Source: Candidatus Saccharimonadales bacterium (GTDB taxonomy: Bacteria > Patescibacteriota > Saccharimonadia > Saccharimonadales > OMJO01). From it: a DNA stretch of 64,000 nt. Position numbers and translations under genes: made by a program. A model generated the notes under the pieces. That model searched no databases. It had not been told where the DNA came from and worked only from the letters and a program-made list of their open reading frames with translations. How positions within the stretch are numbered: the first letter of the stretch is position 1; the number at the start of each line of letters is the position of its first letter. The stretch spans positions 457,323-521,322 of the forward strand of contig DATIID010000001.1 in assembly GCA_035480035.1 (NCBI GenBank), in the 5' to 3' direction. Below are positions 1 through 64,000 of the stretch, in pieces.

Positions 1-917
1 GGGCAACTCAACAGAATTTACCTGTTGTAATGGTTGGTGGTGGCAGCAATATATTCTGGAATGACAGTGGCTATAACGGTTTGGTCTTAATCAACCGAAT
101 TATGGGTTTTGAGATCTTTAAAGAGGACGACTTAAATGCCTTCGTTACGGTTGGCGCTGGCGAAGATTGGGACAGTGTAGTTAAGCGAGTCGTTGAAGCC
201 GGTTACGGCGGTATTCAAGAACTGTCTCTGATACCCGGTACGGCTGGTGCGACACCAATCCAAAATGTCGGCGCTTATGGCCGCGAAATGTCTGAAGTTT
301 TAGTTACAATTGAAGCCTTTGACCGGCAAACCGACCAATTAGTTAATTTGCGTGCTTCTGAATGTGAGTTTAGCTATCGTAGTAGCCGTTTTAAAACAAC
401 CGACAAGGGTCGATTCTTCATATCTGCCATAACTTTCTTAGCTACCAAAACCCCGCCCTTGCCGCCTTTTTATGGTGCTGTGGAGACATATTTCAAGGAG
501 CATCACATAACTGAATTTACACCATCTACCATTCGCAAGGCAGTAATCGCAATTCGTTCGGCCAAGTTACCCGACCCAGTTAAAGTCGCTAATAATGGTT
601 CATTTTTTCATAACCCGATTATTGCGGCTGATTTATTCCGACAATTGGTTGATGATTACCCTAATATGGTCTATTGGCATCAAGATGATGGCACCGTTAA
701 ATTATCTGCCGCTTGGCTAGTTGATCATGCCGGCTTCCGAAACTTTCATGATGAGGCACTTGGTTTTGGCACCTGGGTCAATCAATCACTAGTGATTGTC
801 AACGAGAATTCTACCAAAACAGCTGATTTGTTAGCTTTCAAGCAGCAAATCGTCGACACGGTTAAAGACAAATTCGGCGTGACCTTAAATCAAGAACCGG
901 AATTAATTGAATCATGA
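1..917 (+). CDS. murB: UDP-N-acetylenolpyruvoylglucosamine reductase MurB, 5' end cut by window edge
   Basis: The frame is open from nt 3 (..ATQQNLPVVMVGGGSNIFW). It has the GGGSN motif, YRSSRFK and a MurB C-terminal domain, and ends in TGA within an ATGA overlap with the next ORF. Confidence 0.85.
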   Translation, partial: ATQQNLPVVMVGGGSNIFWNDSGYNGLVLINRIMGFEIFKEDDLNAFVTVGAGEDWDSVVKRVVEAGYGGIQELSLIPGTAGATPIQNVGAYGREMSEVLVTIEAFDRQTDQLVNLRASECEFSYRSSRFKTTDKGRFFISAITFLATKTPPLPPFYGAVETYFKEHHITEFTPSTIRKAVIAIRSAKLPDPVKVANNGSFFHNPIIAADLFRQLVDDYPNMVYWHQDDGTVKLSAAWLVDHAGFRNFHDEALGFGTWVNQSLVIVNENSTKTADLLAFKQQIVDTVKDKFGVTLNQEPELIES

Positions 918-1309
918 CCACTGCGGGTTATTCAGGTAAACCGCTTGATCAAAAACTTGGCTTCAAACCGGGTGATGAGGTGTTTGTGCTCATTACACCT
1001 GACTGGTATTCGGATTTTGCGGACAAAATCGGTTTTGAAATAACGCCTGATTTGCCGGCAAACAACGCGCATATTTTTTGTGAAAAATTATCAGAACTGA
1101 CGGAGTTTCTTAAAGACTATAATCTTAATGACATTGATAAATCGCTGTGGGTTAGTTGGCCCAAAAAAGCCAGTGGCATTAAAACCGACTTAACTGAGCA
1201 GAGTTTTCGAGACGCTATTTTGCCATTAGGTTGGGTCGATATTAAGGTTGCCGCCATTGACGATACTTGGTCAGGTCTTAAATTCACCAGACGTAAAAAA
1301 TTAACTTAA
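914..1309 (+). CDS. DUF3052-like hypothetical protein
   Basis: The N-terminus AGYSGKPLDQKLGFKPGDEV resembles the DUF3052 family start as I remember it. It is translationally coupled to murB by a 4-nt overlap. Confidence 0.55.
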   Translation: MTTAGYSGKPLDQKLGFKPGDEVFVLITPDWYSDFADKIGFEITPDLPANNAHIFCEKLSELTEFLKDYNLNDIDKSLWVSWPKKASGIKTDLTEQSFRDAILPLGWVDIKVAAIDDTWSGLKFTRRKKLT

Positions 1310-2565
1310 TTTGGCAGTGGGAAATTTTTAGTAAATTCTTGTATAGTTTTACTTAACTTGTTTAGTGATTTTTCATCATCTTTGTGAGTAATTGCCATGT
1401 CAATCCAATCCGCAATTTGTTCCATCTCAGTTTCTTTCATGCCACGGGTTGTCAGCGCCGGAGTGCCTAAACGGATGCCGCTCGGGTCAAATGGTTTTCT
1501 GGGATCAAATGGTACGGTGTTCTTATTAACCGTAATGCCAGCTTGGCCCAGGGCGGTTTCAGCTTCTTGGCCGGTTACTTTTTTATTGGTTAAATCAATT
1601 AACAGTAGGTGGTTGTCGGTACCACCAGTAACTAAACCGTAGTTTTTGTCGTTTAATTTTTCGGCCAGACGTTTGGCATTTTTAACAATTTGCTCAGCGT
1701 AGGTTTTAAAGGATGGTTGAGCAGCTTCAAATAAAGCTATGGCAATTGCCGCAGTTTGATGATTATGTGGACCACCTTGCAGGCCTGGGATTATTGCCCG
1801 ATCGATTAGAGTGGGCAGATTTTCGCGACTACGCTCAACCGCCCTTAAAGGCGCTGATGGTTGTCCATTACACAAAATCATTGCTCCACGTGGACCCCGT
1901 AATGTCTTGTGAGTAGTAGTGGTTATGACGTCAGCAATGCCGACTGGGGATGGATGGACACCGCCGACCACCAAGCCAGCAATGTGCGAAATATCGGCCA
2001 CTAACCAAGCATTATTTAGATCAGCAATCTGGCGTAGTTTGGCCCAGTCAAAAATTCGTGGATACGCTGTCGCACCTACAAAAATCAGTTTTGGCTGTTC
2101 TTTCTCAACCATGTTAGCCATTTCGTCATAATCTAGATAGCCATCCTTGCCGGTATGGTATTGGACAGAGTTATATAATGTACCGGAAAAATTAACCTTA
2201 AGGCCATGTGTCATATGGCCGCCAAAATAAAGGTGCATGCCCATGACGGTGTCACCCGGATCGACCAGTGCAAAATACACAGCTAAATTAGCTGGTGAGC
2301 CAGAGTAAGGTTGGACGTTAGCATGGTCTACGCCAAATAGTAACTTGGCGCGCTCGCGTGCTAGATCTTCAACCTTATCGACATATTCACAACCACCGTA
2401 GTAACGTTTGCCGGGATACCCTTCGGAATACTTATCAGTCAGCCGTGAACCGAGCGCTTTTAGTACCTCGCCAGAGGTGTGATTTTCGCTTGGAATCATC
2501 TCCAGACCCTGGCTTTGACGCTTGGTTTCCAATTTGATTAAATCTTCAATCGCTTTATCCTGCAT
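1306..2565 (-). CDS. glyA: serine hydroxymethyltransferase
   Basis: It aligns end-to-end with SHMT (LEMIPSENHTS, PLP-lysine region TTTTHKTLRGPRG). The longest ORF starts at TTG 2610; ATG 2565 (MQDKAIEDLI) or ATG 2589 are more likely. Confidence 0.93.
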   Translation of the reverse strand: MQDKAIEDLIKLETKRQSQGLEMIPSENHTSGEVLKALGSRLTDKYSEGYPGKRYYGGCEYVDKVEDLARERAKLLFGVDHANVQPYSGSPANLAVYFALVDPGDTVMGMHLYFGGHMTHGLKVNFSGTLYNSVQYHTGKDGYLDYDEMANMVEKEQPKLIFVGATAYPRIFDWAKLRQIADLNNAWLVADISHIAGLVVGGVHPSPVGIADVITTTTHKTLRGPRGAMILCNGQPSAPLRAVERSRENLPTLIDRAIIPGLQGGPHNHQTAAIAIALFEAAQPSFKTYAEQIVKNAKRLAEKLNDKNYGLVTGGTDNHLLLIDLTNKKVTGQEAETALGQAGITVNKNTVPFDPRKPFDPSGIRLGTPALTTRGMKETEMEQIADWIDMAITHKDDEKSLNKLSKTIQEFTKNFPLPN

Positions 2566-2621
2566 AACAGTATGTGTCCTTACAGCCATTCTAACAGTCA
2601 ATCTTATCAACCAAAAATATC

Positions 2622-2649
2622 TTGATACTTATACCTGTGGTGGTATACT
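2622..2649 (+). promoter_or_regulatory. candidate sigma70-type promoter of the HTH-murA gene
   Basis: TTGATA (2622-2627), 16-nt spacer, TATACT (2644-2649). The GTG start lies 10 nt downstream with no Shine-Dalgarno. Confidence 0.4.
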
Positions 2650-2659
2650 AAACAGCACT

Positions 2660-4183
2660 GTGTCGTCAACGAATGAAAAAATCGGTCACCTTATTTACCA
2701 GATACGACAAGAACGCGGTTTAACCCAAGCCGAGTTTGCCCGTAAGCTTAGTACCTCACAATCGGCTGTTAACCGCATCGAACACGGCAAACAAAACTTA
2801 TCACTTGAGACTCTGGGCCGCATCAGCGATGTTTTAAACAAAAAGATTATTAGTATTGGTGAAGGTGGCATTAACCTGCGTATTGAGGGTGGTCATGAGC
2901 TACATGGTGAGATTAGTGTTAAAACCAGTAAAAACGCCACTGTTGGACTACTTTGCGCTGCCCTTCTAAATCGGGGTACTACCCGCTTAAAAAATGTGCC
3001 GCGAATAGAAGAAGTTAACCGGATTATTGAGGTCTTAATAAGTATTGGTGTCCATGTACGATGGTTGGCCAATAACGACCTTGAAATTAAACCGCCGGCC
3101 GTTTTAGACCTTGACAGTATGAACAAAGAAGCCGCCCGTAAAACCCGAACTGTCATAATGTTTATTGGTCCGTTAATGCATCAATTTAATGAATTCAAGA
3201 TTCCCTACGCCGGTGGTTGCGAACTGGGACGGCGTACCGTTCTGCCACATCTTTACGCTCTTGAGGAATTCGGCGTTGACGTCCTAACTAAAAGCGGACA
3301 CTACAATATTACCGTCAACAAACATCCGGCTAAACGATCAATTGTACTTTATGAATCCGGCGACACCACTACCGAAAACGCGTTGATGGCCGCTGCCTGT
3401 ATTGACAGTGAAACAACAATTAAAATGGCGAGCGCCAATTACTCGGTCCAAGATGTTTGCTTTTTCCTTCAAAAACTTGGAGTGCGTATCGATGGAATCG
3501 GTACAACGACTCTAAAGGTTCATGGTGTTAAACGGATTAAGAAAAACGTGACTTACGCGCCTAGCGAAGATCCGGTCGAGGCGATGACCTTTATTGCGGC
3601 CGCCGTTACCACTAACTCCTCAATTACAGTCAAGCGTGTACCACTGGAGTTTACCGAACTAGAGTTACTTAAACTTGAGAAAATGGGCTTAAAATTCAAA
3701 GTTAGTAATAGCTACAAAGCTGAAAATGGCAAAACTGATCTTGTTGATGTCAAAATTTTCAAGCATGATGGCCAATTAATAGCGCCCATGGATAAAATTT
3801 ATGGTCGGCCTTTCCCCGGTCTAAATATTGATAATCTGCCTTATTTTGTACCGATTGCCGCCGTCGCTAAGGGACGCACCTTGATCCATGACTGGGTTTA
3901 TGAAGACCGAGCATTGATGTATACCGAAATGAAAAAAATTGGTGTGGATATTGAACTTGCTGATCCTCACCGGGCCTTTATTAGTGGTCCGACCCGTTGG
4001 CGAGCCGCAGACATTGTTAGTCCGAGCGGTATTCGACCAGCTGTTATGCTTCTAATCGGCATGCTGGCAGCTCCTGGTGAATCTATCCTTCGAAACGTTT
4101 ATACCATTAACCGTGGGTACGAAGACCTAGCGGCGCGTTTAGATAGTTTGGGCGCCAAGATTACAATTACCCACGATATCTAA
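2660..4183 (+). CDS. murA: XRE-type HTH domain fused to a UDP-N-acetylglucosamine 1-carboxyvinyltransferase (MurA/EPSP-synthase fold)
   Basis: The N-terminal ~65 aa form an HTH (GLTQAEFARKLSTSQSAVNRIEHGKQN). The rest is MurA-like, including the active-site loop GGCELGRRTVLPH. The ORF-track TTG start at 2522 runs antisense into glyA; GTG 2660 is the only plausible start before the HTH. Confidence 0.8.
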   Translation: MSSTNEKIGHLIYQIRQERGLTQAEFARKLSTSQSAVNRIEHGKQNLSLETLGRISDVLNKKIISIGEGGINLRIEGGHELHGEISVKTSKNATVGLLCAALLNRGTTRLKNVPRIEEVNRIIEVLISIGVHVRWLANNDLEIKPPAVLDLDSMNKEAARKTRTVIMFIGPLMHQFNEFKIPYAGGCELGRRTVLPHLYALEEFGVDVLTKSGHYNITVNKHPAKRSIVLYESGDTTTENALMAAACIDSETTIKMASANYSVQDVCFFLQKLGVRIDGIGTTTLKVHGVKRIKKNVTYAPSEDPVEAMTFIAAAVTTNSSITVKRVPLEFTELELLKLEKMGLKFKVSNSYKAENGKTDLVDVKIFKHDGQLIAPMDKIYGRPFPGLNIDNLPYFVPIAAVAKGRTLIHDWVYEDRALMYTEMKKIGVDIELADPHRAFISGPTRWRAADIVSPSGIRPAVMLLIGMLAAPGESILRNVYTINRGYEDLAARLDSLGAKITITHDI

Positions 4184-4186
4184 GTC

Positions 4187-5467
4187 TTAGACAGTTTGGC
4201 CGATACGTTCGGGCGAAATCCAAGTGCCGCGAACTAATTTGCGGTTAGCAATGAACTTGAAGTTGAATAGACAGCGAAACGCTGCAATCACCTGGATCGA
4301 AGTCATGACATAGAAAACTATGTACATCAGTGGTGCTAGCAAAGTCATACGAATTTTGCGGATTAAGGTCATGTGTTCATCACCCCAAAGGGCTAACAGT
4401 AGAAAGCCCGTCATAGTCGCCCACGCAATGATGAATAGAATTGGGTTGTGATACTTTAAAGCCAAGTAAATGAAGTATGTGAAGTAAATTGGTTCAAGTA
4501 GTAGTTGGAATTCGGCCCAAACCGCCATTGGTAAACGTACCCAAGATAGCATCTTGCTATATTTACGATGGCTGTTAAATAACATCTGACGGTTCTGATA
4601 AATGGCTTGTAGTCCACCAAACTTCCAACGATAACGTTGTTTTAACAGACTCTTGTATGTCGAAACCGGTTCGGTATAAACTAACACGTCACTGGCGTAA
4701 TGAATCCGGTTTTCCTTATTACCAAGCGATGCTAATGCCAAACTAAGAGCAATATCTTCAGTCTTCATAGACTCGTCGTAACCGCCAAGTTTATTCATGG
4801 CATCACGTGTGTACATCGCACCTGCCCCACCGACAATGTATTCACTGTTTGAGATATTGTTGAACTTCTTTGAACGAAAACCTCCCAAGAATTCAAACTG
4901 CTGCAATGTACCAAGTATCTTACCGTTATCCATAATTCGGACATTTGGCGACAAAGCGCTTGGTTCATCTTCGATAAAGTGACGAACAGCTCGTGAAATA
5001 GCATAGCGGTCAATCGTACAGTCGGAATCTAGTGTCATGATAATATCACCCCGAGCTTGACGTTTTAGGGCATGGTTTAACGCGCCGGCTTTGCCGCGAT
5101 TAACATGCATATTTAGCAAGCTAATGTTGCGGCTAGGGTGGGCACAAATATATTGCATCACAATTTGACGAGTATTATCGATTGAAGCATCATCGATAAC
5201 AACAATTTCAAATTTCCGGTAAGTACTAGCCAGTAAGCTGTCTAAACACCTTTTGATAACTACTTCCTCGTTGTGGGCCGGAACTAAAACCGTTACCAGT
5301 GGGCGTTTTCGATAAGCTCGACGGTGGGGGTGTTTGCGGCGCATTGACTGACGGCGAATTAAACGCATGTCATAGATGCTGGCACCAATCAATGACATAG
5401 TGCTGTAGGTTAGGCCAATTAAAACTGTCAGGCCAAATAGAATCAAAAGGAAGTTAATTGATACCAT
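4187..5467 (-). CDS. processive family-2 glycosyltransferase (PgaC/IcaA/cellulose/chitin-synthase-like), membrane-embedded
   Basis: It has an N-terminal TM and the motifs VIDDASIDNT, LDSDC, TEDIALS and QRYRWKFGG (the D, DxD, TED, QxxRW series), followed by a C-terminal multi-TM bundle. Confidence 0.8.
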   Translation of the reverse strand: MVSINFLLILFGLTVLIGLTYSTMSLIGASIYDMRLIRRQSMRRKHPHRRAYRKRPLVTVLVPAHNEEVVIKRCLDSLLASTYRKFEIVVIDDASIDNTRQIVMQYICAHPSRNISLLNMHVNRGKAGALNHALKRQARGDIIMTLDSDCTIDRYAISRAVRHFIEDEPSALSPNVRIMDNGKILGTLQQFEFLGGFRSKKFNNISNSEYIVGGAGAMYTRDAMNKLGGYDESMKTEDIALSLALASLGNKENRIHYASDVLVYTEPVSTYKSLLKQRYRWKFGGLQAIYQNRQMLFNSHRKYSKMLSWVRLPMAVWAEFQLLLEPIYFTYFIYLALKYHNPILFIIAWATMTGFLLLALWGDEHMTLIRKIRMTLLAPLMYIVFYVMTSIQVIAAFRCLFNFKFIANRKLVRGTWISPERIGQTV

Positions 5468-5469
5468 GT

Positions 5470-6051
5470 TTATTCTACCCTTATCAGATCAAATACAAAC
5501 AACCGGCGGTTTTGATACCAAGCACCCGAACAGGTCTGGACAGTTAAGATTGGTGGACCTTGGTAGTTAAAAAGACTTGTATCATCAGGCTTAACATCTG
5601 ATTCAGTACGGTAACTGTAGTAAAATTTATGGCCATTATCAGTATAAATAATGACAACGTCACCAGCTTTAATCTTTAGTAACTTACCGAATACCTTATG
5701 ATTGTTATGGCCATAAATAAAAGTGTTACCGCCGACGTTATTAGCCTGTGCAGTCATAACCGCATACTGGGCGTGGGTACCGCTTAAACTCCAGGTTCGT
5801 GTGGTTTCATTGTAATAACCCTTGTCAACTTGCAAATCAATAGCTTCAGCCGGAACAACAATTCGTGTCGGTATGCCTTGAATAGTTACTTTAGGAGCTG
5901 GCTTTGGCTTTGCGGGTGTTAAAGCCGCCACCTTAGTTTGTCCATTACTGCCCGTGTTATCAAACAAAGTGCCACCACTAAGAAGAAAGGTGCCGCTCAG
6001 AACGAGCAGCACCGGAGCAATAAAACGGATGTTTTGAATCCACCGCTTCAT
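5470..6051 (-). CDS. sortase-family transpeptidase
   Basis: It has a signal anchor, a catalytic His (FIYGHNNH), a TLxTC-type motif LTVQTCSG and a downstream Arg (NRRLFVF). A GAGGA SD sits 6-7 nt before the ATG. Confidence 0.8.
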   Translation of the reverse strand: MKRWIQNIRFIAPVLLVLSGTFLLSGGTLFDNTGSNGQTKVAALTPAKPKPAPKVTIQGIPTRIVVPAEAIDLQVDKGYYNETTRTWSLSGTHAQYAVMTAQANNVGGNTFIYGHNNHKVFGKLLKIKAGDVVIIYTDNGHKFYYSYRTESDVKPDDTSLFNYQGPPILTVQTCSGAWYQNRRLFVFDLIRVE

Positions 6052-6063
6052 ACTTTTCCTCGC

Positions 6064-6246
6064 TTACTTAGAAGCAGAACGACGACGGTAAACAGTAACC
6101 ATTACCTGGCTGAAAAGTGCAATCGCACCACCAGAAATAGCTATAACTGCACCGTAAGTAAGCCAAGTTCGGCCGCCGGTGTTAGGCAGTAAAGCAATAC
6201 CACCAACAGTTGTTGATGCACTAAGAACGTATCCGTTAGTGTTCAT
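6064..6246 (-). CDS. 60-aa protein consisting essentially only of an LPXTG sorting signal
   Basis: The sequence is MNTNGYVLSASTTVGGIAL-LPNTG-G, then a hydrophobic TM (WLTYGAVIAISGGAIALFSQVMVTV), then a basic tail YRRRSASK. A strong AGGAGG SD lies 4 nt upstream of the ATG, and the gene is 13 nt upstream of the sortase. Confidence 0.6.
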   Translation of the reverse strand: MNTNGYVLSASTTVGGIALLPNTGGRTWLTYGAVIAISGGAIALFSQVMVTVYRRRSASK

Positions 6247-6355
6247 AGGTCCTCCTAAGTTATTATTAGCGATGGATTTTTAAGGTCTTGTCATAGATGC
6301 CTCCACACGAGTGGTAGCTACCATGACAGGTTCCCCAAAAACTCTATCAAACAGG

Positions 6356-6384
6356 ATTATACATGACTTGTGACATTTTGTAAA
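6356..6384 (-). promoter_or_regulatory. near-consensus sigma70 promoter of the LPXTG-sortase-GT2 operon
   Basis: On the minus strand: TTTACA (6384-6379), 17-nt spacer, TATAAT (6361-6356). This predicts a ~100-nt 5' leader. Confidence 0.6.
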
Positions 6385-6489
6385 GTATCTTTTACTACAT
6401 ACTTAAGCATAACCTCTTTAATCTGTAATACTTGTGCTTAAAATTCCAAAATTTTTTGAAAAAATATATAGTTTTAATAAATTTGGGTT

Positions 6490-8256
6490 TTAGAGCGTAC
6501 TAGTTTTCAACTCATTTTGGAGTACTCCAACAGCCGGTTTGGGTTGAAAACTACTATCCCAGAGCAAATCATTACCATAATCTAACGGGTAAACATGCAG
6601 GTTTGTTGTTGAGCCGTACGCATCACTTATACCCCACGTCGTATATGATGTGCAGTTAGATGACACTAAACAGGCTTCCAGCACGGCCTGGTATTGTTGA
6701 GTTTGAGACGCCAAGTCATCACCGTAAGCATCGACTTCGGAAATTCTAACAGATAGCCCCATCTGAGCTAATTGGTGCATGTGACGGATAATCGTTACTT
6801 TATCTTCAAGATCACGAGATTCATGGATGTGCGACTCAAAACCGACGCCATCAAGTGGTACACCACGCTGTTTTAGCCCCTGAAGTAATTGGATCATAGC
6901 ATCCCAACGATCACCGTCTACCTCTAGTGCATAATCATTAATGTAGAGCTTGGCCGTCGGATCAACGGCATGAGCAGTTCTGAGTGCAATGTCGATATAA
7001 TTTGGGCCCATTGCCTGCCACCAGATATGGTGTCGAAGGCCGGTCTTGCCCAAGCCATAATCGGAATCATTATCTGATAACGGTTCGTTGATGACATCCC
7101 ATTCGGTAATTTTACCCTTAAAGTGATTAACGACTTGAGTGATGTGATCAATCATAACTTGTTGTCGTTTATCAAGTAGCGTATTTTGCATCCATTTGGG
7201 GTTAGCCTCACCAAAAACTAAGGTATGGCCGTGTACTCTGATGCCATTAGCAAGAGCGGTGTCTACTAACTGGTCGGCGTCATTAAAAGAGTAAGTGTTT
7301 GGCTGAGGATGTATGAATTGGGGTTTTAGATCATTTTCGGTAGTCCATGTGCTGAACTGATTAAGCGCTAATTCACGATAAGACTGATTTGTCATTAATG
7401 GATATAACGAAACAGCGGCGCCAATCGGCAAGCGTTTACTCAAAATATTCAGATCATTTGAACTGTGTTTTGATCCGTTCGATAGTGGTTTAGCTAAAGC
7501 AACTTGTCCATTATTTAACGACCCGGCGGTCAGCGATTTGATTGTCCAACCAGTGCTACCAACTGCGGCATCAGTACCAAACCAGATTTCACCACTATTA
7601 AAAATAGCTCGATCCTTCATTGTAGCAATGATATGATTTTTGGCTGAGATGATAATTCGATTAGATAGATGATTAATAAACAAGGTGTTATTGTTTGCTA
7701 TATTAATTGGATATGACTGCTGATAGACCGGTTGGTCGTCAGTCCCATCCCAGATGCTGATCTCTATTGAATTTGTTGATTGCTTGATCTCAACACTGGG
7801 TGTTTCATACCGCCATTCATCATAAATAACCGGTACTTGCCCATAAAGACGTAACGATCCAGTTGATGACGGAGCATTGTGGCTGACTAGTTGCATTCGG
7901 AAATCACCCCTAACCCTTAGATGCGTACCGGATACATTAACCGGTGGATTTAGTTGGTTATCACTACCGTCTTGATTCACTATCGCCCTGTCCAAAGGTG
8001 TTATTTTGACGCCTTCATTATTAAAACTGGCGCCAGCTACCTTGGACCAAGCTTGGTTTGCTAATAAATTAACTGATAATTCATCGGTACTATTTAAAAC
8101 CGTATTATTTAATTTTTCATTGAAACTGCGGTCATATAAAAACAGTCCGAAAGATGTACCAATAATTAGTATTACAGCCAACATAAGTAATAGCTTGTTT
8201 GACAATATCTTTATTACCCCTTTGCGCCGGGAAAATGCTAATGAATATACTTGCAT
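6490..8256 (-). CDS. membrane-anchored glycoside hydrolase family 10 (xylanase-fold) protein with an unknown N-terminal beta-rich domain
   Basis: The C-terminal half carries GH10 signatures: WDVINEPL (acid/base Glu), LYINDY, ISEVD (nucleophile Glu). There is an N-terminal signal anchor (LLLMLAVILIIGTSFGLFL). Confidence 0.75.
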   Translation of the reverse strand: MQVYSLAFSRRKGVIKILSNKLLLMLAVILIIGTSFGLFLYDRSFNEKLNNTVLNSTDELSVNLLANQAWSKVAGASFNNEGVKITPLDRAIVNQDGSDNQLNPPVNVSGTHLRVRGDFRMQLVSHNAPSSTGSLRLYGQVPVIYDEWRYETPSVEIKQSTNSIEISIWDGTDDQPVYQQSYPINIANNNTLFINHLSNRIIISAKNHIIATMKDRAIFNSGEIWFGTDAAVGSTGWTIKSLTAGSLNNGQVALAKPLSNGSKHSSNDLNILSKRLPIGAAVSLYPLMTNQSYRELALNQFSTWTTENDLKPQFIHPQPNTYSFNDADQLVDTALANGIRVHGHTLVFGEANPKWMQNTLLDKRQQVMIDHITQVVNHFKGKITEWDVINEPLSDNDSDYGLGKTGLRHHIWWQAMGPNYIDIALRTAHAVDPTAKLYINDYALEVDGDRWDAMIQLLQGLKQRGVPLDGVGFESHIHESRDLEDKVTIIRHMHQLAQMGLSVRISEVDAYGDDLASQTQQYQAVLEACLVSSNCTSYTTWGISDAYGSTTNLHVYPLDYGNDLLWDSSFQPKPAVGVLQNELKTSTL

Positions 8257-8374
8257 ATTTTGCTCAAGTAGTATATACTATAGCATAATCCAGATGGAGT
8301 CGAAGTGGCTTAACTAAGCTTTACTGATATGACATCTGTTAAAAGAAGTTAAGTGAGAAGGAAGTAACCAACTA

Positions 8375-10564
8375 ATGAGATCAATTTTAGCTAAACTTAA
8401 GCGAAATACACGTAAATTTAGAACTATATCCTTTACGGCTATTGGTGTCTTAGGTGTCACCGGTAGTATTTTGATGCAAGCTTATGCTGCAACCATCAAT
8501 ACTTCGCCAGCAGCTAAAGTCTCATTTACCTTCGATGATGGGTTGACCAGTGCTGCTACCCAAGCTGCACCAACTCTTCAAAAATATGGTCTGACCGCCA
8601 CGGATTACGTAATAACTGGCTGTGTTGGTATGACAACTGCTCCAAACACTTGTCACGCCAACACTGATGCCAGTTATATGACTTGGGATCAAATTAATCA
8701 GCTTAAGAACACTTACGGTTGGGAAATTGGTGCTCACACCGTAACTCACCCTTATTTAGCTAGTTTCGATGCCAGTGATGGTCAGCCAAACCCCTTGACT
8801 ATGGACCAAGTTAAGCAAGAGTTAACTCAAAGTAAAGCCGATTTAGCGACTCACGGTATTACAGCTACTGATATGGCAACTCCTTATGGTGACTACAATA
8901 TGCCTGTTTTAGCTGAAATTGCTAAAAATTATCAATCTCAACGTGGTTTTGCTGATACCGGTTATAATGGCTGGCCAAACAGTGATTACTTAATCCGTGA
9001 ACAACAGGTTCAGGGCGGCGTTAGCGTAGCTACAGTCAAGAGTTATATTGATTCGGCAATTGCTAATAAGCAATGGTTAGTGTTGGTATTCCACGACATT
9101 ATGACTAACGCTAGTACCAATCCGGACGACTACCAGTACAGCACATCTAACTTAGACCAAATTGCCGCATACGTTAAGTCGAAGAGTTTACCGGCAGTTA
9201 ATGTAACTGACGGATTAGTTAAAAGTGATGTGAATCTGTTGCCAAATGCCAGCTTTAACAGTGGTATAAGCGGTGGTTGGACGACTGATTCAGCGAATGT
9301 GAGCGGTGACGGAGGCAACAACGGCAGTTACCCCGATCCTCTAAACTCGGTCAAGATGGTTGGCGGCACTCAAGCTGTTCATTTGTTTTCACCAAAAATT
9401 ACAGTTGATCCGAGTACAACCTACATGCTGAAGAGTTTTCTAAACGTTCAGAAGATTACCAGTGGTGAAGTCGGCTATTACATTGATGAGTATGATGCCA
9501 ACGGTAACTGGGTATCAGGCCAGTTCAAGGCGGCCGAGCACTCAGTTTTTGTCGAAGAGATGAATTTCTCTTACAAACCAACCTCAGCTAATGTTCGTAG
9601 TGCCAGTTTGCAGGTTTATACCACTGCTAACTCTGGTGTGACTGCATACCTTGATAATGCTCAGTGGTTTCCATTAACAACCGGAACTGTTACTCCTGCT
9701 AATTTAGCTTTGAATCATCCAGCCACATCTTCAAGTGTTAGTGGTACGGGTTTTGAAGCTGCTAAAGCCGTTGACGGTAATAGCGGTACAAGTTGGAATA
9801 GTGTTAGTCGTACTGACCCTCAGTGGTTACAAATTGATCTTGGCTCTACAACTAACATCAATCAAGTGACGGTTAACTGGGTGTCAAGTAATTACGCCAA
9901 GTCTTACCAGATACAAGTTTCAAATGATGCTACTAACTGGACAAACATCTATAGCACTACATCTGGGACTGGCGGAACCAATGATTTGACTGGTTTAAGC
10001 GGCAGTGGTCGTTACGTTAGGATATACGGTACAGCTCGGAGTGCCCGAAAAGGTAGTTACTCCTTGTCAGAAGTGTCGGTATATGGCACAGCAACGACTG
10101 TACCGGCTCCAACTACCGACCTAATGACAAATGGTAATTTTGATACTGGCATCAGTAATGGCTGGACAACTGATTCAGCAACTAGTGTTACGGCCGACAA
10201 TCAAAGTAATGGTAGTGTGGCTAACCCGATTAACTCGGTTAAAATAACTTCTGCGGCCACAAACGTACATTTGTTTTCACCAAAGATTACGGTCGACTCA
10301 ACTAAAACCTACAGTTTGAGTGCTTTTCTAAACCTTAAAGCCCGTACTTCAGGTGAAACAGGTTTTTACATTGACGAATATGACGCCAACGGTAACTGGA
10401 TATCAGGCCAGTGGAAGCTTGCAGTGACAAGCTTAGGCAGTGGAACTTTCCAAATTAGCTACAAACCAACGTCTGCAAATGTTAAGCAATCTAGTCTTCA
10501 GATTTACACTACAGCTAACTCTGGTATTACAGCTTACGTCGACGACGTTAAGTGGTTACAGTAA
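8375..10564 (+). CDS. secreted polysaccharide deacetylase (CE4/NodB) with two CBM-like modules flanking an F5/8 type C (discoidin) domain
   Basis: It has a signal peptide, the CE4 motifs FTFDDG and HTVTHPYL, a discoidin-like block (AVDGNSGTSWNS...WLQIDLG...YQIQVSNDATNW) and two homologous ~145-aa modules. Confidence 0.8.
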   Translation: MRSILAKLKRNTRKFRTISFTAIGVLGVTGSILMQAYAATINTSPAAKVSFTFDDGLTSAATQAAPTLQKYGLTATDYVITGCVGMTTAPNTCHANTDASYMTWDQINQLKNTYGWEIGAHTVTHPYLASFDASDGQPNPLTMDQVKQELTQSKADLATHGITATDMATPYGDYNMPVLAEIAKNYQSQRGFADTGYNGWPNSDYLIREQQVQGGVSVATVKSYIDSAIANKQWLVLVFHDIMTNASTNPDDYQYSTSNLDQIAAYVKSKSLPAVNVTDGLVKSDVNLLPNASFNSGISGGWTTDSANVSGDGGNNGSYPDPLNSVKMVGGTQAVHLFSPKITVDPSTTYMLKSFLNVQKITSGEVGYYIDEYDANGNWVSGQFKAAEHSVFVEEMNFSYKPTSANVRSASLQVYTTANSGVTAYLDNAQWFPLTTGTVTPANLALNHPATSSSVSGTGFEAAKAVDGNSGTSWNSVSRTDPQWLQIDLGSTTNINQVTVNWVSSNYAKSYQIQVSNDATNWTNIYSTTSGTGGTNDLTGLSGSGRYVRIYGTARSARKGSYSLSEVSVYGTATTVPAPTTDLMTNGNFDTGISNGWTTDSATSVTADNQSNGSVANPINSVKITSAATNVHLFSPKITVDSTKTYSLSAFLNLKARTSGETGFYIDEYDANGNWISGQWKLAVTSLGSGTFQISYKPTSANVKQSSLQIYTTANSGITAYVDDVKWLQ
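9233..9675 (+). repeat. intragenic duplicated module, copy 1 (CBM-like)
   Basis: Protein NLLPNASFNSGISGGWTTDS...YIDEYDANGNWVSGQ...YKPTSANV...YTTANSGVTAYLD parallels copy 2. DNA similarity is visible, e.g. gatgccaacggtaactgggtatcaggccag. Confidence 0.8.
10118..10561 (+). repeat. intragenic duplicated module, copy 2 (CBM-like)
   Basis: Protein DLMTNGNFDTGISNGWTTDS...YIDEYDANGNWISGQ...YKPTSANV...YTTANSGITAYVD. DNA example: gacgccaacggtaactggatatcaggccag. Confidence 0.8.
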
Positions 10565-10582
10565 GATACAGAAACTGCTAAT

Positions 10583-10615
10583 AAAAAGTCCCTCGTAGCG
10601 AGGGGCTTTTTATTT
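10583..10615. terminator. bidirectional rho-independent terminator
   Basis: The sequence is aaaaa-GTCCCTCG-tag-CGAGGGGC-ttttt. An A-run on one side and a T-run on the other let it serve both the CE4 gene (+) and tRNA-His (-). Confidence 0.7.
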
Positions 10616-10691
10616 GGGGCGAACGATGGGGCTCGAACCCACGACATCCAGGACCACAACCTAGCGCTCTACCTACTGAGCTACGTCCGCC
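10615..10691 (-). tRNA. tRNA-His (GTG)
   Basis: Reverse complement: G-GCGGACG TAGCTCAGTAGGTAGAGC..CTAGG-TTGTGGT-CCTGG..GTGGGTTCGAGCCCCAT CGTTCGC-C-CCA. The extra G-1 paired to C73 is typical of tRNA-His. CCA is encoded. Confidence 0.9.
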
Positions 10692-10702
10692 GAACTGGGG
10701 TG

Positions 10703-10731
10703 ATTATAACGTGGTATATCTGTTAATGCAA
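10703..10731 (-). promoter_or_regulatory. candidate promoter of tRNA-His
   Basis: On the minus strand: TTGCAT, 17 nt, TATAAT. The -10 ends 11 nt before the tRNA 5' end. Confidence 0.5.
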
Positions 10732-10735
10732 TAAA

Positions 10736-10840
10736 CTACAAAGACAGAATTATCTCGGCGCCAATCAAAGCAACAGCGCCAATACCTAGCCAGCGCAACC
10801 ACTTCTTCTTATTCGGGTTCGACGGATCTCTCTCAGCCAT
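10736..10840 (-). CDS. possible 34-aa single-TM micro-protein
   Basis: MAERDPSNPNKKKWLRWLGIGAVALIGAEIILSL is below the ORF-track cutoff. TAAAAT lies 6 nt upstream of the ATG. There is no homology evidence. Confidence 0.25.
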   Translation of the reverse strand: MAERDPSNPNKKKWLRWLGIGAVALIGAEIILSL

Positions 10841-10919
10841 ACTTATATTTTACACTTATGGACAATTATTTGCTTAGTCTAAGTTATCTCAACTAAGCCA
10901 AAATTATGCCAATACGTGT

Positions 10920-11162
10920 TTAGTCGCCGGTATATTCGTGTTCAGGCATTAGATGTGCATGGTCATCTCGAACAATTCTGACAACAACTGCTCCAAAGAA
11001 CTTTTCTTTTATCCAATCGGCTTTTTCACCCGTACCAGTACAGTATTTGCCTGTGATTATACTTTCCATTTCACCAAGTGTTCGGGCCCAATCAGAAATT
11101 TGTGCGTATTCACCTTCAGTTGTAATAACGGTTGCGGTCATTCTTTCACGATCATCACTCAT
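10920..11162 (-). CDS. hypothetical protein (80 aa)
   Basis: This is the only long ORF in the tRNA-rich gap. TAAAAT lies 11 nt upstream of the ATG, and no family is recognised. Confidence 0.45.
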   Translation of the reverse strand: MSDDRERMTATVITTEGEYAQISDWARTLGEMESIITGKYCTGTGEKADWIKEKFFGAVVVRIVRDDHAHLMPEHEYTGD

Positions 11163-11251
11163 TGTGAAGTTATATTTTAAACTACTATCTTAAGCGTGCA
11201 AGCATAAGTACTAATGAGAATTTGATATTGATGTCAATGATGATCTATATT

Positions 11252-11327
11252 TGGTACCCCGGGAGGGAATCGAACCCCCAACCTTATGGTTAGAACCCAT
11301 CTGCTCTATCCGTTGAGCTACCGGGGC
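11252..11327 (-). tRNA. tRNA-Arg (TCT)
   Basis: Reverse complement: GCCCCGG TAGCTCAACGGATAGAGC A GATGG-GTTCTAA-CCATA ..GGGGGTTCGATTCCCTC CCGGGGT A CCA. Confidence 0.88.
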
Positions 11328-11332
11328 TTAAA

Positions 11333-11407
11333 TGGTGCGGGATGGGGTAGTCGAAACCCCGTCCTCAGTTTGGAAAACTGATATATTAGCCGTTATACGA
11401 ATCCCGC
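11333..11407 (-). tRNA. tRNA-Gly (TCC)
   Basis: Reverse complement: GCGGGAT..TCAGT-TTTCCAA-ACTGA..GGGGTTTCGACTACCCC ATCCCGC A CCA. Confidence 0.88.
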
Positions 11408-11467
11408 AAGGACGGGCTTATTATAACAGGTTATCTCTGTTACAATAGAAGGAAGAATTGGAGTTTT

Positions 11468-13315
11468 ATGCTAAAAAAATTGTGGCAGTTCTTTAAAGAG
11501 TACAAATGGTTGGGCATTGTCATCATTGCCTTGATTATGGCTCTAGTCCTAGAGTTTAGTAAACGTCATGTTTTGGCTCATTGGATTTTAGGGGTAATCT
11601 CAATTATCGCCACCTTGCCACTACTATGGGACATGATAGAAACCATCCGAAGTGGTGGCTATGGTCTCGACATTTTAGCGGTTACTGCCATTGTAGCTTC
11701 GGTAGCCCTGGGTGAATACTGGGCAGGCATTATTATTGTTTTGATGCTAACTGGCGGCGAAGCATTGGAGGACTATGCTGAGGAACGCGCCAAGATCGAA
11801 CTAACGGATTTACTAAAGCGTAAACCGCTCAAAGCTCATCGAATTAAAGGTAATAGAACTTCCGACGTATCGGTTAAACAAATTGCGGTTGGTGACAAAC
11901 TAGTAATTTATCCTGGTGAAGTCGTGCCGGTTGACGGTGTGATTGTTGAAGGCACTTCCAGTTTTGACGAATCGAGTCTTACTGGTGAAAGTTTGCCAGC
12001 CGTTAAGAATATCGAGGACCAACTACTTAGTGGTTCGATTAACATTGAGGGCGCAGTGACTGTCCGTGCTCTGCATACAGCGGCTGATAGTCAGTTTGAG
12101 CAAATAATTAAGCTAGTTAAAGCTGCTGCTTCAAGTCAATCACCATTTGTCCGGTTAGCTGATAAATACAGCATCCCCTTCACAGTTACGGCTTTCATTA
12201 TCGCTGGTGCGGCTTGGGTAATTTCGGGCCAACCAATTCGTTTTTTGGAAGTGTTAGTCGTCGCGACACCATGTCCTTTGTTATTAGCTGCGCCAATTGC
12301 TTTAATCTCGGGGATGAGTCGCTCGGCTAAACACGGCATTATTGTTAAAACTGGCTCAGCCCTAGAAAAACTAGCTCAGATCAAAACTATCGCCTTTGAT
12401 AAAACTGGCACCTTAACTCAAGGCCGCCCAACTGTTAGTACTGTCCAAAGTTTTAACTCTTTCTCTGGTCAAGAAGTACTTGGCCTGGCCGCTGCTCTTG
12501 AACAAAATTCAACACATGTTTTGGCCCAGTCTATTACATCAGCGGCCCAAAAAAAATCAATTAAAATTCCAAAAGCCAAACAGATCAAGGAGATAGCTGG
12601 ACACGGCTTATCTGGACGAGTGCAGGGTAAGACGGTTTTAGTTGGCAGATTATCGCTTCTTAGAGAACATGATGTTTCAATCCCGAAATCAGCCAAATTG
12701 GAATCAATTCAACAAACTGCTACTTTTGTGTCGATTAACGACCGACTAGCCGGCGTAATTAGCTTTAAGGATGAGCTACGACCGGACGCCAAAAACATGC
12801 TTAAGCGTCTGCGATCAATCGGTATTAAGCATACCTTGATGGTCACTGGTGATAATGAAGCTACGGCTAAAAATATTGCCAAGCAAGTTGGGATTGAGGA
12901 TGTTAGAGCCAATTGTTTGCCGGCCGACAAACTGCGGGCCATTGAAGCAATAAAGTACAGACCTGTGGCGTTTGTCGGTGATGGCGTTAACGACGCTCCG
13001 GTTTTAACGGCTTCGGATGTTGGCATTGCTTTGGGTGCTCGTGGCTCAACCGCTGCCAGTGAGTCGGCTGATGTCGTTATTATGCTTGATGATATTAGTA
13101 AGGTCGCCACTGGCATCGAGATTGCTAACCGCACCTTTTACATTGCCAAGCAAAGCATTTTAGTTGGTATATTTATTAGTCTTGGGCTGATGGGCGTGTT
13201 CTTTACTGGGAAATTCAAACCAGTTTACGGAGCGGTGCTACAGGAGTTTGTTGACGTTACAGTTATCTTCAATGCGCTGCGAGCCCACGGTTCGTGGCGT
13301 ACCAAATCATCCTAA
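11468..13315 (+). CDS. heavy-metal P1B-type ATPase without an N-terminal metal-binding domain, TPCP transmembrane motif
   Basis: It has DKTGTLT, TGDN and GDGVNDAP, the TM motif VVATPCPLLLAAP, and no HMA (CxxC) domain. A GGAG SD precedes the ATG. Confidence 0.88.
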   Translation: MLKKLWQFFKEYKWLGIVIIALIMALVLEFSKRHVLAHWILGVISIIATLPLLWDMIETIRSGGYGLDILAVTAIVASVALGEYWAGIIIVLMLTGGEALEDYAEERAKIELTDLLKRKPLKAHRIKGNRTSDVSVKQIAVGDKLVIYPGEVVPVDGVIVEGTSSFDESSLTGESLPAVKNIEDQLLSGSINIEGAVTVRALHTAADSQFEQIIKLVKAAASSQSPFVRLADKYSIPFTVTAFIIAGAAWVISGQPIRFLEVLVVATPCPLLLAAPIALISGMSRSAKHGIIVKTGSALEKLAQIKTIAFDKTGTLTQGRPTVSTVQSFNSFSGQEVLGLAAALEQNSTHVLAQSITSAAQKKSIKIPKAKQIKEIAGHGLSGRVQGKTVLVGRLSLLREHDVSIPKSAKLESIQQTATFVSINDRLAGVISFKDELRPDAKNMLKRLRSIGIKHTLMVTGDNEATAKNIAKQVGIEDVRANCLPADKLRAIEAIKYRPVAFVGDGVNDAPVLTASDVGIALGARGSTAASESADVVIMLDDISKVATGIEIANRTFYIAKQSILVGIFISLGLMGVFFTGKFKPVYGAVLQEFVDVTVIFNALRAHGSWRTKSS

Positions 13316-13939
13316 CAAAGCTAGGATAGCAAGTGGGATTAATAAGTTGTCTGAACCAAAGGCGCCGAGGTTTTCAGCGACTGTGGTCATGAGTGGTAAT
13401 AAATAAATAGCAATGTTGCTGGATGAAGCTGCGGCTTCCGGTGAAATTAATAGTGCTGAGCCGACCAGAATGACCGAGGTAACGAAAAACGCAAAGCTGC
13501 CAGCGATTGATTTTTTTTGACCAAAAACTGTGTAAGTATTATTTGTGCCGTATCGCTTACCAACTAATGCTGCTGCTGCATCAGCAAAACCAAGGTGTAA
13601 AATTGCCAATATAAAAACCCAGCGTGGTGCACCCAGAATTAATATCAATATTACGCCAGCCGGAAAATAAAACTCACCCCAAGTTTTGCGACCAACATCG
13701 TGCTGACTTTTAAATAATTTGTAGCGTCGCGAGATTATCGCCATGAGGAAGAAAATAACTTCAGCTGACACAATAATCCAGCGTTGAGTCAAATAAATTA
13801 AGGCCAGCAGAATTAGACCATGGGTAATGTGAATCGATTTGCGTGTAGTTTCAGTTACAATTAATTGTTTTTTATGAAAATATTCAGCTGCTAGAACGAC
13901 AGACAAACCAATAAAGCAACAGACAATAAGTGCAAGCAT
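13307..13939 (-). CDS. polyprenol/dolichol kinase - CDP-diglyceride-synthase superfamily membrane protein
   Basis: It is a multi-TM protein. GFADAAAALVGKRYG...KKSIAGSFAFF resembles the CTP-dependent polyprenol kinase/CdsA family signature. There is a 9-nt convergent overlap with the ATPase. Confidence 0.55.
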   Translation of the reverse strand: MLALIVCCFIGLSVVLAAEYFHKKQLIVTETTRKSIHITHGLILLALIYLTQRWIIVSAEVIFFLMAIISRRYKLFKSQHDVGRKTWGEFYFPAGVILILILGAPRWVFILAILHLGFADAAAALVGKRYGTNNTYTVFGQKKSIAGSFAFFVTSVILVGSALLISPEAAASSSNIAIYLLPLMTTVAENLGAFGSDNLLIPLAILALLG

Positions 13940-13981
13940 TAGGTCTATTATACTTAAAAATATTTAATCCTTAGCAAATAA

Positions 13982-14058
13982 TGGTCGGGGATGCGGGATT
14001 TGAACCCACGACCTCCGCGTCCCGAACGCGGCGCGCTACCAGGCTGCGCTAATCCCCG
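13982..14058 (-). tRNA. tRNA-Pro (CGG)
   Basis: Reverse complement: CGGGGAT TAGCGCAGCCTGGTAGCGC G CCGCG-TTCGGGA-CGCGG ..GTGGGTTCAAATCCCGC ATCCCCG A CCA. Confidence 0.9.
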
Positions 14059-14120
14059 AGAATGCCAGCATTATACCAACTAATAGAATACTGGCTAATA
14101 AATCTATTGGTTTTTGTAAA

Positions 14121-15524
14121 TCATTCAAGAACCGTATCAAGTGGGTGCAAATATATTCTGTCAGTACCAGACCAGTCAATGTCAACATCCCCGGCTCTTT
14201 CTTGGATCAAATCACCTCGAATCTTTGCCCTGGTATCTACAGGCGGTGAGTTTCGTCTTTTATCGGCAGTACGTGGAGAGTGTTTTGTTTTGAATCCTTG
14301 CCATCCAACGACGTTTTTATTTCTTAAAGTTTCAGCGATACCGCCGCCAATCCAGTCCCATGCATAATCAAAGCGGCACATTTTCTCCGAATACAACTTT
14401 ACACCTTCTTTACCCATCTTCTTGCGCATAGCTATCATTCTGGCAACTGATTCAACCTGGTTAGCAACTGATTCAGGATTGTCCGACATTCTATCCGCAA
14501 CATCAATAATTTCAGGCAAAACTTGTTTAGCCTCATCATCTAGTACTTCCAGTTCTTCATTAGCATCAAGTACAATCTCACATATTTCCTTCAGAATATT
14601 GAGTGGTTTTTCACCCTCATGTTTCTCGTTCTCCCTATATACGGCAATTTGATTCTTATATCCGTATTGACCAACTATATGGGCTGCCTTTACTGGGTTA
14701 CGAAGTATAGGGAAATCAGTGTTTTCATCTTGTTCAATTACTCTTAGTAAAGAATTTGTAATTACCAAGCTAGCCCTCAGCGGCCAAGCAAAGCTTAACG
14801 CATCGCTCGTAACAGTTTCCACGCGGGCTAGTTCGCCATCTTCTTTAAACGGATATCTGACTAATGGTCTCTGTTGGTAGTTTTGATATGTTGCGCCAGT
14901 AATTGATGTGATTGAAAGCCTAGGCGAATGATGAAAATCAGTTTTACCTCTATCGTTTATCAATAAACCACCAGAGCCAAACATTGCACCTTTAGCTACA
15001 TTTAAAGTCGCAAGAGCACTCATAACGATTACTGAAGGAATGTCAGCTGGCAAACTAGTAGTATTGTTAAGATGGATTCCTCGCGAAGTGCGATTATGGT
15101 CGACAATTCTTCTATTTAATTGAAAATCCTGCAACACGCCTGATTCTCTCAAGCGACCAAACAAATCCAGCATTATGTCGTCGCCATCAAATACTCGATG
15201 TACCGCTTCCTCAGCAGTTGACGTTTCGGGTGTTGCATATTCGGGACCACTCGGATCAATGTAAAACCTGCCTCCGTTGGATAACATGCCTGATGGATTA
15301 CTATATAATCCCATATCCTCAAGTACATCAGTTATGCTACTACGATCAATGTGGTCAGTACCTTTTGACTTGGGTTCCTTGTACAGTCCCAAGGGCTCGT
15401 CAATGGAGTGGCACTTGCCAACAATTTCGTATGTCTTATCACCAGGTAGCGTAAACATTGCCGAGTATTCAGTTTCTACTCCGTAGACATTCGGTGTTTC
15501 AGCTCTTTTAGACATGAATGCCAT
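14121..15524 (-). CDS. Pup-ligase/deamidase family protein (PafA/Dop homologue)
   Basis: YGVETEYS (compare GIETEFG), NGGRFYIDPSGPEYATPE (compare NGARLYLDVGSHPEYATAE), and a C-terminal PPVDTRAKIRGDLI...DIDW block as in PafA. GGGAG lies 4 nt before ATG 15524; the longest ORF starts at 15557. Confidence 0.75.
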   Translation of the reverse strand: MAFMSKRAETPNVYGVETEYSAMFTLPGDKTYEIVGKCHSIDEPLGLYKEPKSKGTDHIDRSSITDVLEDMGLYSNPSGMLSNGGRFYIDPSGPEYATPETSTAEEAVHRVFDGDDIMLDLFGRLRESGVLQDFQLNRRIVDHNRTSRGIHLNNTTSLPADIPSVIVMSALATLNVAKGAMFGSGGLLINDRGKTDFHHSPRLSITSITGATYQNYQQRPLVRYPFKEDGELARVETVTSDALSFAWPLRASLVITNSLLRVIEQDENTDFPILRNPVKAAHIVGQYGYKNQIAVYRENEKHEGEKPLNILKEICEIVLDANEELEVLDDEAKQVLPEIIDVADRMSDNPESVANQVESVARMIAMRKKMGKEGVKLYSEKMCRFDYAWDWIGGGIAETLRNKNVVGWQGFKTKHSPRTADKRRNSPPVDTRAKIRGDLIQERAGDVDIDWSGTDRIYLHPLDTVLE

Positions 15525-15560
15525 AATGCTCCCGTTTGTAAAAGCATGCAAGCACAAGCA

Positions 15561-15589
15561 AATAAAAAAGTACTCTGTAAAAGTACTTT
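15561..15589 (-). terminator. AT-rich rho-independent terminator after tRNA-Pro(TGG)
   Basis: On the minus strand: AAAGTACT-tttacag-AGTACTTT followed by TTTATTT. Confidence 0.45.
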
Positions 15590-15594
15590 ATAAA

Positions 15595-15671
15595 TGGTCG
15601 GGGTGAGAGGACTCGAACCTCCGACCTCCGCGTCCCAAACGCGGCGCGCTAGCCAACTGCGCCACACCCCG
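15595..15671 (-). tRNA. tRNA-Pro (TGG)
   Basis: Reverse complement: CGGGGTG TGGCGCAGTTGGCTAGCGC G CCGCG-TTTGGGA-CGCGG ..GGAGGTTCGAGTCCTCT CACCCCG A CCA. Confidence 0.9.
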
Positions 15672-15682
15672 ACACCAAAATA

Positions 15683-15754
15683 AGACAAACCCACGGTTTT
15701 TCTCATCGCTCATCGGCAAAGCCGACCCTAAAGGGCAAGTTCGCTGCTCTTTTC
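15683..15754. repeat. hairpin-rich intergenic element, copy 1 (possible structured RNA)
   Basis: agacaaacc-cac-ggtttttct catcgctca TCGGC-aaa-GCCGA CCCT-aa-AGGG caagttcgctgctcttttc. It is near-identical to 41452-41527 except for the central hairpin. Confidence 0.6.
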
Positions 15755-15798
15755 CCTTTAGTAACAAGGGTAATTTTACTATAAAACCCCTGTTATAG

Positions 15799-16599
15799 CT
15801 AGGCAATTATCTTCTGAATATGGGTGATTGATTTAGCTAACATGGTTTGGTCATCACTTTTGATTAAAACGGCGTTAAATTGAAATGGACCCTCCGTTTC
15901 TAATTGGTTGGGACTAACTTTGCCATCTCGCCAACGATTTATAATCGTTTCAAGTTTAACGCCTAAACTGGAATTCAATGAGCCACACATGCCAACGTCA
16001 GTAATATGTGCTGTGCCATTTGGCAAAACCATAGCGTCGGCTGTTGGCACATGCCAATGATCGCCAATAACAGCCGTGGCACGTCCATCTAAGTAGTAAC
16101 CAATTACTCGCTTTTCACTGCTAAAGTCACCGTGGAAGTTAACGATGGTAGCAATCGATTTAACATGTTTGGTGTCTCCTAGAATTTTATCGATAGTAAT
16201 CAGTGGATTATCAACTGGTTTATCAGCATCACGGCCGACTATTTGACCAAGTAGACTAACAATCAACACCGGACCTTTGAGTGTTTGAAAATACTTGTAG
16301 CCCTTACCGATTGTGCCGATCGGATAATTAGCCGGACGAATCACTGGCCGATCCGGATCATTCAGGTATGTATGGAGTTCGCTACGATGGGTTGTCCAGT
16401 TGCCGCCGGTAAAAAAATCAACGCCAATTGCTTCAAGTCTTTTGAAATCTTTTAGTGATAGACCTTTACCCTCAGTCACATTCTCACCTTGAGCAATTAT
16501 TAACTCAACCTTGTGCTTAGCAACCACCTCTGGCAAAACTCGCCGTACTACTTCAATACCCGGTTCTCCCATAATGTCACCAATGTAAAGGATATTCAT
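15799..16599 (-). CDS. ymdB: YmdB-family metallophosphoesterase (2',3'-cyclic-nucleotide phosphodiesterase-like)
   Basis: The N-terminus MNILYIGDIMGEPG... and the overall length are typical of the YmdB family. It lies in the rny neighbourhood, as in Firmicutes. Confidence 0.75.
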   Translation of the reverse strand: MNILYIGDIMGEPGIEVVRRVLPEVVAKHKVELIIAQGENVTEGKGLSLKDFKRLEAIGVDFFTGGNWTTHRSELHTYLNDPDRPVIRPANYPIGTIGKGYKYFQTLKGPVLIVSLLGQIVGRDADKPVDNPLITIDKILGDTKHVKSIATIVNFHGDFSSEKRVIGYYLDGRATAVIGDHWHVPTADAMVLPNGTAHITDVGMCGSLNSSLGVKLETIINRWRDGKVSPNQLETEGPFQFNAVLIKSDDQTMLAKSITHIQKIIA

Positions 16600-16602
16600 A
16601 TA

Positions 16603-17238
16603 TTACAACTCAAAGCTTTGGCCATCAACGGTCTTAATGAATTTGATTTGGTTGCGGTCAAAGACTGATTCAAACATATCATACGAACCAGACCGTGCTT
16701 GATCGTTCCAGTGCCAATCATGCACTGGGAATATGCTTTTAGGCTTTAGCTTTAAAGCCATATTTGCGGCCTCCAACATCGAACCCCATGGGGCGGTCGC
16801 CGTTAAAGCCAAAATTTCTTTTGACTCTTCTAAATCGTGACGGTCGCCTCCAACTGTCAATTTATCTGCAAAATGAACTGCAATGTTTTCCGGCGCTTCA
16901 CCAAATGGTGCCAATGGGGCGTGACGTTTTGTCGAAAATATCTTTATAAATTCGTTGCCTTCACTGCTGGCATTTTGAATACCATTTTCCGAAAGTTGTT
17001 TAACTACACTTGGCGTGGTGATAATTTGAACGTTGGGGAATTTTTTTACCAGTGCTTGGATCGCTGGTAGATGAAAATGGTCAAAATGTTCATGGGTTAT
17101 GACGATAGCATCAAGTTTGTTTAAGTTATCTATATTTATCAAACCCGAATCCCACGAGAAAGAGCCGGGGTCAAACAACGCTACTTTATCACCTTCCTCG
17201 GCTAATACACAGGCGTGTACAAACTTAGTTAGCCTCAT
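16603..17238 (-). CDS. MBL-fold metallo-hydrolase
   Basis: It carries the HxHxDH motif (ITHEHFDHF) and later His/Asp ligands. Confidence 0.7.
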   Translation of the reverse strand: MRLTKFVHACVLAEEGDKVALFDPGSFSWDSGLINIDNLNKLDAIVITHEHFDHFHLPAIQALVKKFPNVQIITTPSVVKQLSENGIQNASSEGNEFIKIFSTKRHAPLAPFGEAPENIAVHFADKLTVGGDRHDLEESKEILALTATAPWGSMLEAANMALKLKPKSIFPVHDWHWNDQARSGSYDMFESVFDRNQIKFIKTVDGQSFEL

Positions 17239-17831
17239 ATTTTTCTCCTTTCTTCAATCCACTTAGGGGTGGCTGTGAAAGTTATTTTACTCATATGATC
17301 AACCTCTTCTTCAGTTAAATCATACACAGCTTGGTACGCGACTTCGACACTTCCATGAACTGCCTTAGAAAAATCTAAGTCTAATTTAGCAGCAACTTTC
17401 TTGAGCGCAGCTTCATTTTTTGCTTCTAGTTCGACAAACGGTGGAATCCATGGCCACTCATCAAGTTCAATTTCAACGTCATCTAAAATCCAGCTTTCAC
17501 GCTTGGTTTCCTGATAGGACGTTTCTTTTAAGCCCAGAGCCTTTAAAAACTCTTCAGCACTGTTAAAGCTATCAATTGTCAAGTTAACTTCTTTTGTCCC
17601 ATGCAAACTGCGATCATTAAGCTGCTTGTACGTCAGTGTAATTTTGTTGCCTTCATCCCGCACCCTGACCCAGCCAGCCACTTGCCGTTCCAGTTGATGG
17701 TCTGGAAAATCAAAATTTTTACGCTTCATTAACCGTTCCGACTTGACCAGTTTGGCGTTCAAAACCTTTAATTTAGAACGCAATTTTGCGAAATCAATAT
17801 TTAAAAATTTTGCTTCAATCTCCGTCTGCAT
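17235..17831 (-). CDS. CYTH-domain protein (CyaB-type cyclase / triphosphatase family)
   Basis: It has the N-terminal ExExK signature (TEIEAKF) and a length of ~200 aa. Confidence 0.65.
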   Translation of the reverse strand: MQTEIEAKFLNIDFAKLRSKLKVLNAKLVKSERLMKRKNFDFPDHQLERQVAGWVRVRDEGNKITLTYKQLNDRSLHGTKEVNLTIDSFNSAEEFLKALGLKETSYQETKRESWILDDVEIELDEWPWIPPFVELEAKNEAALKKVAAKLDLDFSKAVHGSVEVAYQAVYDLTEEEVDHMSKITFTATPKWIEERRKI

Positions 17832-17848
17832 AACTCTATTGTAACTGA

Positions 17849-18013
17849 TTAGAGCTGGAGATTCTTGTTTTTAGAAACTTGCCCGCCTACACCAAAGGCT
17901 GCACCTAGCAAACCGATAATTAAACCAACTATCAATCGACCAAAAATTAATACAATGGTCCCAATTAAAACTAATACGGCAGCGACAATGAAAAACAATT
18001 TCCAGAATTGCAT
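17849..18013 (-). CDS. small two-TM membrane protein (54 aa)
   Basis: MQFWKLFFIVAAVLVLIGTIVLIFGRLIVGLIIGLLGAAFGVGG. The longer ORF-track form (to 18157) overlaps the rny 3' end and is rejected. Confidence 0.45.
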   Translation of the reverse strand: MQFWKLFFIVAAVLVLIGTIVLIFGRLIVGLIIGLLGAAFGVGGQVSKNKNLQL

Positions 18014-18059
18014 CGGGTTTGGGTCTTCAACTTTGTCTGGTTTGTTTGGCACGACTGAC

Positions 18060-19574
18060 CTACTTGGCAAACTCGATGGCTCGGGTTTCACGAATAACGT
18101 TAACCTTGATGGTACCAGGGTATTGCATGGTTGATTCAATCTTTGTCGCAATATCACGGGCTAGTTTAATAGCACTCAAATCATCGATATCCTGTGGTCT
18201 AACAAATACCCGGACTTCACGACCGGCACTAATGGCGTAGGATTTTTCAATACCCGGAAAACCGTTGGCTACATTTTCCAGATCTTTCATGCGCTCAGCG
18301 AAATTCTCGGCGCTGATATTACGTGCGCCAGGACGCGATGCGCTGATGGCATCAACAACCCGAACAATCAAAGCTTCAGTAGTAGTTGCTTCCATATCGT
18401 CGTGGTGGGCTTCGGCAGCATGAGCAACCTCTTCAGGAGCACCGTATTTACGAAGCATTTCACCACTAATGTGGTGGTGCTTACCTTCAATCTTATGGGT
18501 TAATGCTTTGCCTAGATCGTGAACTAGGGCGGCATACTTAGCGGTCTTAACATTGGCACCCACTTCTTCGGCGATGATGCCTGCAATGTGCGCCATTTCA
18601 GTACTGTGTTTCAAAACATTTTGGCCATAACTAGTTCGGTACTTTAATTCACCAAGAAGTTGCAAAATTTCGCGTGGGATACCAATGATACCAACTTCGC
18701 GAGCAGCATCTTCACCAGCACGCATGACATCTTTTTGGACATTGGCTTGAGCTTTCTCAACTATTTCTTCAATTCGGCCGGGATGAACGCGGCCATCTTT
18801 GAGTAGCATCTCGAGGGCTTGACGAGCAACTTCACGGCGAACTGGATCAAAGCTGCTCAGAATGATCATACCAGGTGTTTCATCAACCATAATGTCGACG
18901 CCAGTCGCTCGTTGCAGAGCTTGAATGTTACGACCTTCCTTGCCGATAATCCGGCCTTTCATTTCCTCGTCTTCCAATTTAACTGAAGTAACTGTACGTT
19001 CGGCGGTGACTTCACTGGACATGCGCTCCATGGCACCAACAAGGATGGAACCGGCCTGTTCTTCGGCTTGATCTCTGGCTTCGTCTTGAAGTTTAGCGAT
19101 CAGGCCGGTCAGATCGCCGCGAATATCGCGTTCGGTCATGGTCATTAATTTTTCAGCCGCTTCGGCTTTAGTCAGCTTGGCGATTTTCTCTAACTTGTCT
19201 TGCTGTTTTTTGCGAATGTCGCGAATTTCATCTTTAAGCTGTTCGATTTCAGTTTCGCCAGTCCGAAGTTTCTCAGACCGTTTATCAATGTCATCGAGCT
19301 TTTTATCAAAAGCTATTTCACGGTCAACTAAGCGTTGCTCGATTTCTTTAAGTTCTTTACGCCGGGTCTGTTCCTCTCGGCGAGTCTTGTCAACATCGGC
19401 ATCGGCTTTTTCCCGAGCTTCATCAACTAATTTTGTGGCTTCTTTTTTGGCTCTTGTTAGTTCTTTATTGGCGGCATCTTGAACTGAGCCTAATTTCTTA
19501 CGCGTGACTACCGTATTGGCACCAAAGCCAACACCAATACCAACCAACGCCAGTACAATGGTAATTGGATCCAT
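18060..19574 (-). CDS. rny: ribonuclease Y
   Basis: It has an N-terminal TM, a long charged coiled coil, a KH domain (GKEGRNIQAL) and an HD domain (LVHDLGK). Confidence 0.93.
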   Translation of the reverse strand: MDPITIVLALVGIGVGFGANTVVTRKKLGSVQDAANKELTRAKKEATKLVDEAREKADADVDKTRREEQTRRKELKEIEQRLVDREIAFDKKLDDIDKRSEKLRTGETEIEQLKDEIRDIRKKQQDKLEKIAKLTKAEAAEKLMTMTERDIRGDLTGLIAKLQDEARDQAEEQAGSILVGAMERMSSEVTAERTVTSVKLEDEEMKGRIIGKEGRNIQALQRATGVDIMVDETPGMIILSSFDPVRREVARQALEMLLKDGRVHPGRIEEIVEKAQANVQKDVMRAGEDAAREVGIIGIPREILQLLGELKYRTSYGQNVLKHSTEMAHIAGIIAEEVGANVKTAKYAALVHDLGKALTHKIEGKHHHISGEMLRKYGAPEEVAHAAEAHHDDMEATTTEALIVRVVDAISASRPGARNISAENFAERMKDLENVANGFPGIEKSYAISAGREVRVFVRPQDIDDLSAIKLARDIATKIESTMQYPGTIKVNVIRETRAIEFAK

Positions 19575-19756
19575 ATTTATCCCCTTAACAATCCTAAGAT
19601 AAGCCAGCAGACATCACTATCACTTCATTAGTCCACGCTTTTCTTAGATATTCAAAATTGATAGAAAAACACTTTCGGACGTTGCTCTCAAACTAGCGCA
19701 TGCATCCTTGTCTAATAACTATACGCTTTTGGTCTCGGCTCGGTCAACCAACTAAT

Positions 19757-20149
19757 TTAGGATTTTGGTAAGGTGATGTGGACTGGTGAACCATAATCCG
19801 GTACCACTAATTTTTCATTTTGGCCATCTAGAAGTGCTTGAATTCCACGCTCTTGCCAATCATTATTTTGGGCGCCAATTATTGGAACACTGAGTGATTC
19901 AGCCAAAGCATTAGCAACTGTTAGGCCAATTCTTAGCCCAGTAAAACTGCCTGGGCCCTTAAAGCAAATAATACCTTCAATATCCGACCAGTCTTTTTTT
20001 TGATTTGTTAGTAAGTCATAAATTTTAGTGTGTAGAGTTTCGGCTAGCTGGCGATGAGCGGTCCAAATCTCATATTTTAATTTGGTTTCGTCCACGTAAA
20101 GACCAATTTCGGCTTCGGGTTTGTCGGTGCGTATTGTTAGTATTAACAT
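19757..20149 (-). CDS. tsaB: tRNA t6A protein TsaB, short form (N-terminal domain only)
   Basis: It has GPGSFTGLRIGLTVANALA and is 130 aa, against ~230 aa for typical TsaB. Confidence 0.75.
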   Translation of the reverse strand: MLILTIRTDKPEAEIGLYVDETKLKYEIWTAHRQLAETLHTKIYDLLTNQKKDWSDIEGIICFKGPGSFTGLRIGLTVANALAESLSVPIIGAQNNDWQERGIQALLDGQNEKLVVPDYGSPVHITLPKS

Positions 20150-20619
20150 TATTTTTCGACCAGATAACTTAGTTGCTTAGGATAATTATATTTGAACTCT
20201 CGACGGTTTTTGTCTAGGACTTTGATGTTAATGGTTAGTCGTTTATTAGGCAAAACATTTTTGACAATGCCAGCCCATTCTATGATGATACTTACGTCTG
20301 AATCATTTAACCAATCAGTTAATTCATTGGCCATTAAGCCAGCGCTAGCCAAACGATAAAAATCAAAGTGAACTAATTTAGATGGCTTATGACCTTTGGC
20401 TGTATATTCGTGGCTGATTGTAAAGCTGGGGCTGGAGACTTTATCTCTACTGCCCATACCTTTGGCTAAACCGCGCACAAAGGTCGTCTTGCCGCCACCT
20501 AGATCACTGATTAGTTCAATAACTTCACCGCCCCGTAGTTTGGAGCCCAGACGTTCGCCGAGTTTTTCGGTAACGTCGGAACTGGTAGAGACGGTTCGCA
20601 ATGTCATGTCGGTATTCAT
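20149..20619 (-). CDS. tsaE: tRNA t6A ATPase TsaE
   Basis: It has the SDLGGGKTTF P-loop, SPSFTI and HFDFYRL. The start is ambiguous (ATG 20628, 20619 or 20607), and every option overlaps the upstream gene's 3' end. Confidence 0.8.
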   Translation of the reverse strand: MNTDMTLRTVSTSSDVTEKLGERLGSKLRGGEVIELISDLGGGKTTFVRGLAKGMGSRDKVSSPSFTISHEYTAKGHKPSKLVHFDFYRLASAGLMANELTDWLNDSDVSIIIEWAGIVKNVLPNKRLTINIKVLDKNRREFKYNYPKQLSYLVEK

Positions 20620-22741
20620 ATGCTGCATATCCTACCGCGAGCACCCCAACACCAGCAAGTATATTAGTATGTAGTGAACCAGGTATTAAAGGCGTGTTGT
20701 CATTACTTGATCCAATAGCGGCATTAGTTTTGGACTTAGTCGATTTCGGTTTTTTAGCAGCTTTCTTTTTAGTAGTTTTCTTTTTAGTTTTGGTTGATTT
20801 TTTATTAGACTTGGTCGACCCCGATGATACCGTTGGCTGAGTATAAACGTTGGTTGCTCCAGCTGTCGGTGAGCCAGTCCATTGCCAAGTACCATCAATT
20901 TTTGCCCAAGCTTCACCTTCTGGCGCATCACTATATGGATCCGTTTGGCTTATGACCGTACCATTTGAATCGATTAGTCTCGCTTGGCCGCTGGCATTAG
21001 CCAATGACAAATTAGTATCACCACTAGTTAAAACCAAATACTCACCAGCTGGGATTGATTGGTTTTGTATGGTGTAACTATAGCTGTAACTCGAGCCAGT
21101 TTGGACTTTATAACCAGTTAGGTCTAGATTGCTCGATGATGGATTGTACAGCTCAACATATTCATTAATTTCATCAGTTTGCGGCGATGCTGGGTTTGGT
21201 AATAACTCACTAATAATCACTGGCGAAGTGGTATTAGGAGAATCAGTCGGTTGATTATTATCATTATCTGGTACCGGAAACTCGGTTGGTTGTGGTGTAC
21301 CAGTATCAGTGGCGACTGCACTATTATCAAGTTCCGGTGTCGGCGTAGCCAACCAACGCCAACCACCATCAAAGCGTGCCCAACTCTGGCCTTCAGGCGC
21401 GTCTTGATATTGAAAAGTTTGAAGCGGCACAAAAACGCCATTGTTGTCAAAACGACCCCAGCTGACAGTACTAACGCCACTGTTTTTTAGCGACAAGCTA
21501 TGAATTGAAGTACTATCACTGAAATCATAATAAACACTATATTGATTTGGACTCAAAAATTCATCAGATCCAAATTTGTACTGGGTGCCATTAACAACCA
21601 CGCCACAATAGCCCAGGAAGGCAGGTTGATCAGTGGTTGTGGTCAGTTCAAGCCATTCGTTACCTGTATCGTCGCCAACCGGATTAGGTATAATCTCGTC
21701 AATAACTGCGTCAGTACAAGCGTCAGACGGTACCAACAGCGGATTACTGCTAGCAATGCTTGGTACTGTTTGTAATTTGTTAGCTGAGCCTAAGGTCACT
21801 GCATAAGTGGCCTTCCAGCTGCTTGAAAATTTAGAGTAGGTCTGGTCAGCCAACAAAACTGGTTGGGTAACTAAACTGTTGATAATTGGTAGTGTTACAT
21901 TACCATAATCGCTAGCGGGCCAGAATTCTAGGGTATTAGCAAAGTCGGCGTTCAGTGGCACGGGGATGATATCTGACAATACATCCACGACGTTTTCAAT
22001 AACTCCAAGTGGTTGGTCGGTTTGTAGATCGCCAGTAGCTAGGGCAAATAAACTGCTGTTGATTAAGATTGGACAGTCGGTTGCTAGATTGGCGCCAGTG
22101 GCTTTCACTATTTCTAGTGCCGGAGTTATGTCACCACCATTGCCATTAATCAACATAGGTTGAATTTCGTTTAGTGATAGGCCATTACATGGGTGAGCGG
22201 AAACCTCAAAATCATTGCTGTTAATGTCACTGTCTAAAAATAGACCGTAATTATCTTGTTTTCGAACTAATGATGAACCTTTAGGGTGAGCAGGTGCGGT
22301 TGTACCTGTAAAAGTTGAGTCGGTGATAATGCCCCAACTAATCTCATCTAATATGATTGCTCCTTTAATTAAACGCAAAGTGCCGCCTTGGTCTGCTAGG
22401 GCTAAACCAGTCGGGAAACCACTAAGACTAGGGTTGGCAGACTTTAAACTGTCGGACACGAACGATAACGTATTATGAGCAGGCAGATTGCCAAACAAAT
22501 TAATAATTTTGGAATTAGGCGTACCACTAGCTGTCCAATATTTAATGATTACGCCGCTAAGGTCATAGTTATTATCGGTATTGTTAGCGACGATAATGTA
22601 ATCCTCGCCAGTACTATTAAAACCTTGAGTTTGCACATCGACGATACACAAACTACAAGTCGGTGAAATTGAGTAAGCTTTTAATGGCAAAACGATTAGC
22701 AGAGCTGTCACCACCCAGGTGAGTAGCACTAATCGCCTCAT
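20525..22741 (-). CDS. secreted, C-terminally membrane-anchored protein with three lamin-tail-domain (LTD) repeats and a Lys-rich juxtamembrane tract
   Basis: It has a signal peptide (MRRLVLLTWVVTALLIVLPLKAYS) and LTD signatures IDEIIPNPVGDDTGNEWLEL and ISELLPNPASPQTDEINEYVELYNPSSSNLDLTGYKV, plus a degenerate first copy. These are followed by KSNKKSTKTKKKTTKKKAAKKPKSTKSK, a TM and a basic tail. Confidence 0.75.
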   Translation of the reverse strand: MRRLVLLTWVVTALLIVLPLKAYSISPTCSLCIVDVQTQGFNSTGEDYIIVANNTDNNYDLSGVIIKYWTASGTPNSKIINLFGNLPAHNTLSFVSDSLKSANPSLSGFPTGLALADQGGTLRLIKGAIILDEISWGIITDSTFTGTTAPAHPKGSSLVRKQDNYGLFLDSDINSNDFEVSAHPCNGLSLNEIQPMLINGNGGDITPALEIVKATGANLATDCPILINSSLFALATGDLQTDQPLGVIENVVDVLSDIIPVPLNADFANTLEFWPASDYGNVTLPIINSLVTQPVLLADQTYSKFSSSWKATYAVTLGSANKLQTVPSIASSNPLLVPSDACTDAVIDEIIPNPVGDDTGNEWLELTTTTDQPAFLGYCGVVVNGTQYKFGSDEFLSPNQYSVYYDFSDSTSIHSLSLKNSGVSTVSWGRFDNNGVFVPLQTFQYQDAPEGQSWARFDGGWRWLATPTPELDNSAVATDTGTPQPTEFPVPDNDNNQPTDSPNTTSPVIISELLPNPASPQTDEINEYVELYNPSSSNLDLTGYKVQTGSSYSYSYTIQNQSIPAGEYLVLTSGDTNLSLANASGQARLIDSNGTVISQTDPYSDAPEGEAWAKIDGTWQWTGSPTAGATNVYTQPTVSSGSTKSNKKSTKTKKKTTKKKAAKKPKSTKSKTNAAIGSSNDNTPLIPGSLHTNILAGVGVLAVGYAAYEYRHDIANRLYQFRRYRKTRRTSGLQTTGR

Positions 22742-22820
22742 GGTGAAAGTTATTGTACAACTCGAAAATGCTAACCTTTTAAGTTATCCACAGCTTTTTT
22801 TAGGTTATAATAAATCCAAT

Positions 22821-23336
22821 ATGTTGCAGCTTGGTGGATCACTGGTTAATAAGGCAGTTCTTAGTCTGCGTACTAGTACGAAAGTTGGCGAAACGGTCAA
22901 TCCAATATTTAATCCCAATAATTTAAAAATTGAGGGATTTTATGTAAAAACCAACGCGAGTAAAGACAATTTGATTTTGGTCAGTCAGGACATCCGGGAA
23001 AATAGCCTGCAAGGTTTTATTATTAATGACCAGGAAGTGCTGGTTGAGCCCGAAGAATTGGTTCGATTAAAAGAAATTTTGAAACTAGATTTTCACCTAC
23101 TAAACATGCCGGTCGTAACCGTTGGTAAAGTGAAATTAGGTAAGGTCAATGACTACGCCACCGAAAGTGAGACTTTATACGTCCAGAAACTTTATGTCGG
23201 CCAATCGCTGCTGAAGAGTTTTAGCGGTGGTCAGTTGAGTATTGACCGCGACCAAATTATTGAAATTACCAACAAAAAAATTGTCGTTCAGGATATTTTG
23301 CAAGGTGAAAAAGCCGGCGCCATCGCTCCAGCCTAA
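22821..23336 (+). CDS. tandem PRC-barrel-like protein
   Basis: Two repeats resemble YlmC/YmxH PRC barrels (KAVLSLRTSTKVGETV..., NMPVVTVGKVKLGKVND...). ATG 22821 lies 9 nt after TATAAT; the ORF-track start 22719 overlaps the LTD gene. Confidence 0.5.
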   Translation: MLQLGGSLVNKAVLSLRTSTKVGETVNPIFNPNNLKIEGFYVKTNASKDNLILVSQDIRENSLQGFIINDQEVLVEPEELVRLKEILKLDFHLLNMPVVTVGKVKLGKVNDYATESETLYVQKLYVGQSLLKSFSGGQLSIDRDQIIEITNKKIVVQDILQGEKAGAIAPA

Positions 23337-23935
23337 TCTTCGGAGTTCATCACTGATTTAATATCGTCGTAGCTATAGCCTTGGCGGGCTAAGTATTGCA
23401 TTAGCTTAGTGTCGTCACGATATTTGGTTTGCCGGCGTTTTCGTTCGATTAAATCTTTCAAAGTTTCGCGGTCGGTTGTTTCGTCTTCGGCTAAAACTTG
23501 ATCGATTGTTTCGCTAGAAATCCCCTTTTGGCGTAACTCTTGGATTAGTCGCCGTTTGCTGATCGGCTTGAGTAGCCGACGGTTTTCGACCCAGCGATGA
23601 GCAAAATCATTATCATCAAGAAGTTTATGGTCTTTTAATTTGTTAATTATCGACGCACTGTTGTCTTCGTCGTGTTTTTTGCGCCTCAGATAATCGCGTA
23701 GTTCTTTTTCACTACGCGGACGCCTGGCGACCAAGTTCAAAGCTAGCCCGTAGATTTTGTCCAATTTAGATCTTTCTTTAAACTTATCCAATTCGCCTTT
23801 TGTAAGTTCTTGTCCAGTATGAACGCCACTGGCAATCAATTCGCTTTCACCTAAACTAAACGAATACTTGTCATCAACAAAAATCGAAAAGCGATCGAGT
23901 CGTTTAACTTGTTGCTTGATCGCTGTGATTTTCAT
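23333..23935 (-). CDS. recX: recombination regulator RecX
   Basis: It shows RecX three-helix repeats (ALNLVARRPRSEKELRDYLRRK..., DDNDFAHRWVENR) and lies downstream of recA. Confidence 0.85.
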   Translation of the reverse strand: MKITAIKQQVKRLDRFSIFVDDKYSFSLGESELIASGVHTGQELTKGELDKFKERSKLDKIYGLALNLVARRPRSEKELRDYLRRKKHDEDNSASIINKLKDHKLLDDNDFAHRWVENRRLLKPISKRRLIQELRQKGISSETIDQVLAEDETTDRETLKDLIERKRRQTKYRDDTKLMQYLARQGYSYDDIKSVMNSED

Positions 23936-24110
23936 TGCTTGATTCGTCACGATCAAGAGCGCGGTCAAGAATTACATGCGCCGCAGCTCTAACTACTTCT
24001 GGTGAAGCTTTAATTTCACGAAGAGATTGTATAAGGACATTTTCTTCTATAGTGTGCGCCAACTGGTCAAGTGTTTCTGTAGGCATGGGTGTACTCGATT
24101 GCTCTGCCAT
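23904..24110 (-). CDS. 68-aa acidic hypothetical protein between recA and recX
   Basis: The ATG is 2 nt after the recA stop, and the last recA codons (GCC AAG GAG GAC TAA) supply an AAGGAGG SD. It overlaps the recX start by 32 nt. Confidence 0.55.
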   Translation of the reverse strand: MAEQSSTPMPTETLDQLAHTIEENVLIQSLREIKASPEVVRAAAHVILDRALDRDESSNENHSDQATS

Positions 24111-24112
24111 GT

Positions 24113-25159
24113 TTAGTCCTCCTTGGCTGCAGTTGTGGCTCGGACTTTTTTAGCAACTTCGTCTAAAACTTTAGGATTCTCTTCCAGGTATTTTTTGGCG
24201 GCTTCGCGGCCTTGGGCAATTTTTTCATCGTTATAGCTAAACCAAGCGCCGGATTTTTCGACGATTCCTTCAGCCGTTGCTAGATCTAATACATCGCCAC
24301 TTTTACTGATACCTTCGTTGTACATAATGTCGAATTCAGCTTGGCGGAAAGGTGGTGCAACTTTATTTTTGACAACCTTGACCCGCGTACGGTTGCCAAC
24401 GACATCTTCACCCTGTTTAATTTGACCGATCCGACGAATATCCATTCGTATCGAGGAGTAAAACTTCAGAGCATTCCCACCGGTAGTAGTTTCCGGATTG
24501 CCAAACATCACACCAATTTTCATGCGGATTTGATTAATAAATACCACAGTGGCCTTACTACGACTAATAACACCAGTCAGTTTCCTCAAAGCTTGGCTCA
24601 TTAGACGAGCCTGAAGGCCGGGCAAACTATCGCCCATATCACCTTCGATTTCAGCGCGGGGCACAAGGGCAGCAACCGAGTCGACGACAATAATATCAAC
24701 CGCGTTGGAACGTACTAAAGTCTCGACAATTTCGAGCGCCTGTTCACCGTTATCCGGCTGTGATAGCAGCAAATTAGCGGTATCAACACCAATGCGCTGA
24801 GCGTACTGCGGATCTAAGGCATGCTCAGCATCTATAAAAGCGGCGGTGCCACCGCTACGTTGAACTTCGGCGATAGCGTGAAGTGTCAGTGTTGTTTTAC
24901 CTGAGCTTTCCGGTCCATAAATCTCAACAACTCGACCACGCGGCAATCCTCCACCGAGTGCTATATCCAGGCTTAGTGCGCCGGTTGAGGTTGTTTCGAT
25001 ATCAACTTTATGGGCTTCACCTAACTTCATAATCGCGCCCTTGCCAAACTGTTTTTCAATGTTTTCCAAAGCAAGACCGAGAGCCTTTGACTTACCGGCT
25101 GATTGATCGCTTGCAGTTGTATCTTTAGTCGTCTGTTTTGAATCTTTTTTTGCAGCCAT
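24113..25159 (-). CDS. recA: recombinase RecA
   Basis: It has the [11 protein letters not shown]-loop and full-length RecA similarity, with a GGAGGAG SD. Confidence 0.97.
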
Positions 25160-25218
25160 GTCGATTCTCCTCCCCAGCCCTTATAAATCCCACGTAAGCC
25201 TCAGTATAGCAAAACATT

Positions 25219-25248
25219 TTGAATGAAAAACTGGTTATGGCTTATACT
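25219..25248 (+). promoter_or_regulatory. candidate promoter of pilB (short or no leader)
   Basis: TTGAAT (25219-25224), 18 nt, TATACT (25243-25248). ATG 25259 lies 10 nt downstream with no SD. Confidence 0.45.
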
Positions 25249-25258
25249 TAATCTAACA

Positions 25259-27076
25259 ATGCGTATATCTGATACTTTGGTGGAAAAGCTATTAGTTACT
25301 GGTGGTTTGGTTAATGCTGAACAACTTAAGAATTTACATAATCAGGTAGCTAACGAAAAGAAGCCATTTCAAGATATTGTAATCCAAAATAATGTTATTT
25401 CTGAGAAAGACCTAACAAAACTCTACGCCGCTGAAATTGATGTACCGTTTATCGAGCTTAATGCTAAAGAAATTAAGCGTGATATTTTGAAAAAAATCCC
25501 TGAACGGATTGCTCGCCAATATCGCGTAGTGTTGTTTGGTGTTGATAAAGACGACTCTAAGCTACTGGCTATGGAGGACCCCGATGACATTCAAGCGCTG
25601 AACTTTCTTCAGAAACATCTTGGTGATCAGATTAAAGTTTTCTTGGCGACCGGTAGTGCGATCCAATCGGCTTTAGAGCTATACCGCGGTAATATCGGCA
25701 GCGAATTAACAAAGGTCATGGAGCCAGAGTCTGATGAAGAAGCGGCTGAGGAAGAGATTGACGAAAACGATTTAGCTGAAGATTCGCCAATTGCCCAAAC
25801 TGTTAATTTAATTATTGAGTACGCGATTAGTGCCGGTGCCAGCGACATTCACATTGAACCGCGCGAAGACAATGTGATTGTGCGCTACCGGGTTGACGGT
25901 ATTTTGCGCGAGGCCAATAAACTGCCTAAGAAAGTCCACGGCGCTCTAGTGTCGCGTATCAAAATTTTATCAAATCTAAAAATCGATGAACGCCGGGTAC
26001 CGCAAGACGGTCGATTCAAAATTCAAGTTGGTGGTACAGTTTACGCCTTAAGAGTATCGACCTTACCAATTGCCGAGGGCGAAAAGGTGGCCATGCGTAT
26101 TTTGAATGAGTCAAGCAAAGCATCGGAACTTGGTGAACTTGGTTTTTGGGGTAGTTCGGGAGCAGCTATTAAAGAAACAATCCAGTCGCCACACGGTATG
26201 ATTTTAGTCACTGGACCGACCGGTTCGGGTAAATCGACAACTCTGTTTAGTATATTAAGCATCCTGAACAAACCATCAGTTAACATCTCGACCGTTGAAG
26301 ACCCTGTCGAATATAAAATCCCGGGTGCTAATCAAACCCAGGTTAATCCAAAAGCCGGCATGACCTTTGCACTTGGCTTACGGGCGTTACTACGCCAAGA
26401 CCCAAACATTATCATGGTTGGCGAGATTCGTGACCTGGAGACAGCTGATTTAGCGGTTCAGGCAGCTTTAACCGGTCACTTAGTGTTTGCCACCCTACAC
26501 ACCAACAATGCCGCCACTTGTCTGCCACGGCTACTAGATATGAAAATCGAGCCATTTCTGATAGCTAGTACTGTTAGAGCAGTGGTTGGCCAACGTTTAG
26601 TTCGACGTTTGTGCGTTGAATGTCGCGAGAGTTATCAACCAAATGACGCTGATATGAAGCTAATTAATAATATTTTTGGAACTAGCGACCCGACTATAAT
26701 GAAACGAGTTCATGAGCTGGAAGAGCAAGCTAAGACCGACGGCATTGGCAATGCTAACCCTTCAAAGCAACAGAAAAAACCATCGGATGATAGTCTAGGC
26801 AGTACTAGTACTGGCATCACTCAACTTTGGCGAGCCCACGAAAATGGTTGCGAAGTCTGCGGCCACACCGGCTACAAAGGTCGTATCGGTATTTATGAGG
26901 TACTGCCCAGTTCTAGTGAGATTCAAAAATTAATTGTTAGCAATGCAACCAGTGATGTATTGCAGAATGAAGCCGTTAAAGACGGCATGATTACGATGCA
27001 GCTTGACGGTTTTATAAAAGCTTTGCGTGGTCAAACTACGGTTGAAGAAATTCTAAGAGTAACGGTTGAAAAATAG
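25259..27076 (+). CDS. pilB: type IV pilus assembly ATPase PilB (GspE family)
   Basis: It has an N-terminal T2SSE_N-like domain, Walker A GPTGSGKST, MVGEIRD, the His box GHLVFATLHTN and a tetracysteine site (CVEC...CEVC). Confidence 0.9.
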   Translation: MRISDTLVEKLLVTGGLVNAEQLKNLHNQVANEKKPFQDIVIQNNVISEKDLTKLYAAEIDVPFIELNAKEIKRDILKKIPERIARQYRVVLFGVDKDDSKLLAMEDPDDIQALNFLQKHLGDQIKVFLATGSAIQSALELYRGNIGSELTKVMEPESDEEAAEEEIDENDLAEDSPIAQTVNLIIEYAISAGASDIHIEPREDNVIVRYRVDGILREANKLPKKVHGALVSRIKILSNLKIDERRVPQDGRFKIQVGGTVYALRVSTLPIAEGEKVAMRILNESSKASELGELGFWGSSGAAIKETIQSPHGMILVTGPTGSGKSTTLFSILSILNKPSVNISTVEDPVEYKIPGANQTQVNPKAGMTFALGLRALLRQDPNIIMVGEIRDLETADLAVQAALTGHLVFATLHTNNAATCLPRLLDMKIEPFLIASTVRAVVGQRLVRRLCVECRESYQPNDADMKLINNIFGTSDPTIMKRVHELEEQAKTDGIGNANPSKQQKKPSDDSLGSTSTGITQLWRAHENGCEVCGHTGYKGRIGIYEVLPSSSEIQKLIVSNATSDVLQNEAVKDGMITMQLDGFIKALRGQTTVEEILRVTVEK

Positions 27077-27078
27077 CC

Positions 27079-28293
27079 ATGCTGTTTAAGTACACGGCTG
27101 AAGCGAAAGACGGCAAAACCCAACAAGGTACAGCTGAAGCCGTTGATAAGGAAACTCTGTTATCAAATCTACACAAGCAGGGTCTACGGCCACTAGTGGT
27201 CAAAGCTAATTCCGGTGCGCCAAGCAAAAAAGCTGCCGGTCATCGAGTCAAGTCCAAAGAGTTAGTAGTGTTTACGCGTCAACTATCAACCTTGGTCAGT
27301 GCCGGCGTGCCGTTGACTCGATCATTAACTACCCTACAAACCCAAACTGAAAGTAAGAATTTCAAGGCTGTGATTAGTGGTGTCATTAAAGATGTTGAGG
27401 GCGGCTTATCACTTGGTGACACGTTCGCTAAATATCCTTACGCTTTTTCCGAGGTCTACATCAACATGGTTAAGGCTGGTGAAGCTGGTGGTATATTGGA
27501 TGAAATTTTAAAACGTTTGGCCAGCCAACTCGAACAAGATGCCAGTGTGCGTAAAAAAATTAAAGGCGCCATGACTTATCCGGTGGTAATTTTGAGCATT
27601 ACGGTGGTAGCATTCTTTGGCATTATGACTTTTGTTATCCCTAAAATCGGTAAAATTTTACACGATTTAGCAGGACCCGGTGCCAAACTGCCAATTTATA
27701 CGCGTGCTCTATTGGCAATCAGCAGTTATTTGCAGCATTACGGTATTTTTATAATAGCTGCGTTGGCTGTTTTAGTGTTCTTTATCAGACGTTATATTAG
27801 TACCGATGCCGGCAAGTACCAGTTCCATGCTTTGCTGCTTAGAGTGCCAGTAGTTAAGGTGGTAATTACCAAAGTTGCCATCGCCCGATTTGCACGGACT
27901 TTTGCGGCACTGATGTCAGCTGGAGTCAGTGTTTTAGATGCTCTGGAAGTGACCGGTGGGGCCATTGGCAATAAGGTTATTGAAAAGGAATTAAAAGAGG
28001 CGGCCAAAGCTGTCAAAAACGGCAGTACATTATCGCAACCGATCAGCCAGAGCAAACATTTTCCACAAATTGTCAGTCAAATGTTAGCCGTCGGTGAAGA
28101 AACTGGTCAACTCGATACTATTCTAGTTAAAGTAGCTGACTTTTATGAAGAAGAGGTCGATGTATTAGTCGATGGTTTAAGCTCAATCATTGAACCATTA
28201 ATGATATTGGTACTCGGTACTATTGTCGGCATTATTGCAGCAAGCGTAATGGGACCGATTGCGGGCCTTAGTAAAAACATTGGCTCCAACTAA
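27079..28293 (+). CDS. pilC: type IV pilus platform protein PilC (GspF family)
   Basis: It has two T2SSF repeats, three TM segments, and lies immediately after pilB. Confidence 0.9.
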   Translation: MLFKYTAEAKDGKTQQGTAEAVDKETLLSNLHKQGLRPLVVKANSGAPSKKAAGHRVKSKELVVFTRQLSTLVSAGVPLTRSLTTLQTQTESKNFKAVISGVIKDVEGGLSLGDTFAKYPYAFSEVYINMVKAGEAGGILDEILKRLASQLEQDASVRKKIKGAMTYPVVILSITVVAFFGIMTFVIPKIGKILHDLAGPGAKLPIYTRALLAISSYLQHYGIFIIAALAVLVFFIRRYISTDAGKYQFHALLLRVPVVKVVITKVAIARFARTFAALMSAGVSVLDALEVTGGAIGNKVIEKELKEAAKAVKNGSTLSQPISQSKHFPQIVSQMLAVGEETGQLDTILVKVADFYEEEVDVLVDGLSSIIEPLMILVLGTIVGIIAASVMGPIAGLSKNIGSN

Positions 28294-28301
28294 ATCAGCC
28301 C

Positions 28302-28329
28302 TTGACCGTTTAGCGCTTACGGTTATAAT
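28302..28329 (+). promoter_or_regulatory. strong promoter of the major pilin gene
   Basis: TTGACC (28302-28307), 16 nt, TATAAT (28324-28329). It is followed by a ~55-nt leader ending in an AGGAGGG SD. Confidence 0.6.
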
Positions 28330-28390
28330 CATTAGTTAGATCCAATAAGGTCTTCATTAAAATAACAATTACATAGGAGGGTGGGCTCCA

Positions 28391-28846
28391 ATGGTCTCAC
28401 TACATAGAAAACAACGTGGTTTCACAATCGTGGAACTATTAATCGTGATCATCGTGATCGGTATCTTGGCGACACTTGTCTTGGTAACCTTCACCGGCGT
28501 ACAACAAAAAGCACGTAACACGCAACGACAAACAGATATTAAGGCAGTGGCTAGCCATCTTGAGGCTTACAATGCCAACAATGCCGAATATCCAACTTTG
28601 GCAAATATGAACGATGCTGCATGGGTAGCTGCCAATTTGAAAGGTCTAGATAAAGAGTCAACTCGCGATCCTAATGGCACGCTTTACACTTTTGCGGGAT
28701 CATCTACATCGAATCAGTATGGTTATGGCCCAACTAAAAGTGACGGCACAGCTTGCGACAACACCACCGGTAACGAGTGTGCTAAGTTCACACTCACTTA
28801 CAGTGAAGAAGGTGGCGCCCAGAAGACTGTAAACAGCCTTCAATAA
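28391..28846 (+). CDS. pilA: major type IV pilin
   Basis: It has the prepilin leader MVSLHRKQRG|FTIVELLIVIIVIGILA (the G-F-T-x-x-E class III signal), its own promoter and its own terminator. Confidence 0.88.
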   Translation: MVSLHRKQRGFTIVELLIVIIVIGILATLVLVTFTGVQQKARNTQRQTDIKAVASHLEAYNANNAEYPTLANMNDAAWVAANLKGLDKESTRDPNGTLYTFAGSSTSNQYGYGPTKSDGTACDNTTGNECAKFTLTYSEEGGAQKTVNSLQ

Positions 28847-28862
28847 AAAGGTTCTAAAACTT

Positions 28863-28890
28863 AAACCGGGCTAAACTAGTCCGGTTTTTG
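28863..28890 (+). terminator. rho-independent terminator after the pilin gene
   Basis: AAACCGGGCT-aaact-AGTCCGGTTTTTG. Confidence 0.75.
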
Positions 28891-28907
28891 TATAATTAAG
28901 CATAAGC

Positions 28908-29357
28908 ATGAAAAAAGCTTGGCGATCATCTGAATCTGGCTTCACAATAGTCGAAATACTATTGGCTTGTATAATTTTCCCTCTGATCGTTTCTGGTATG
29001 ACGGTTGCTTTTAATGCAGTTACCCAGCAATACAAGTTAGCCAAACAATATAACGAAATGTATGCCGTTTTAAGTGCCTGCCCAGAAATTGACCGCGCAT
29101 TGGAATATACTTCGTTATCCAACGGTACTAACTGTTTCCCGAACAACACTTTTAAGGCCGAGGGTGGTAGTGGTCTGACAATCACTTATAGCCCAACTGT
29201 AACAGTGACCGATACAACATCACTCGGTTCAACTGACCCCTTAAAGTCTACGCCTGACTCCAAAGTGGTCGCCATTAGTGTACCCTTCCTTCAAAGTAAC
29301 GCCCCAGCCCTACAACTAAGGATGTTAATTACCCGAAATGGGATTGGCCAATTATGA
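28908..29357 (+). CDS. minor pilin / pseudopilin
   Basis: It has the N-terminal SESGFTIVEILLACIIFPLIV prepilin-type motif. TATAAT (28891-28896) lies 11 nt upstream of the ATG. Confidence 0.7.
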   Translation: MKKAWRSSESGFTIVEILLACIIFPLIVSGMTVAFNAVTQQYKLAKQYNEMYAVLSACPEIDRALEYTSLSNGTNCFPNNTFKAEGGSGLTITYSPTVTVTDTTSLGSTDPLKSTPDSKVVAISVPFLQSNAPALQLRMLITRNGIGQL

Positions 29358-30130
29358 GAAATCGGCAAGGTGGCTTCACTATTCCAGAGCTAATAGTGGT
29401 TTTAGCTGTTAGTTTGGCATTGTCAAATTTAATTATCTTTTTCGGATTTAACTTTTGGCGCACAGCAGCGCTACAACAGGCTGATCAAGACACCCTTATA
29501 AGTCGTTTAAATGCCGGTGATTTGCTACGTGAAAATCTAGGCGAATCATCGGGCTTGATCATTCAAAATGGTTTGCCTGATAGTAATACTCTAAATGCCG
29601 ATCCCAACCAGGCTGGTGGGCAATATTGGGTACCGATTCACGCGATTCCGTCTCATGTTTTGGTTGGCAATAGCGGTACTACTACACCGTTACTTTATTT
29701 TCGTAAATATAGCGTCAATACTTCCAAAAATATCATTTTAAATGGCACTGTGCCCTATGAAGATGAGTTTGTGCTTTACCTTAACGGTACTAGTAAGCAA
29801 TTATTGATGCGTTCAATTGCCAATACCAATGCTCCAAATAACCGTTTGCTTAGTAGCTGTCCACTAGCGATTGCTTCATCGAGTTGCCCGGCCGATAAAG
29901 TTGTGGCCGACAATGTGGCCTCAATTGATAGTCGTTACTTTTCGCGTAATGGTACACTGCTCGACTACAGCTCTTCAACCGATCCGAATACTGGCAACTA
30001 TAACGGGCCGGATTTTCCAGTAGTTGAGGTTATTGAGCTTACTATCAATCTTCAGGTTAAAGCCGCTTTAGAACATACCAATTCAACTCAGAATAGCACG
30101 GTAATAAGAATTGCTTTGAGGAATAGCTAA
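29354..30130 (+). CDS. minor pilin / pseudopilin
   Basis: It has the RQGGFTIPELIVVLAVSLAL prepilin motif and a 4-nt overlap with the previous gene. Confidence 0.7.
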   Translation: MRNRQGGFTIPELIVVLAVSLALSNLIIFFGFNFWRTAALQQADQDTLISRLNAGDLLRENLGESSGLIIQNGLPDSNTLNADPNQAGGQYWVPIHAIPSHVLVGNSGTTTPLLYFRKYSVNTSKNIILNGTVPYEDEFVLYLNGTSKQLLMRSIANTNAPNNRLLSSCPLAIASSSCPADKVVADNVASIDSRYFSRNGTLLDYSSSTDPNTGNYNGPDFPVVEVIELTINLQVKAALEHTNSTQNSTVIRIALRNS

Positions 30131-31552
30131 ATGAATAACGACATCAATCAGCGTCAAAATGGATCAATATTGGTTTCAATTTTAATAACAACTGTGTTTT
30201 TAGTTAGTTTAATTTCCAGCTTAATGGTTCTATCGAATGCGACTTTGGTACGAGCTCGTTCTAGAGTGTTGCTGCTTCAAGCTCAATATTCCGCTGAGTC
30301 TGGTGTAGATGCGGCTATCGCTCAGTTAAATAATGGCAATGATTCCTATGCCGGAAGTGGTAGTGAGGTGACTGTATTGACCGCCACAAATTATCGTTCG
30401 ACTTTTGTGACTACCGTGGTGGCCGGTTCTAATAACAAAGAAAAAATTATTACTAGTACAGGTAAAGTTTACCGACCACTTGGTGATACGACACCTTCAT
30501 TTACCCGAAAAATTGAAGTCATTGCCCAGAAAAGCACCTCTGAAACAATTTCCTCAGTTTTATCGCGTAACATTATTGACATTGCCAGCGGCGTTAAAAA
30601 CATCTGGAGCATTGATATCTATGCCAACGGCTATATTAATATGAATAAAAACACTACCAATTTAATTGCTGAAAACATTACCGTCGCCGGTAAGAACACT
30701 GGCGCTTCTAACTGTTCAATCGGCGGAGCCGGTAATTTGCTAAAACCAACTTCGTTTTCACATGCCGGTCAAACTAAAACGAATATTATAACTGCTTTCA
30801 ATAACTGCATGAACCCGCCCGGGAATTCGAGTAATAGCGATTTTAACGTAACCGCTAATTCATCAGTTAGTACAGTCGCTTCCACATTTATACCTTGGGC
30901 TCAGTATATGGATAGTTCTTACACATCAGGCAACTGCAGTGACTGGACTGGTAATGGCACCCATAATATCCCATCAACTAATGGTTCCAAACAAACTCAA
31001 TATCCAGATAGCGGTTCAAATGTATCTTCGTCATGTGGCACAGCAGGTAATTTAAGTTTGAATGGTACTTTTAACATAAACGATAATGTTCATCTGCGCG
31101 CTAACTTGTGCGCTACTTCAGCCTGTGACGTAACTTTTAACAATTCTAGTTCAACCATGCGTTTTGTCTTCATTGAAGGTACGATTAACTTTCAAAGTAT
31201 TCAAACCTCCAATAACAGCGGACCAATTGTATTAATCACTTACGGCGCTGACCCCAATTCTCACGGTAGTGCCTGCCCCAGTACTGACGGCGATTCCATT
31301 TATCTTGGTCAACAAGGCAATACCAAAACCATAGCCCCAGCAATCTATCTTCTGGCCAAAAATGGTTTATGTGTTGACGGCACCAAGTTTGATAACACCA
31401 ATCCGTCACTAGGTGGTATGTCCGGCAAAAATTTATACATTGCCGCTAATCCGGGCAATCCTTACGACCTGAAACTTGATCCTAGTTTCCCGGTTAGCCA
31501 GATACCAATTGATTTAGCTTGGCGAGCTGTTCGATACCGACGGATTACCTAA
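30131..31552 (+). CDS. PilX-N-like large pilus-associated protein (possible tip/adhesin), N/S/T-rich
   Basis: The N-terminal QRQNGSILVSILITTVFLVSLISSLMVL hydrophobic segment resembles the PilX N-terminal domain but lacks the GFT-E motif. The remaining 440 aa are Asn/Ser/Thr/Cys-rich. Confidence 0.55.
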   Translation: MNNDINQRQNGSILVSILITTVFLVSLISSLMVLSNATLVRARSRVLLLQAQYSAESGVDAAIAQLNNGNDSYAGSGSEVTVLTATNYRSTFVTTVVAGSNNKEKIITSTGKVYRPLGDTTPSFTRKIEVIAQKSTSETISSVLSRNIIDIASGVKNIWSIDIYANGYINMNKNTTNLIAENITVAGKNTGASNCSIGGAGNLLKPTSFSHAGQTKTNIITAFNNCMNPPGNSSNSDFNVTANSSVSTVASTFIPWAQYMDSSYTSGNCSDWTGNGTHNIPSTNGSKQTQYPDSGSNVSSSCGTAGNLSLNGTFNINDNVHLRANLCATSACDVTFNNSSSTMRFVFIEGTINFQSIQTSNNSGPIVLITYGADPNSHGSACPSTDGDSIYLGQQGNTKTIAPAIYLLAKNGLCVDGTKFDNTNPSLGGMSGKNLYIAANPGNPYDLKLDPSFPVSQIPIDLAWRAVRYRRIT

Positions 31553-31615
31553 AATGCCTTGCCTGTACAAGGGTAAGTATCTGATATACTTGATAGCATA
31601 AGCGTCATTAATGCT

Positions 31616-32692
31616 TTGATGGGTAGCATGGATAATACGTATTTCTTTAAAGACAAGCCGTTATTTGGTCTAGATATAGGTTTCAGTAGCTTAAAGGTTA
31701 TGCAGCTGGATACTAGTTCCAAAAAAACGGTCATTAAGGGTTATGGCACGACCAACTTTGATCCGACTGCGATTGTAGATGGTCTAATTAAGGAACCCGA
31801 CCTCCTGGCTCAAGCGACTTACAGTTTGTTTGAAGGCAATATAGTTGGCCAAATTGATACGCGTCGAGTTGCTATAGCCATACCGGCTTCTCGAACTTTT
31901 ACTCGTACTGTACATCTGCCAAAGTTAAAAACCAAGGACGTCGGCGAAGCTATTCAGCTTGAGGCTGAGCAGTATATACCAGTACCGTTGGAAGAACTTT
32001 ACATGAGCCACTCAGTTATCGAGCAAAATTCCGATGAAACAGTGGTATTGGCGGTAGCCGTACCGAAAAGAATTGTTGACTCATATATGGACTTAGCTAA
32101 GATTTTAGGTTTGGAAGTGGTCGCGATTGAAACCACAATTGCATCGTCGGGGCGATTGTTTAACCAAGCCGAGCGTAACGATTCGCCAACGGTGCTGGTT
32201 GACTTTGGTTCGGTTACGACTGATATCACAATATACGACAATACATTAGTGGTCACTGGTAGCGTAGCTGGTGGCGGTGATAGTTTTACAAATATAATTT
32301 CTCGGTCTTTAAGCGTAAACCGTGCCGAAGCCATGGTTATTAAAACAAGGTATGGCTTGGGCGTTAGTAAAAAACAAGGTGACATCGTTGACGGCTTGAC
32401 GCCATTTTTAGAGCAACTAGTAAAAGAGATTAAGCGTATGATTCGTTATTACGAAGATCGTAACAATGATAAAAAACGTAAGATTGCTCAAATCGTTACT
32501 ATGGGTGGTGGCGCTAATTTACCAGGTTTAACTGAATTCATGACTAGTAATTTACGCATACCAGTGCGGATGTGTGATACTTGGCAAAATATTAGTTTCA
32601 ACGAACTGCCAAGACCAGAGCAAGCTGAAAAATCAATGTTTGTCACGGTCGCTGGACTTGCTTTGCTCAAGCCAAAGGATATTTTTTCATGA
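31616..32692 (+). CDS. pilM: type IV pilus assembly protein PilM (actin-like ATPase fold)
   Basis: FGLDIGFSSLKVMQL..., the length and the position upstream of pilN/O-like genes all fit PilM. Confidence 0.8.
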   Translation: MMGSMDNTYFFKDKPLFGLDIGFSSLKVMQLDTSSKKTVIKGYGTTNFDPTAIVDGLIKEPDLLAQATYSLFEGNIVGQIDTRRVAIAIPASRTFTRTVHLPKLKTKDVGEAIQLEAEQYIPVPLEELYMSHSVIEQNSDETVVLAVAVPKRIVDSYMDLAKILGLEVVAIETTIASSGRLFNQAERNDSPTVLVDFGSVTTDITIYDNTLVVTGSVAGGGDSFTNIISRSLSVNRAEAMVIKTRYGLGVSKKQGDIVDGLTPFLEQLVKEIKRMIRYYEDRNNDKKRKIAQIVTMGGGANLPGLTEFMTSNLRIPVRMCDTWQNISFNELPRPEQAEKSMFVTVAGLALLKPKDIFS

Positions 32693-33279
32693 TTAACTTG
32701 TTACCGACGGACGTTTATCAATCGATTACTTTTGCTCGTCGTAATACCCGTTTAGTCGATTGGATTTTGGCAGTTTTGGGCGGAATAGCCATAATTATAA
32801 TTATTGTCATTTCGGGTTACTTTGTAATCAACCGATCGGCTCGCGACTACCAAAAACAAGCTGACTCTTCCGAACAACAACTTAAAATAGAGAAGTTGGA
32901 TGAAACTCAAGCTAGAGTTAAAGATATTAGTGCTAGCCTAAATTTGGTAGTTAGTGTTCTAAGCAAAGAAATATTATTTTCTAAACTACTCCAACAAATT
33001 GGTAGCGTTATGCCGCCCGGTTCATCATTGGCCGGCTTGAGCATTAGCAAGGTTCAAGGTGGTCTAGACTTGAGCGCCGTGGCCAAAAATTACCAGACTG
33101 CCACACAAGTTCAACTTAATCTGCAAGATCCCAATAATAAAATATTTACTAAAGCCGATATTGTAAGTGTATCCTGTTCCAGCACTAGTAGTGATGTTAA
33201 TTATCCCTGTCAGATTAACCTGCGGGCGGTATTTGCCAAGGATAATACTTTCTTATTCATTAATTCGGCGGGGTCATGA
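32689..33279 (+). CDS. pilN: PilN-like bitopic protein
   Basis: MINLLP..., a single TM and a coiled coil. It has a 4-nt overlap with pilM. Confidence 0.65.
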   Translation: MINLLPTDVYQSITFARRNTRLVDWILAVLGGIAIIIIIVISGYFVINRSARDYQKQADSSEQQLKIEKLDETQARVKDISASLNLVVSVLSKEILFSKLLQQIGSVMPPGSSLAGLSISKVQGGLDLSAVAKNYQTATQVQLNLQDPNNKIFTKADIVSVSCSSTSSDVNYPCQINLRAVFAKDNTFLFINSAGS

Positions 33280-33908
33280 TGAACAGTAAAAGAGTCTATT
33301 ACATACTGGTCGGTACTTTAGTGCTTCTTGGTTTTGGGGCAACTGCTAGTGTGATACTTGGTAATAATTGGCTAGAGAATCAAACCAAAAATTTGGTTAA
33401 GTTAAAGCTCGATAACAAGATTTTGGATGATCAGCAAACCGCTCTGGTGCGAGCTAATAGTGATATCACTAAATATGCTGACCTTGAAAAAATTGCTAAA
33501 ACTATAGTCCCGCAAGACAAAGACCAAGCCAGGGTAGTCCGTGAAATAGTTAATATTGCGAATGGTGACGGGATTCCGATCCAATCAATTAGTTTTCCAT
33601 CTTCTACTTTAGGACAGTCTGTTAGCTCATCTAGTTCCAGCAGTTCAACTTCATCAACCATACCTAAAAGTTCTGGGCTTAGTCAGCTTAAAGCGGTGAC
33701 TGGCACAACCGGTTTATACGAACTGGAAATTACCGTCCAATCCGACACTAATAAGCCTGTGACTTATCCTCAACTGATTAATTTTCTATCACAGCTTGAG
33801 CAAAATCGCCGTACGGCACAAGTCAACGGTATAACCGTTACGCCAAACACTGTTAATCGAAAGTTAATTACCTTTTCATTAGACATTAACGTATTTATAA
33901 AGCCATGA
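33276..33908 (+). CDS. pilO: PilO-like bitopic protein
   Basis: It has a single TM, a coiled coil and a C-terminal ferredoxin-like region, and fits the operon context. Confidence 0.55.
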   Translation: MMNSKRVYYILVGTLVLLGFGATASVILGNNWLENQTKNLVKLKLDNKILDDQQTALVRANSDITKYADLEKIAKTIVPQDKDQARVVREIVNIANGDGIPIQSISFPSSTLGQSVSSSSSSSSTSSTIPKSSGLSQLKAVTGTTGLYELEITVQSDTNKPVTYPQLINFLSQLEQNRRTAQVNGITVTPNTVNRKLITFSLDINVFIKP

Positions 33909-34204
33909 AGATAGATATTGAAAAAATTATTGCTAAAGTTACGCCTTGGCTTGAAAAGTTCAAACGCTACATGGTATTTAGTTTCATTCTGGGCTTTTTA
34001 TTAATATACAGCTTTTTGGTACTACGTATTAACCTTCTGATAAGCAGCGAGCCGAGTCAAGATGATTACAATAGTCGTCTACATAATGTTCAGCGACCAA
34101 AGATTGATAAAAATGCATTGAATAAAATCCAAAGCTTACAAGATCAACACATTCAGGTTCAAGCCCTGTTCAAACAAGCTCGAGACAATCCATTTAGCGA
34201 GTAA
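33905..34204 (+). CDS. small bitopic membrane protein at the end of the pil operon
   Basis: It has a 4-nt overlap with the pilO-like gene and one TM (MVFSFILGFLLIYSFLVL). Confidence 0.45.
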   Translation: MKIDIEKIIAKVTPWLEKFKRYMVFSFILGFLLIYSFLVLRINLLISSEPSQDDYNSRLHNVQRPKIDKNALNKIQSLQDQHIQVQALFKQARDNPFSE

Positions 34205-34846
34205 TCAAGTCTGGCCACCAAGACCTGGAACATTTAGCAAGTCATTAGCTCGTTTAGCAACTTCAGGGTTTTCGTTAATAAAGCGTTGCCGGGCATCAAG
34301 TAAAATTTTGGCGTAGTTTTCTGGTTTTGGACAGTACTGAAAATGAAACTTATTAGCTTGTTCGCCGGCAGTTTCAACTTTTAGAGTGCCGAAGCCAAAT
34401 ATTTGGGCGAAAAAACCTTGTTGCTCGGAAGAAATATCCTCGATGTTAGCCATCGATAAGCCTGATACTAAGGTGCCGAAAATACCGTTACGCAAAACCT
34501 GGGTAATGCTATCGTCTGTGACTACCCAACGGTTCTGACGGTACAAGGCTGTGCCAATAAGTAGTATCAATGCAGAAAAGGCCGCAACTACGACTGCCGA
34601 AATAGATAACAACATCTCCGTATGCTGGAGTGTAGTTGCATTGGCAAAGCTTGGTAGTAACAAAAATACTAAACCATAACTCAAGCCAAGTCCGAACATC
34701 ACGCCTAAGTACTGAACGACTAAGCCAAAGGGGTGACGTCGAATGATAATAATAATGTGGTTGCCGGCTGGTATTTCTGGGTCAACTATTTCTTCAGTTT
34801 GTGGATTCGGTTTAGGTATATCTGACGTTGGTGCAGTTGGTTGCAT
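34205..34846 (-). CDS. bacterial PH-domain (bPH_2/YdbT-like) membrane protein
   Basis: IIRRHPFGLVVQY precedes two TM segments, followed by a C-terminal bPH-like fold (FGTLKVETAGE...FHFQYCPKPENYAKIL). Confidence 0.55.
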   Translation of the reverse strand: MQPTAPTSDIPKPNPQTEEIVDPEIPAGNHIIIIIRRHPFGLVVQYLGVMFGLGLSYGLVFLLLPSFANATTLQHTEMLLSISAVVVAAFSALILLIGTALYRQNRWVVTDDSITQVLRNGIFGTLVSGLSMANIEDISSEQQGFFAQIFGFGTLKVETAGEQANKFHFQYCPKPENYAKILLDARQRFINENPEVAKRANDLLNVPGLGGQT

Positions 34847-34854
34847 AAGCTGTA

Positions 34855-35880
34855 TTATAACAGTTTGGCTTGAGGTTTTGAGCTAGGCTTTTTACCGAGA
34901 TGTTCGTAGGCTTTTGGTGTTACTTTACGGCCACGCGGAGTACGTTCAATCAGACCAATCTGCATCAAATACGGTTCAAAGAAATCCTCAATCGTGCCAC
35001 GCTCTTCAGCTGTCATAGCAGCAATGGTTTCAACACCAACTGGTCCGCCTCGGTAATTATCAATTATGGAGTTTAAAAGCATTCGATCGGCTGAATCCAA
35101 ACCAAGTGAGTCAATTTCCAGTAATGCTAAAGCTCGTTGACTTATGTCGGCGTCAATCATGCCGTCGCCATTCACATCGGCGTAATCGCGCACCCGCTTA
35201 AGTAAGCGGTTAGCAATACGTGGCGTCAACCGAGCCCGAGTAGCTAGAGTTTGGGCCGCTTCAGCTTTAATTTTAACTTTCAAAATTTTGGCTGCCCGCT
35301 CGATTATTTGCTGAATTTCCGTCGGATTATAAAAGTCTAACCGATGAACCATGCCAAAACGGTCTCGCAGTGGTGCTGAAAGTGAGCCGGTACGAGTAGT
35401 AGCACCGATAATGGTAAATTTCGGCAAGTCCAGCCTCAAACTACGAGCACTTGGACCTTTGCCGAGCATGATGTCCAGTTTGAAATCCTCCATCGCACTG
35501 TAGAGAACTTCTTCAACACTACGGTGCAGTCGATGAATTTCATCAATAAATAAAATATCGCCGTCTTGTAAGTTGGTTAGTAAACTGGCAAGATCGCCAG
35601 CTCTTTCAATAGCTGGTCCAGATGTCACCCGAATTTGAGCACCCATTTCATTAGCAATCACGGTCGCCATGGTTGTTTTACCTAGTCCCGGTGGTCCATA
35701 CAGCAAAATGTGATCTAACGGCTCACCACGCTTTTTAGCCGCCGCAATCGCCAATTGTAAATTCTTTTTAATTCGATCTTGGCCAATATAGTTAACAAAA
35801 TCGTGTGGCCGTAGCGTAATTTCTATCTCAGTTTCAACCGGATCATCATTAGTACTACTTGTAATAATCCGCTCAATCAT
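34855..35880 (-). CDS. ruvB: Holliday junction helicase RuvB
   Basis: It has [15 protein letters not shown] and full-length RuvB similarity. Confidence 0.96.
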
Positions 35881-36461
35881 TAAGTGCTGCCTTTCAAAAC
35901 TTGTTTGACTCGTTCCTCAGTGGCTAAAGTGTTATCGACAGTACTTAGCGCTGCCACGGCATCTGGTAGGGTGTAGCCCAAAGCCACTAGTGCTTGGACA
36001 GCTTCGTCTTTTTTAGCGGCACTCTGGCCAGTAAACAAAGCATCAATGGCACCAGTAGTTAATCCGCCGACTTTATCTTTTAGATCGACTACGATTCGTT
36101 CTGTCACGCGCTTACCAACACCACTAGCCGCCTGGATGAATTTAGTATCACCGCCAGCAATCGCAGTTCTAAGTTCGTCAGCCGTACCAACACCTAAAAT
36201 ATTCAAAGCCATTTTCGGACCGACGCCATTAACTTCCATTAACTGCTCAAACAAGTTTTTAGTATTTAAGTCGGTGAAGCCGTAAAGTTCATGTTGATTT
36301 TCGCGGATGTGTTCATGAATGTAGATTTTAGCGGATTGGCCGACGGTCATTTTACTGAAATCCTCATTGGGTACAAGCACACCATAACCCACGCCATTAA
36401 CTTCCAGTACAATTACCTCATTGAGCTTTTCAGCTACCACTCCATTTAATAGCGCAATCAT
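35880..36461 (-). CDS. ruvA: Holliday junction DNA-binding protein RuvA
   Basis: It has MIALLNGVV..., HhH motifs ([23 protein letters not shown]) and a 1-nt overlap with ruvB. Confidence 0.93.
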
Positions 36462-36469
36462 CCGCTATA

Positions 36470-36952
36470 TTATCTCATACTCTGGGCATGGCAGAGCGCT
36501 GTGGCGATGGCATCGGCGCAGTCATCCGGTTTAGGTACTTCTTTCAATCCTAGAATTACCTTAACCATTTCTTGCATCTGTTTTTTGTCAGCGCGGCCGT
36601 AACCAGTTAAAGTCTGTTTGATTTGTAGTGGCGTATATTCATGAATGGTTAAATCAGCTTGTTTACCAGCCAGCAAAACCACACCACGGGCTTGGGCTAC
36701 TGTCATCGCAGTGGTGACATTTTGGGCAAAGAATAATTTTTCAACAGCCATATGGTCGGGTTTAGTTTGGGTAATAATATCTGACAACTCTTCATAAATC
36801 GTCATCAACCGAATAGCATCATCTTCTTTAACAGGCGTACGGATAACGCCGGCGTCAACCAGTTGAGCCTTTCTTTTACTATCAATCTCAATAATCCCAA
36901 AACCTAAGATGCCAGTGCCTGGGTCTATGCCGATTATGCGCATCTTAACCAC
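36470..36952 (-). CDS. ruvC: Holliday junction resolvase RuvC
   Basis: It has MRIIGIDPGT.... ATG 36943 is an alternative start. Confidence 0.92.
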   Translation of the reverse strand: MVKMRIIGIDPGTGILGFGIIEIDSKRKAQLVDAGVIRTPVKEDDAIRLMTIYEELSDIITQTKPDHMAVEKLFFAQNVTTAMTVAQARGVVLLAGKQADLTIHEYTPLQIKQTLTGYGRADKKQMQEMVKVILGLKEVPKPDDCADAIATALCHAQSMR

Positions 36953-37673
36953 CTAGCATTTCTTCTGGAATGTCAAAATTAACATGTGTAGCCGTAACGT
37001 CGTCGGACTCCTCTAAGGCGTCCATCAAACGCATAATTTTACCGGCTGTATTAGCATCGTTAATTTCAATCGTATTGTTAGGCACATAAGTCAGTTCGGC
37101 TTCAACTACCTCAAGACCAGCATCACGCAAATTATCACGAACCTTAGCTAAATCTTTGGGCGAAGTATAAATAATCGATTCTTCACCTTCTTCTTCGACA
37201 TCGTCAGCTCCAGCATCGAGAGCCTGCAACATCAAATCATCACCCGAGCCTTCAACTCGAATAATACCTTTTTGATCAAACTGAAAAACCACGGCACCCT
37301 TTTCAGCAATACTCCCCCCATGCTTGGAAAAGGCTAGTTTTACTTCAGGATAGGTTCGGTTAATATTATCAGTCGCACATTCGACTAAAATGGCTACACC
37401 ACCTGGACCATAACCCTCATACATAACTTCTTGCAACTGTGTGGCATTTTTGTCCTTAACACGATTGATGGCCCGCTCAATATTGGTCATTGGCATGTTG
37501 GCAGCTTTGGCTTTATCAATAGCTAGTCGCAATGAAAAATTAGTGGTTGGGTCAGTACCGGCGCGTGCCGCAATTGCGATTAAATTACCCAGCTTAGTAA
37601 AAATTGCACCACGAGCAGCATCTTTTGCGCCCTTTTGACGTTTGATAGTACTCCACTTGCTGTGACCGCTCAC
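36945..37673 (-). CDS. yebC: YebC/PmpR-family transcriptional regulator
   Basis: It has the MSGHSKWSTIKRQKGAKDAARG signature. Confidence 0.93.
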   Translation of the reverse strand: MSGHSKWSTIKRQKGAKDAARGAIFTKLGNLIAIAARAGTDPTTNFSLRLAIDKAKAANMPMTNIERAINRVKDKNATQLQEVMYEGYGPGGVAILVECATDNINRTYPEVKLAFSKHGGSIAEKGAVVFQFDQKGIIRVEGSGDDLMLQALDAGADDVEEEGEESIIYTSPKDLAKVRDNLRDAGLEVVEAELTYVPNNTIEINDANTAGKIMRLMDALEESDDVTATHVNFDIPEEMLGG

Positions 37674-37688
37674 AAATTCTCCTGAAAT

Positions 37689-39125
37689 TTAGACTTTTAT
37701 ATCTGTTATTGTAGCACGACGGGTGGTTTTATGACCAAGCACTGAACTAATTAATAGAATAGCTCCATATAAAATAAATAGTCCACCAATCGATAAAGTC
37801 TGTTGCCAAAGAGCGTGCGGTATTCGAGCAAGTAAGGCCGCTAGATCTAGCATATAAGTCAGTAATATTTTGGCTGGCCAAGCCAACCAGCTAGCAAGAC
37901 TAGCGAATAGTGCCCCGGCTAATCCCGCAATCAACGAAAGAAACATAGCCAATGGTACTAGTGGCACTACGAGTACGTTAGCCGGCAAAGCCACAATCGA
38001 TAATTGCTTGAAGGTATAAATAATATAAGGCGCAGTCATGATTTGGGCGCATAAACTTTCAATAATTAATAATCCGACCACGCCTCTTGGCTTATCAGCA
38101 AAGAATCGACGATGAATCAATGGTGCCAAAACTAGCACGCCATAAAATGCCAAAAATGATAAATACCAACCGGCATCACTCCAAATATAAAGTGGATTCC
38201 AAAGTGCGGTTATAGCCGCCGTAAAAGTGATAAGTAAAAGGGGTCGGATTTTTCGGCCATAATACCAAGCTACAATGCTGAGTAGACTGACAATGGCAGC
38301 CCGGATAATTGAAGCGCTGAATCCAGTCAACAAAACAAACAAGCCAATTAAAGCCATGGCAATGATGGTTGATTGATATTTTGATCGTTTGCGTAACAGT
38401 CGTCGGACTGCCAAGACAATTATGGTCAAATTGTAACCAGATACGGCAATAATATGAGTCAAGCCGACTGCTGATAAACTATTGCTGGTAGTCTTTGGTA
38501 GTGTGCTTTTTTCGCCGATTAGCAGTCCCATAGCAAAAGAAGCTTGAGGTTCCGGCAAAGCCGATTGCATACCCGAGCGAAACTTCCGTCTTACTGTTTC
38601 AATTGGACTACTACCCTGACCAATAACTTCGATTGTGCCAAAACCTATCCGACCTTGTCTAGAGCCGATGGTACTGCGCAGTTTACCTTCTACTTGAACT
38701 TCATCGCCACGGTAAACAGCATTAACGCCAAAACCCTCAACTTTAAACTTACCCGGAACATCAATTTCTATTGGATCTGAAATACTGATATTACTAACGT
38801 CAAAGCTAACCTGATTTTTTGTGCTATAAACGCCATCATTTTCGGCGACACCAGTTAAAATTACTTGGTGATCGAATAAATCACTAACTGGCACTAGCTG
38901 TTGCTTAATAACTCCGCCTCGCTGATTGCCTAACACCAAACCTAAAATCACCAAGCAAATTAAAGTTATTGCGTTACGTTTTGTCAAAAACAAAACTGTT
39001 AACAAAAATGCTAACCAGGTATAGCTGACTGAAAATAAATCAAATTTATAAGCACTGGCCACACCCAACACTATTGCCACCGAAAAAGCTATAATCAGTG
39101 TCGTCCGTCGATACTGTGTAGCCAT
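37689..39125 (-). CDS. comEC: ComEC/Rec2-family DNA internalisation channel (no C-terminal MBL domain)
   Basis: It has an N-terminal OB-like DUF4131 region and a multi-TM competence domain. At 478 aa it lacks the metallo-beta-lactamase extension. Confidence 0.8.
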   Translation of the reverse strand: MATQYRRTTLIIAFSVAIVLGVASAYKFDLFSVSYTWLAFLLTVLFLTKRNAITLICLVILGLVLGNQRGGVIKQQLVPVSDLFDHQVILTGVAENDGVYSTKNQVSFDVSNISISDPIEIDVPGKFKVEGFGVNAVYRGDEVQVEGKLRSTIGSRQGRIGFGTIEVIGQGSSPIETVRRKFRSGMQSALPEPQASFAMGLLIGEKSTLPKTTSNSLSAVGLTHIIAVSGYNLTIIVLAVRRLLRKRSKYQSTIIAMALIGLFVLLTGFSASIIRAAIVSLLSIVAWYYGRKIRPLLLITFTAAITALWNPLYIWSDAGWYLSFLAFYGVLVLAPLIHRRFFADKPRGVVGLLIIESLCAQIMTAPYIIYTFKQLSIVALPANVLVVPLVPLAMFLSLIAGLAGALFASLASWLAWPAKILLTYMLDLAALLARIPHALWQQTLSIGGLFILYGAILLISSVLGHKTTRRATITDIKV

Positions 39126-39198
39126 ATCAACAATTCTTGTAAGCCAAGCGTATCAGTACCCAGCCAAAATCCAAAGCATGAGCTCTACTACTATAAAT

Positions 39199-39756
39199 TT
39201 ACTGAGCTTTGACTTGCGCAATTAAATAATCTAGCACTTGTTTTTGGTCGGCGGTATTGTACTTGCTAGAAGCACGTATAACAATATTCTCGAATTGATC
39301 CGCGGCACCTGCGTCTAAGTCCGGCCGTCCTTGGAATTGTTTTAGGTAATCCACTCGTTTTGCGGCATCTTCAACAGTAGTATAGACTTCGATCGCGCCG
39401 CCTGAGTCAGCTCCAAATGCGGCTCCATCTGGCGGTGTATTTGTACGTGTATCGTAAAACTCGGCACCAGCAGTATAGTAACCTGTTTTATTCAAGTTAC
39501 CGTTAGGATCTTTGCTCTGGGTGTAAACATATGTTTGTTTTACAGTCGGATACTGCTTTTGCAGACTTACCAGTAAGGCGGCCAGGTCGAGTTGTTTGGT
39601 TGTAGCCGGCTTGGTGGTGGTTTTAGTGGAAGTAGGCTGGGTATTAGTGCTAGTATTCGAAGTCACTTTAATCTTATGTGTGCCAATCTCATAGCCCCCT
39701 ACACCAGTTCCTGCCATAAGCACTAACACTACTATTGTCCAAAAAATTTTTTTCAT
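39199..39756 (-). CDS. secreted hypothetical protein with a Thr-rich linker
   Basis: It has a signal anchor, TSNTSTNTQPTSTKTTTKPATT, and an AAGGAGG SD. Confidence 0.55.
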   Translation of the reverse strand: MKKIFWTIVVLVLMAGTGVGGYEIGTHKIKVTSNTSTNTQPTSTKTTTKPATTKQLDLAALLVSLQKQYPTVKQTYVYTQSKDPNGNLNKTGYYTAGAEFYDTRTNTPPDGAAFGADSGGAIEVYTTVEDAAKRVDYLKQFQGRPDLDAGAADQFENIVIRASSKYNTADQKQVLDYLIAQVKAQ

Positions 39757-39892
39757 ACCTGCCTCCTTGTGTCACCATATTATAAAGCAATTTTGATAAT
39801 TTGCGAGAAGCTGATAAAAAATTCAACGACTGACTGCTTATGCCTAGAGGGGCCAGCTCAGCATGACATCTAAGCCCTAGGCGATATCATAA

Positions 39893-40771
39893 TTAACGCA
39901 TGGCGCCGATGAGAAGACCAATAAAACCTAAGGTTAAACTAGCCCATAACAATTTTTGGTTCTCCTTTTCTTTAAGAATGATTCGTGCTCCCAATGCCAA
40001 TAATGGCAAACCAATTGCACCAATAGCTGTTATTAATGAAATGTTGTTTGAGCCAACTAAAGCCGCCACATAAAATACTCCGCCAAAACCATTGGCCAGA
40101 CCCATTAAAGATGACCATTTTATTTCAGTTTTAGTTAAATTACGCAGGCTAGATTTATTAACATCTTTAAGTGCTAGCAAGGCAATCCCTGCTGATTGGA
40201 TCGGATAACCAAACATTAGGTACGCACCAATTTCCAAATGTCCTAAAGCCGCCTTTTCAGTAACAAGACCAACGGCGCCAAAAAAACAGGCAACCAGTGC
40301 CAAAATAATAGCTCGGCTATGCAAAATCTGTTTCGATTTATGTAACTTTTCGGGCGCTGCGATTGCCAAAACCGCCGCGGTTATTAAAAAGATTGCTCCG
40401 ATTAACTCGTGAATATTGAGTCTCTCATCTAATATTAGCCAGCCCATGGCAATGATCATGATGGATTGAGCACGAGCAATAAGCGTAAATCTAGTTGCCG
40501 ATAGCTGTTTTACGGCCAGAAATGCCAGCCAATTACCAATCGCTGTTGCAGAAGCAATAATTATAAGTAGCAAAACTAACCAACCAGTCCAATGAACATG
40601 GTGTGGCAAAAATAGTCCGGCAATAATACCAAGTGGCGCCACACCAAGTACAAAAGAAATAGCTGGCGGGAAACTTGCTGGGGCTAAAGATTTTTGAGAA
40701 TGATGACGTTTAATTAACGATGTGGCAGTAATAGCTAAGGTTGATATGGTGATAGCAAGTTGCCACGGCAT
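39893..40771 (-). CDS. EamA/DMT-family transporter
   Basis: It has ten predicted TM segments in two EamA-like halves. Confidence 0.7.
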   Translation of the reverse strand: MPWQLAITISTLAITATSLIKRHHSQKSLAPASFPPAISFVLGVAPLGIIAGLFLPHHVHWTGWLVLLLIIIASATAIGNWLAFLAVKQLSATRFTLIARAQSIMIIAMGWLILDERLNIHELIGAIFLITAAVLAIAAPEKLHKSKQILHSRAIILALVACFFGAVGLVTEKAALGHLEIGAYLMFGYPIQSAGIALLALKDVNKSSLRNLTKTEIKWSSLMGLANGFGGVFYVAALVGSNNISLITAIGAIGLPLLALGARIILKEKENQKLLWASLTLGFIGLLIGAMR

Positions 40772-40819
40772 AATCTGAAGTATAACAAAAGACTTCTATA
40801 GAATTTTGAAATGCTAATT

Positions 40820-40895
40820 TGGAGGGCCCAGCGAGGCTCGAACTCGCGACACGCGGCTTAAAAGGCCGCTGCTCTACCAACTGAGCTATGGGCCC
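40820..40895 (-). tRNA. tRNA-Lys (TTT)
   Basis: Reverse complement: GGGCCCA TAGCTCAGTTGGTAGAGC A GCGGC-CTTTTAA-GCCGC ..GCGAGTTCGAGCCTCGC TGGGCCC T CCA. Confidence 0.9.
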
Positions 40896-40909
40896 CCAAA
40901 ACAGGGGTT

Positions 40910-40938
40910 ATTATCTGTTAAATACGAGCTAAAGTCAA
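40910..40938 (-). promoter_or_regulatory. candidate promoter of tRNA-Lys
   Basis: On the minus strand: TTGACT, 17 nt, GATAAT. The -10 ends 14 nt before the tRNA 5' end. Confidence 0.45.
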
Positions 40939-40939
40939 T

Positions 40940-41425
40940 CTATCGACGACGCTTCTTTTTGTCATCATGTGGGCTGAGAGTCAACCAAGCCAATAACAGT
41001 GTCAAGATAGTTGCGGCGGCAATCAGTGCATTTTGTGAGTTATCGGCAGTTTTACCAATTTGATTGGTTAGCAGCTGGTGTTGAATACCACCAGGTAGAT
41101 AACCCATTATAAGCGTCCCAAGAGCCGCGCAAGTGGCCGCTAATGGCAATAAGTGAAAGATGGTTTTTGAGCGTGACATCGATTTACGTAAAAAGAAAAG
41201 TGACAAGACAATCGGTGTTAAAAGTAGACCGAGATTTACATAATTACCAAAGTCTTTGTGCGCAAAAAATGCATTAAGCGCTAGCATCGTGTCGTAAGAA
41301 ACATACTGTGCCAGAATTAAACCAGCCGCCACGCTCATATAAAGATAGATAGAGTTAACGCGCATTAATATTGCTAAGACGAATGGTAAGCCAGCGATTA
41401 TGCCTAAAATGACATAACTATTCAT
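40940..41425 (-). CDS. polytopic membrane protein, unknown function
   Basis: It has five hydrophobic segments and a basic tail DDKKKRRR. Confidence 0.5.
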   Translation of the reverse strand: MNSYVILGIIAGLPFVLAILMRVNSIYLYMSVAAGLILAQYVSYDTMLALNAFFAHKDFGNYVNLGLLLTPIVLSLFFLRKSMSRSKTIFHLLPLAATCAALGTLIMGYLPGGIQHQLLTNQIGKTADNSQNALIAAATILTLLLAWLTLSPHDDKKKRRR

Positions 41426-41451
41426 AGCCCAATCATATCACAAGCTTAATG

Positions 41452-41527
41452 AGACAAACCTGCGGTTTTTCTCATCGCTCGTCGGCAAAGCCGAGTTCGC
41501 AAGCGAACCAAGCTCGCTGCTCTTTTC
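41452..41527. repeat. hairpin-rich intergenic element, copy 2 (possible structured RNA)
   Basis: agacaaacc-tgc-ggtttttct catcgctcg TCGGC-aaa-GCCGA GTTCGC-aa-GCGAAC caagctcgctgctcttttc. Confidence 0.6.
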
Positions 41528-41541
41528 ACTAAATAAATATT

Positions 41542-42447
41542 CTAAGCGCCGACACGGTCGCGACGACGTTTTTTGCTTGCGGCATTTTGTTCAATGTAAT
41601 CCAATATTTTTTCAGCAACGTTACAATCTGTTACTTTCTCAATCGCAAAACCTGGACTGGAATTTACTTCTAATACCAGCGGTCCACGATTACTGCGCAT
41701 CATATCAACACCACAGATTGGTAGTCCCATGGCATGGGCAGCTTTTTGCGCCATCTTGCGTTCGGCATCGGTTAGTTCAACCAGTTTACCCTCACCACCT
41801 TGGTGAATGTTAGAGCGAAAATCGTCGTCCAAACTCTGACGCTGCATGCTGGCAACTACTTCACCGCCGACAACAAAGGCACGAATGTCCGTACCGGCAC
41901 TCTCTTCGATAAATTCTTGAACCAAGAAGTTCACACCCTCAACATAGAAGGCCTGCATCACCGCTTGAGCGGCTTTACGTGTCTCGGCAAGTACCACGCC
42001 GTTACCGTGAGTACCGCGAGCGACTTTAATAATTAGTGGCGCGCCACCAGCTTGCTCAATAAGGTCGTTAACCTCGGCTGTACCACGTGAGAACAAAGTC
42101 TTGGGAATACCAGCGCCGGCACGAGCTAAAATCTGCATGGAACGCAGTTTGTCGCGCGAACGAGTAATAGCAATCGAGCTGGAAGTTGTAAATACGCTTT
42201 GCATTTCAAACTGACGAACGACAGCTGTACCATACTTTGTAACGCTGGCTGCAATCCGTGGAATAATCACGTCAATATCACGCAAAACTTCACCTTCATA
42301 GCGCACCACGGGATGATTTTGCTCCACACTCATATAACATTTGGTGTAATCAATTACCCGAACACTATGGCCACGTTTAATCGCTTCTTTCTTCAAGCGT
42401 CTGGTTGAGTAATTACCTGGTCCTCTGGATAAAATTGCAATGTTCAT
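41542..42447 (-). CDS. rimK: RimK-family alpha-L-glutamate ligase (ATP-grasp)
   Basis: It has MNIAILSRGPGNYSTRRL... and ATP-grasp motifs throughout. Confidence 0.88.
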   Translation of the reverse strand: MNIAILSRGPGNYSTRRLKKEAIKRGHSVRVIDYTKCYMSVEQNHPVVRYEGEVLRDIDVIIPRIAASVTKYGTAVVRQFEMQSVFTTSSSIAITRSRDKLRSMQILARAGAGIPKTLFSRGTAEVNDLIEQAGGAPLIIKVARGTHGNGVVLAETRKAAQAVMQAFYVEGVNFLVQEFIEESAGTDIRAFVVGGEVVASMQRQSLDDDFRSNIHQGGEGKLVELTDAERKMAQKAAHAMGLPICGVDMMRSNRGPLVLEVNSSPGFAIEKVTDCNVAEKILDYIEQNAASKKRRRDRVGA

Positions 42448-42451
42448 ATGC

Positions 42452-42874
42452 TTAATCCTTTACGGCGTTACGATACTGCGTACCTTGGCGTACGTCAACT
42501 ACGAAATTATGCGAGCGTAGGAATTGTCTGCCAATTAATACACCCTTAGTCATACCACTACGATTAGTTAAACTAATGAAAGTGCGGTAGCGTTTGCCAT
42601 TAATTTCCAACGATGTCTGAATAACATAACGCTCTTCTTTATGGCCATTCGAGCTAACCACCCGTTTGCGCCGATAATTGGTAGTTCTGGCTTTATATTC
42701 TGGGTTACCGAGGGCATTAAATACCAAAACCGGTTCGCCTTTTTTATTGACTCGCTCACGAATATCAGTGGCGTGCAAAGCCCCCGAATAAGCACCGGTA
42801 TCAACTTTGGCGATAACATTTTTGACATGTAGCTCTGGCAGGCTTACAATCGCTAACATTCCGAGTGTGTTCAC
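42452..42874 (-). CDS. retropepsin-like 'ATP-dependent zinc protease' family protein (RimB-like partner of RimK)
   Basis: It has an aspartic-protease-type VDTGA motif, is ~140 aa, and lies directly upstream of rimK. Confidence 0.65.
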   Translation of the reverse strand: MNTLGMLAIVSLPELHVKNVIAKVDTGAYSGALHATDIRERVNKKGEPVLVFNALGNPEYKARTTNYRRKRVVSSNGHKEERYVIQTSLEINGKRYRTFISLTNRSGMTKGVLIGRQFLRSHNFVVDVRQGTQYRNAVKD

Positions 42875-42948
42875 CTAATTACCTCTGTTAAATAAATTAT
42901 CGAATTTATGTAAATTATACCACAAAATGACGTTTGTTACAATAGCTT

Positions 42949-43065
42949 TTAGGTTTTGTGTTGGAGGACGCGTATATAGGCAAATACAATCAAAGCTACC
43001 ATTAAAAGTAGAATTGTAATAATAAGTGGAATAAATCCAGCCTCGGCTGAAGGTTTCTTAGCCAT
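42949..43065 (-). CDS. possible 38-aa single-TM micro-protein
   Basis: MAKKPSAEAGFIPLIITILLLMVALIVFAYIRVLQHKT. TACAAT lies 11 nt upstream of the ATG. It is below the ORF-track cutoff. Confidence 0.25.
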   Translation of the reverse strand: MAKKPSAEAGFIPLIITILLLMVALIVFAYIRVLQHKT

Positions 43066-43116
43066 CTTAATTAATTATTGTAGCTCCGACTGCCATAAAC
43101 ACAAGCATAACTATAC

Positions 43117-43968
43117 TTAAGCACTGCGAACAGCGAAGTTCAGAATCTTTTCAACGACTGAATTTTGGGCAACTTTAACCAATGTTTTGTTGTGTTCTAG
43201 AAATCTTAAAGCCCGGCCCTTGCTAGCTTGTAAGGAAGCTTCAAACGATGGACCGGCTTGGTCAGCCGCAAACCATAATAGGGCGTTTCGATTGTTAATA
43301 AACGATTTCCAACTACCAAATAAGTTCTCGTCATCTTCAACCATTTTGGGATCTTTGAAAACGTTATTGCGGACGTGGTCCATTTTGTCATTGTCCTTAT
43401 GACGTGAGCCAGATATCGAACGCATGTCATAACAATCAATCTGACCAACCGGGTGCATCACTTGGAGTTGCTCACCTTTTGGCGTAACCAAGTGCCATGG
43501 TTCATAAGTCTCGGCGGGTACTTCCTGTTCAATTGGACCTAATACGTAGCGATGCACGCCGTTTTCATCGACCGTGCGATGCGACAAAAAATCGGTGAAA
43601 AGCCGTTTAACTCGACCAGCTGAGCTAGCCAACTTTTCATGACGCTCCACACCGAAAACTGACACTTTAAGTTCGCCATTTACTACTTCCTCAACTGATT
43701 GGCGGGCTTCATTAATTCTGTCTTGATCATTGGTTAGCACCAAGATATCGATGTCACGTCTCGTACCGTTATCACGACGAATTGGTAATTCAATACCGCT
43801 GTGGGCCACAATTGTATGGTTGTCATGGTCCATTTCAAAATCACCAGATGTTAATGGCTGCAACGCCATGCCGCCAACGACGTAATAGTCATCAATACCT
43901 CGCTTGCGTAAGTTATCATCGAGCCCTTGAGTTAATTCATAACAGTCAATTTCAGCTGATACAGACAT
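43117..43968 (-). CDS. hypothetical protein, possible nucleotidyltransferase fold
   Basis: VVGGMAL ... RRDIDILVL resembles the hG[GS]...DxD pattern of Pol-beta-type NTases, but with an unusually long insert. The call is weak. Confidence 0.3.
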   Translation of the reverse strand: MSVSAEIDCYELTQGLDDNLRKRGIDDYYVVGGMALQPLTSGDFEMDHDNHTIVAHSGIELPIRRDNGTRRDIDILVLTNDQDRINEARQSVEEVVNGELKVSVFGVERHEKLASSAGRVKRLFTDFLSHRTVDENGVHRYVLGPIEQEVPAETYEPWHLVTPKGEQLQVMHPVGQIDCYDMRSISGSRHKDNDKMDHVRNNVFKDPKMVEDDENLFGSWKSFINNRNALLWFAADQAGPSFEASLQASKGRALRFLEHNKTLVKVAQNSVVEKILNFAVRSA

Positions 43969-44014
43969 AAAAATAACCCTACCACTCTGCTTATTTTACT
44001 GCAAGCACAAGTTG

Positions 44015-45112
44015 TTATTTTTTCCAGAAACCTTTGTCTTCAGAGTTTTTAAAATCCTTGAGTAATTCTTGTTGTGCCTTGGACATTTTGGTTGGAATTT
44101 TAACGTTTAGTGTAACGATATGAGCACCACGACTATCGCCTTTTAAGTGTGGCACGCCATGTCCTGACAATTTGAAGTCAGTGCCACTTTGGGTGCCAGC
44201 CGGTACTTTCATCTTGACAGCGCCATCAACCGTATCGACTTCAATTTCGGTCCCCAGCGCTGCATCAACCATTTCGACAGTTTCCTCACTTAATATCAAA
44301 TCGCCTTCGCGTATAAACTTTTTGTGTGATTTAACCCGGACATTAACATATAGGTCGCCTTTGGGACCGTTGGCAATTGCTTCACCACGCTCTTGCAAAC
44401 GAATCGTAGCACCGTCATCAATACCAGCCGGAATTTTAAGATCAATCTCTTGTTGTTTGCGCTGGGTACCTTTGCCATGACAAACCGTGCACTCTTTTTC
44501 CGGCACTTGTCCACGGCCCTTACAGGTTGGACAAATCGTCGCTTGTTGGATGTTGCCGAAAACAGTCCTAGTGACGTGCATGACCTGGCCGGAGCCTTTA
44601 CAAGTTTCACAGGTTTTTAATTCATGACCAGGTTCAACCGTGGTGCCCTTGCAGTGTTCGCAAGTATCTTCTAAGTTCAGGTTAATGTGAGCTTCAGTAC
44701 CAAATACTGCCTGTTCAAAGCTAATATCTATGGCAGTTTCAACGTTACGACCGCGGGATTGCTGCTGTTGACGCGGTCCGCCACCGCCAAAGAAATTGCT
44801 GAAAATATCGCCTAGACCCAAATCGCCAAAGTCGAAGTGAATTTCTTGGCCCTGACCAAAGCCGCCAAACGGATTGCCACCATCACTCGCGGCGCTGCTA
44901 CCAACACCGGCGTGGCCGAATTGATCATAACGTTGGCGTTTTGACGAATCTTTTAATACTTCATAGGCTTCGTTGATTTCTTTGAATTTTTCCTCATTAC
45001 CACCACGATCCGGATGATGTTCAACCGCGGCTTTTCTGAAAGCTTTTTTAATCTCGTCTGGGCTGGCATTTTTGTCTACTCCCAAAACTTCGTAGTAATC
45101 ACGTTTAGCCAT
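44015..45112 (-). CDS. dnaJ: chaperone DnaJ
   Basis: It has MAKRDYYEVLGV, HPD, a G/F region and four CxxCxGxG repeats. Confidence 0.96.
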   Translation of the reverse strand: MAKRDYYEVLGVDKNASPDEIKKAFRKAAVEHHPDRGGNEEKFKEINEAYEVLKDSSKRQRYDQFGHAGVGSSAASDGGNPFGGFGQGQEIHFDFGDLGLGDIFSNFFGGGGPRQQQQSRGRNVETAIDISFEQAVFGTEAHINLNLEDTCEHCKGTTVEPGHELKTCETCKGSGQVMHVTRTVFGNIQQATICPTCKGRGQVPEKECTVCHGKGTQRKQQEIDLKIPAGIDDGATIRLQERGEAIANGPKGDLYVNVRVKSHKKFIREGDLILSEETVEMVDAALGTEIEVDTVDGAVKMKVPAGTQSGTDFKLSGHGVPHLKGDSRGAHIVTLNVKIPTKMSKAQQELLKDFKNSEDKGFWKK

Positions 45113-45314
45113 TGAATTCTTCCTCAAAAATTTCTAATTCATCGTCAACTTTATGTTGATTAACGCGTTCCATAATATAGGCAGCTATTTTTATAGCTTC
45201 GGCATTTCGATACTCTATGCTAGGGCTAAGGCCTATTCGATCAAGAATACCGTCAGCTATTTCCAGTGCCTCAAAATCATCAACATCGCTTAGCCAGTTT
45301 TCTCTATTAGCCAT
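45105..45314 (-). CDS. 69-aa acidic hypothetical protein coupled to dnaJ
   Basis: Its stop overlaps the dnaJ start in ATGGCTAA (8 nt). Confidence 0.5.
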   Translation of the reverse strand: MANRENWLSDVDDFEALEIADGILDRIGLSPSIEYRNAEAIKIAAYIMERVNQHKVDDELEIFEEEFNG

Positions 45315-45367
45315 CTTGTGTTATTTTACCTTATTAAATTTCAAAGTGATTATACCTAGTACACAAA

Positions 45368-45808
45368 CTAGCCGCCCCAAGGCTCAAAGCCTGAACTGTG
45401 ATGTATTGGCTCGTGGTAGTCCCAAGGATTAAAGGCCCCTTGACAATCTTTATTGGGACATCTCCACCAAGTTGATTTTTTACTATGTCTTTCATCCGCT
45501 TGTAGCGGCATTTCCAACCCTACAGCATAGCAACTAGGGCAATACGGTTGGTCCTTATCTTTATCGGTTTTAAGCCAATAAACACTATATGCCAGTTCAA
45601 ACCTGCTTCTTGTGTCTAATTGTTCTCTGGCTTTGCGCAGTTTAATTGCAATGTTTCTAATTTTTTCTTCAAGATCAAATTTTTCTTGTTGCAGTACTGC
45701 AATAACCGCAAGGCCCTCAAGTATCTGCTTTTGTTCGGGTATTTTTTTTGCTTTACCGTAAACATCCGCAGCTGACTTCATTGCCTTAACTGCAGTAGTT
45801 ATATCCAT
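45368..45808 (-). CDS. coiled-coil + zinc-ribbon protein between dnaK and dnaJ
   Basis: It shares a TAATG junction with dnaK, with AAGGAAA as SD. It has CPSC...x24...CPNKDC and ends in PWGG. Confidence 0.55.
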   Translation of the reverse strand: MDITTAVKAMKSAADVYGKAKKIPEQKQILEGLAVIAVLQQEKFDLEEKIRNIAIKLRKAREQLDTRSRFELAYSVYWLKTDKDKDQPYCPSCYAVGLEMPLQADERHSKKSTWWRCPNKDCQGAFNPWDYHEPIHHSSGFEPWGG

Positions 45809-47727
45809 TATTTTTCCTTGTCGTCGACAACTTCGCCTTCCACGGCGTCGTCTTTCTTGGATTTCTTATCGTCCTTCTTATCTTCAGAATCCTCAGCTGG
45901 CTTGTCTTCCTTTTGAGCCTGTTCGTACATCTTGGTGCCAATTGGCATGATTTTGTCTGTCAACTCCTTGGCGGCCGTTTCGAGCGCATCTTTTTCAGCT
46001 TTTTCATCAGCTACCACTTTTTTGGCGGCTTCAACAGCGTCATCGATAGTCTTGGTGTCTTCTTCAGAGATTTTGTCTTTATTGTCAGTTTTCATTTTTT
46101 CAGCTTGGTAAACTGCGCTGTCAAGTAAGTTACGAGCGTCAATTGACTCACGCTTCTTCTTGTCTTCATCAGCGTGAGCTTCGGCTTCTTTGGCCATTTT
46201 CTCGACATCATCCTTAGACAAATTACCACTGTTTTGAATGGTAATACTCTGCTCTTTACCCGAACCCTTGTCCTTAGCCGTAACATTTAAAATGCCGTTG
46301 GCATCGAGGTTAAAAGTCACTTCGATTTGTGGTACACCACGGGGAGCCGATGGGATGCCGTCCAAAATGAACCGGCCAAGCGACTTGTTGTCAGCTACCA
46401 TTTCACGCTCACCCTGAACCACATGAATTTCTACTTGCGGCTGATTATCAGCGGCTGTTGAGAATACTTCACTTTTAGAAGTTGGAATCGTTGTGTTACG
46501 AGTAATTAATTTGGTTGAAACACCGCCTAGGGTTTCAATACCTAAGCTCAGCGGTGTAACATCAAGTAGTAAGACGTCTTTGACATCGCCTTGCAATACA
46601 CCGCCTTGGATAGCTGCACCGATGGCAACGACTTCGTCTGGGTTAACACCTTGCATTGGCTCCTTGCTAAATATGTCTTTTACCTTCTTCTGCACAGACG
46701 GCATGCGGGTCATTCCACCGACCAATACAACTGCGTCTATGTCGCTGGCCTTAAAACCGGCATCTTTCAAGGCTTTTTCGCTTGGATCGGCGGTTTTATT
46801 AATTAACTCGCCGACTAAACTTTCTAGCTTAGCGCGAGTTAGTTTGTGCTCGAAGTGTTTTGGACCATCAGCATCGGCTGTTAAGAACGGTAAGTTAATA
46901 TCAACTTCATTGGTTGTAGACAGCTCGATCTTAGCTTTCTCGGCTTCGTCACGCAAGCGCTGCATAGCGGCTTTGTCCTCGGTAATGTCTAGGCCATGCT
47001 CTTTTTTAAATTCATCAGCAAAATAGTTAACTAGGACTCTGTCAAAGTCAGCTCCACCTAAGTGCGTGTCGCCATTGGTACTTTTAACTTCAAAAACACC
47101 ATCACCAAGCTCTAGAATCGAAACATCAAAGGTACCACCACCAAGGTCGTAAACAGCAATTTTTTCATCTTTTTTCTTATCTTTGTCCAAACCGTAAGCC
47201 AAAGCCGCGGCAGTTGGCTCGTTAATAATTCGCTTAACCTCTAAGCCAGCAATTTTACCAGCATCTTTAGTAGCTTGACGCTGTGAGTCATCAAAGTAAG
47301 CCGGTACGGTAATCACCGCTTCGGTAACTGGTTCACCCAAGAAAGTCTCAGCATCACTTTTCAGTTTTCCAAGAATCATAGCGCTAATCTCTTCTGGACT
47401 ATATTCCTTGTCGCCCATCTTGACCTTCACACTATTGCCGCTTTTGACCATCTCATAACCCATCAGTTTGATGTCGCGTTGTACTTCTTTGTCTTCCCAA
47501 CGCCGACCAATCAAACGTTTTACTTCATAAATAGTGTTTTTCGGATTGGTCACTTGCTGGCGGCGGGCCACTTGGCCAACTAAACGCTCACCATTTTTAT
47601 TAACCGCGACAACACTCGGGGTTGTACGATTGCCTTCCGAATTAGCAATAATCTCAGCTTTGCCAGCTTGCATGACAGCCATGGCTGAGTTGGTCGTACC
47701 TAAGTCAATTCCGATTATTTTGCCCAT
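45808..47727 (-). CDS. dnaK: chaperone DnaK (Hsp70)
   Basis: It has [17 protein letters not shown] and full-length Hsp70 similarity. Confidence 0.98.
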
Positions 47728-47742
47728 TTAATTTACCTTCCT

Positions 47743-47769
47743 TTAGCAATAGAGTTAATTGAGTGCTAA
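47743..47769. promoter_or_regulatory. degenerate second CIRCE-like inverted repeat overlapping the dnaK RBS region
   Basis: TTAGCAATA-N9-GAGTGCTAA, with 7/9 and 9/9 matches to the TTAGCACTC-N9-GAGTGCTAA consensus. Confidence 0.5.
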
Positions 47770-47778
47770 AACAAGTAT

Positions 47779-47808
47779 ATCATACAAAAGTTAGCACTCT
47801 AATGTCAA
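47779..47808 (-). promoter_or_regulatory. candidate dnaK promoter interleaved with CIRCE
   Basis: On the minus strand, TTGACA lies inside the CIRCE spacer (47808-47803), followed by 18 nt and TATGAT (47784-47779). Confidence 0.5.
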
Positions 47809-47817
47809 GAGTGCTAG
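47791..47817. promoter_or_regulatory. CIRCE operator (HrcA binding site) upstream of dnaK
   Basis: TTAGCACTC-taatgtcaa-GAGTGCTAG. Confidence 0.9.
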
Positions 47818-47822
47818 TCTAC

Positions 47823-48062
47823 CTAGCTCTCTTCTCTAGGTCTACTCAAAATACTGGCATCTACAATCTCTATTGGCAGTCTATCTAGTTCTGTGGCGGT
47901 TATTCGTCCGCCGCCTTCAACCAAGTAAACAATATCTATTGGCTCAAATTCGGTACCTAATACATCGAATAATTTTTCTGCGTGTCTGTGGTTTAACTCT
48001 AAAATCGTTTTTATTGCTGGAGCATTTGGGCTATTTGGATAGCGCAACTCTTCTTTTCTCAT
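47823..48062 (-). CDS. 79-aa hypothetical protein between grpE and dnaK
   Basis: The ATG is 1 nt after the grpE stop, with AAGGA upstream. No family is recognised. Confidence 0.5.
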   Translation of the reverse strand: MRKEELRYPNSPNAPAIKTILELNHRHAEKLFDVLGTEFEPIDIVYLVEGGGRITATELDRLPIEIVDASILSRPREES

Positions 48063-48063
48063 C

Positions 48064-48510
48064 TTACTTTATCCTTCGCACTTTAACCAAAGCGTGACGG
48101 ATTATGTTATTGCCGATTTTATAGCCAGACTGAAGCTCTTCGCTGACAATTTCATGTTTACCTGCACCATCCTCCAAACTAACTGCTTCATGTAGGTGGG
48201 GGTCAAAATGCTCGCCGACAGTTTTAATCTTCTCCACACCCATTTGATTAAGGGTTTGCTCAAATTGTTTAACAACTCCGTTTACGCCTTTGACATATTC
48301 GTTGCCTTCTAACTCTTTTGGCACGTGCTTTAGAGCTCGCTCGAAATTATCAATCACTGGCAACAGTTGTTCAACTACGTTGGCCTTAACGTTTTCTCTT
48401 AAACTTATAATTTGTTCACTGTGCCGGCGGCGGATGTTTTCAGCATCAGCTCGTTCTCGCTGAAGCGCCTCGGTTAAATCTTTAATGGTTGGTTTTTTTG
48501 GTTTAGCCAT
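48064..48510 (-). CDS. grpE: nucleotide exchange factor GrpE
   Basis: It has GrpE C-terminal signatures (FDPHLHEAV...) and a coiled-coil N-terminus. Confidence 0.93.
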   Translation of the reverse strand: MAKPKKPTIKDLTEALQRERADAENIRRRHSEQIISLRENVKANVVEQLLPVIDNFERALKHVPKELEGNEYVKGVNGVVKQFEQTLNQMGVEKIKTVGEHFDPHLHEAVSLEDGAGKHEIVSEELQSGYKIGNNIIRHALVKVRRIK

Positions 48511-48787
48511 TTAAGCCTCTCAAGCTCAAAGTCTTCAGATCCAGATCAAGCTCAACCGGGAATTCTTCAATGGCTTCACTAACTCGATGAGCGGCAAGGT
48601 AGGCTAAGGCTGCAGTTTGACCTTCATCTATTCTGAATTCTTCTTGTAAAAAATGCTGCGTAGCTTTTGATATTTTAGGTGAACCAGTGTTATCCAAAGC
48701 GGCAAATGCTTCTTTCATAAATGCCCCAGCGCATGGACTTTTGAAAAATGGGTCGTCGAGGTCTTCACCACGAATGATTTCACTCAT
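48503..48787 (-). CDS. 94-aa acidic hypothetical protein between hrcA and grpE
   Basis: It has 8-nt overlaps on both sides (ATGAGTGA with hrcA, ATGGCTAA with grpE) and a GAGG SD. Confidence 0.5.
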   Translation of the reverse strand: MSEIIRGEDLDDPFFKSPCAGAFMKEAFAALDNTGSPKISKATQHFLQEEFRIDEGQTAALAYLAAHRVSEAIEEFPVELDLDLKTLSLRGLNG

Positions 48788-49487
48788 ACAAAACCTCTTC
48801 CAAAGTTTGTCCGGCGCGGCGCACCAAGGTCATGACATCACGGTATTGCTGCCTGGTTGGGCCAAGCACGCCAATATAACTTCTGTCAGAATAAGGACTG
48901 CGGAAACGACTAATGATTAAGCTAGCGCCGGCGCTACGACCGATTGGATTTTCCGAACCGATGTAAACGCTTAATGGTTCATTTGGTGCAGCTTCACGTA
49001 ACCAAGGCTCCAGATTATCAAGTAGTCTAGCAACTTGTTGAACGTGTTGGCCATCAATAAACTCCGGCTGGCCAAATAAATTTGATAAACCACTCATGTA
49101 CAACTGATCACCCAGTGTGGCCATGCCCAAGTTGTGGGTCAGTTCTACGAGCGTATCAACGGCATTGCGGATGGTCCGTTCAGGCAAACCGCCACCCTCA
49201 ACCCTGGCTGTTAAAGCTCGAGAGGCTCGACGCTGGTCATGAGTTTCGACTTGGTCATTGCTAACTTCATTTACGTAAAAACGATAACCTTTGTCGGTCG
49301 GGACACGGCCAGCACTGGTGTGTGGTTGATGAATCAAACCCAAATGTTCCAGTTCAGCCATTTCAGTCCTAATAGTTGCTGAAGACACGCCAAAAGCTTT
49401 AGATAATAAACTAGACCCGACTGGGCTAGCTACTTCGGCATACTGCTCGATAATCGCCGACAGTATTTTCCTTTGACGCTCTGTCAT
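48780..49487 (-). CDS. hrcA: heat-inducible transcription repressor HrcA (short form)
   Basis: It has an N-terminal winged helix (MTERQRKILSAIIEQYAEVASPVGS) and a CIRCE operator directly upstream. Confidence 0.9.
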   Translation of the reverse strand: MTERQRKILSAIIEQYAEVASPVGSSLLSKAFGVSSATIRTEMAELEHLGLIHQPHTSAGRVPTDKGYRFYVNEVSNDQVETHDQRRASRALTARVEGGGLPERTIRNAVDTLVELTHNLGMATLGDQLYMSGLSNLFGQPEFIDGQHVQQVARLLDNLEPWLREAAPNEPLSVYIGSENPIGRSAGASLIISRFRSPYSDRSYIGVLGPTRQQYRDVMTLVRRAGQTLEEVLYE

Positions 49488-49507
49488 AATGTTGATAATT
49501 GTACGCC

Positions 49508-49534
49508 ACTAGCACTCGTTATACAAGAGTGCTA
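49508..49534. promoter_or_regulatory. CIRCE operator upstream of hrcA
   Basis: CTAGCACTC-gttatacaa-GAGTGCTAG, a perfect 9-bp inverted repeat with an N9 spacer. Confidence 0.9.
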
Positions 49535-49604
49535 GCCAAGTTAAACTAGACATCCGGCAATACTCAGGATTGTTGATTAATACAAGATTGGCTATAGTAA
49601 CAAG

Positions 49605-50234
49605 ATGAAAGTTCAGAAAAATTCTGTCAATCTCGATGTCATTAAACAATGGTTAGGTAATGGCTCAATCAATGTGTTTGGTTTGCCCTTTTCCGGCAAA
49701 GATACACACGGCCATAGTCTGGCCAAAGTATTGGACGGACAATTAATTGGCGGCGGCGAAATAATTAGAAGTGTGTCAGCACCACAACACATGAAAGATC
49801 ATATTGCGACGGGTGAGTTGACGCCGACAAATGAATACCTGGACTTAGTTTTGCCTTATTTATTTCAACCCAAATACGCCAATCAGCCATTAGTATTAAG
49901 CTCCGTCGGACGATGGCATGGTGAAGAATCCAGTGTTGTTGAAGCGGCAGATAGGTCTGGTCATCCAATTAAAGCTGTGATTTATTTAAAAATTGATCCG
50001 ACTGAAGCCCGTCGTCGACACGATTTATCGGTGAAATCCGGCGATCGTGGGTTACGTGGCGAAGACGCAATTGATGTTTTGGATAAAAGATTTGACGAAT
50101 TTAAGCAAAAAACTTTACCAGTGATTGAATATTATCGACACAAAGGACTGTTAATTGAGATTGACGGCAAACCTCCCATCAGTTCGGTCAGCCAGGCAAT
50201 TTTAAACCAATTGTCGATGAAAGCTCAAAGTTAG
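49605..50234 (+). CDS. divergent adenylate-kinase-fold (NMP kinase) protein
   Basis: It is collinear with Adk: the P-loop region FGLPFSGKDTHG (compare GAPGAGKGT), the NMP-binding region, and the C-terminal LPVIEYYRHKGLLIEIDG. Confidence 0.55.
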   Translation: MKVQKNSVNLDVIKQWLGNGSINVFGLPFSGKDTHGHSLAKVLDGQLIGGGEIIRSVSAPQHMKDHIATGELTPTNEYLDLVLPYLFQPKYANQPLVLSSVGRWHGEESSVVEAADRSGHPIKAVIYLKIDPTEARRRHDLSVKSGDRGLRGEDAIDVLDKRFDEFKQKTLPVIEYYRHKGLLIEIDGKPPISSVSQAILNQLSMKAQS

Positions 50235-50310
50235 CGACCTCTCCGTTAATAATCCTATTGCTATTTCGGCTTAACAGTAGTTTATTAAGAAGTATAAAAA
50301 GGAGTGTCTT

Positions 50311-50730
50311 ATGGAAGTAACTATCAATTGGTGGGCTGTTGTGGCAGCCGTCATCGTTAACATGGTTGTGGGCGCTATCTGGTATTCGCCAGCTATGTTC
50401 GCAAAAGAATGGTCTAAGTTAACAGGCCGAAAAATGAATGAGATGGGCGACGGCATGAGGGGCTACATCTTTACAGCTGTTGGCGCATTGTTACAAGCCA
50501 TTATCCTGCTTCATTTCATTACCTATGCTCGTAGTTACTACTCATCAAACTACACTGACGCCATGGTTGGACTGCTGACAGCCGCTTGGGCTTGGATTGC
50601 ATTTGTAGCTGTTCCTCAGGGTGTCAACATGGTTTTCGCCAACACCCGTAAAAAACTACTCGCCATTAACACCGGCTACTTTTTAGTCGTGTTGTTAATC
50701 AACGGTGTTATATTAGCTACCTGGCATTAA
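50311..50730 (+). CDS. DUF1761-like membrane protein
   Basis: INWWAVVAAVIVNMVVGAIWYSPAMFAKEW matches that family's N-terminus as I remember it. It has four TM segments. Confidence 0.55.
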   Translation: MEVTINWWAVVAAVIVNMVVGAIWYSPAMFAKEWSKLTGRKMNEMGDGMRGYIFTAVGALLQAIILLHFITYARSYYSSNYTDAMVGLLTAAWAWIAFVAVPQGVNMVFANTRKKLLAINTGYFLVVLLINGVILATWH

Positions 50731-52508
50731 TCGCGTTTGAGTAAAACCGTGAAGGCTTCGGCCGGAATATCAACTTTGCCGAAACGTTTCATACGCTTTT
50801 TACCTTTGGCTTGTTTAGCTAACACCTTCTTTTTTCGTGATACATCACCACCGTATAGTCCGGTAGTAACATCTTTTCGGTAGGCACTAACATCCTCGCG
50901 GGCAATAAACTTACCGCCAATCGCTGCTTGCAAACTAACCTGAAAGTTTTGGCGTGGTATGATTTTTTTTAACTTTTCGACCGTACTTCGACCCAAGCTC
51001 TGCGCTTCAGTACGATGGACCATTAGACTCAAGGCATCAACACGTTCGCCGGCAACATAAAAGTCCAATTTTACTAAATCTTCGGCTCGATAATTATCTA
51101 GCTCATAATTAAATGAACCGTAGCCACTAGTCACGCTCTTTAGCTGATCATAAAAATCGGTTAGTAAATTAGCTAGTGGCGCTTCGAAACTAATCAGCGC
51201 TAACTGGGCATCAACATAGCTCAGGTTTTTTTGTAAACCACGTTTGCTGGCAATCAATTGCATAACAGCTCCGACATAATCTTTGGGACAAACTATTTCA
51301 CCTTTAATCCACGGCTCGCGAATTTCATTGATACTGGCGGGATCTGGTAAATCAGTGGCACTCTTGATATCCAGCTCATTACCGTTAAGTAGATTTATCT
51401 CATAATCGGTTGACGGGTTAGTAATGACTAAATCTAAATTGTATTCACGCTCTAAACGTTCTTTGATGATATCCATATGAAGTAATCCTAAAAAGCCAAT
51501 CCGTACACCAAAACCAAGTACTGGTGAGTTTTCCGGCTCAAACCGAAGTGCCGAATCGCTCAAACTCAATCGTTCAATAGCATCTTTTAACTCCTGATAA
51601 AATTCATTGCTTTCAGGATAAAAGCCAGCATAGACAAATGGTTTGATTTCTTTATAGCCTGGCAAAGGTTGCCTCGCTGGCAACTGGACCAAGGTGACCG
51701 TGTCACCAACTTTTGCCTCACTGGTACTCTTTAGATTAGTTACAATGTAGCCGATTTCACCAGTTTTTAATTCTTTAGTAGATGACATGTCAGGTATCAA
51801 ACAACCGACTTCAAGGGCAATGCCATTATGTTCGGTGCTCATCATTTGAATTTGATTATTTTGGTTAATTGATCCGTCAACCATGCGAATATATTGGATT
51901 ACACCGCGGTAATCATCGTAATAACTGTCAAAAATTAAAGCCCGAGTCGGTTTGGTCGGATCACCACTTGGCGGTGGGATATCATTTATAGCTCGTTGCA
52001 AAACCATTTCCACGCCTTGCCCGGTTTTAGCTGAGATTAATAGAATATCTTCCTTTTTACAGTTGAGTAAACTGACAACTTCAGCACTAACCCGCTCCAC
52101 GTCAGCCGCTGGCAAGTCAATTTTGTTTAACACTGGAATGATTGTTAAATCGGCCTCCATAGCCAAATAAACATTAGCCAGAGTCTGAGCTTGAATACCC
52201 TGGCTGGCATCAACAACTAAAACGGCTCCTTCGCAGGCTTCCAGACTACGCGAAACTTCGTAACTAAAATCAACATGGCCAGGTGTATCAATTAAATTCA
52301 ATTCGTAGCCCTGATAGTTCATCCGAACCGGCGCCAATTTAATGGTAATGCCTTTTTCGCGTTCCAGATCCATCTTGTCAAGCAGTTGAGCTTTCATGTT
52401 TCGCTTCTCGACTGTACCAGTAATTTCCAGCAAGCGGTCAGCCAAGGTCGACTTCCCGTGATCAATATGAGCAATGATACAAAAATTGCGAATATGGTCT
52501 TGTTTCAT
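50727..52508 (-). CDS. lepA: translation elongation factor 4 (LepA)
   Basis: It has NFCIIAHIDHGKSTLADR and a LepA-specific C-terminal domain. Confidence 0.97.
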   Translation of the reverse strand: MKQDHIRNFCIIAHIDHGKSTLADRLLEITGTVEKRNMKAQLLDKMDLEREKGITIKLAPVRMNYQGYELNLIDTPGHVDFSYEVSRSLEACEGAVLVVDASQGIQAQTLANVYLAMEADLTIIPVLNKIDLPAADVERVSAEVVSLLNCKKEDILLISAKTGQGVEMVLQRAINDIPPPSGDPTKPTRALIFDSYYDDYRGVIQYIRMVDGSINQNNQIQMMSTEHNGIALEVGCLIPDMSSTKELKTGEIGYIVTNLKSTSEAKVGDTVTLVQLPARQPLPGYKEIKPFVYAGFYPESNEFYQELKDAIERLSLSDSALRFEPENSPVLGFGVRIGFLGLLHMDIIKERLEREYNLDLVITNPSTDYEINLLNGNELDIKSATDLPDPASINEIREPWIKGEIVCPKDYVGAVMQLIASKRGLQKNLSYVDAQLALISFEAPLANLLTDFYDQLKSVTSGYGSFNYELDNYRAEDLVKLDFYVAGERVDALSLMVHRTEAQSLGRSTVEKLKKIIPRQNFQVSLQAAIGGKFIAREDVSAYRKDVTTGLYGGDVSRKKKVLAKQAKGKKRMKRFGKVDIPAEAFTVLLKRD

Positions 52509-52546
52509 AACAGTTCGTCATTATAACAGTGACAGAGGTAATATAG

Positions 52547-53047
52547 CTAATTAGCTTGCAAGGCCGATGCTCTTAATTCGGTAACTTTGCGGGCTGCATT
52601 AACAATCACTTCGGATGGCCGTAAACTATACTCAACCACAGCGGCGTAACCACGCTCTAACAAAGCTTTCTCCAGGCGCTGATTCATTGGGTTCGATGGT
52701 ACATAAATGGCGGGTGTTTCTAGCTCAAGTTGATCGATAATTTGCGGTACTTCAAAAGTCATATCACCACCCTGGTGATCATATTCTTTGACGGCATCTA
52801 TGACTACGAGCGTGCCTAGTTCGCCGGCGTGAAGGTGAGGCACCTGTTTTTCTAGGGCCGTAATTGAGCCTAAAACGTTAGTCACGAAATGGCCTTCTTC
52901 GCGCATTCTTTGTCGATAACCATTTCTGGTATCAAAAAATTCTCCAGCGGACTCACCGAGGAGTGACACAGCCACACCGCCAAGTTGTTCCCAAAACGGT
53001 TTACCGCCTACATACATCTCTGCAGGCAGTGATTCTAATTTTGACAT
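52547..53047 (-). CDS. hypothetical protein (166 aa)
   Basis: It is a clean ORF between murJ and lepA on the same strand. No family is recognised. Confidence 0.5.
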   Translation of the reverse strand: MSKLESLPAEMYVGGKPFWEQLGGVAVSLLGESAGEFFDTRNGYRQRMREEGHFVTNVLGSITALEKQVPHLHAGELGTLVVIDAVKEYDHQGGDMTFEVPQIIDQLELETPAIYVPSNPMNQRLEKALLERGYAAVVEYSLRPSEVIVNAARKVTELRASALQAN

Positions 53048-53105
53048 CGATTAGATAATACACCTACCACACAACAAGTAAACAATAAAAATGTTGTGTA
53101 ATTTT

Positions 53106-54695
53106 CTACTGCATGCGAATTGGTTTCAAAATGAATTGGTAGGCTTTATTGAAAAAGATTCTAGCCTCATCCAAACCAAATAATGCCGACATGGCAAGAT
53201 GCATTAGCATTGTTGTACCGGCAATCACACCAAACTTAGCACCTAGGGTAACCAAACCACGATCGGCTAGACGAAGTGGGAAAATTGAAATCATTACAAA
53301 TGCTGTTAACACGCTAAAGCCAGTTACTGATATGATCCGACCCACAGCTGTCCAAAAATCGCGGTTGAAAATATAAGGATCGCGAATCAACATAATCATC
53401 AGAAGCAAAAATATTTCCGAGACTGCCGCAATCGACTGCGCTAGCGCTAAACCGGTTATGCCGTAGGCACCCGGTCGAGCCAGGTTAAACGCCAATACGA
53501 TATTCAAACCAATTGTTGCTAGCGAAACAATTAAAGGTGTAGTGGTATCTTTCTGGGCATAAAAGTAACGTGAAATTATGGTGTACATAATGCGAGCAAA
53601 GATGGCAATCGTCAAATAACCAAATATTAATGACACTTGGGGCTGAAAATCACCATAAAGCAAACGTGCTAAATAACCTCGCGTGAAGTAGCCAACGACC
53701 ACCACTGGCATAGCAATCCAAATCATTATTTCAAGGACTTTGAAAAAATCTTTGTGAAATAAGTCTGGACGCCTTTGGGCTAAGCGCTCGGTAAAACGCG
53801 GGAAAGCTGCTGTTGCAATCGCCGTACCAAACAACATCACTGGTACGTTCATAAGTGTTGTCGCAAAGTTATAATAAGTTACCGCTCCACTGCCTAGTAA
53901 CGTTGCTCGGTTGGTCTCAACGATGCTGTTTATTGAATCAACGCCTTGATCAATTGATCGTGCTGGTAGTTTACGCATGATTAACTTGAAATCGTCAGTT
54001 CGGAAATTGATCTTTGGTCGCCATCGAAATTTTAGACCCCACAAACCAAGCATTGCGATTAGTAATTGAAGTATGGCGCCAACTAATGCGCCAATGCCCA
54101 GGCCAACAATACCAATGTGATATTTGAAAATGTAGATACTGGCAATAATCGACAAGTTATAAAATAGGGGTGCTACCGCAAAAAAGAAAAATCGACCAAA
54201 CGTTTGCTGAACGCTTGTCAAAATACCAGACAAAGTGAATAGTAATGGATTAATAGCAACTAAACGCATAATTTGAACTGCTTGATTTAGTTGTGCTTCG
54301 GGCAGATGCGGCGCCACAACGTAATGAATAAGTGGTCGGGCAAAAATAAACACAATTAGTGCCACCGCAAACATAATTATGCTGAGCAGATTCAATAGAC
54401 TGTTAGTGATATCCCAAATGCCCTTTTTATCATTGGCTGCTAGCCGATCGGCTAATACCGGCATAAACGCCACACCTAATGCCCCAGCCGCGATAGTTAG
54501 GAAAAAGAAATCAGGAATTTGAAAAGCCGCAAAGAAAGCATCAGTACTACCCGGATTTATTTTGGTAAAGTTAGCCGCTACCAGACGATTTCGAAAAAAA
54601 CCAAGTAGCTGAGTCATTAATGTTGCTGAAATTAATAAAATCGCAGCATTGCTCAGACTGATTCTTTTGTTAACCTTGTTTATTACACGATTCAT
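53106..54695 (-). CDS. murJ: lipid II flippase MurJ (MviN)
   Basis: It is a 14-TM MOP-superfamily protein with a MurJ-like N-terminus. Confidence 0.88.
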   Translation of the reverse strand: MNRVINKVNKRISLSNAAILLISATLMTQLLGFFRNRLVAANFTKINPGSTDAFFAAFQIPDFFFLTIAAGALGVAFMPVLADRLAANDKKGIWDITNSLLNLLSIIMFAVALIVFIFARPLIHYVVAPHLPEAQLNQAVQIMRLVAINPLLFTLSGILTSVQQTFGRFFFFAVAPLFYNLSIIASIYIFKYHIGIVGLGIGALVGAILQLLIAMLGLWGLKFRWRPKINFRTDDFKLIMRKLPARSIDQGVDSINSIVETNRATLLGSGAVTYYNFATTLMNVPVMLFGTAIATAAFPRFTERLAQRRPDLFHKDFFKVLEIMIWIAMPVVVVGYFTRGYLARLLYGDFQPQVSLIFGYLTIAIFARIMYTIISRYFYAQKDTTTPLIVSLATIGLNIVLAFNLARPGAYGITGLALAQSIAAVSEIFLLLMIMLIRDPYIFNRDFWTAVGRIISVTGFSVLTAFVMISIFPLRLADRGLVTLGAKFGVIAGTTMLMHLAMSALFGLDEARIFFNKAYQFILKPIRMQ

Positions 54696-54746
54696 CCACT
54701 CATATTATAGATGTAATCACCTATTTCTGAAATTGAATAATTTGCT

Positions 54747-56609
54747 CTAGTAGAGTGCGGCGGCTTTGGGCATTACTGCACCTTTGAGAACGGCTAGAAC
54801 TTCTTCCGCTTCGACGGTTTCTTTTTCGATTAAGCGTTTTTTCAGCTCTTCTAGACGACCGCGATTGGTTCGAATAACTGCTCGGGCGCGGTTAGCGGCT
54901 TCAGTAATTAAGCTCTCGACTTCTTGGTCAATAATCTTTGCGGTGTCGTCCGAATATTCACGCTCGTGAACTAACCGGTCCAGCATAAGGCCTTCGTCAA
55001 CATGAAAAACTTGATCGCGTAGTTTAGTGCCCATGCCTTGATTCACTACCATCTCTCGAGCTAGTTCAGCGGCCTTCTGTAAATCGTTACCAGCGCCGGT
55101 CGTAATTCGGTCAGCACCAAAAATGACTTCTTCGGCAATACGACCACCCAGCATCCGAGCCAAAACATCTTTGTACTCGATGACGCTATGGTAGCTTTTA
55201 TCTTCGGGCGGAATAAACCAAGTTACGCCACCGGTGCCGCCGCGTGGAATAATTGTGACTTTGTGAACCATATCGCTGTCGGGCAGGACATGGCCAACTA
55301 CAGCGTGCCCAGCTTCATGGTAAGCCGTTAATTCAATCTCTTTCTTGCTCATTACCTTACTTTTGCGTTCTGGTCCGATGGCCACTTTTTCAAACGCGGC
55401 CGTAACATCATCCTGAGATATTTCATGATGACTGTGGCGGGCGGCGATAATGGCGGCTTCGTTAGCAATATTAGCCAAATCGGCACCAGACGAACCGGCT
55501 GACTTAGCTGCTAAAGCATCAAGGTCAACCTTTTTAGCAAGTGGTTTTTTTGCAAAGTGAACTTTCAAAATTGCTTCGCGGTCTTTGCGATCAGGCAAGC
55601 CAATATCCACACGACGGTCAAAGCGACCAGGACGCAGAAGCGCCGGGTCGAGGACATCGGCACGGTTGGTAGCAGCCAGAACAATTACATTGGTGCCTTG
55701 CTCAAAACCATCCATTTCAACCAAAATTTGATTCAGCGTTTGCTCGCGTTCATCGTGACCACCACCCATACCGCTGCCACGACGGCGACCTACAGCGTCA
55801 ATCTCATCAACAAAGATAATGCACGGTGCATTCTTTTTGGCTTTAGCAAACAAGTCACGCACTCTTGATGCACCAACACCAACAAACATTTCAACAAATT
55901 CGGATCCAGAAATGCTAAAGAATGGCACATTGGCTTCGCCGGCGACGGCGCGGGCCAACATGGTTTTGCCGGTACCTGGTGGGCCAACTAGCAACACACC
56001 TTTAGGAATCCTGGCACCAACGGCTTCGAATTTTTTAGGATACTTCAAAAACTCAACAACTTCCTGCAAATCTTGTTTGGCTTCGGCACTACCAGCGACA
56101 CCACTGAAATTAACTTTATCGCGCTCGTTACCATATAAACGGGCTCGGCTTTTACCAAAACTTAAAGCTTGATTGCCCTGACCTTGAGCACTTCGAAGCA
56201 TATAAAAAATTCCTGCAAACAGTAGTAGTGGGAAAATGAGTGTGCCGCCAATGTTAATCCAAGTGGCCGTAGTGCTCGATTCCGGTTGATAATTAACATT
56301 CACTTTGGAGTAGTCAACACCCTCTTCTTTTAGGCTGACCTGTGAGTTGACATGTGATTTAAGAGTCGCCTTAGAATCGGATTTTTTGGTAATCTCTAAA
56401 TTCTCGCCTTTAACTGTAATATTTTTATATTGACCGTCATTGGCCGCTTTGACAACTTGTGATATTGGAATGTCCTGAAGTTTAGCCGGCTGTTTATAAG
56501 CAGCTGACATGACTAGGGCAATCAATATTACTAAGGCTAAAAAGCCGGCATTCTTGATATTGCGCTTCTTGGGTTTCTTATTATTTAAACGAAAAGATTT
56601 ATTATCCAT
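54747..56609 (-). CDS. ftsH: ATP-dependent zinc metalloprotease FtsH
   Basis: It has GPPGTGKT, the SRH region and the HEAGHA zinc site. Confidence 0.97.
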
Positions 56610-56644
56610 GTAACTCCTATTATACAGATTCGTTTCGAGGAATA

Positions 56645-57532
56645 CTAGCGCTCTATGTGCTCGAGTGCCAGAACCTTTGCTTTAACTCGTAAATTATACT
56701 CCTTATTGATATTGATTGTCTTGCCGACAGCCAAAGTTTTGGCGCCAATCACTAATTTTTCAATTAACTTTTTATCAAAAGCCTTGATGTTATGGTGCCG
56801 TAGCCAATGAATTAAAATTTCGGCAGAAACCTGATGGGATAAAGATCGAAACCACTTTTTATCGAGCTCGGTAGTTTTGGGTTGCAAGTGAAGCTGGATG
56901 TTGAGTAGGTTGTCAGCCTCTTTATTTATTTCATGAGCTCGAAAAATCAATCGGTGAAACCGATCAATCTGTGAGTCACGAAAACGTGGTATAAGTTTGT
57001 GTCGAACCAGATTTCTTAAATAGTTAATGTCGTTATTAGTCGAATCCTCACGCCAAGATAATTTATTTTTGGCGGCATACTCTCTTAAGTCTTGCTTGGT
57101 CAGGTGTAAGGCTGGCCGCTTAACAATATCGGTGGAACGTAGTGAACCCAAACCACGTCGACCAGTGCCACGCAGCACTTGCAAGATGGCTGTTTCCAGT
57201 AGATCATCTTTGTGATGAGCCGTAATGATAGCTCGAGCATCACTGGCCCTACGAACTTTATGTAAAAATTCATAGCGAGCTTTGCGAGCTTTGGCTTCGC
57301 TTGCCTGTTTACCTAGATAGCCCTGGTCATAGATAAACGGTAACCTGTAAGACTTAGCAAGCATTGCGACGTGTCGTCGATCTAAATTAGAATTATCACG
57401 AATTCCATGATCGTAATGTGCCACGACCAATTTGACATTAGATTGTTGATATAAAGCGTGTAATAAGGCCACTGAGTCTGAACCGCCGGACACAGCTACT
57501 ACATAAGTACCCGGTTCAATTTTAATATTCAC
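56645..57532 (-). CDS. tilS: tRNA(Ile)-lysidine synthase TilS
   Basis: It has the PP-loop VAVSGGSDSVALL. Confidence 0.9.
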   Translation of the reverse strand: MNIKIEPGTYVVAVSGGSDSVALLHALYQQSNVKLVVAHYDHGIRDNSNLDRRHVAMLAKSYRLPFIYDQGYLGKQASEAKARKARYEFLHKVRRASDARAIITAHHKDDLLETAILQVLRGTGRRGLGSLRSTDIVKRPALHLTKQDLREYAAKNKLSWREDSTNNDINYLRNLVRHKLIPRFRDSQIDRFHRLIFRAHEINKEADNLLNIQLHLQPKTTELDKKWFRSLSHQVSAEILIHWLRHHNIKAFDKKLIEKLVIGAKTLAVGKTININKEYNLRVKAKVLALEHIER

Positions 57533-57549
57533 ATATTAATTCTATCAGC

Positions 57550-58158
57550 TTATGCTTTGGGTTCTGGCCTAAGTTTTAGATCAACATAGTTGAGTGGTAT
57601 ATCGTACCAAGATCCGGGATTAGTTTCGTAACGTACGCTTTCAGGTCGTGTTACATCATATATTGCTAGCGGTTTATCAGATGAGGTTTGAACACGCAAG
57701 CTTAGGACAGGTGAATACTGATTTTCGCTGCTTCGATATGGTAACGCCCGAGTAGCCGTAATTTTCTCTGTTGGAATGGCCAAAACATGAATCTGATCAT
57801 CAAATTGCAAGCCATCGTCATCCAATTGTTCATAGTCTGGCAGTATTTTGTCTAATCGAGAATAGGTCCGTAGGCTTTCTGGTGCAGCTATTAGCAGTTT
57901 GCCGGGTGTACGATTTTTCATAATTTCATCCAATTCACCAACTAAACTTTCTAACGATTCTGACAAAGCCGGCTTTAAACTTTGATCGACTTTTTCACTG
58001 GCAATAACACTGGTGTGATCCTTTATTTGCAAAGCAAGTTCGCCTAAAGCATAAAAGTCCGGTATTAACCGGTTGGTTGAGCCCTTTTCATTAGCCCAAA
58101 AAAATACACCCTCGGCGGGTGTAGTTTCTGCATCTAGTTTAGCAAAATTTATCGCCAT
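57550..58158 (-). CDS. hypothetical protein (202 aa)
   Basis: It is an ORF directly upstream of tilS. No family is recognised. Confidence 0.5.
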   Translation of the reverse strand: MAINFAKLDAETTPAEGVFFWANEKGSTNRLIPDFYALGELALQIKDHTSVIASEKVDQSLKPALSESLESLVGELDEIMKNRTPGKLLIAAPESLRTYSRLDKILPDYEQLDDDGLQFDDQIHVLAIPTEKITATRALPYRSSENQYSPVLSLRVQTSSDKPLAIYDVTRPESVRYETNPGSWYDIPLNYVDLKLRPEPKA

Positions 58159-58220
58159 ACTAGATTAATACTTTAGCATATTACATATGCATTAGTCAAA
58201 ATATAATTAATCAACCCTTT

Positions 58221-58297
58221 TGGTAGCAGGGGCGAGGATCGAACTCGCGACCTCAGGCTTATGAGTCCTGCGCTCTAACCATCTGAGCTACCCTGCC
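58221..58297 (-). tRNA. tRNA with CAT anticodon (elongator Met or lysidine-dependent Ile2)
   Basis: Reverse complement: GGCAGGG TAGCTCAGATGGTTAGAGC G CAGGA-CTCATAA-GCCTG ..GCGAGTTCGATCCTCGC CCCTGCT A CCA. It lacks initiator features. Confidence 0.85.
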
Positions 58298-58425
58298 ATA
58301 TTCGGACAAGTTGAACAGAGGTGAGTATACCTTAAATCGTTAAACTTAGCCAGTTGGAAGACTAAAAACATTAGCGACTTGCATTTTTAGATAATAGGAC
58401 TATATTGGGTATAAAAGAAACACTC

Positions 58426-58464
58426 GCAAAAACAAGAGCTTCTTCAATTTGTGAAGAAGCTCTT
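58426..58464 (-). terminator. strong rho-independent terminator
   Basis: A 13-bp perfect stem AAGAGCTTCTTCA-caaat-TGAAGAAGCTCTT is followed by GTTTTTG on the minus strand. Confidence 0.8.
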
Positions 58465-58486
58465 TAATTTTGGTCTGTTATTCGAC

Positions 58487-58567
58487 CTAAAGTTGTTCGA
58501 TAACTGAATCTAGTTCTAATATTGATTCGTCGGTAGTAGGCACTAGTTCGTAAGCTAATTTTTTCAT
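58487..58567 (-). CDS. possible 26-aa acidic peptide (or the body of a small RNA)
   Basis: MKKLAYELVPTTDESILELDSVIEQL. AAGGA lies ~9 nt upstream. It sits between a consensus promoter and a strong terminator. Confidence 0.3.
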   Translation of the reverse strand: MKKLAYELVPTTDESILELDSVIEQL

Positions 58568-58621
58568 TTTGGGTTGTCCTTGTCTTAACTTAGTGTTTGT
58601 TTTGTCATGACAATACTAAGT

Positions 58622-58649
58622 ATTATACATGATATTGTATATTTGTCAA
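58622..58649 (-). promoter_or_regulatory. consensus sigma70 promoter
   Basis: On the minus strand: TTGACA (58649-58644), 16 nt, TATAAT (58627-58622). Confidence 0.65.
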
Positions 58650-58708
58650 CTAGATTCTATTGTACTCTTCAGTTTTGAAGAGTTAAAAATTAACTAATTT
58701 TAAGTGCT

Positions 58709-59275
58709 TTATTTCTTGTCGCTGCCTTTAATAGCTGATTCAATCACATCACGTGGTAGAGCGGCCGCTGATAGAAGCGCATTTTTAACTGTATCGACAG
58801 TGCCTCCACCAACACTATTCGCGGCATCTAATGCACCGTTAACAGCCGATTTAGCAGCTGCCCCAGTGTCGGCGCCCACTGCGCCGGCTGATTGAATTGC
58901 ACCTTGAACAGCCGCTACGGCCGCACCGCCAATGTCACCACCAGTATCAGCGGTAGCCTTGACTACACCTTGAGCGGCACCACGGATGGCGCCAATCACA
59001 TCACCACCAACTTGGCTGGTACCTTTAACAACGCCACTCATTGTTGCAGCAACTGTATCAGTAGCGGCAGCACCAACTGAACCAGCGCCTCTTATAGCCC
59101 CACTAGCAACAGACGCAACTGCCTCAACAGCCGAACCGGCTACTTCGCCAGTCCCCTTTAGGACATTAATAACTTGGTCTTTAACTGTACCGGTTACGGC
59201 TCCAATGATATCGTTAACACCTTTTACGGCAGCCACGACGGCATCACTGGCTTCGTTGATTACTCTGTCTAACAT
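58709..59275 (-). CDS. Gly/Ala/Val-rich protein built of ~13 tandem 11-residue repeats
   Basis: The 11-mers include GAVTGTVKDQV/INVLKGTGEVA/GSAVEAVASVA/SGAIRGAGSVG/... There is no signal peptide or TM. Confidence 0.6.
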   Translation of the reverse strand: MLDRVINEASDAVVAAVKGVNDIIGAVTGTVKDQVINVLKGTGEVAGSAVEAVASVASGAIRGAGSVGAAATDTVAATMSGVVKGTSQVGGDVIGAIRGAAQGVVKATADTGGDIGGAAVAAVQGAIQSAGAVGADTGAAAKSAVNGALDAANSVGGGTVDTVKNALLSAAALPRDVIESAIKGSDKK

Positions 59276-59331
59276 TTTTACTCCTTGCTTATTTTGTTAA
59301 TTATGCTTATACAATAACACAGCCTGGCTAG

Positions 59332-59760
59332 TTAGGGAGTAACCGTAAAACTGCCCTGGGCTCGATCATCAATATGATCATGAAATATAAATGTGCCGGA
59401 TTGAACTAGTGTCACTGTTAGGCTATCACCTGTCGACAAAGCCTTCTCGCTAACCCCATCATAAGTTATATGGTTGTCGTGTTGACCAAAGGCCATCAAT
59501 CGAACATGATTATCGGTGTTAGTAATTGTTAAGCGGTCGCATTTATTACCGTGAGTGTCAGCGGGTATAGCTGCACCGTTTTTAATAACGACTGTTAGGG
59601 TCTGGTGATTACCAGATCGACATAGTTTCTCTACTCCGGACTGTTGATCGGTTTGTCGATTCAAATAATTCGAAGATAACTTAATTACCCCTGCAACAAC
59701 TAGGCTCGCGGCAACGATAACTCCCGCAGTAATAAAAATTAATTTAAGTTGCTTAGTCAC
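59332..59760 (-). CDS. membrane-anchored small beta-sandwich (cupredoxin-like?) protein
   Basis: It has an N-terminal TM. The C-terminal GTFIFHDHIDDRAQGSFTV is reminiscent of cupredoxin-like domains. The call is weak. Confidence 0.4.
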   Translation of the reverse strand: MTKQLKLIFITAGVIVAASLVVAGVIKLSSNYLNRQTDQQSGVEKLCRSGNHQTLTVVIKNGAAIPADTHGNKCDRLTITNTDNHVRLMAFGQHDNHITYDGVSEKALSTGDSLTVTLVQSGTFIFHDHIDDRAQGSFTVTP

Positions 59761-59832
59761 AGGCTGATTTTATCATGTAACCATTAGGGTTATAAAAGCT
59801 TGTCAGCGTACTTGATATAATAATTAACAGTT

Positions 59833-60084
59833 ATGGTCAAAATGAACGACAAAGAATTATTAGAACTCGGTAAAAAACTTCAAAGTTTTTATGACGCGGG
59901 TTATGTCAATAAAAAACAAGCGGTGTTGTTTTCTTTTTATAAGGGTTTGGCTTCAGGGCTTGGGGCTTTCTTGGGTGGCACGATCGTTATTGGTTTAGTC
60001 GTTTGGACCTTGAGTTTGTTTAGTCAGATACCTCTAATTGGCCATTTTATGCACATACTTGATCAAACGCTTAAAAACCGCTAG
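59833..60084 (+). CDS. small membrane protein (DUF5665-like)
   Basis: FYKGLASGLGAFLGGTIVIGLVVWTL. The family assignment is from memory only. Confidence 0.4.
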   Translation: MVKMNDKELLELGKKLQSFYDAGYVNKKQAVLFSFYKGLASGLGAFLGGTIVIGLVVWTLSLFSQIPLIGHFMHILDQTLKNR

Positions 60085-60174
60085 TTATACCATTAAATAC
60101 TGTAATGTTTCACACAGAACTCTCAGTAAAGTATGGTTAAAATTAGAGTGTTAAAAGTAAAACCGGGAGGTTCT

Positions 60175-60393
60175 ATGCTTAAAACAAGTTACATTGAAAC
60201 ACCAATAAACTCCGAAATCCCCTCAATATTTACAGATGATATGTTGCATATTAATAGACACTTCAAAAAACGATCGGATCGTTTAAGCTATTCAGTTTGG
60301 CGTCAAAAACCATCTAAAATCTTTCGTCCACATAGCTACATATCCTATCGGCCGCGTCACTCATTGAATCATCAACAGTGGTCGTTTAAATGA
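60175..60393 (+). CDS. 72-aa basic hypothetical protein
   Basis: GGGAGG lies 5 nt before ATG 60175. The protein is R/K/H/S/Y-rich. The ORF-track start 60133 has no SD. Confidence 0.4.
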   Translation: MLKTSYIETPINSEIPSIFTDDMLHINRHFKKRSDRLSYSVWRQKPSKIFRPHSYISYRPRHSLNHQQWSFK

Positions 60394-60397
60394 GTCG

Positions 60398-61276
60398 TTA
60401 ATTCGGTTTTCTGGCATTAATAATTATCCGGTCAATATTGTCGCTGACGTATCCGGTCTTAGCAATTTGACCAAGGTATTTTTGTCGCCAAAAGGCTGTT
60501 AAATCATTGACTTTGTCATCATCTTCCTCCGTAACTGGAGGTATAAATTCCGAGAAGTAAGTGTTTAGAGAAACTCGCCAGTCAAACAAACCATCTTCAC
60601 CTATAAAATGCATTTCGGTTGATTGCGTAATAATATCGTCATCATTAAAGACAAAAGAATGGTCTCTTAGGATATCGGGAGCTGATTCTTTACTAAATCG
60701 CATGGCAAAACGTTCCTGAGTTTCCAAACCACAAGCCTCGCCACCTTCTTTTAAATATTCGGTATGGAGTTGTTTCTGACTTTCACTGTTTACTAAAACC
60801 AGTAGTTGCCCGCCTGGAACTAATACTCGATGAGCCTCGTCAATGGCTTGGTTGAGTTTTTCGTCGCTTTTAGCATGGTGCCAAGTTAAGGAGTTAATAA
60901 GTGCATGTGCCGATTCGTCGGCAAATGGTAGCTCGGTCATATCGGCATTAACAAATCGGGCTGGTAATAATTCTTCTTTTACTTGAATATTCGCAGCTGA
61001 GCTAATCGCATCTAAAGCAATCTCTAAACCAATTAATGTACCGTAAAATTTGCGGTGTTTACGAACCAGACGAGAAATGGTGCCATTTGAACTACCTTCG
61101 TCAATCACGACATCTTGGGGCCCAGCATCTAATCGTTTAACCAATTCTAAGCGTAAATTCCGGCTGTCAATTACATGCTCATCAATTACACCAAGTCTAT
61201 CTTCAGAATTTGCACCACAAGAGCCAATGTACTGCCTGTCTACTAGACTTGGAAGAGACTCAATGCGCTCCGTCAC
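60398..61276 (-). CDS. class I SAM-dependent methyltransferase-fold protein with atypical motif I
   Basis: It has VVIDEGSSNGT (in place of DxGxGxG), LIGLEIA, ADMTELPF and VLVPGGQLLV. The longest ORF (TTG 61441) overlaps the divergent crp-like start by 90 nt; GTG 61276 lies 7 nt after a TATAAT. Confidence 0.6.
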   Translation of the reverse strand: MTERIESLPSLVDRQYIGSCGANSEDRLGVIDEHVIDSRNLRLELVKRLDAGPQDVVIDEGSSNGTISRLVRKHRKFYGTLIGLEIALDAISSAANIQVKEELLPARFVNADMTELPFADESAHALINSLTWHHAKSDEKLNQAIDEAHRVLVPGGQLLVLVNSESQKQLHTEYLKEGGEACGLETQERFAMRFSKESAPDILRDHSFVFNDDDIITQSTEMHFIGEDGLFDWRVSLNTYFSEFIPPVTEEDDDKVNDLTAFWRQKYLGQIAKTGYVSDNIDRIIINARKPN

Positions 61277-61351
61277 AACTATAATTATACAATTTGAAAC
61301 ATTTTTGGTCACGTGTTTGATAATTAAACGAGCGTATGTTTTTATAAGGAC

Positions 61352-62038
61352 ATGGGAATTCAATCCATCACCAAAAATTTGCTGGCTCTTATTAAGTCGG
61401 AGGGACGAAAAGTCAGCCTCCAGAAAAAAGAAATCATTCAATCAACTGAAACTTCATCCAAACTCTGTTACATTAAAGGTGGATATGTTAAGAAATACAT
61501 GATCACTAATGAGGGCAATGTTCGTATTCAAATAATTTACGGACCAGGTGATGTTTTCCCATTATCGATTGCTTTTAAGGTTTTATTCGACCAAGACTTA
61601 TACGTCGGCCCAGAAGTTTATTACTATGAAACTATGACGCATTGTGAAATGGTGACACTTGATAAGGATAAATTAACTGAAAACACCAGAGATGATGTAT
61701 ATCTATATAGAGATTTATTATCGGAAGCCGGCCGACGTTTATACTTTAATATTCAACGTCTTGAGAATTCTAGTTTACCTAGCTCGTATCAACGAGTTGC
61801 TCACCAAATCACTTTTTACGCTGAGGTGTTTGGACAAACAAACAGTCGGGGTGTAAAAATCAAATTACCAATGACTCAACAGGATTTAGCCGACGTGCTA
61901 AGCACAACTCGAGAAACTGTGTCGCTCTCTATATCCGAGCTACGTAAAAAAGGATTGATTAAAACCGAACGCTATTGGTTAATTCCTGATTTGGGGAAAC
62001 TGAAAGAAGAAAGTTTTTCAATTTCTGATAACTCTTAA
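61352..62038 (+). CDS. Crp/Fnr-family transcriptional regulator
   Basis: It has a cNMP-binding-like beta-roll and a C-terminal HTH (TQQDLADVLSTTRETVSLSISELRKKGLI). Confidence 0.8.
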   Translation: MGIQSITKNLLALIKSEGRKVSLQKKEIIQSTETSSKLCYIKGGYVKKYMITNEGNVRIQIIYGPGDVFPLSIAFKVLFDQDLYVGPEVYYYETMTHCEMVTLDKDKLTENTRDDVYLYRDLLSEAGRRLYFNIQRLENSSLPSSYQRVAHQITFYAEVFGQTNSRGVKIKLPMTQQDLADVLSTTRETVSLSISELRKKGLIKTERYWLIPDLGKLKEESFSISDNS

Positions 62039-62086
62039 AGTCAGCCGGTCAAATTTGGCATTAATTACTGTCGGTTATTAGACAGA

Positions 62087-62269
62087 TCAAGCCAACTGAT
62101 TCTTAATTTTGCGCCAGCGCCTGGCTTGCATACGGAGTGATTTTTCACGCCACATTTCATCTGTATCATCGTATTGATGGTCAGCGATGACCTGACGTAC
62201 GTCGCCACCGACATTAAATCCACGTTGTTTGTGCAAATCTTTGGTTTTAATGAAGTTGTAGTATTTCAT
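62087..62269 (-). CDS. 60-aa basic hypothetical protein
   Basis: MKYYNFIKTKDLHKQRG.... AAGGAG is upstream, and the longest ORF starts at TTG 62323. Confidence 0.4.
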   Translation of the reverse strand: MKYYNFIKTKDLHKQRGFNVGGDVRQVIADHQYDDTDEMWREKSLRMQARRWRKIKNQLA

Positions 62270-62419
62270 AACTCCGTTATCTCCTTTTAAAAATATTGAC
62301 ACGCCATAATAATAGCCGACCAAGCTTAAGCTTGGCTGTTAAAAAACTAACGTTAAATCCGTGTTTTAAGAAGTCGTCCAAACCAACTTACGATTTAGCC
62401 AAATCAAACAAGAAATAAT

Positions 62420-62800
62420 CTAAAGTTTTTGAAAGAAAACTAATTTATAACCGTCAGGGTCGCGCATAACAAATTCGCGGTTACCCCAAGGCCAGTCTCG
62501 CGGTTCGCTTGACGGCTTTAAACCCTCAGCTAAAGCGGACTTGTGATATTCATCAACATTATCGACTTTTATATTGATATAGATGCCGGCGCCTTTGTTA
62601 TCGGCCAAGGCTTCTTTTTGAAATTCAGCCTTATCTTCTTCATCTTGAGCAATAAAATCAACTCTAAACCAATTAACATAGCAGGTTAAGCGATTGCCCT
62701 CTCGTTTACCAAAGCGAAAGCCCAGGGTTTCATAAAATTTGGCGGTTTTATCAAGATCTTTTACATAACACACAAATCCAGCAATGCTATTTGGTTTCAT
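62420..62800 (-). CDS. VOC-family (glyoxalase/bleomycin-resistance fold) protein
   Basis: The paired beta-alpha-beta-beta-beta pattern, the length and the C-terminal DPDGYKLVFFQ all fit the VOC family. Confidence 0.7.
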   Translation of the reverse strand: MKPNSIAGFVCYVKDLDKTAKFYETLGFRFGKREGNRLTCYVNWFRVDFIAQDEEDKAEFQKEALADNKGAGIYINIKVDNVDEYHKSALAEGLKPSSEPRDWPWGNREFVMRDPDGYKLVFFQKL

Positions 62801-62838
62801 AAACTAAATTATAGAACATAACTTGTTATTTTATGAGA

Positions 62839-63768
62839 CTAATTTGTGGCAAATTTTTTGGGTCGATTTACTTTAAAGAAGTAGATTAATCCGGCAGCTA
62901 ACACGACGGTTCCTAAACTTAATAACATGGCTGGTAATAGGCTTTTTAGTTTGTCTGACATCTTTTGGGATGATTGATGTTGCGTAGTTTTTGCTGTATT
63001 TGTACTGTTACTAGAATTATTATTGGTTGAGCCATTACCAGAGTTAGACGAATTTGAGGAGCCGCCATTAGATGAGTTGCTAGAGCCACCGCTGGTTGTA
63101 CCACCACTACTTGACCCACCGCTACTGCTGGCCCGAGTTATGGTTATGGTGTTGGAGTTTGTAGTATGACCAACTACATCGGTCGCTCGGACGTACACGC
63201 TATTAGAGCCTGATTTCAAAGCTACAGTCAAACTAAAATTGGCACTACTAGAACTTGTACTAGCAGCACCGTTCACAAAAGCTTGGACACTTTTTATACC
63301 ACTTTGACTATCGCTAGCCGAACCGCTGATTTTATAGCTACTACTGCTAGTGGTAGCCGATGACGAAGATAAGCTGATTGAAGGAGCGAGGGTATCAATT
63401 TTTGTATGAAATACTCCGGTATAGTAAACTCCTGCCGGACCTCGGGGCGGGCATTTTATATTTGCGTCTGTATAAAGCGATTTCGGGGTGCCGCCATTTA
63501 TTGAAACATAAGGATTATCTTTAGCGTCAGATGCGAATTGATAGCTTGCACTAGTAGTAACGGTATAAAGATAGGTATAGGACGTGCCTTGACCAACACA
63601 ACTGGGAGCATTACCGTGGCGAACTGTGAAAGTAACGCTGTCTTTATACCAGCCGCCTACACTTCCACTCGGCGTAGCCACAGATATAGCTTGAGCGTGG
63701 GCACTAACTAAAAACAAAGCTAAAAATAGCTCGGTAAAAATAAATGCTAGCTTTTTCATTTTTGGCAT
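62839..63768 (-). CDS. secreted Ig-like-domain protein with an S/G/N-rich stalk and a C-terminal TM anchor
   Basis: It has a signal peptide, a Big-like block (DTLAPSISLSS...SGIKSVQAFVNG...VYVRATDVVGH), then SSSGGSSSGGTTSGGSSNSSNGG..., a TM and KVNRPKK. Confidence 0.65.
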   Translation of the reverse strand: MPKMKKLAFIFTELFLALFLVSAHAQAISVATPSGSVGGWYKDSVTFTVRHGNAPSCVGQGTSYTYLYTVTTSASYQFASDAKDNPYVSINGGTPKSLYTDANIKCPPRGPAGVYYTGVFHTKIDTLAPSISLSSSSATTSSSSYKISGSASDSQSGIKSVQAFVNGAASTSSSSANFSLTVALKSGSNSVYVRATDVVGHTTNSNTITITRASSSGGSSSGGTTSGGSSNSSNGGSSNSSNSGNGSTNNNSSNSTNTAKTTQHQSSQKMSDKLKSLLPAMLLSLGTVVLAAGLIYFFKVNRPKKFATN

Positions 63769-63838
63769 GTTAATTTTGACGAACTTACGTATCTATATTA
63801 ACAGAGCTGGCAAATTTAGGGTAGTTTGTGATTAAGCT

Positions 63839-64000
63839 AAATCACTCAAATTGACTACAGTTATTAGTACTCAACTTATCAAAACGTTTAGTTACGTCAA
63901 TGTAGTTGTACCACTGAGCTTTAGAATTTTTGGTACCTAATTGGCAGTAAGGTAGATAGTCAAAGCTGTAGCCAAAGTAACGGTTTAGAACTATTCGAAA
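63839..64000 (-). CDS. 3' end of an unidentified CDS running off the window
   Basis: The minus-strand frame is open from the window edge: ...FRIVLNRYFGYSFDYLPYCQLGTKNSKAQWYNYIDVTKRFDKLSTNNCSQFE-TGA. Confidence 0.3.

Follow-up and report, generated by a model that had tools for sequence, protein, structure and literature searches.

A short LPXTG protein, a sortase and a membrane GT2 synthase in a conserved gene module of Saccharimonadia

Gene content and expression signals of the locus

The analysed window was a 64-kb stretch of a Candidatus Saccharimonadales genome. It carried the genes of a mini-LPXTG protein, a sortase and a GT2 synthase, all on the minus strand (Table 1). An earlier note on this DNA had described three minus-strand open reading frames here, and we recovered them with the same boundaries. 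The gap that it gave as 13 nt between the LPXTG ORF and the sortase gene was found to be 12 nt (gcGAGGAaaagt), and these two ORFs share one reading frame. The GAGGA Shine-Dalgarno sequence that it reported before the sortase was present, as was the gap of 2 nt between the sortase and GT2 genes (TAA-ac-ATG). The mini-protein gene had its own ribosome-binding sequence, AGGAGG.

Table 1. Genes and sequence elements of the locus, with positions in the 64-kb window.
Feature	Position	Strand	Details
GT2 synthase gene	5467..4187	-	426 aa
Sortase gene	6051..5470	-	193 aa
Mini-LPXTG gene	6246..6064	-	60 aa: MNTNGYVLSASTTVGGIALLPNTGG-TM-YRRRSASK
Structured 5′ leader, ~105 nt	6247..6355	-	RNA fold MFE -34.5 kcal/mol
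Sigma-70-type promoter	6356..6384	-	TTTACA-17-TATAAT, 11/12 consensus positions matched
GH10 glycoside hydrolase with N-terminal TM	6490..8256	-	Pfam Glyco_hydro_10, E 4e-78
CE4 deacetylase with F5/8-type-C domain	8375..10564	+	Pfam Polysacc_deac_1 + F5_F8_type_C

The near-consensus promoter proposed upstream of the three genes was also found. Among 59 related species, 46 had a promoter of this type ahead of the mini-protein start when at least 10 of 12 matches were required. Most of these read TTTACA-16/17-TATAAT, and their distance to the start ranged from 39 to 181 nt, mostly 60-110 nt. The leader between promoter and mini-protein folded with a z-score of -3.77 relative to shuffled sequences; its hairpin showed three compensatory pairs in relatives, several of which had a U-run behind it. 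The leader is possibly a regulatory element. No Rfam family matched it, hits in 6200-6520 at E<=5 being noise only. A known riboswitch was not found, as Rfam returned only tRNAs at the gathering threshold.

The CE4 gene was transcribed divergently from the operon in the window, and the GH10 gene lay between them. GH10 homologues were present at just 11-12 of 80 loci, and this gene is an inserted neighbour that stands outside the core module. MurA, MurB and GlyA were syntenic as well, and the neighbourhood is generally one of cell-wall genes.

The encoded proteins

The earlier note's assignment of a sortase domain was borne out by the Pfam profile Sortase (PF04203, peptidase C60), which matched residues 64-186 with 64.2 bits (cut-off 26.6, E 1.2e-17). 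The protein was divided into a transmembrane helix (residues 5-25), a disordered linker (26-57) and a catalytic barrel (58-193). H115 (in YGHN), C174 (in TVQTCSG, a TLxTC-type motif) and R182 were invariant across 26 homologues. The AF2 model (pLDDT 85) was an eight-stranded barrel, with SrtE1 and class A sortases as its nearest folds. No sortase class could be assigned from sequence or fold, and every NCBIfam class model scored under its cut-off (class E 28.8 vs 160, class D 27.7 vs 165, class C 24.4 vs 160 and class GN 17.1 vs 158).

The GT2 protein matched Pfam Glycos_transf_2 with 113.9 bits. The D, DxD, TED and QxxRW series that had been read in it was complete, and D93/D97, D147-S-D149, T236-E237-D238 and Q277-RYR-W281 were invariant in a 40-sequence alignment. 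In the AF2 model (pLDDT 87) the long helices were one N-terminal and three C-terminal, giving about four transmembrane helices. Foldseek matched this model with probability 1.00 to hyaluronan synthases (TMq 0.66-0.68, the highest being against CvHAS and XlHAS1), as well as to BcsA and Chs1. Motifs and fold were thus those of membrane-integrated processive synthases, the type of enzyme that the earlier note had proposed. Unlike hyaluronan synthase, BcsA and chitin synthase, which have six to eight transmembrane helices, the GT2 protein was much smaller and lacked regulatory domains such as PilZ. The TIGR03937 model (PgaC_IcaA, poly-beta-1,6-GlcNAc synthase) aligned over positions 9-406 of 407 with 165.3 bits, far under its equivalog cut-off of 422.3, and the identity of the polymer is therefore uncertain. 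On profile and model evidence, the protein is probably a PgaC/IcaA-like membrane synthase that is UDP-GlcNAc-dependent and processive. Having only about four transmembrane helices, it may need a channel-forming partner, as PgaC and IcaA do.

The mini-protein was composed of a 19-aa N-terminal part rich in Gly, Ala, Thr, Ser and Val and containing Tyr6, followed by LPNTG, a transmembrane helix and an RRRSASK tail. The best 19-residue Kyte-Doolittle window of its hydrophobic segment scored 1.98. The earlier note had called it an LPXTG-only micro-substrate. The sorting signal was confirmed, with LPNTG, a hydrophobic segment and a basic C-terminal tail all in place; the absence of a signal peptide had been overlooked. 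Homologues at 60 loci were 51-68 aa long. The motif was LPNTG in 42 of 59 related loci, the others having LPATG, LPKTG, LPSTG and similar forms. Of the 60 peptides, 57 had a Tyr at one of their first six positions, and the C-terminal tails carried a mean of 3.5 Lys or Arg residues. Based on charge, length and hydrophobicity of the 60 peptides, no N-terminal Sec signal peptide was detected, as there was no n-region. A signal peptide within the N-terminal part was ruled out, this part being 8-29 residues long, weakly hydrophobic and free of Lys and Arg in 35 of the 60 peptides.

Pairwise dN/dS of the small ORF was 0.03-0.2 in most comparisons, with a maximum of 0.41, and pN/pS was 0.10 in the N-terminal part vs 0.21 in the transmembrane helix and tail. 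Judged by these ratios, the mini-protein is under purifying selection, which is strongest on its short N-terminal part. Amino-acid-level conservation of the small ORF, on which the earlier note had staked its reading, was therefore found. Public gene callers likewise annotate this ORF. It was the only ORF in the window with a credible LPXTG sorting signal, and a search for others, which covered the window as well as 850 kb of flanks from relatives, returned only spurious frames. Neither Pfam nor NCBIfam had a family matching the mini-protein. Only two close relatives came up when the peptide was used in a word-based homologue search, and an exhaustive single-sequence search found nine small relatives together with low-complexity noise. 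Since sequence searches recovered so few relatives, the family was delimited by genomic context.

These peptides also bear on whether the sortase polymerises mini-proteins, head to tail or via a lysine, so that a small pilus or short fibre of peptides would form on the wall. In having one small substrate for a dedicated sortase, the locus does resemble pilin-specific sortase operons, and several of the peptides start with MYGGKGGG, placing a Lys at position 5. However, Lys was found in the N-terminal part of just 22 of the 60 peptides, and a pilin-like lysine nucleophile is accordingly unlikely. Both a pilin motif and an Ig-like fold were absent. The class C lid signal was absent too, and the class C model gave 24 bits against a cut-off of 160. 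We consider polymerisation of this kind highly improbable.

Conservation in relatives and in a sister clade

We compared the locus across 80 species-level relatives. A mini-protein of 51-68 aa with an LPxTG motif was encoded directly upstream of the sortase at 60 of the 80 loci, and at 51 of those 60 a PgaC/IcaA-like GT2 gene followed directly downstream. The gap between sortase and GT2 genes ranged from -67 to +8 nt, mostly -4 to +8. In more than 60 species, and across three variants of the architecture, the genes of this pair overlapped or nearly abutted. Synteny of the triad in relatives, on which the earlier proposal also depended, was found in more than 50 species-level genomes, where gene order is tight and translationally coupled. 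The carriers were soil and water Saccharibacteria, and the module is present in complete Saccharimonadia genomes such as OY970322.1, OY970327.1, OZ246417.1 and OY970356.1. The triad is not a chance arrangement, given its recurrent order, the low dN/dS, the support from gene callers and the sole credible LPXTG signal in the window.

In a sister clade absent from the earlier note (type B, 15 loci, a single sortase clade) the mini-protein was replaced by an LPXTG protein of 122-220 aa with a passenger domain, and a signal peptide was read in two of these large substrates. A GT2-like neighbour was detected by scan at 8 of the 15 loci, and nine such neighbours were aligned. They had lost the catalytic motifs, retained the transmembrane layout and, at five of the nine aligned loci, overlapped the sortase gene by 4 nt. 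As this partner is catalytically dead, the pairing of sortase and GT2 cannot always concern a polymer. Because it nevertheless stays gene-overlapped and keeps its transmembrane layout, we suggest that the sortase probably works as a physical pair with the membrane domain of the GT2. The sortase clades followed substrate type. This match, read as co-evolution, was counted in favour of a dedicated sortase and mini-substrate functionally coupled to the synthase.

The gene arrangement could also be read without any mechanistic coupling, the enzyme being a general housekeeping sortase, the mini-protein a simple wall decoration or remnant substrate, and the operon merely one of shared envelope function. 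The cell-wall neighbourhood with syntenic MurA, MurB and GlyA, the tight packing of functionally related genes in small genomes and the frequency of sortases among CPR bacteria (PMC6744442) would all agree with this. Yet the gene pair was kept overlapping or abutting through the three architectures, the pairing outlasts the loss of GT2 catalysis, and substrate type co-varies with sortase clade. A general sortase would also sit oddly with the lack of a second credible LPXTG ORF in the window or in the 850 kb of flanks. Such an uncoupled arrangement appears quite unlikely.

Alternatively, the mini-protein may be mainly a membrane subunit whose transmembrane helix docks on the GT2 as IcaD and PgaD do on IcaA and PgaC. 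Sortase cleavage would then be a step of maturation or regulation, and the leftover fragment (G, transmembrane helix and basic tail) would be the functional part. PgaC and IcaA require a small membrane partner. The GT2 studied here is a full-length PgaC/IcaA-like protein with about four transmembrane helices, and its operon encodes a small single-pass protein. The type B pseudo-GT2, which retains both its transmembrane domain and its coupling to the sortase, fits an interaction at the level of the membrane. However, the helix and tail were less constrained than the N-terminal part, by the pN/pS values given above. Similarity to IcaD or PgaD was undetectable, there being no Pfam or NCBIfam match, and a mere subunit would need neither an LPxTG motif nor a conserved Tyr near its N-terminus. 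We regard a role confined to that of a subunit as rather improbable.

The CE4 protein (PF01522, 63 bits) contained TFDDG and HTVTH motifs and matched the IcaB and PgaB models of NCBIfam weakly. A CE4 homologue was encoded within 6 kb at 50 of the 60 mini-protein loci vs none of the 15 large-substrate loci. At six loci (L009, L015, L057, L059, L064 and L079) it was directly behind the GT2 gene on the same strand, which suggests a four-gene operon in these species. This extracellular deacetylase, absent from the earlier note, belongs to the conserved module.

The presence of a deacetylase raises the alternative that the glycan itself is the acceptor, with the sortase joining the LPNT carboxyl to a glucosamine amine freed by the CE4 enzyme on the GT2 product, so that a peptide-capped or peptide-decorated polysaccharide would result. 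By analogy, this would resemble NodC/NodB/NodA, and also the T9SS PorU enzyme, which places cargo onto a linking sugar. SrtA takes aminosugar nucleophiles in vitro. The CE4 gene occurs strictly with the mini-protein type and in six species immediately follows the GT2 gene, and translational coupling of sortase and GT2 would put the enzyme where the polymer exits. Precedent comes from the T9SS, in which a transpeptidation by PorU, resembling that of sortases, strips cargo of its C-terminal signal and attaches the protein by its new C-terminus to a glycan (PMC7468200). The likeness to this attachment to A-LPS is an analogy only, as enzyme, signal and envelope are unrelated. Against a glycan acceptor, the CE4 gene accompanies an active GT2 as well, and the correlation thus does not pinpoint the sortase step; what use a 20-residue neutral peptide would have on the polymer is also hard to see. 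We know of no natural sortase with a 2-amino sugar as acceptor, and we consider transfer to the glycan unlikely.

Proposed function and comparison with known systems

The reading that we prefer is a conserved envelope module of the Saccharimonadia, in which a dedicated sortase and mini-substrate are functionally coupled to a poly-GlcNAc-type synthase and a deacetylase. The whole of the mechanism outlined here is put forward tentatively, as a plausible scheme that falls somewhat short of probable. The 60-aa protein, which has no signal peptide, would insert with its uncharged N-tail of 8-29 residues outside and its basic C-tail inside, an insertion mode like that of the Pf3 coat protein. The membrane-anchored sortase would then cut LPNT|G and move the Tyr-headed peptide of about 23 residues, rich in Gly, Ala, Thr and Val, onto an amine, most probably that of a peptidoglycan stem peptide or of lipid II. 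The neighbouring GT2 would polymerise and export a glycan, part of which the CE4 enzyme would deacetylate. In the last and least certain step, the wall-linked peptide would serve as an attachment or organising point for the glycan layer. We infer both the acceptor of the peptide and the link between peptide and glycan. The role of anchor or primer on peptidoglycan that the earlier note had suggested for the peptide is one among several possible readings.

In a more specific version, the mini-protein would be an adaptor that covalently connects the cell wall with an exopolysaccharide made processively. The glycan might be joined to the Tyr/Thr-rich N-terminal peptide, which the sortase would then fix to peptidoglycan, or the nucleophile for the sortase might be a glucosamine amine exposed by the CE4 enzyme on the nascent polymer. 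By either route the sortase would be docked on the synthase. We regard this adaptor role as doubtful.

The earlier note had known of no described system that joins a sortase, a polymer synthase and a passenger-less sorting signal, and our full-text search of the literature found no description of the triad either. The CPR 'Pam pilus', described in a preprint, was considered and set aside as an unrelated pilus built by donor-strand exchange. In dedicated sortase-substrate operons (such as S. aureus SrtB-IsdC, B. anthracis class D SrtC-BasH/BasI and the class E sortases and chaplins of Streptomyces), as here, the sortase gene adjoins that of its cognate substrate. The sortase is anchored in the membrane near its N-terminus and has an active site of His, Cys and Arg, and the substrate combines an LPXTG-type motif with a hydrophobic segment and a basic tail. 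Unlike in those operons, the substrate studied here has no signal peptide and a passenger of only 8-29 residues, the sortase falls under all NCBIfam class cut-offs, and the genes of the pair are translationally coupled to that of a membrane GT2, with linkage to a CE4 gene as well.

The PEP-CTERM/exosortase system (EpsH), absent from the earlier note, provides a precedent in which exopolysaccharide loci are associated with a sorting transpeptidase. There, a C-terminal sorting signal that likewise consists of a motif, a transmembrane helix and a basic cluster has a genetic link, as does the putative transpeptidase, with the biosynthesis of exopolysaccharide (PMC1569441). However, exosortase is a polytopic membrane protein unrelated to sortase, its hosts have an outer membrane, and its substrates, usually numerous in a genome, generally carry signal peptides. 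The locus does not belong to this system, as its enzyme is a sortase, its motif is LPNTG, and TIGR03111, the model of the XrtG-associated GT2, matched only partially (91 bits vs a cut-off of 364).

The icaADBC and pgaABCD loci of the PNAG machinery also encode a small membrane protein and a CE4 deacetylase alongside a membrane GT2 synthase, and the encoding of a CE4 deacetylase with the synthase, as in loci of the ica/pga type, was found here too. The small protein differs in being an LPXTG substrate, unlike IcaD and PgaD, with a sortase gene between it and the synthase, and it has one transmembrane helix instead of the two of an IcaD/PgaD-type partner. No IcaC- or PgaA-like gene was found among the conserved neighbours.

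Sortases are understood to display sizeable Sec-exported proteins or to build pili. Here a bacterial class keeps a sortase whose substrate is little more than a sorting signal with about 20 residues and no signal peptide, and which is tied to the gene of a polysaccharide synthase. This arrangement suggests an unexplored route of cell-surface construction. Type B, in which the sortase is still coupled to a dead GT2, provides a natural contrast for telling a scaffold role from an enzymatic one. Should the components work together, they would represent either a new means by which an exopolysaccharide is fixed or modified on a wall of Gram-positive type, or a new use of sortase cleavage in regulation. 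Were the adaptor role true, it would mean a sortase-dependent attachment of glycan to wall, or of peptide to glycan, that is independent of LCP ligases. Saccharibacteria are epibionts whose envelope mediates contact with the host and is poorly characterised, and it is on their surface that this module bears.

The operon and its conservation

The mini-protein with its LPNTG motif, the sortase and the GT2 synthase were all present as three minus-strand ORFs behind a near-consensus promoter, as claimed in the earlier note. The sortase and GT2 genes were separated by the expected 2 nt (TAA-ac-ATG); the gap between mini-protein and sortase, given as 13 nt, was in fact 12 nt (gcGAGGAaaagt). Profile searches confirmed the domains of the GT2 and of the sortase (Pfam Sortase, 64 bits, cut-off 27). 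Public gene callers also called the mini-protein ORF, the sole ORF with a credible LPXTG sorting signal within the 64-kb window. The convergent ends of the GT2 and MurA genes lay 3 nt apart (window 4181-4189), and thus any terminator must sit within opposing coding sequence, none being intergenic.

Features of the window and of related loci (L numbers are handles of the related loci)
Feature	Locus	Position	Strand	Details
MurA (UDP-GlcNAc enolpyruvyl transferase)	window	2522-4183	plus	N-terminal XRE-type helix-turn-helix (HTH_3, E 5e-15)
GT2	window	5467..4187	minus	426 aa
Sortase	window	6051..5470	minus	193 aa
Mini-protein	window	6246..6064	minus	60 aa, MNTNGYVLSASTTVGGIALLPNTGGRTWLTYGAVIAISGGAIALFSQVMVTVYRRRSASK
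Structured 5' leader (predicted)	window	6247-6355	minus	fold -34.5 kcal/mol, z-score -3.77
Promoter TTTACA-17-TATAAT	window	6384..6356	minus	11/12 matches
GH10 family glycoside hydrolase	window	6490-8256	minus	N-terminal TM helix; ~270 N-terminal residues without assignment
CE4 deacetylase	window	8375..10564	plus	Pfam Polysacc_deac_1 and F5/8-type-C; N-terminal anchor
Second PgaC-like GT2	L002	4220-5506
Second PgaC-like GT2	L007	4234-5523
Second PgaC-like GT2	L023	2163-3446
Type B GT2-like gene	L017	6573-7775
Type B GT2-like gene	L024	6599-7774
Type B GT2-like gene	L066	6585-7736
Type B GT2-like gene	L018	6390-7595
Type B GT2-like gene	L036	6465-7586
Type B GT2-like gene	L026, L035, L051, L070

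A sortase profile scan of one genome per GTDB species found 162 relatives, of which the best 80 loci were retained; their layouts were analysed with custom scripts and their neighbouring genes grouped by clustering. The retained loci were nearly all titled Saccharibacteria or Saccharimonadales MAGs, a few being named only as “bacterium” or Patescibacteria. Close sortase homologues with a named source were all from Saccharibacteria, and the window sortase was 100% identical to that of a Candidatus Saccharimonadales MAG. Among these best 80 of 162 relatives, an LPxTG mini-protein of 51-68 aa lay immediately upstream of the sortase in 60 loci. Each of the 60 followed a strong Shine-Dalgarno sequence, and almost all started with Met-Tyr. 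In 51 of the 60, the gene immediately after the sortase was a PgaC-like GT2 (scoring above 250 bits against the window GT2), with gaps of -67 to +8 nt, the majority -4 to +8. Among loci with this GT2, all those not truncated immediately before the sortase carried the mini-protein, two of them detected by frame reading alone. The triad was therefore syntenic in relatives; the observation is confirmed and is much stronger than a reading of the sequence alone could tell. Two synthases flanked the sortase pair in three loci, where a second PgaC-like GT2 paralogue stood upstream of the mini-protein; the two genes adjoined directly in L002 and L007, and a CE4 gene intervened in L023.

In 46 of 59 species a like promoter, matching the consensus at 10 or more of 12 positions (usually TTTACA-16/17-TATAAT), preceded the start of the mini-protein by 39-181 nt, mostly 60-110, which supports a single transcription unit starting ahead of the small gene. 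The operon leader, of about 60-110 nt, was considered in the window and in L008, L011, L021, L022, L031, L054, L062 and L010. One clade had a leader hairpin that showed three compensatory pairs and a loop reading CACGTG; in several species a U-run came after a hairpin. No Rfam family matched the leader, and a transcription attenuator is possible.

The three proteins

His115, Cys174 (in TVQTCSG) and Arg182 were invariant among 26 sortase homologues. The AlphaFold model of the sortase (pLDDT 85) comprised a TM helix (5-25), a coil linker (26-57, with residues 31-40 below pLDDT 50) and a barrel (58-193). Its nearest solved folds were Streptomyces SrtE1, class A sortases and Thermobifida SrtE, in agreement with a profile search of PDB sequences. 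Since no NCBIfam class cut-off was reached, the protein was placed in no defined class and filed as an unclassified sortase.

The GT2 carried the full motif series attributed to it (D93/D97, D147-x-D149, T236-E-D238 and Q277-RYR-W281), invariant in 40 homologues. Its AlphaFold model (pLDDT 87, pTM 0.86) had four long helices, one N-terminal and three C-terminal. Foldseek matches included PcManGT, the Chlorella-virus and Xenopus hyaluronan synthases (TMq 0.66-0.68), BcsA and yeast Chs1, which places the modelled protein with the membrane-integrated processive synthases. Motifs and fold thus both resemble those enzymes, rather than a soluble, non-processive GT2. The best NCBIfam model, PgaC_IcaA, aligned end to end, but its score of 165 bits fell short of the 422 cut-off, and membership of this equivalog was not established; the XrtG-associated GT2 model matched more weakly. 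Many homologues had precomputed chitin-synthase Pfam matches, and their JGI label was PgaC. Family resemblance points to a beta-linked GlcNAc polymer as the most likely product, in keeping with the CE4 partner.

The mini-protein had no Pfam or NCBIfam match. It possessed the whole tripartite sorting signal, LPNTG followed by a hydrophobic helix and a basic tail. Amino-acid conservation of the small ORF was evident, with dN/dS of ~0.03-0.2 for most of 42 related pairs (maximum 0.41, Nei-Gojobori), as expected under purifying selection. By region (15 pairs), pN/pS was 0.10 before the motif, 0.05 in the motif and 0.21 in the TM segment and tail, so that the portion a sortase would transfer was more constrained than the TM segment and tail. 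This weaker constraint on the TM segment speaks against the TM fragment being an IcaD/PgaD-like subunit with cleavage as a regulatory step, which we consider improbable.

The N-terminal part measured 8-29 residues (median 19) and was composed largely of Gly (23%), Ala (20%), Val (15%) and Thr (11%). Of 60 mini-proteins, 57 had a Tyr within residues 1-6, and it was the second residue in 50 of 59. A pilin-type lysine nucleophile was argued against, Lys being present in this part in only 22 of 60 peptides. Neither Lys nor Arg was found there in 35 of 60, hence no signal-peptide n-region, and the last 12 residues held a mean of 3.5 K/R. By the positive-inside rule we infer an N-out, C-in single-pass protein. 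Pf3 coat protein crosses the membrane without a signal peptide, and the short uncharged tail of the mini-protein could do so in the same way.

Three architectures and neighbouring genes

Three architectures were distinguished. Type A (~51 species including the window) combined a mini-protein, a sortase, a PgaC-like GT2 and, in most loci, CE4. Type A' (~8 species, one sortase clade) had a mini-protein, a sortase, CE4 in most loci and a different downstream GT2, which retained DxD, TED or AED, and QxxRW and was convergent in four of five loci examined. Type B (15 species, mostly one sortase clade) had an LPXTG substrate of 122-220 aa, 170-220 aa in all loci but one. Reading of the two fully translated type B substrates showed an N-terminal signal peptide in both; the passenger was rich in Asn, Ser, Thr and Gly, and the three substrates tested had no Pfam match. 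The tails of the window-clade mini-proteins (...AYRRR...) and of type B substrates (...AAYRRSSLGQL) were alike, which suggests a common origin, the mini-protein being a form without signal peptide and passenger.

The nine aligned GT2-like proteins of type B kept the one-plus-three TM layout, and their DDxS, DxD, TED and QxxRW motifs were all gone; in five of the nine loci the gene overlapped the sortase stop by 4 nt. This protein is a sortase-coupled pseudo-glycosyltransferase. That the pair was kept after loss of catalysis argues for a physical partnership of the sortase with the GT2 membrane domain. Mere co-location of these genes with a housekeeping sortase is improbable, given the coupling across all three architectures. 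One MAG (JBBPZG01, loci L063 and L071) had two sortases of the window sortase's family, the first adjoining a 122-aa LPNTG protein, seemingly with a signal peptide, and the second with a PgaC-like GT2 after it. Both substrate types may therefore coexist in some genomes.

CE4 homologues lay within 6 kb in 50 of 60 mini-protein loci and in none of the 15 type B loci. In six species (L009, L015, L057, L059, L064 and L079) CE4 came immediately after the GT2 and shared its strand, an arrangement suggestive of a four-gene operon. In translation, two similar modules of ~150 residues were seen by eye at the CE4 C-terminus (...GWTTDS...YIDEYDANGNW.SGQ.K...TAY.D...); they look like duplicated carbohydrate-binding modules. 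The GH10 gene between CE4 and the operon was an insertion found in only 11-12 of 80 loci. MurA, GlyA and MurB were syntenic in 27, 20 and 14 of 80 loci, respectively. Both MurA domains also appeared in the public gene call (507 aa), with homologues of ~508 aa in 27 related loci; a MurA fused to a DNA-binding domain is unusual.

Proposed function and known systems

Taking the parts, motifs, folds, linkage and selection on the mini-protein as established, we favour, with slightly less than even confidence, a composite mechanism. The mini-protein would insert into the membrane N-out and be cut at LPNT|G by the membrane-anchored sortase, which would move a Tyr-headed peptide of ~23 residues to an amine, by default that of a peptidoglycan stem peptide or lipid II. 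The adjoining GT2 would make and export a GlcNAc-type polymer, CE4 would partly deacetylate it, and polymer and peptide-modified wall would act together. Alternatively, the deacetylated polymer itself could be the sortase nucleophile, a rather unlikely arrangement resembling the NodC/NodB/NodA logic and T9SS PorU (PMC7468200). Polymerisation of the peptide is highly improbable.

Mini-protein and sortase would work like a dedicated sortase-substrate pair of the SrtB-IsdC type, and the synthase and deacetylase half resembles ica/pga. Conceptually, the locus is similar to PEP-CTERM/exosortase, in which a sorting transpeptidase is linked to exopolysaccharide loci (PMC1569441). Membership of the exosortase systems was rejected on the relevant features, which were tested and not found. 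Méheust et al. reported merely a sortase family common in CPR (PMC6744442). Consistent with the claim that no such system has been described, the full-text literature, mostly without subscription journals, yielded no description of the triad, and a prior account is possible. It is rather unlikely that the sortase serves to couple a glycan made by processive synthesis covalently to the wall or to the mini-protein peptide; this would be of high interest if true.

Follow-up and report, generated by a model that had tools for sequence, protein, structure and literature searches.

Genomic location of the PafA/Dop-family gene

The window analysed here is a stretch of 64 kb within a 527,750-bp contig of a Candidatus Saccharimonadales MAG. 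At 14121-15524 on the minus strand it holds an open reading frame of 467 amino acids, counted from an ATG preceded at 4 nt by a GGGAG Shine-Dalgarno sequence, while the alternative start, a TTG at 15557, would give a 478-aa product. ARAGORN places a tRNA-Pro(UGG) gene (15595-15671, minus strand) 70 bp upstream and a tRNA-Pro(CGG) gene (13982-14058, minus strand) 62 bp downstream, both co-oriented with the reading frame, confirming the arrangement given in the preliminary description of the locus. Between the reading frame and the downstream tRNA gene, an extended -10 element forms part of a sequence resembling a promoter (14097-14070, minus strand), a consensus match only.

The two tRNA-Pro genes are isoacceptors, 79% identical across an 80-nt repeat, and not att-type duplicates. 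With no att-like repeat, integrase or GC shift at the window locus (the GC content is flat, 0.42-0.44), a mobile-element origin of the tRNA bracket was rejected here. The bracket itself is not conserved among homologous loci, where a co-oriented tRNA gene adjoins the gene at 6 of 21; adjacency to tRNA genes is nonetheless enriched, both for the clade to which this gene belongs (type A) and for a second Saccharibacterial type (type B) described below.

A full-length but divergent PF03136 protein

The Pfam search identified the 467-aa protein as a PF03136 member with 113.8 bits against a cutoff of 25; the alignment spans protein residues 13-452 and profile positions 2-438 (of 441). The full-length PafA/Dop kinship that had been proposed from the reading frame is thereby borne out, with a score well above the family threshold, and the motifs on which it was founded (GVETEY, NGGRFYIDPSGPEYATPE, IHLNNT, PPVDTRAKIRG and DIDW) are all present in the translation. 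The same search returned no match to the GCS2/YbdK or glutamine synthetase (GS) families, and the protein has no signal peptide. An NCBI entry, 'PafA2 family protein [Candidatus Saccharimonadales bacterium]', is 100% identical to it. The product of 14121-15524 is a genuine full-length member of PF03136, apparently intact.

Membership in the family does not extend to either of its two canonical groups. The protein scores 77 bits on the Dop equivalog TIGR03688 (cutoff 492.3) and 54.5 bits on the PafA equivalog TIGR03686 (cutoff 551.3), well under both; three further type-A proteins reach 67.6-75.3 bits on the Dop model, compared with 573 for the control Dop of a deltaproteobacterial locus (L026). 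A profile search of the PDB ranked Dop (74 bits) above PafA (50 bits) for the window protein, and one type-A member, P0099, was noted with the opposite preference.

Predicted structure

The AF2 model of the protein has a pLDDT of 88.8 and a pTM of 0.91. Foldseek aligned it with Dop (4b0r/5lrt/7oyh) at TM 0.74-0.77 and with PafA (4bjr) at TM 0.73-0.75, over 444-503 columns that include both the GS-like N-terminal domain and the small C-terminal domain, whereas the TM values were 0.44 for YbdK and 0.30-0.35 for GS. The predicted fold, C-terminal domain included, is thus that of Dop and PafA, and inspection of the ligands, as had been suggested at the outset, found the metal ligands and the catalytic Asp conserved. 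Residues 39-50, within an insertion at the site of the Dop loop, have low pLDDT, so that this segment is probably flexible.

Active site and conserved motifs

The Mg ligands of Dop are E8, E10, Y92, E99, H155 and H241 (PMC8599861). Together with the catalytic D94, these residues of AcelDop correspond to E17, E19, Y88, E95, H151, E236 and D90 of the window protein, and all seven positions show little or no variation across 26-36 sequences that are 38-67% identical. The strand-1 Mg/ATP ligands form the GhExE motif G15-V-E17-T-E19 (15468-15482, minus strand), where E17 and E19, the counterparts of Dop E8/E10, are found in 26/26 core sequences. The segment N83-G-G-R-F-Y88-I-D90-P-S-G-P-E95-Y-A-T-P-E100 (15225-15278, minus strand) carries the catalytic Asp, the Tyr and Glu metal ligands and a 4-residue spacer; its invariant Y88, D90, E95 and E100 match Dop Y92, D94, E99 and E104. 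Also conserved are R202, R219, R223, R234, D241, R432, R436 and W451, among them phosphate- and carboxylate-binding arginines. PafA R201, which holds the C-terminal carboxylate of Pup, corresponds to R219 and is kept as R or K.

In strand 4, the motif H151-L152-N153 (15066-15074, minus strand) has an invariant His and Asn, and position 152 is L, I or T in type A, where canonical enzymes have E. The sequence IHLNNT in place of HENY had been taken as a sign of altered chemistry. We do not retain this proposal: Iyer 2008 (PMC2588565) gives the superfamily motif of this strand as [HQ]x[NH], in which the middle position may be any residue, and the Glu of HEN is absent from the Dop Mg ligand set (PMC8599861), so HLN does not indicate different chemistry. 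As judged from the alignments, the true active-site difference lies in strand 6, where the motif E236-T-V-T-S-D241 (14802-14819, minus strand) has a Glu of the GS/GCS type at the position of the His ligand H241. This first ligand is E in 25/26 type-A core sequences and H in 14/14 Dop and 7/7 PafA sequences; the motif has been described as [QH]x4D in PafA and as Ex[RK]x2D in the remaining superfamily (Iyer 2008, PMC2588565).

The small C-terminal domain, which only pupylation enzymes possess, is represented by P-P-V-D-T-R-A-K-I-R-G (14214-14246, minus strand), which aligns with 'PPNDTRAYFRG' of Dop and 'APDTTRAHLRG' of PafA; P428, T431, R432, A433 and R436 are invariant, and W451 is the equivalent of Dop W453. 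Several positions common to both canonical enzymes are altered, on the other hand, namely the W of 'DWV' (S359), the N of 'GDAN' (L243) and a K/R (G186), and for this reason binding in the Pup groove may be lost. The alpha-loop agrees with neither Dop nor PafA.

Two features distinguish Dop from PafA around the catalytic Asp, the length of the following spacer and the S/T-P-E sequence at its end (Table 1 of PMC7947786). A spacer of 4 residues occurs in 97/97 type-A and 14/14 Dop sequences, against one of 5 in 7/7 PafA sequences, and the Dop-type Pro ahead of the final Glu ('TPE') is present in 79/97 type-A members. The insertion at the Dop-loop site (residues ~21-80; 15285-15464, minus strand) gives a median GxExE-to-NG distance of 63 in type A, compared with 78.5 in Dop and 38 in PafA. 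Its sequence is unrelated to the Dop loop, lacking W47 and DFEEE (W-D-F-E-E-E), and it has a family motif of its own, E-x-V-G-x-C-H-S-x-D-x-x-L-G-L-Y, in which G36 is invariant and C38, H39 and D42 are conserved at ≥90%.

Two orphan types in Saccharibacteria

Of at least 141 matches listed, about 100 clusters at 39-67% identity make up the type-A family. Among the matches listed, every named member belongs to Saccharibacteria, and no cultured oral strain name occurs. The family forms a separate monophyletic branch, far more diverged than type B, with just ~20-25% identity between the window protein and actinobacterial Dop/PafA. Its distribution is patchy, with 14 loci among GTDB species representatives. 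Across 36 sequences of 38-67% identity, 49 columns are invariant, all catalytic residues included, a pattern that points to a large family under constraint. We found no mention of this family in the literature searched.

The second PF03136 type present in Saccharibacteria, type B, is PafA-like. Its ~100 metagenomic clusters are 25-33% identical to Dop and PafA, equally distant from both, and type-B proteins score 147-264 bits on the Dop/PafA models. The spacing is that of PafA, with a loop median of 40 and a spacer of 5 residues in 82/104, and His is retained as strand-6 ligand and Glu in HEN; type A differs in these traits. Several type-B genes are free-standing too, also in Saccharimonadales. 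In this they recall the single-copy Dop/PafA homologues of Planctomycetes, 29-31% identical to and equidistant from Dop and PafA (Hecht 2020, PMC7947786), and type A resembles both groups as a single-copy, non-canonical PF03136 gene. At one locus pair (L039/L040) a type-B gene adjoins, in divergent orientation, a truncated type-A gene. Among the matches listed, types A and B share no large contig, contigs of 0.88-0.97 Mb included, and most genomes therefore seem to carry one type only.

Absence of Pup and the proteasome around the gene

The preliminary description had reported no Pup, proteasome or Mpa/ARC in the 64 kb, and three approaches agree with it. The window contains no reading frame of 30-140 aa ending in GGQ, GGE or G[QE]; its Pfam annotation includes neither the PF00227 proteasome family nor Mpa/ARC (Prot_ATP_ID_OB); and tblastn with canonical Mpa, Dop, Pup, PrcB, PrcA and PafA matched only this gene and, through their AAA domains, FtsH (54747-56609) and RuvB. 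The ~404 kb around homologues is equally devoid of pup, prcAB and mpa, and neither there nor in the window did we find Pup-like small reading frames, whether defined by GGQ/GGE, by G[QE] or by any Q/E ending. As a control, the same method recovered the full Mpa-Dop-Pup-PrcB-PrcA-PafA cluster of L026, Pup included. The small reading frames adjoining two homologues (P0130 and P0142) were considered as candidates and are not Pup-like.

We also looked for partners among conserved neighbours, comparing every reading frame of ≥35 aa from 16 loci by all-against-all BLAST; this gave only shadow reading frames within the gene and paralog-rich two-component genes, and these candidates were rejected. A metagenome scan added 9 loci, mostly short. 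The type-A gene stands alone in every flanked locus examined, and its orphan status holds within the 64 kb and at every homologue locus examined. PADLOC gave no match for anti-phage defence.

Another C-terminal Glu ligase, RimK, had been pointed out in the window. It is indeed encoded there (41542-42447), 27 kb away from the PafA/Dop-family gene, and pairs with a Zn-protease-like gene of its own; nothing supports a connection between the two, and a RimK partnership was discarded. As a side observation, CsoR, DUF305 or P1B ATPase genes adjoin the PF03136 gene in only 3 independent loci (the window, L004 and L031), and copper/heavy-metal genes were not found at the other loci checked; we keep this as a lead only.

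Comparison with known pupylation systems

Pupylation, the attachment of the ubiquitin-like tag Pup, is regarded as an actinobacterial system, found also in Nitrospirae and a few others, in which the genes for the enzyme and for Pup, and usually those for the proteasome as well, lie together. A 20S proteasome is not indispensable for PafA/Dop enzymes to function, as Corynebacterium shows. Compared with Dop, the depupylase/deamidase of Pup (TIGR03688; PDB 4B0R, 5LRT, 7OXY), type A has the same fold with its C-terminal domain and the same active-site elements: GhExE motif, catalytic Asp, ligands of the Tyr, Glu and His kinds, and arginines. It also shares with Dop the 4-residue spacer, the 'TPE' Pro and an extended insertion ahead of strand 2. 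It differs in overall identity (~20%), in the non-homologous insertion, in the replacement of H241 by Glu and of the HEN Glu by Leu, and in its setting, since Dop occurs in Actinobacteria/Nitrospirae and type A in Saccharibacteria with no pup, mpa or prcBA as neighbours. With the Pup ligase PafA (TIGR03686; PDB 4B0T, 4BJR) it shares the fold and the active-site residues, R201 being kept as R219, but the catalytic Asp is not followed by the additional residue (Val) of PafA, and there are ~25 more residues at the site where PafA has no loop.

In described systems an adjacent Pup gene is invariable, and some pupylation-gene neighbourhoods lack proteasome genes (Iyer 2008, PMC2588565). Type A departs from both situations: PafA of described systems adjoins the Pup gene, and the proteasome-less pupylators (Corynebacterium and Bifidobacterium; the Plesiocystis and Rhodopirellula neighbourhoods) have Pup beside the enzyme and usually ARC/Mpa, neither of which was found here. 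GCS2/YbdK and GS share with type A the superfamily fold, the Mg/ATP chemistry and the Glu at the strand-6 ligand, but they resemble it much less in structure (TM 0.30-0.45), have no such C-terminal domain and use small-molecule substrates.

Proposed activity and alternative explanations

We consider that the type-A protein is a catalytically competent, highly diverged PafA/Dop enzyme acting on the C-terminal Glu/Gln of a partner that is not linked to it and independently of a proteasome, a reading to which we assign a probability of about 0.5. Mechanistically, the protein would be a free-standing member of the PafA/Dop branch of the glutamine-synthetase-fold carboxylate-amine ligases. It would bind ATP and Mg2+ and phosphorylate a Glu/Gln whose alpha-carboxylate is free, at the carboxyl or amide oxygen of its side chain. 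This Glu/Gln would be the C-terminal residue of a peptide or protein encoded elsewhere, as suggested by the retention, as R219, of the Arg that in PafA (R201) contacts the Pup carboxylate. The acyl-phosphate would then be either hydrolysed, as in a Dop-like deamidase/deconjugase, or attacked by an amine, as in a PafA-like ligase. The insertion at the Dop-loop site and the missing extra residue after the catalytic Asp make us lean toward a Dop-like reaction or a single bifunctional enzyme. We infer this direction from just these two structural hallmarks, and P0099 favours PafA. Since neither a proteasome nor Mpa/ARC is encoded close to the gene or at the homologue loci, the reaction would serve regulation and not proteasomal degradation. 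As a tentative extension, the gene might represent a protein-tagging system so far overlooked, run by a single enzyme and using a modifier that is not related to Pup; this we regard as possible but doubtful.

A small-molecule substrate would count against this reading and retains some weight. The enzyme would in that case have kept, or reverted to, a GS/GCS2-like role as a gamma-glutamyl-type ligase or amidase working on the carboxylate of a free amino acid or metabolite. Its fold falls in the GS/GCS2 superfamily, the strand-6 Glu is that of GS/GCS and not the His/Gln of PafA/Dop, residues common to both canonical enzymes have been replaced, and no modifier gene is linked at any locus examined; moreover, Saccharibacteria have a reduced metabolism, in which a salvage enzyme could be useful. 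We nevertheless consider it unlikely, given that the C-terminal domain described as unique to pupylation enzymes is kept with PPxDTRAxxRG and W451 invariant, that the structural similarity to Dop/PafA (TM ~0.75) is far above that to YbdK (0.44) or GS (~0.3), and that no metabolic genes are conserved beside type-A genes. The gene could also be the Dop or PafA of an ordinary but dispersed pupylation system, whose pup gene would lie elsewhere in the genome together with another PF03136 paralogue and possibly mpa/prcBA. The window covers 64 kb of a much longer contig, and the occurrence of type B in Saccharibacteria, with the divergent L039/L040 pair resembling a ligase and a deligase, would fit this scenario. 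However, the scores far under the Dop and PafA equivalog cutoffs and the lack of a large contig common to the two types, among the matches listed, argue against it. The literature searched, moreover, contains no relevant paper on pupylation, PafA, a Pup ligase or proteasome accessory factors in Saccharibacteria/CPR, and altogether we hold a dispersed system to be quite unlikely.

Cultivated Saccharibacteria grow as epibionts on Actinobacteria (PMC10633639), a pupylating phylum. A Dop-like enzyme could therefore be directed at the host, acting on its Pup or pupylated proteins, for example by deamidation or depupylation, after uptake or delivery. The Dop-like architecture, the lack of an own Pup gene in the window and homologue loci, and the confinement of named members to Saccharibacteria among the matches listed agree with this idea, but the protein has no signal peptide and the window locus no secretion-associated neighbour. 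The identity of ~20-25% to actinobacterial Dop/PafA speaks against a recent acquisition from the host, several residues of the Pup-binding enzymes are altered, the matches listed include no cultured oral strain name, and the Southlakia Tn-seq supplements contain none of the terms PafA, Pup or proteasome accessory; we judge such a role very unlikely. To an even lesser degree do we credit a decaying relic or pseudoenzyme, or mobile cargo recently inserted between the tRNA genes. tRNA genes are well-known targets of integration, the gene is patchily distributed and one copy (L039) is truncated, but the 49 invariant columns with every catalytic residue are difficult to reconcile with decay, and the flat GC, the different isoacceptors, the missing att-like repeat and integrase and the empty PADLOC search are at odds with recent insertion.

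Taken globally, the results describe a conserved and apparently catalytically intact PafA/Dop-family clade in the ultrasmall, genome-reduced Saccharibacteria, with no partner gene encoded nearby. That a ~1-Mb genome keeps such an enzyme implies a real function: the enzyme might belong to a cryptic tagging or untagging system, extend the PafA/Dop fold to a novel class of substrates, or interact with the pupylating actinobacterial host. Type A may also serve as a natural third lineage for dissecting the determinants of ligase versus hydrolase activity, the features in question being the loop, the spacer that follows the catalytic Asp and the choice of His or Glu as metal ligand.

An intact Pup-ligase family gene between two tRNA-Pro genes

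The PF03136 gene (14121–15524, minus strand) comprises 467 codons with an ATG start preceded by GGGAG, while an alternative in-frame TTG start at 15557 would yield 478 aa. Its product matches the Pfam Pup_ligase family (PF03136) from end to end with 113.8 bits, against a Pfam cutoff of 25 bits. ARAGORN located tRNA-Pro(CGG) at 13982–14058 (minus strand, 62 bp from the ORF) and tRNA-Pro(UGG) at 15595–15671 (minus strand, 70 bp away). Thus, the PafA/Dop-family ORF between two tRNA-Pro genes, initially read from the sequence alone, is confirmed, and all the protein motifs quoted in that preliminary description were found. A second tRNA group (His-GTG, Arg-TCT and Gly-TCC; 10615–11407, minus strand) lies just past a P-type ATPase gene, placing the PF03136 gene in a tRNA-rich 5-kb stretch that contains five of the seven window tRNAs.

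A Saccharibacterial clade within the family

The window protein is 100% identical to the NCBI entry 'proteasome accessory factor PafA2 family protein [Candidatus Saccharimonadales bacterium]', whose 'PafA2 family' label was assigned by homology and whose gene lies on a 527,750-bp contig. Among the matches listed, about 100 clusters (90% identity) share 39–67% full-length identity with it, those named being all Saccharibacteria; beyond this clade, which we term type A, identity falls abruptly to 30% or less. When 1.84 billion representatives were searched exhaustively with the profile, 1590 PF03136-like clusters reached E ≤1e-3, but only 48 reached E ≤1e-30. A neighbour-joining tree built on 154 sequences recovers type A as monophyletic; its nearest relatives are few and include a sequence from 'Candidatus Saccharibacteria bacterium CPR2', and canonical Dop and PafA form a separate clade. 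About 100 further PF03136 clusters are neither type A nor canonical. Our literature search found no work tying Saccharibacteria or CPR bacteria to pupylation enzymes, and Hecht et al. (PMC7947786) report only sporadic homologues in other phyla together with single-copy planctomycete genes. Type A is a real and conserved enzyme, unexpected in genomes so reduced.

Most active-site residues and the predicted fold of Dop and PafA are retained

In Dop of A. cellulolyticus, Mg is coordinated by E8, E10, Y92, E99, H155 and H241, with D94 as the catalytic residue (PMC8599861). Profile alignment maps these onto E17, E19, Y88, E95, H151, E236 and D90 of the window protein, all of them invariant or nearly so across type A. 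Residues R202, R223, R234, D241, R432 and R436 are likewise conserved, as is R219 (R or K in type A), the counterpart of PafA R201, the residue that forms a salt bridge with Pup's C-terminal carboxylate. The early suspicion that IHLNNT in place of HENY indicated a different chemistry can be dismissed, because the superfamily strand-4 motif is [HQ]x[NH] (PMC2588565) and the Glu of HENY is absent from the listed ligands. The real active-site difference is the replacement of H241 by Glu (E236).

An AlphaFold2 model built from the family alignment (pLDDT 88.8, pTM 0.91) superposes over nearly its full length on Dop (TM 0.74–0.77) and PafA (TM 0.73–0.75), including the small C-terminal domain peculiar to pupylation enzymes. 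From the alignment and the model, we conclude that the window protein is predicted to be an active PafA/Dop-type enzyme and no relic.

Three motifs without a Dop/PafA counterpart are nearly invariant in type A: E-x-V-G-x-C38-H39-S-x-D42 (window 15285–15464, protein residues 33–48), H198-H199-S-P-R and C383-R-F-D-Y-A-W-D. These type A-specific Cys/His motifs may bind a metal or serve as an additional element in catalysis or regulation.

A Dop-leaning architecture

With 77 bits on the Dop equivalog model (cutoff 492) and 54.5 bits on that of PafA (cutoff 551), the window protein is, judged by sequence, an ortholog of neither; other type A members score similarly low, while a control Dop reaches 573. 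The two enzymes are known to differ in the Dop loop ahead of strand 2, in the stretch around the catalytic Asp, which is one residue longer in PafA, and in the alpha-loop (Hecht et al., PMC7947786; Cui et al.). The median GxExE-to-NG distance is 63 residues in 97 type A members (Dop 78.5, PafA 38), and 4 residues separate the Asp from the following ligand Glu in 97/97, as in Dop (14/14) and unlike PafA (5 residues in 7/7). Given the insertion length and this spacer, the type A architecture therefore leans towards Dop, although the reaction direction is one that we infer. The insertion itself, flexible by prediction in the model, carries a conserved motif (E-x-V-G-x-C-H-S-x-D-x-x-L-G-L-Y) unrelated to the Dop-loop sequence, and the alpha-loop resembles neither enzyme.

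No Pup or proteasome partner in the vicinity

The reported lack of Pup and proteasome genes near the gene was borne out. None of the window ORFs of 30–140 aa ends in GGQ, GGE or G[QE]. Pfam annotation of the entire 64 kb (precomputed matches of the identical NCBI contig CAZNEB010000007.1 plus additional scans) contains no proteasome subunit and no Mpa/ARC; it includes recA/recX, RNase Y, YmdB, the P-type ATPase, a type IV pilus cluster, ruvABC, comEC, RimK with a Zn-protease-like gene, hrcA-grpE-dnaK-dnaJ, lepA, murJ and tilS-ftsH. As positive control, the locus of a deltaproteobacterial homologue (P0110) displayed a canonical cluster of Mpa, Dop, Pup (87 aa, C-terminus YVQRGGE), PrcB, PrcA and PafA. 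A tblastn search with these six proteins, run on the window and every CPR locus, matched only PF03136 genes and, in FtsH and RuvB, the AAA modules.

RimK (ATP-grasp, ribosomal protein S6 glutamate ligase family; 41542–42447, minus strand), to which the preliminary description had also pointed, is indeed encoded in the window, directly downstream of a PF05618 'putative ATP-dependent Zn protease' gene (42452–42874, minus strand), but 27 kb from the PF03136 gene and with no link seen.

Proposed mechanism and alternatives

The analysis shows the fold, ligands, catalytic Asp, carboxylate-binding Arg and C-terminal domain; the rest we infer from the established mechanism of Dop, PafA and GS. ATP and Mg would bind in the beta-sheet cradle. 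A Glu or Gln whose alpha-carboxylate is free, in the simplest case the last residue of a peptide or protein, would receive the gamma-phosphate on its side-chain oxygen. D90 would then activate water (deamidase/deconjugase) or an incoming amine (ligase). The partner would be encoded at an unlinked site, and the outcome would be regulatory, not degradative, as the neighbourhood encodes neither a proteasome nor an unfoldase.

A small-molecule substrate is one alternative: Glu at the strand-6 position of E236 is the residue type of GS/GCS enzymes (PMC2588565), while the model compares with YbdK/GCS2 at TM 0.44 and with GS at about 0.3, far behind Dop/PafA. A canonical pupylation system dispersed over the genome is another alternative. 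In described systems, the Pup gene 'invariably' adjoins a PafA-family gene (PMC2588565), whereas no Pup-like ORF occurs in the 22 surveyed loci of type A or its nearest CPR relatives.

A relic or mobile cargo gene is a further, very unlikely alternative. The flanking tRNA-Pro pair, two isoacceptors with 79% identity over an 80-nt repeat, is the sole notable direct repeat at the window locus; a search there for an att-like partial duplication found none, GC is flat (0.42–0.44), and an alignment of 36 type A members has 49 invariant columns. Finally, type A is a diverged Dop-like clade, Pup-less and proteasome-less at the loci surveyed, and it belongs to obligate epibionts that, where cultivated, grow on Actinobacteria (PMC10633639). 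This coincidence leaves a host-directed role as a reading of low probability.

Type B, a second orphan group

Most non-canonical PF03136 clusters are PafA-like in spacing (loop median 40 residues; 5-residue spacer in 82/104) and retain HEN and the His ligand. Several of these type B genes come from Saccharimonadales, and these too are free-standing. Both types were seen together only in L039/L040, one soil contig pair, where a type B gene (L039 2769–4130, minus strand) lies next to a divergently oriented, truncated type A copy of 233 aa (4272–4973, plus strand), L040 being arranged likewise. A 135-aa ORF ending in LLDLLAPE lies downstream of type B in L039 (2334–2741, minus strand). This pair aside, the type A and type B matches listed have no large contig in common, each including contigs of 0.88–0.97 Mb; among these matches, most genomes thus seem, provisionally, to have just one PF03136 gene, either type A or type B.

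Genomic neighbourhood across loci

Across the 22 independent loci surveyed we found no conserved protein-coding neighbour, no Pup-like ORF and no proteasome or Mpa gene. The tRNA-Pro bracket itself is not conserved, but in six of the first 21 loci an orphan gene, of one type or the other, has a co-oriented tRNA no more than 250 bp away, with about 0.5–1.1 expected by chance (binomial P 9e-6 to 7e-4). These are the window (13982–15671, Pro and Pro) and homologue loci L009 (5116–5190, Glu), L011 (9862–9951, Ser), L016 (9833–9907, Glu), L025 (11452–11698, Thr and Gly) and L031 (9879–9954 and 11503–11578, Phe and Gly). Co-transcription with tRNAs or tRNA-linked variable regions are possible explanations.

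Copper/heavy-metal homeostasis genes (P1B-type ATPase, CsoR-like repressor, DUF305/DUF4142, DUF4396, cupredoxin) occur within two genes of PF03136 in three independent loci from two PF03136 clades, namely the window (11468–13315, plus strand), L004 (11477–12630 and 16476–16880) and L031 (11789–14517), and are absent beside it in the remaining surveyed loci. This proximity may reflect a variable region common to these loci, or a functional connection.

The window type IV pilus cluster (25223–33908, plus strand) encodes a PilB-like T2SSE ATPase, a PilC-like T2SSF protein, a pilin with an N-methylation motif, PilM and several proteins without Pfam match; L025 has a comparable cluster (15839–21419) close to its PF03136 gene. 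WhiB-family genes, otherwise typical of Actinobacteria, stand four in tandem on the Saccharibacterial contig of L004 (18862–20609) and also occur near PF03136 in L027 and L028. A repeated family of small proteins (about 95–100 aa; motif HVFDM(S/T)DG..YRLEF...WTLV) is encoded near PF03136 in L011 (8134–8436) and, in tandem, in L016 (13456–14011).

Follow-up and report, generated by a model that had tools for sequence, protein, structure and literature searches.

The window analysed here, a 64,000-nt (64-kb) stretch of a Candidatus Saccharimonadales contig, contains two similar intergenic elements in which one hairpin has been exchanged for another, and the question raised by this locus is what such an element is and why it is kept. 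The original prediction read it as a structured RNA or a REP/MITE-like module. When both copies were compared, the left blocks of 43 nt (15683-15725 and 41452-41494) differed at 3 positions and the right blocks of 19 nt (15736-15754 and 41509-41527) at 1, as had been claimed; hairpin 2 (TCGGC-aaa-GCCGA) was the same in both, and hairpin 3 was replaced yet self-complementary (CCCT-aa-AGGG in copy 1, GTTCGC-aa-GCGAAC in copy 2). Hairpin 1 indeed differed only in its loop (cac or tgc), but it had been described as too short, its full extent being AT(A/G)AGA-C-AAACC / GGTTT-T-TCTCAT, with 11 pairs around a conserved C/T mismatch. Therefore, the conserved unit spans 15679-15758 (copy 1) and 41448-41531 (copy 2), on the minus strand in both cases.

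A covariance model built from 35 copies was applied to the window and to all the loci found by the pattern scans described below. Within the 64 kb it recovered copy 1 (94.0 bits, E 3e-25) and copy 2 (107.9 bits, E 3e-29) only, the next match (17.8 bits) being hairpin 1 on the other strand. Likewise, each conserved block occurred exactly twice in the window at up to 3 mismatches, with 0.00 and 0.02 occurrences expected from shuffles. The minus strand of copy 1 is the strand transcribed with tRNA-Pro, and on it the element runs from a purine-rich tail (AAGGGAAAAGAGCAGCGAACUUG) through hairpin 3, hairpin 2 and the linker UGAGCG to hairpin 1. Hairpin 1 (ATAAGAcAAACC-cac-GGTTTtTCTCAT, 15680-15706) forms the tRNA-facing end; hairpin 2 occupies 15713-15725, hairpin 3, of the CCC...GGG type, 15726-15735, and a near-invariant unpaired block 15736-15758 (plus strand CAAGTTCGCTGCTCTTTTCCCTT). 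In copy 2, which has an identical orientation relative to transcription, the corresponding minus-strand parts are hairpin 1 (ATGAGAcAAACC-tgc-GGTTTtTCTCAT, 41449-41475), hairpin 2 (41482-41494), hairpin 3 of the GTT...AAC type (41495-41508) and the unpaired block (41509-41531, plus strand CAAGCTCGCTGCTCTTTTCACTA). Single-sequence folding of the window copies was modestly better than that of shuffles (z -1.8 to -2.4), so the window alone would not settle the question of structure.

The minus-strand stop codons of a YmdB-like gene (15799-15801) and of the RimK gene (41542-41544) were found where they had been placed; the location of the element just 3' of a stop codon applies to both window copies, but not throughout the family. 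Copy 1 lies between a promoter-like region (15763-15806, minus strand, TTGCCT-17-TATAGT plus the motif TAAAAT-TACCCTTGTT, which other tRNAs of the window have in front of them as well) and tRNA-Pro(tgg) (15595-15671, minus strand), the 5' end of which is 7 nt beyond hairpin 1. Given this promoter-like region, copy 1 is inside a tRNA leader. Copy 2 is found on the minus strand 10 nt after the rimK stop codon and 22 nt before a 161-aa ORF (40940-41425), with no stable RNA gene adjoining. An intrinsic (Rho-independent) terminator was discarded for both copies, as the minus strand holds no such site and the hairpins are followed by GAGCGA, UCGGC or variable flanks; the absence of a T-run after the stems on this strand had also been predicted.

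Some further features of the region around copy 1 were recorded. An inverted repeat (AACAGGGG-N16-CCCTTGTT, 15757-15798, minus strand) extends across the promoter-like region between the ymdB stop and copy 1, and the plus strand of the same interval has CCCTT-tagtaac-AAGGG and then TAATTTTAC, a weak terminator-like site. The minus-strand genes at 15802-25159 follow the order recA ... rny (RNase Y) ... ymdB, which we take to resemble the recA-rny-ymdB neighbourhood of Bacillus. On the other side, a 478-aa protein with a match to the Pup-ligase family (PafA/Dop-like, E 1.4e-32) is encoded at 14124-15557 (minus strand) between two tRNA-Pro genes, and the syntenic locus L083 has no similarity in this interval.

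The extent of the family was addressed with two scans, of an exact 20-base core pattern against a species-representative genome collection and of a 23-base pattern (the core extended 3 bases into hairpin 1) against metagenomes. The first returned 51 loci, comprising 39 with the whole element, nearly all from metagenome-assembled Saccharibacteria/Saccharimonadales and a few from otherwise labelled bins, and 12 chance matches in high-G+C genomes where the rest of the element was missing. The second added 32 contigs, mainly from soil, rhizosphere and peat. Because both public scans demand 20 to 23 exactly matching core bases, they under-sample diverged copies as well as the true phylogenetic spread. 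Over all loci the covariance model gave 78 matches, 72 of them distinct, so that the family has at least 72 distinct copies; the original prediction had hinged on further copies and conservation in related genomes, and many were found. Exact-core matches numbered 1-3 per species genome, including single ones on contigs of 558-776 kb, and copies of the same genome were never identical to one another. In the exact-core scan the carriers were a minority of the sampled Saccharibacteria species, with a patchy spread.

No copy was found in collections of phages, plasmids and viral contigs. With Rfam 15, the window yielded only tRNAs at gathering thresholds, and both copies gave only chance-level matches at E up to 10 (best overlaps sR19, 8.5 bits, and rli61, 12.3 bits); no description of the element was found in the literature on non-coding RNAs of Saccharibacteria, Patescibacteria and TM7x. 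The element is a conserved, previously uncatalogued unit of 80-90 nt, restricted to Saccharibacteria as far as sampled. A LOOT RNA (Rfam RF03000, 73 bits), unrelated to it, was detected on the same Saccharibacteria contig as one of the copies (L029, 3881-4004).

The family settled the structure. In an alignment of 78 sequences, 97.3% of the cells were paired and 15 of the 22 base pairs showed changes on both sides; none of 500 shuffles reached the observed values of pairing or covariation, and pairing fell to 36-55% when the partner was slid by one column. Covariation, suggested beforehand as a check, affected the upper stem of hairpin 1, where AAACC/GGTTT is swapped for CCCC/GGGG, and all 6-7 pairs of hairpin 3, every one of which changes on both sides family-wide. 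Hairpin 3 undergoes wholesale replacement with pairing kept, in two main types (CCC..GGG and GTTT..AAAC) with many variants and over a length range of 10-21 nt (10, 12, 13, 14, 15, 16, 18 ... nt), and hairpin 2 covaries solely in diverged relatives (L070b, L011B). Almost invariant were the lower stem of hairpin 1 with its internal mismatch, the linker CGCTCR and the block CAAGCTCGCTGCTCTTTTCCC, the unpaired blocks being the most conserved part of an element conserved at about tRNA level. The element is real, structured and strongly constrained, as observed in its family membership, covariation and context and in its relocation and inversion between sites.

Mismatches among 1449 pairs were about equally rare in all classes (G-U 13, A-C 19, other 20); therefore, pairing is kept on both strands and wobble cannot reveal which of them is functional. 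From the alignment, the pairing constraint looks strand-symmetric and would suit an RNA role and, equally well, one at the DNA level or on both strands. We treat a possible fourth helix, in which the invariant right block would pair with the variable flank, as weak: complementarity was slightly higher than with shuffled flanks (4.43 versus 3.95 nt), no stronger than with flanks permuted among copies, and due in part to the recurrent promoter motif TGCTA. A small protein-coding gene was rejected, since hairpin 3 lengths differ by non-multiples of three and break the frame; the conserved ATG belongs to the hairpin-1 stem, and is ATA in copy 1. In CCC..GGG-type copies with CCCTAAAGGG as hairpin 3, the flank past the invariant block is often CCCTTTAG (window 15726-15765, L036, L035, L072, L078), and an alternative helix of 7-8 bp, UAAAGGG/CCCUUUA, could enclose the invariant block as a loop; it is present when copy 1 and the helix-25 insertions described below are folded to minimum free energy.

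The genomic context of the copies, absent from the original prediction together with the helix-25 copies and the true extent of hairpin 1, gave the main result: about half of all copies, including copy 1, adjoin the 5' end of a stable RNA. In 35 of them, 2-13 nt (mostly 2-7) separated the end of hairpin 1 from the mature 5' end of a stable RNA (tRNA, 5S or 23S) whose gene lies on the strand opposite to the search pattern, and the order in the RNA sense is purine-rich tail, hairpin 3, hairpin 2, hairpin 1 and then the tRNA, 5S or 23S 5' end. About 8 extra cases, detected by eye or with Rfam, corresponded to contig ends or to intron-bearing, odd or fragmentary tRNAs. The adjoining tRNAs represent at least 15 anticodon types, the 5S-adjacent copies are those of L011, L041 and L050, and the 23S 5'-adjacent copy is in L072. 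In 2 copies the end of hairpin 1 was 3-4 nt from a 3' end instead (tRNA-Gly in L007, 23S in L011); the opposite end of the element never abutted a stable RNA among the family copies. The remaining sites were the 23S-5S spacer, mRNA intergenic regions such as that of window copy 2, and helix 25 of the 23S. Just 1-3 of the roughly 45 tRNA genes of a genome carry the element, and these differ between relatives; therefore, maturation of the neighbour does not need it. Well-preserved copies in the opposite orientation relative to transcription, as inferred from the neighbouring genes, were found in L007, L023, L081, L047, L011B and L044.

At three loci, fragmentary or odd 5' parts of tRNAs were observed directly by hairpin 1 (L005 ~1650-1770, L025 ~900-1100, L077 1429-1850), with an intact copy of the same tRNA 110-190 nt further on. 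In L077, the unit formed by the tRNA 5' part, the element and the promoter region is duplicated in tandem.

Many copies have a promoter 4-18 nt upstream. In the window, four of the six tRNA promoters are 12-26 nt from the tRNA and consist of a -10 hexamer plus nACCCCTGTT, and copy 1 sits between one such promoter and tRNA-Pro. A promoter inside the element was discarded, as no -10-like hexamer was found at a usable distance from the tRNA start. Regarding the motif itself, its sites in the window are all on the minus strand (10693-10708, 15763-15778, 40900-40915 and 58314-58329), and it was also found in L023, L024, L029, L030, L047 and L081; in stable-RNA promoters the (extended) -10 hexamer is directly followed by nACC(C/T)CTGTT, in the element-less tRNA genes of the window the motif ends 2-16 nt before the tRNA, and AACAG...CTGTT inverted repeats flank some of the -10 regions. 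This motif may be a clade-specific discriminator/start region, or an operator.

With a promoter so close upstream, the element could itself be the product, a leader-derived small RNA acting in trans or as a protein sponge that borrows any strong stable-RNA promoter. Its 3' end would be set just past hairpin 1 by RNase P or by excision of the spacer or intervening sequence, and its invariant purine-rich strands (GGGAAAAGAGCAGCGAGC, CGAGCG) would bind a protein or a pyrimidine-rich RNA. Conservation at the level of a tRNA in spite of only 1-3 copies per genome and an interchangeable host tRNA, with the strongest constraint on unpaired blocks, speaks for this explanation, as does the fact that every common context would free a fragment of the same sense. 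However, the only exact-core copy is reversed in some near-complete genomes (L023, 729-kb contig; L007, 464-kb contig), G-U pairs are favoured on neither strand, no complementary target was present in the window apart from three chance 10-mers, and most sampled Saccharibacteria species would do without such an RNA. Therefore, we regard a trans-acting product as unlikely.

Position in stable-RNA leaders and rRNA spacers is also what could be expected of a cis-regulatory signal for the neighbouring gene, such as a boxA/boxB-like antitermination site, an attenuator or riboswitch, or an unusual terminator, and the plus strand carries a boxA-like octamer, TGCTCTTT, which we take to be the first 8 nt of the E. 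coli rrn boxA consensus. A boxA/boxB site was nevertheless rejected, as in at least 35 copies the octamer and the adjacent tRNA, 5S or 23S are on different strands, the octamer falls on the non-transcribed strand in most copies with inferable direction, and a better boxA-like sequence, CATTTTAACAAC, is available in the tRNA-Ala-23S spacer of L078. A riboswitch, a T-box or a ribosomal-protein leader was rejected in turn, since the downstream genes are tRNAs of at least 15 kinds, 5S, 23S, thrS, ftsA and others, and so was the leader of any particular protein gene, the proteins encoded downstream being unrelated (ComEC, MFS, kinase, sigma factor, ThrRS, ArgRS, TruB, FtsA, Tdk). With the tRNA starting 2-7 nt past the element, an expression platform has no room; there is no U-run on the sense strand, the downstream genes are mutually unrelated, and Rfam gives no match. 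Regulation of the neighbour is thus a very improbable role.

The copies within rRNA gave a different view of hairpin 1. Two of them (L072:1112-1193 and L078:909-988) are inside helix 25 of the 23S, the classical site of intervening sequences. In these insertions the 5' flank repeats part of the hairpin-1 half in antisense, so that the whole insertion folds as one long hairpin (z -8.2 and -9.1), with a near-continuous stem of at least 21 bp; in stand-alone copies hairpin 1 has only 11-12 bp. Similarly, in L011 an inverted second copy after the 23S 3' end pairs with the copy before the 5S and closes the whole spacer (z -4.0). Besides the one at helix 25, the 23S gene of L072 contains in its 5' domain another insertion or expansion, about 100-130 nt long (~600-740; 23S ~270-400). 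Insertions described in the rRNA of Saccharibacteria are short, are not introns and occur at known RNase III intervening-sequence sites (PMC11270868).

The helix-25 copies resemble the 23S intervening sequences, which are inserted in helix 25 or 45 and removed by RNase III without re-ligation, in their site and long hairpin, and the element as a whole resembles them in size (about 100-150 nt), sporadic distribution and lack of an ORF. In contrast, only L072 and L078 are inserted at such a helix, the window copies and most of the family being located not in rRNA but in tRNA leaders, mRNA intergenic regions or the 23S-5S spacer, and the core consists of three local hairpins with invariant linkers instead of a single long stem. 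As with the tRNA ETS/ITS RNAs (e.g. 3'ETS-leuZ of E. coli), the element is located in precursor segments that are cut off by RNase P and other RNases, and the stem formed by the inverted copies of L011 joins the 23S 3' end and the 5S 5' end as rRNA processing stems do. However, spacer RNAs are normally locus-specific and poorly conserved, whereas here one conserved cassette is common to many tRNAs, 5S and 23S and changes place among them.

The tight apposition of hairpin 1 to mature termini would also fit a new self-cleaving ribozyme that cuts by this hairpin, freeing the downstream 5' end or fragmenting the 23S at helix 25. Like known small ribozymes, the element occurs in varied genomic contexts and has many invariant nucleotides between covarying stems. 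Yet no known ribozyme family matched it in Rfam at E up to 10, the invariant strands lack a complementary partner inside the element, no pseudoknot or closed junction is apparent, and intact copies exist in both orientations, all of which makes self-cleavage highly unlikely.

The comparison of syntenic loci revealed that the element changes both place and direction. It precedes tRNA-Pro(tgg) in the window and in the syntenic L083, and tRNA-Pro(cgg) in the syntenic L068 and L075; between the window and L083 the element plus tRNA is 86% identical, and the flanking coding DNA 67-74%. The spacer between tRNA-Gly(tcc) and tRNA-Arg(tct) is empty in the window and L002 (3-5 nt) and filled (95-97 nt) in L036 and L007, in one orientation and the other, respectively. 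Both orientations were also detected in the tRNA-Arg(gcg) leader, behind the same promoter, and upstream of thrS, where the elements are 88% identical versus 60% amino-acid identity for the ThrRS. Tail-to-tail inverted pairs, 69 nt to 2.6 kb apart and usually with one more diverged member, were observed in L040 (4727-4802/4871-4957), L070 (3150-3238/5867-5943) and L011 (2236-2322/2485-2574).

Such behaviour could be that of a non-autonomous mobile element acting at the DNA level, moved in trans by a recombinase that reads the invariant blocks and the hairpins of single-stranded DNA. It would be IS200/IS605-derived or integron attC-like, its RNA fold would be incidental, and its sites would be just those where insertion is tolerated. 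A position far more changeable than the sequence, the presence of both orientations at the same loci, a strand-symmetric pairing constraint, the conserved mismatched base within the hairpin-1 stem and the patchy distribution among species all point in this direction, as does L064, where the element is flanked by a duplicated gene start of approximately 40 bp. At this locus (4530-4725) the two flanking copies, about 39 nt long and about 85% identical, derive from the start of a 495-aa ORF (MK(S/T)ALILYPHQL...), where one copy is the true start of this gene and the second, a pseudo-start, reads through the element; this is the sole clear long flanking duplication found.

On the other hand, the usual marks of transposition were missing from the family. 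No terminal inverted repeats were found, the ends (AATGAGACAAACC and, for the right end in reverse complement, AAGGGAAAAGAGC) matching at ~6 of 12 positions. Target-site duplication was not general: the longest flanking direct repeats, of 6-8 nt, were no longer than in shuffles, with exceptions at three special loci (L064, L077, L040). No tetranucleotide next to hairpin 1 was conserved across copies, and no transposase or integrase was seen beside any copy. The very low copy number, the lack of identical copies within a genome and of any copy in phages, plasmids and viral contigs, and the freely varying sequence of hairpin 3, which would be unusual in a DNA hairpin recognised by a protein, further render purely DNA-level mobility improbable.

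The same results decide the REP/MITE-like half of the original proposal: its core idea of a structured, repeated unit stood, given the covariation and the many copies in relatives, but the defining features of MITEs and REPs were not there. A classical MITE was rejected for the lack of terminal inverted repeats and of general target-site duplication and for the low copy number, and a MITE-, REP- or ERIC-type repeat because such repeats have many copies per genome, versus 2 in 64 kb and 1-3 exact-core matches per genome. Like REP/BIME and the IS200/IS605-derived PATEs, the element is a hairpin module without an ORF, with a conserved unpaired stem base and without terminal inverted repeats; unlike them, it has no GTAG-type motif or conserved target tetranucleotide, its copy number is very low, its hairpins differ from one another, and no RAYT or TnpA gene was seen beside the copies. 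Correia elements are substrates of RNase III. With them (NEMIS) and with ERIC/IRU, BOX and RUP, the element has in common that it is a short structured repeat, putatively co-transcribed, present in both orientations and conserved in sequence across species at differing positions; it differs in having 1-3 copies per genome and not tens to hundreds, in lacking TA or other target duplications, and in being strongly and precisely biased towards the 5' boundary of stable RNAs. The two window copies were also considered as attL/attR sites of an island, which was rejected: the 25.7-kb interval between them encodes RNase Y (18063-19574), RecA, PilB/C/M, RuvB and ComEC without a shift in composition, and most genomes hold a single copy in the exact-core scan, which counts against an att site.

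Among the explanations considered, the one that we favour, tentatively and from comparative sequence data, is that the element would be a self-folding, removable module of the leader, spacer or intervening-sequence kind that relocates and inverts. In kind, it is quite possibly a low-copy interspersed element with an unusual and precise site preference. The removable module is favoured because nearly all sites of the element belong to discarded RNA (leaders, spacers, the helix-25 loop) and hairpin 1 borders the mature end, and because RNase III-type stems form with an inverted partial copy. According to this explanation, the element would be transcribed within longer precursor RNAs, mostly as a 5' leader before a tRNA, 5S or 23S, and would fold by itself into three hairpins joined by the invariant linkers, with hairpin 1 always facing the mature RNA. 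The normal maturation nucleases would then remove it, RNase P at tRNAs and a double-strand-specific enzyme such as RNase III wherever an inverted partial copy provides a hairpin-1 duplex of at least 21 bp, so that the host RNA would be left unharmed. Over evolution, the module would shift among such 'safe' sites and flip its orientation. Transcription, excision, the acting nucleases and any benefit to the cell are what we infer here.

The removable module does not account for everything. The near-invariant linkers, of about 40 nt, are unexplained by it; they imply that a protein or a second nucleic acid recognises them, and thereby keep both the trans-acting RNA and the recombinase in consideration. 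Also against it are the copies in opposite orientation, the strand-symmetric pairing and window copy 2, without a stable-RNA neighbour. It is possible, though doubtful, that the element is instead a dedicated new RNA device, either a cassette that directs a specific nuclease to stable-RNA 5' ends or a leader-derived regulatory RNA or sponge. The nuclease would make the 5' ends of tRNA, 5S and 23S and that of the 23S fragment after helix 25, the abundance of the sponge or regulatory RNA would be tied to the synthesis of stable RNAs, and in either form the invariant linkers would be the putative binding site of a factor. The small RNA and the DNA-level element, each taken alone, rank above the regulatory signal and the ribozyme, which we consider less likely.

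The RNA biology of Saccharibacteria, which are reduced and host-dependent, has hardly been explored, and few non-coding elements particular to them have been catalogued. The element described here, with tRNA-like conservation and textbook covariation, is nevertheless missing from Rfam, and its covariance model can be used to annotate it and to flag tRNA- and rRNA-adjacent regions and 23S insertions in assemblies. A single cassette ties together tRNA leaders, rRNA spacers and sporadic 23S intervening sequences, which are generally considered apart from one another. The origin of intervening sequences is a long-standing puzzle, and a common cassette gives a testable handle on it, as well as on the maturation of stable RNAs in Saccharibacteria.
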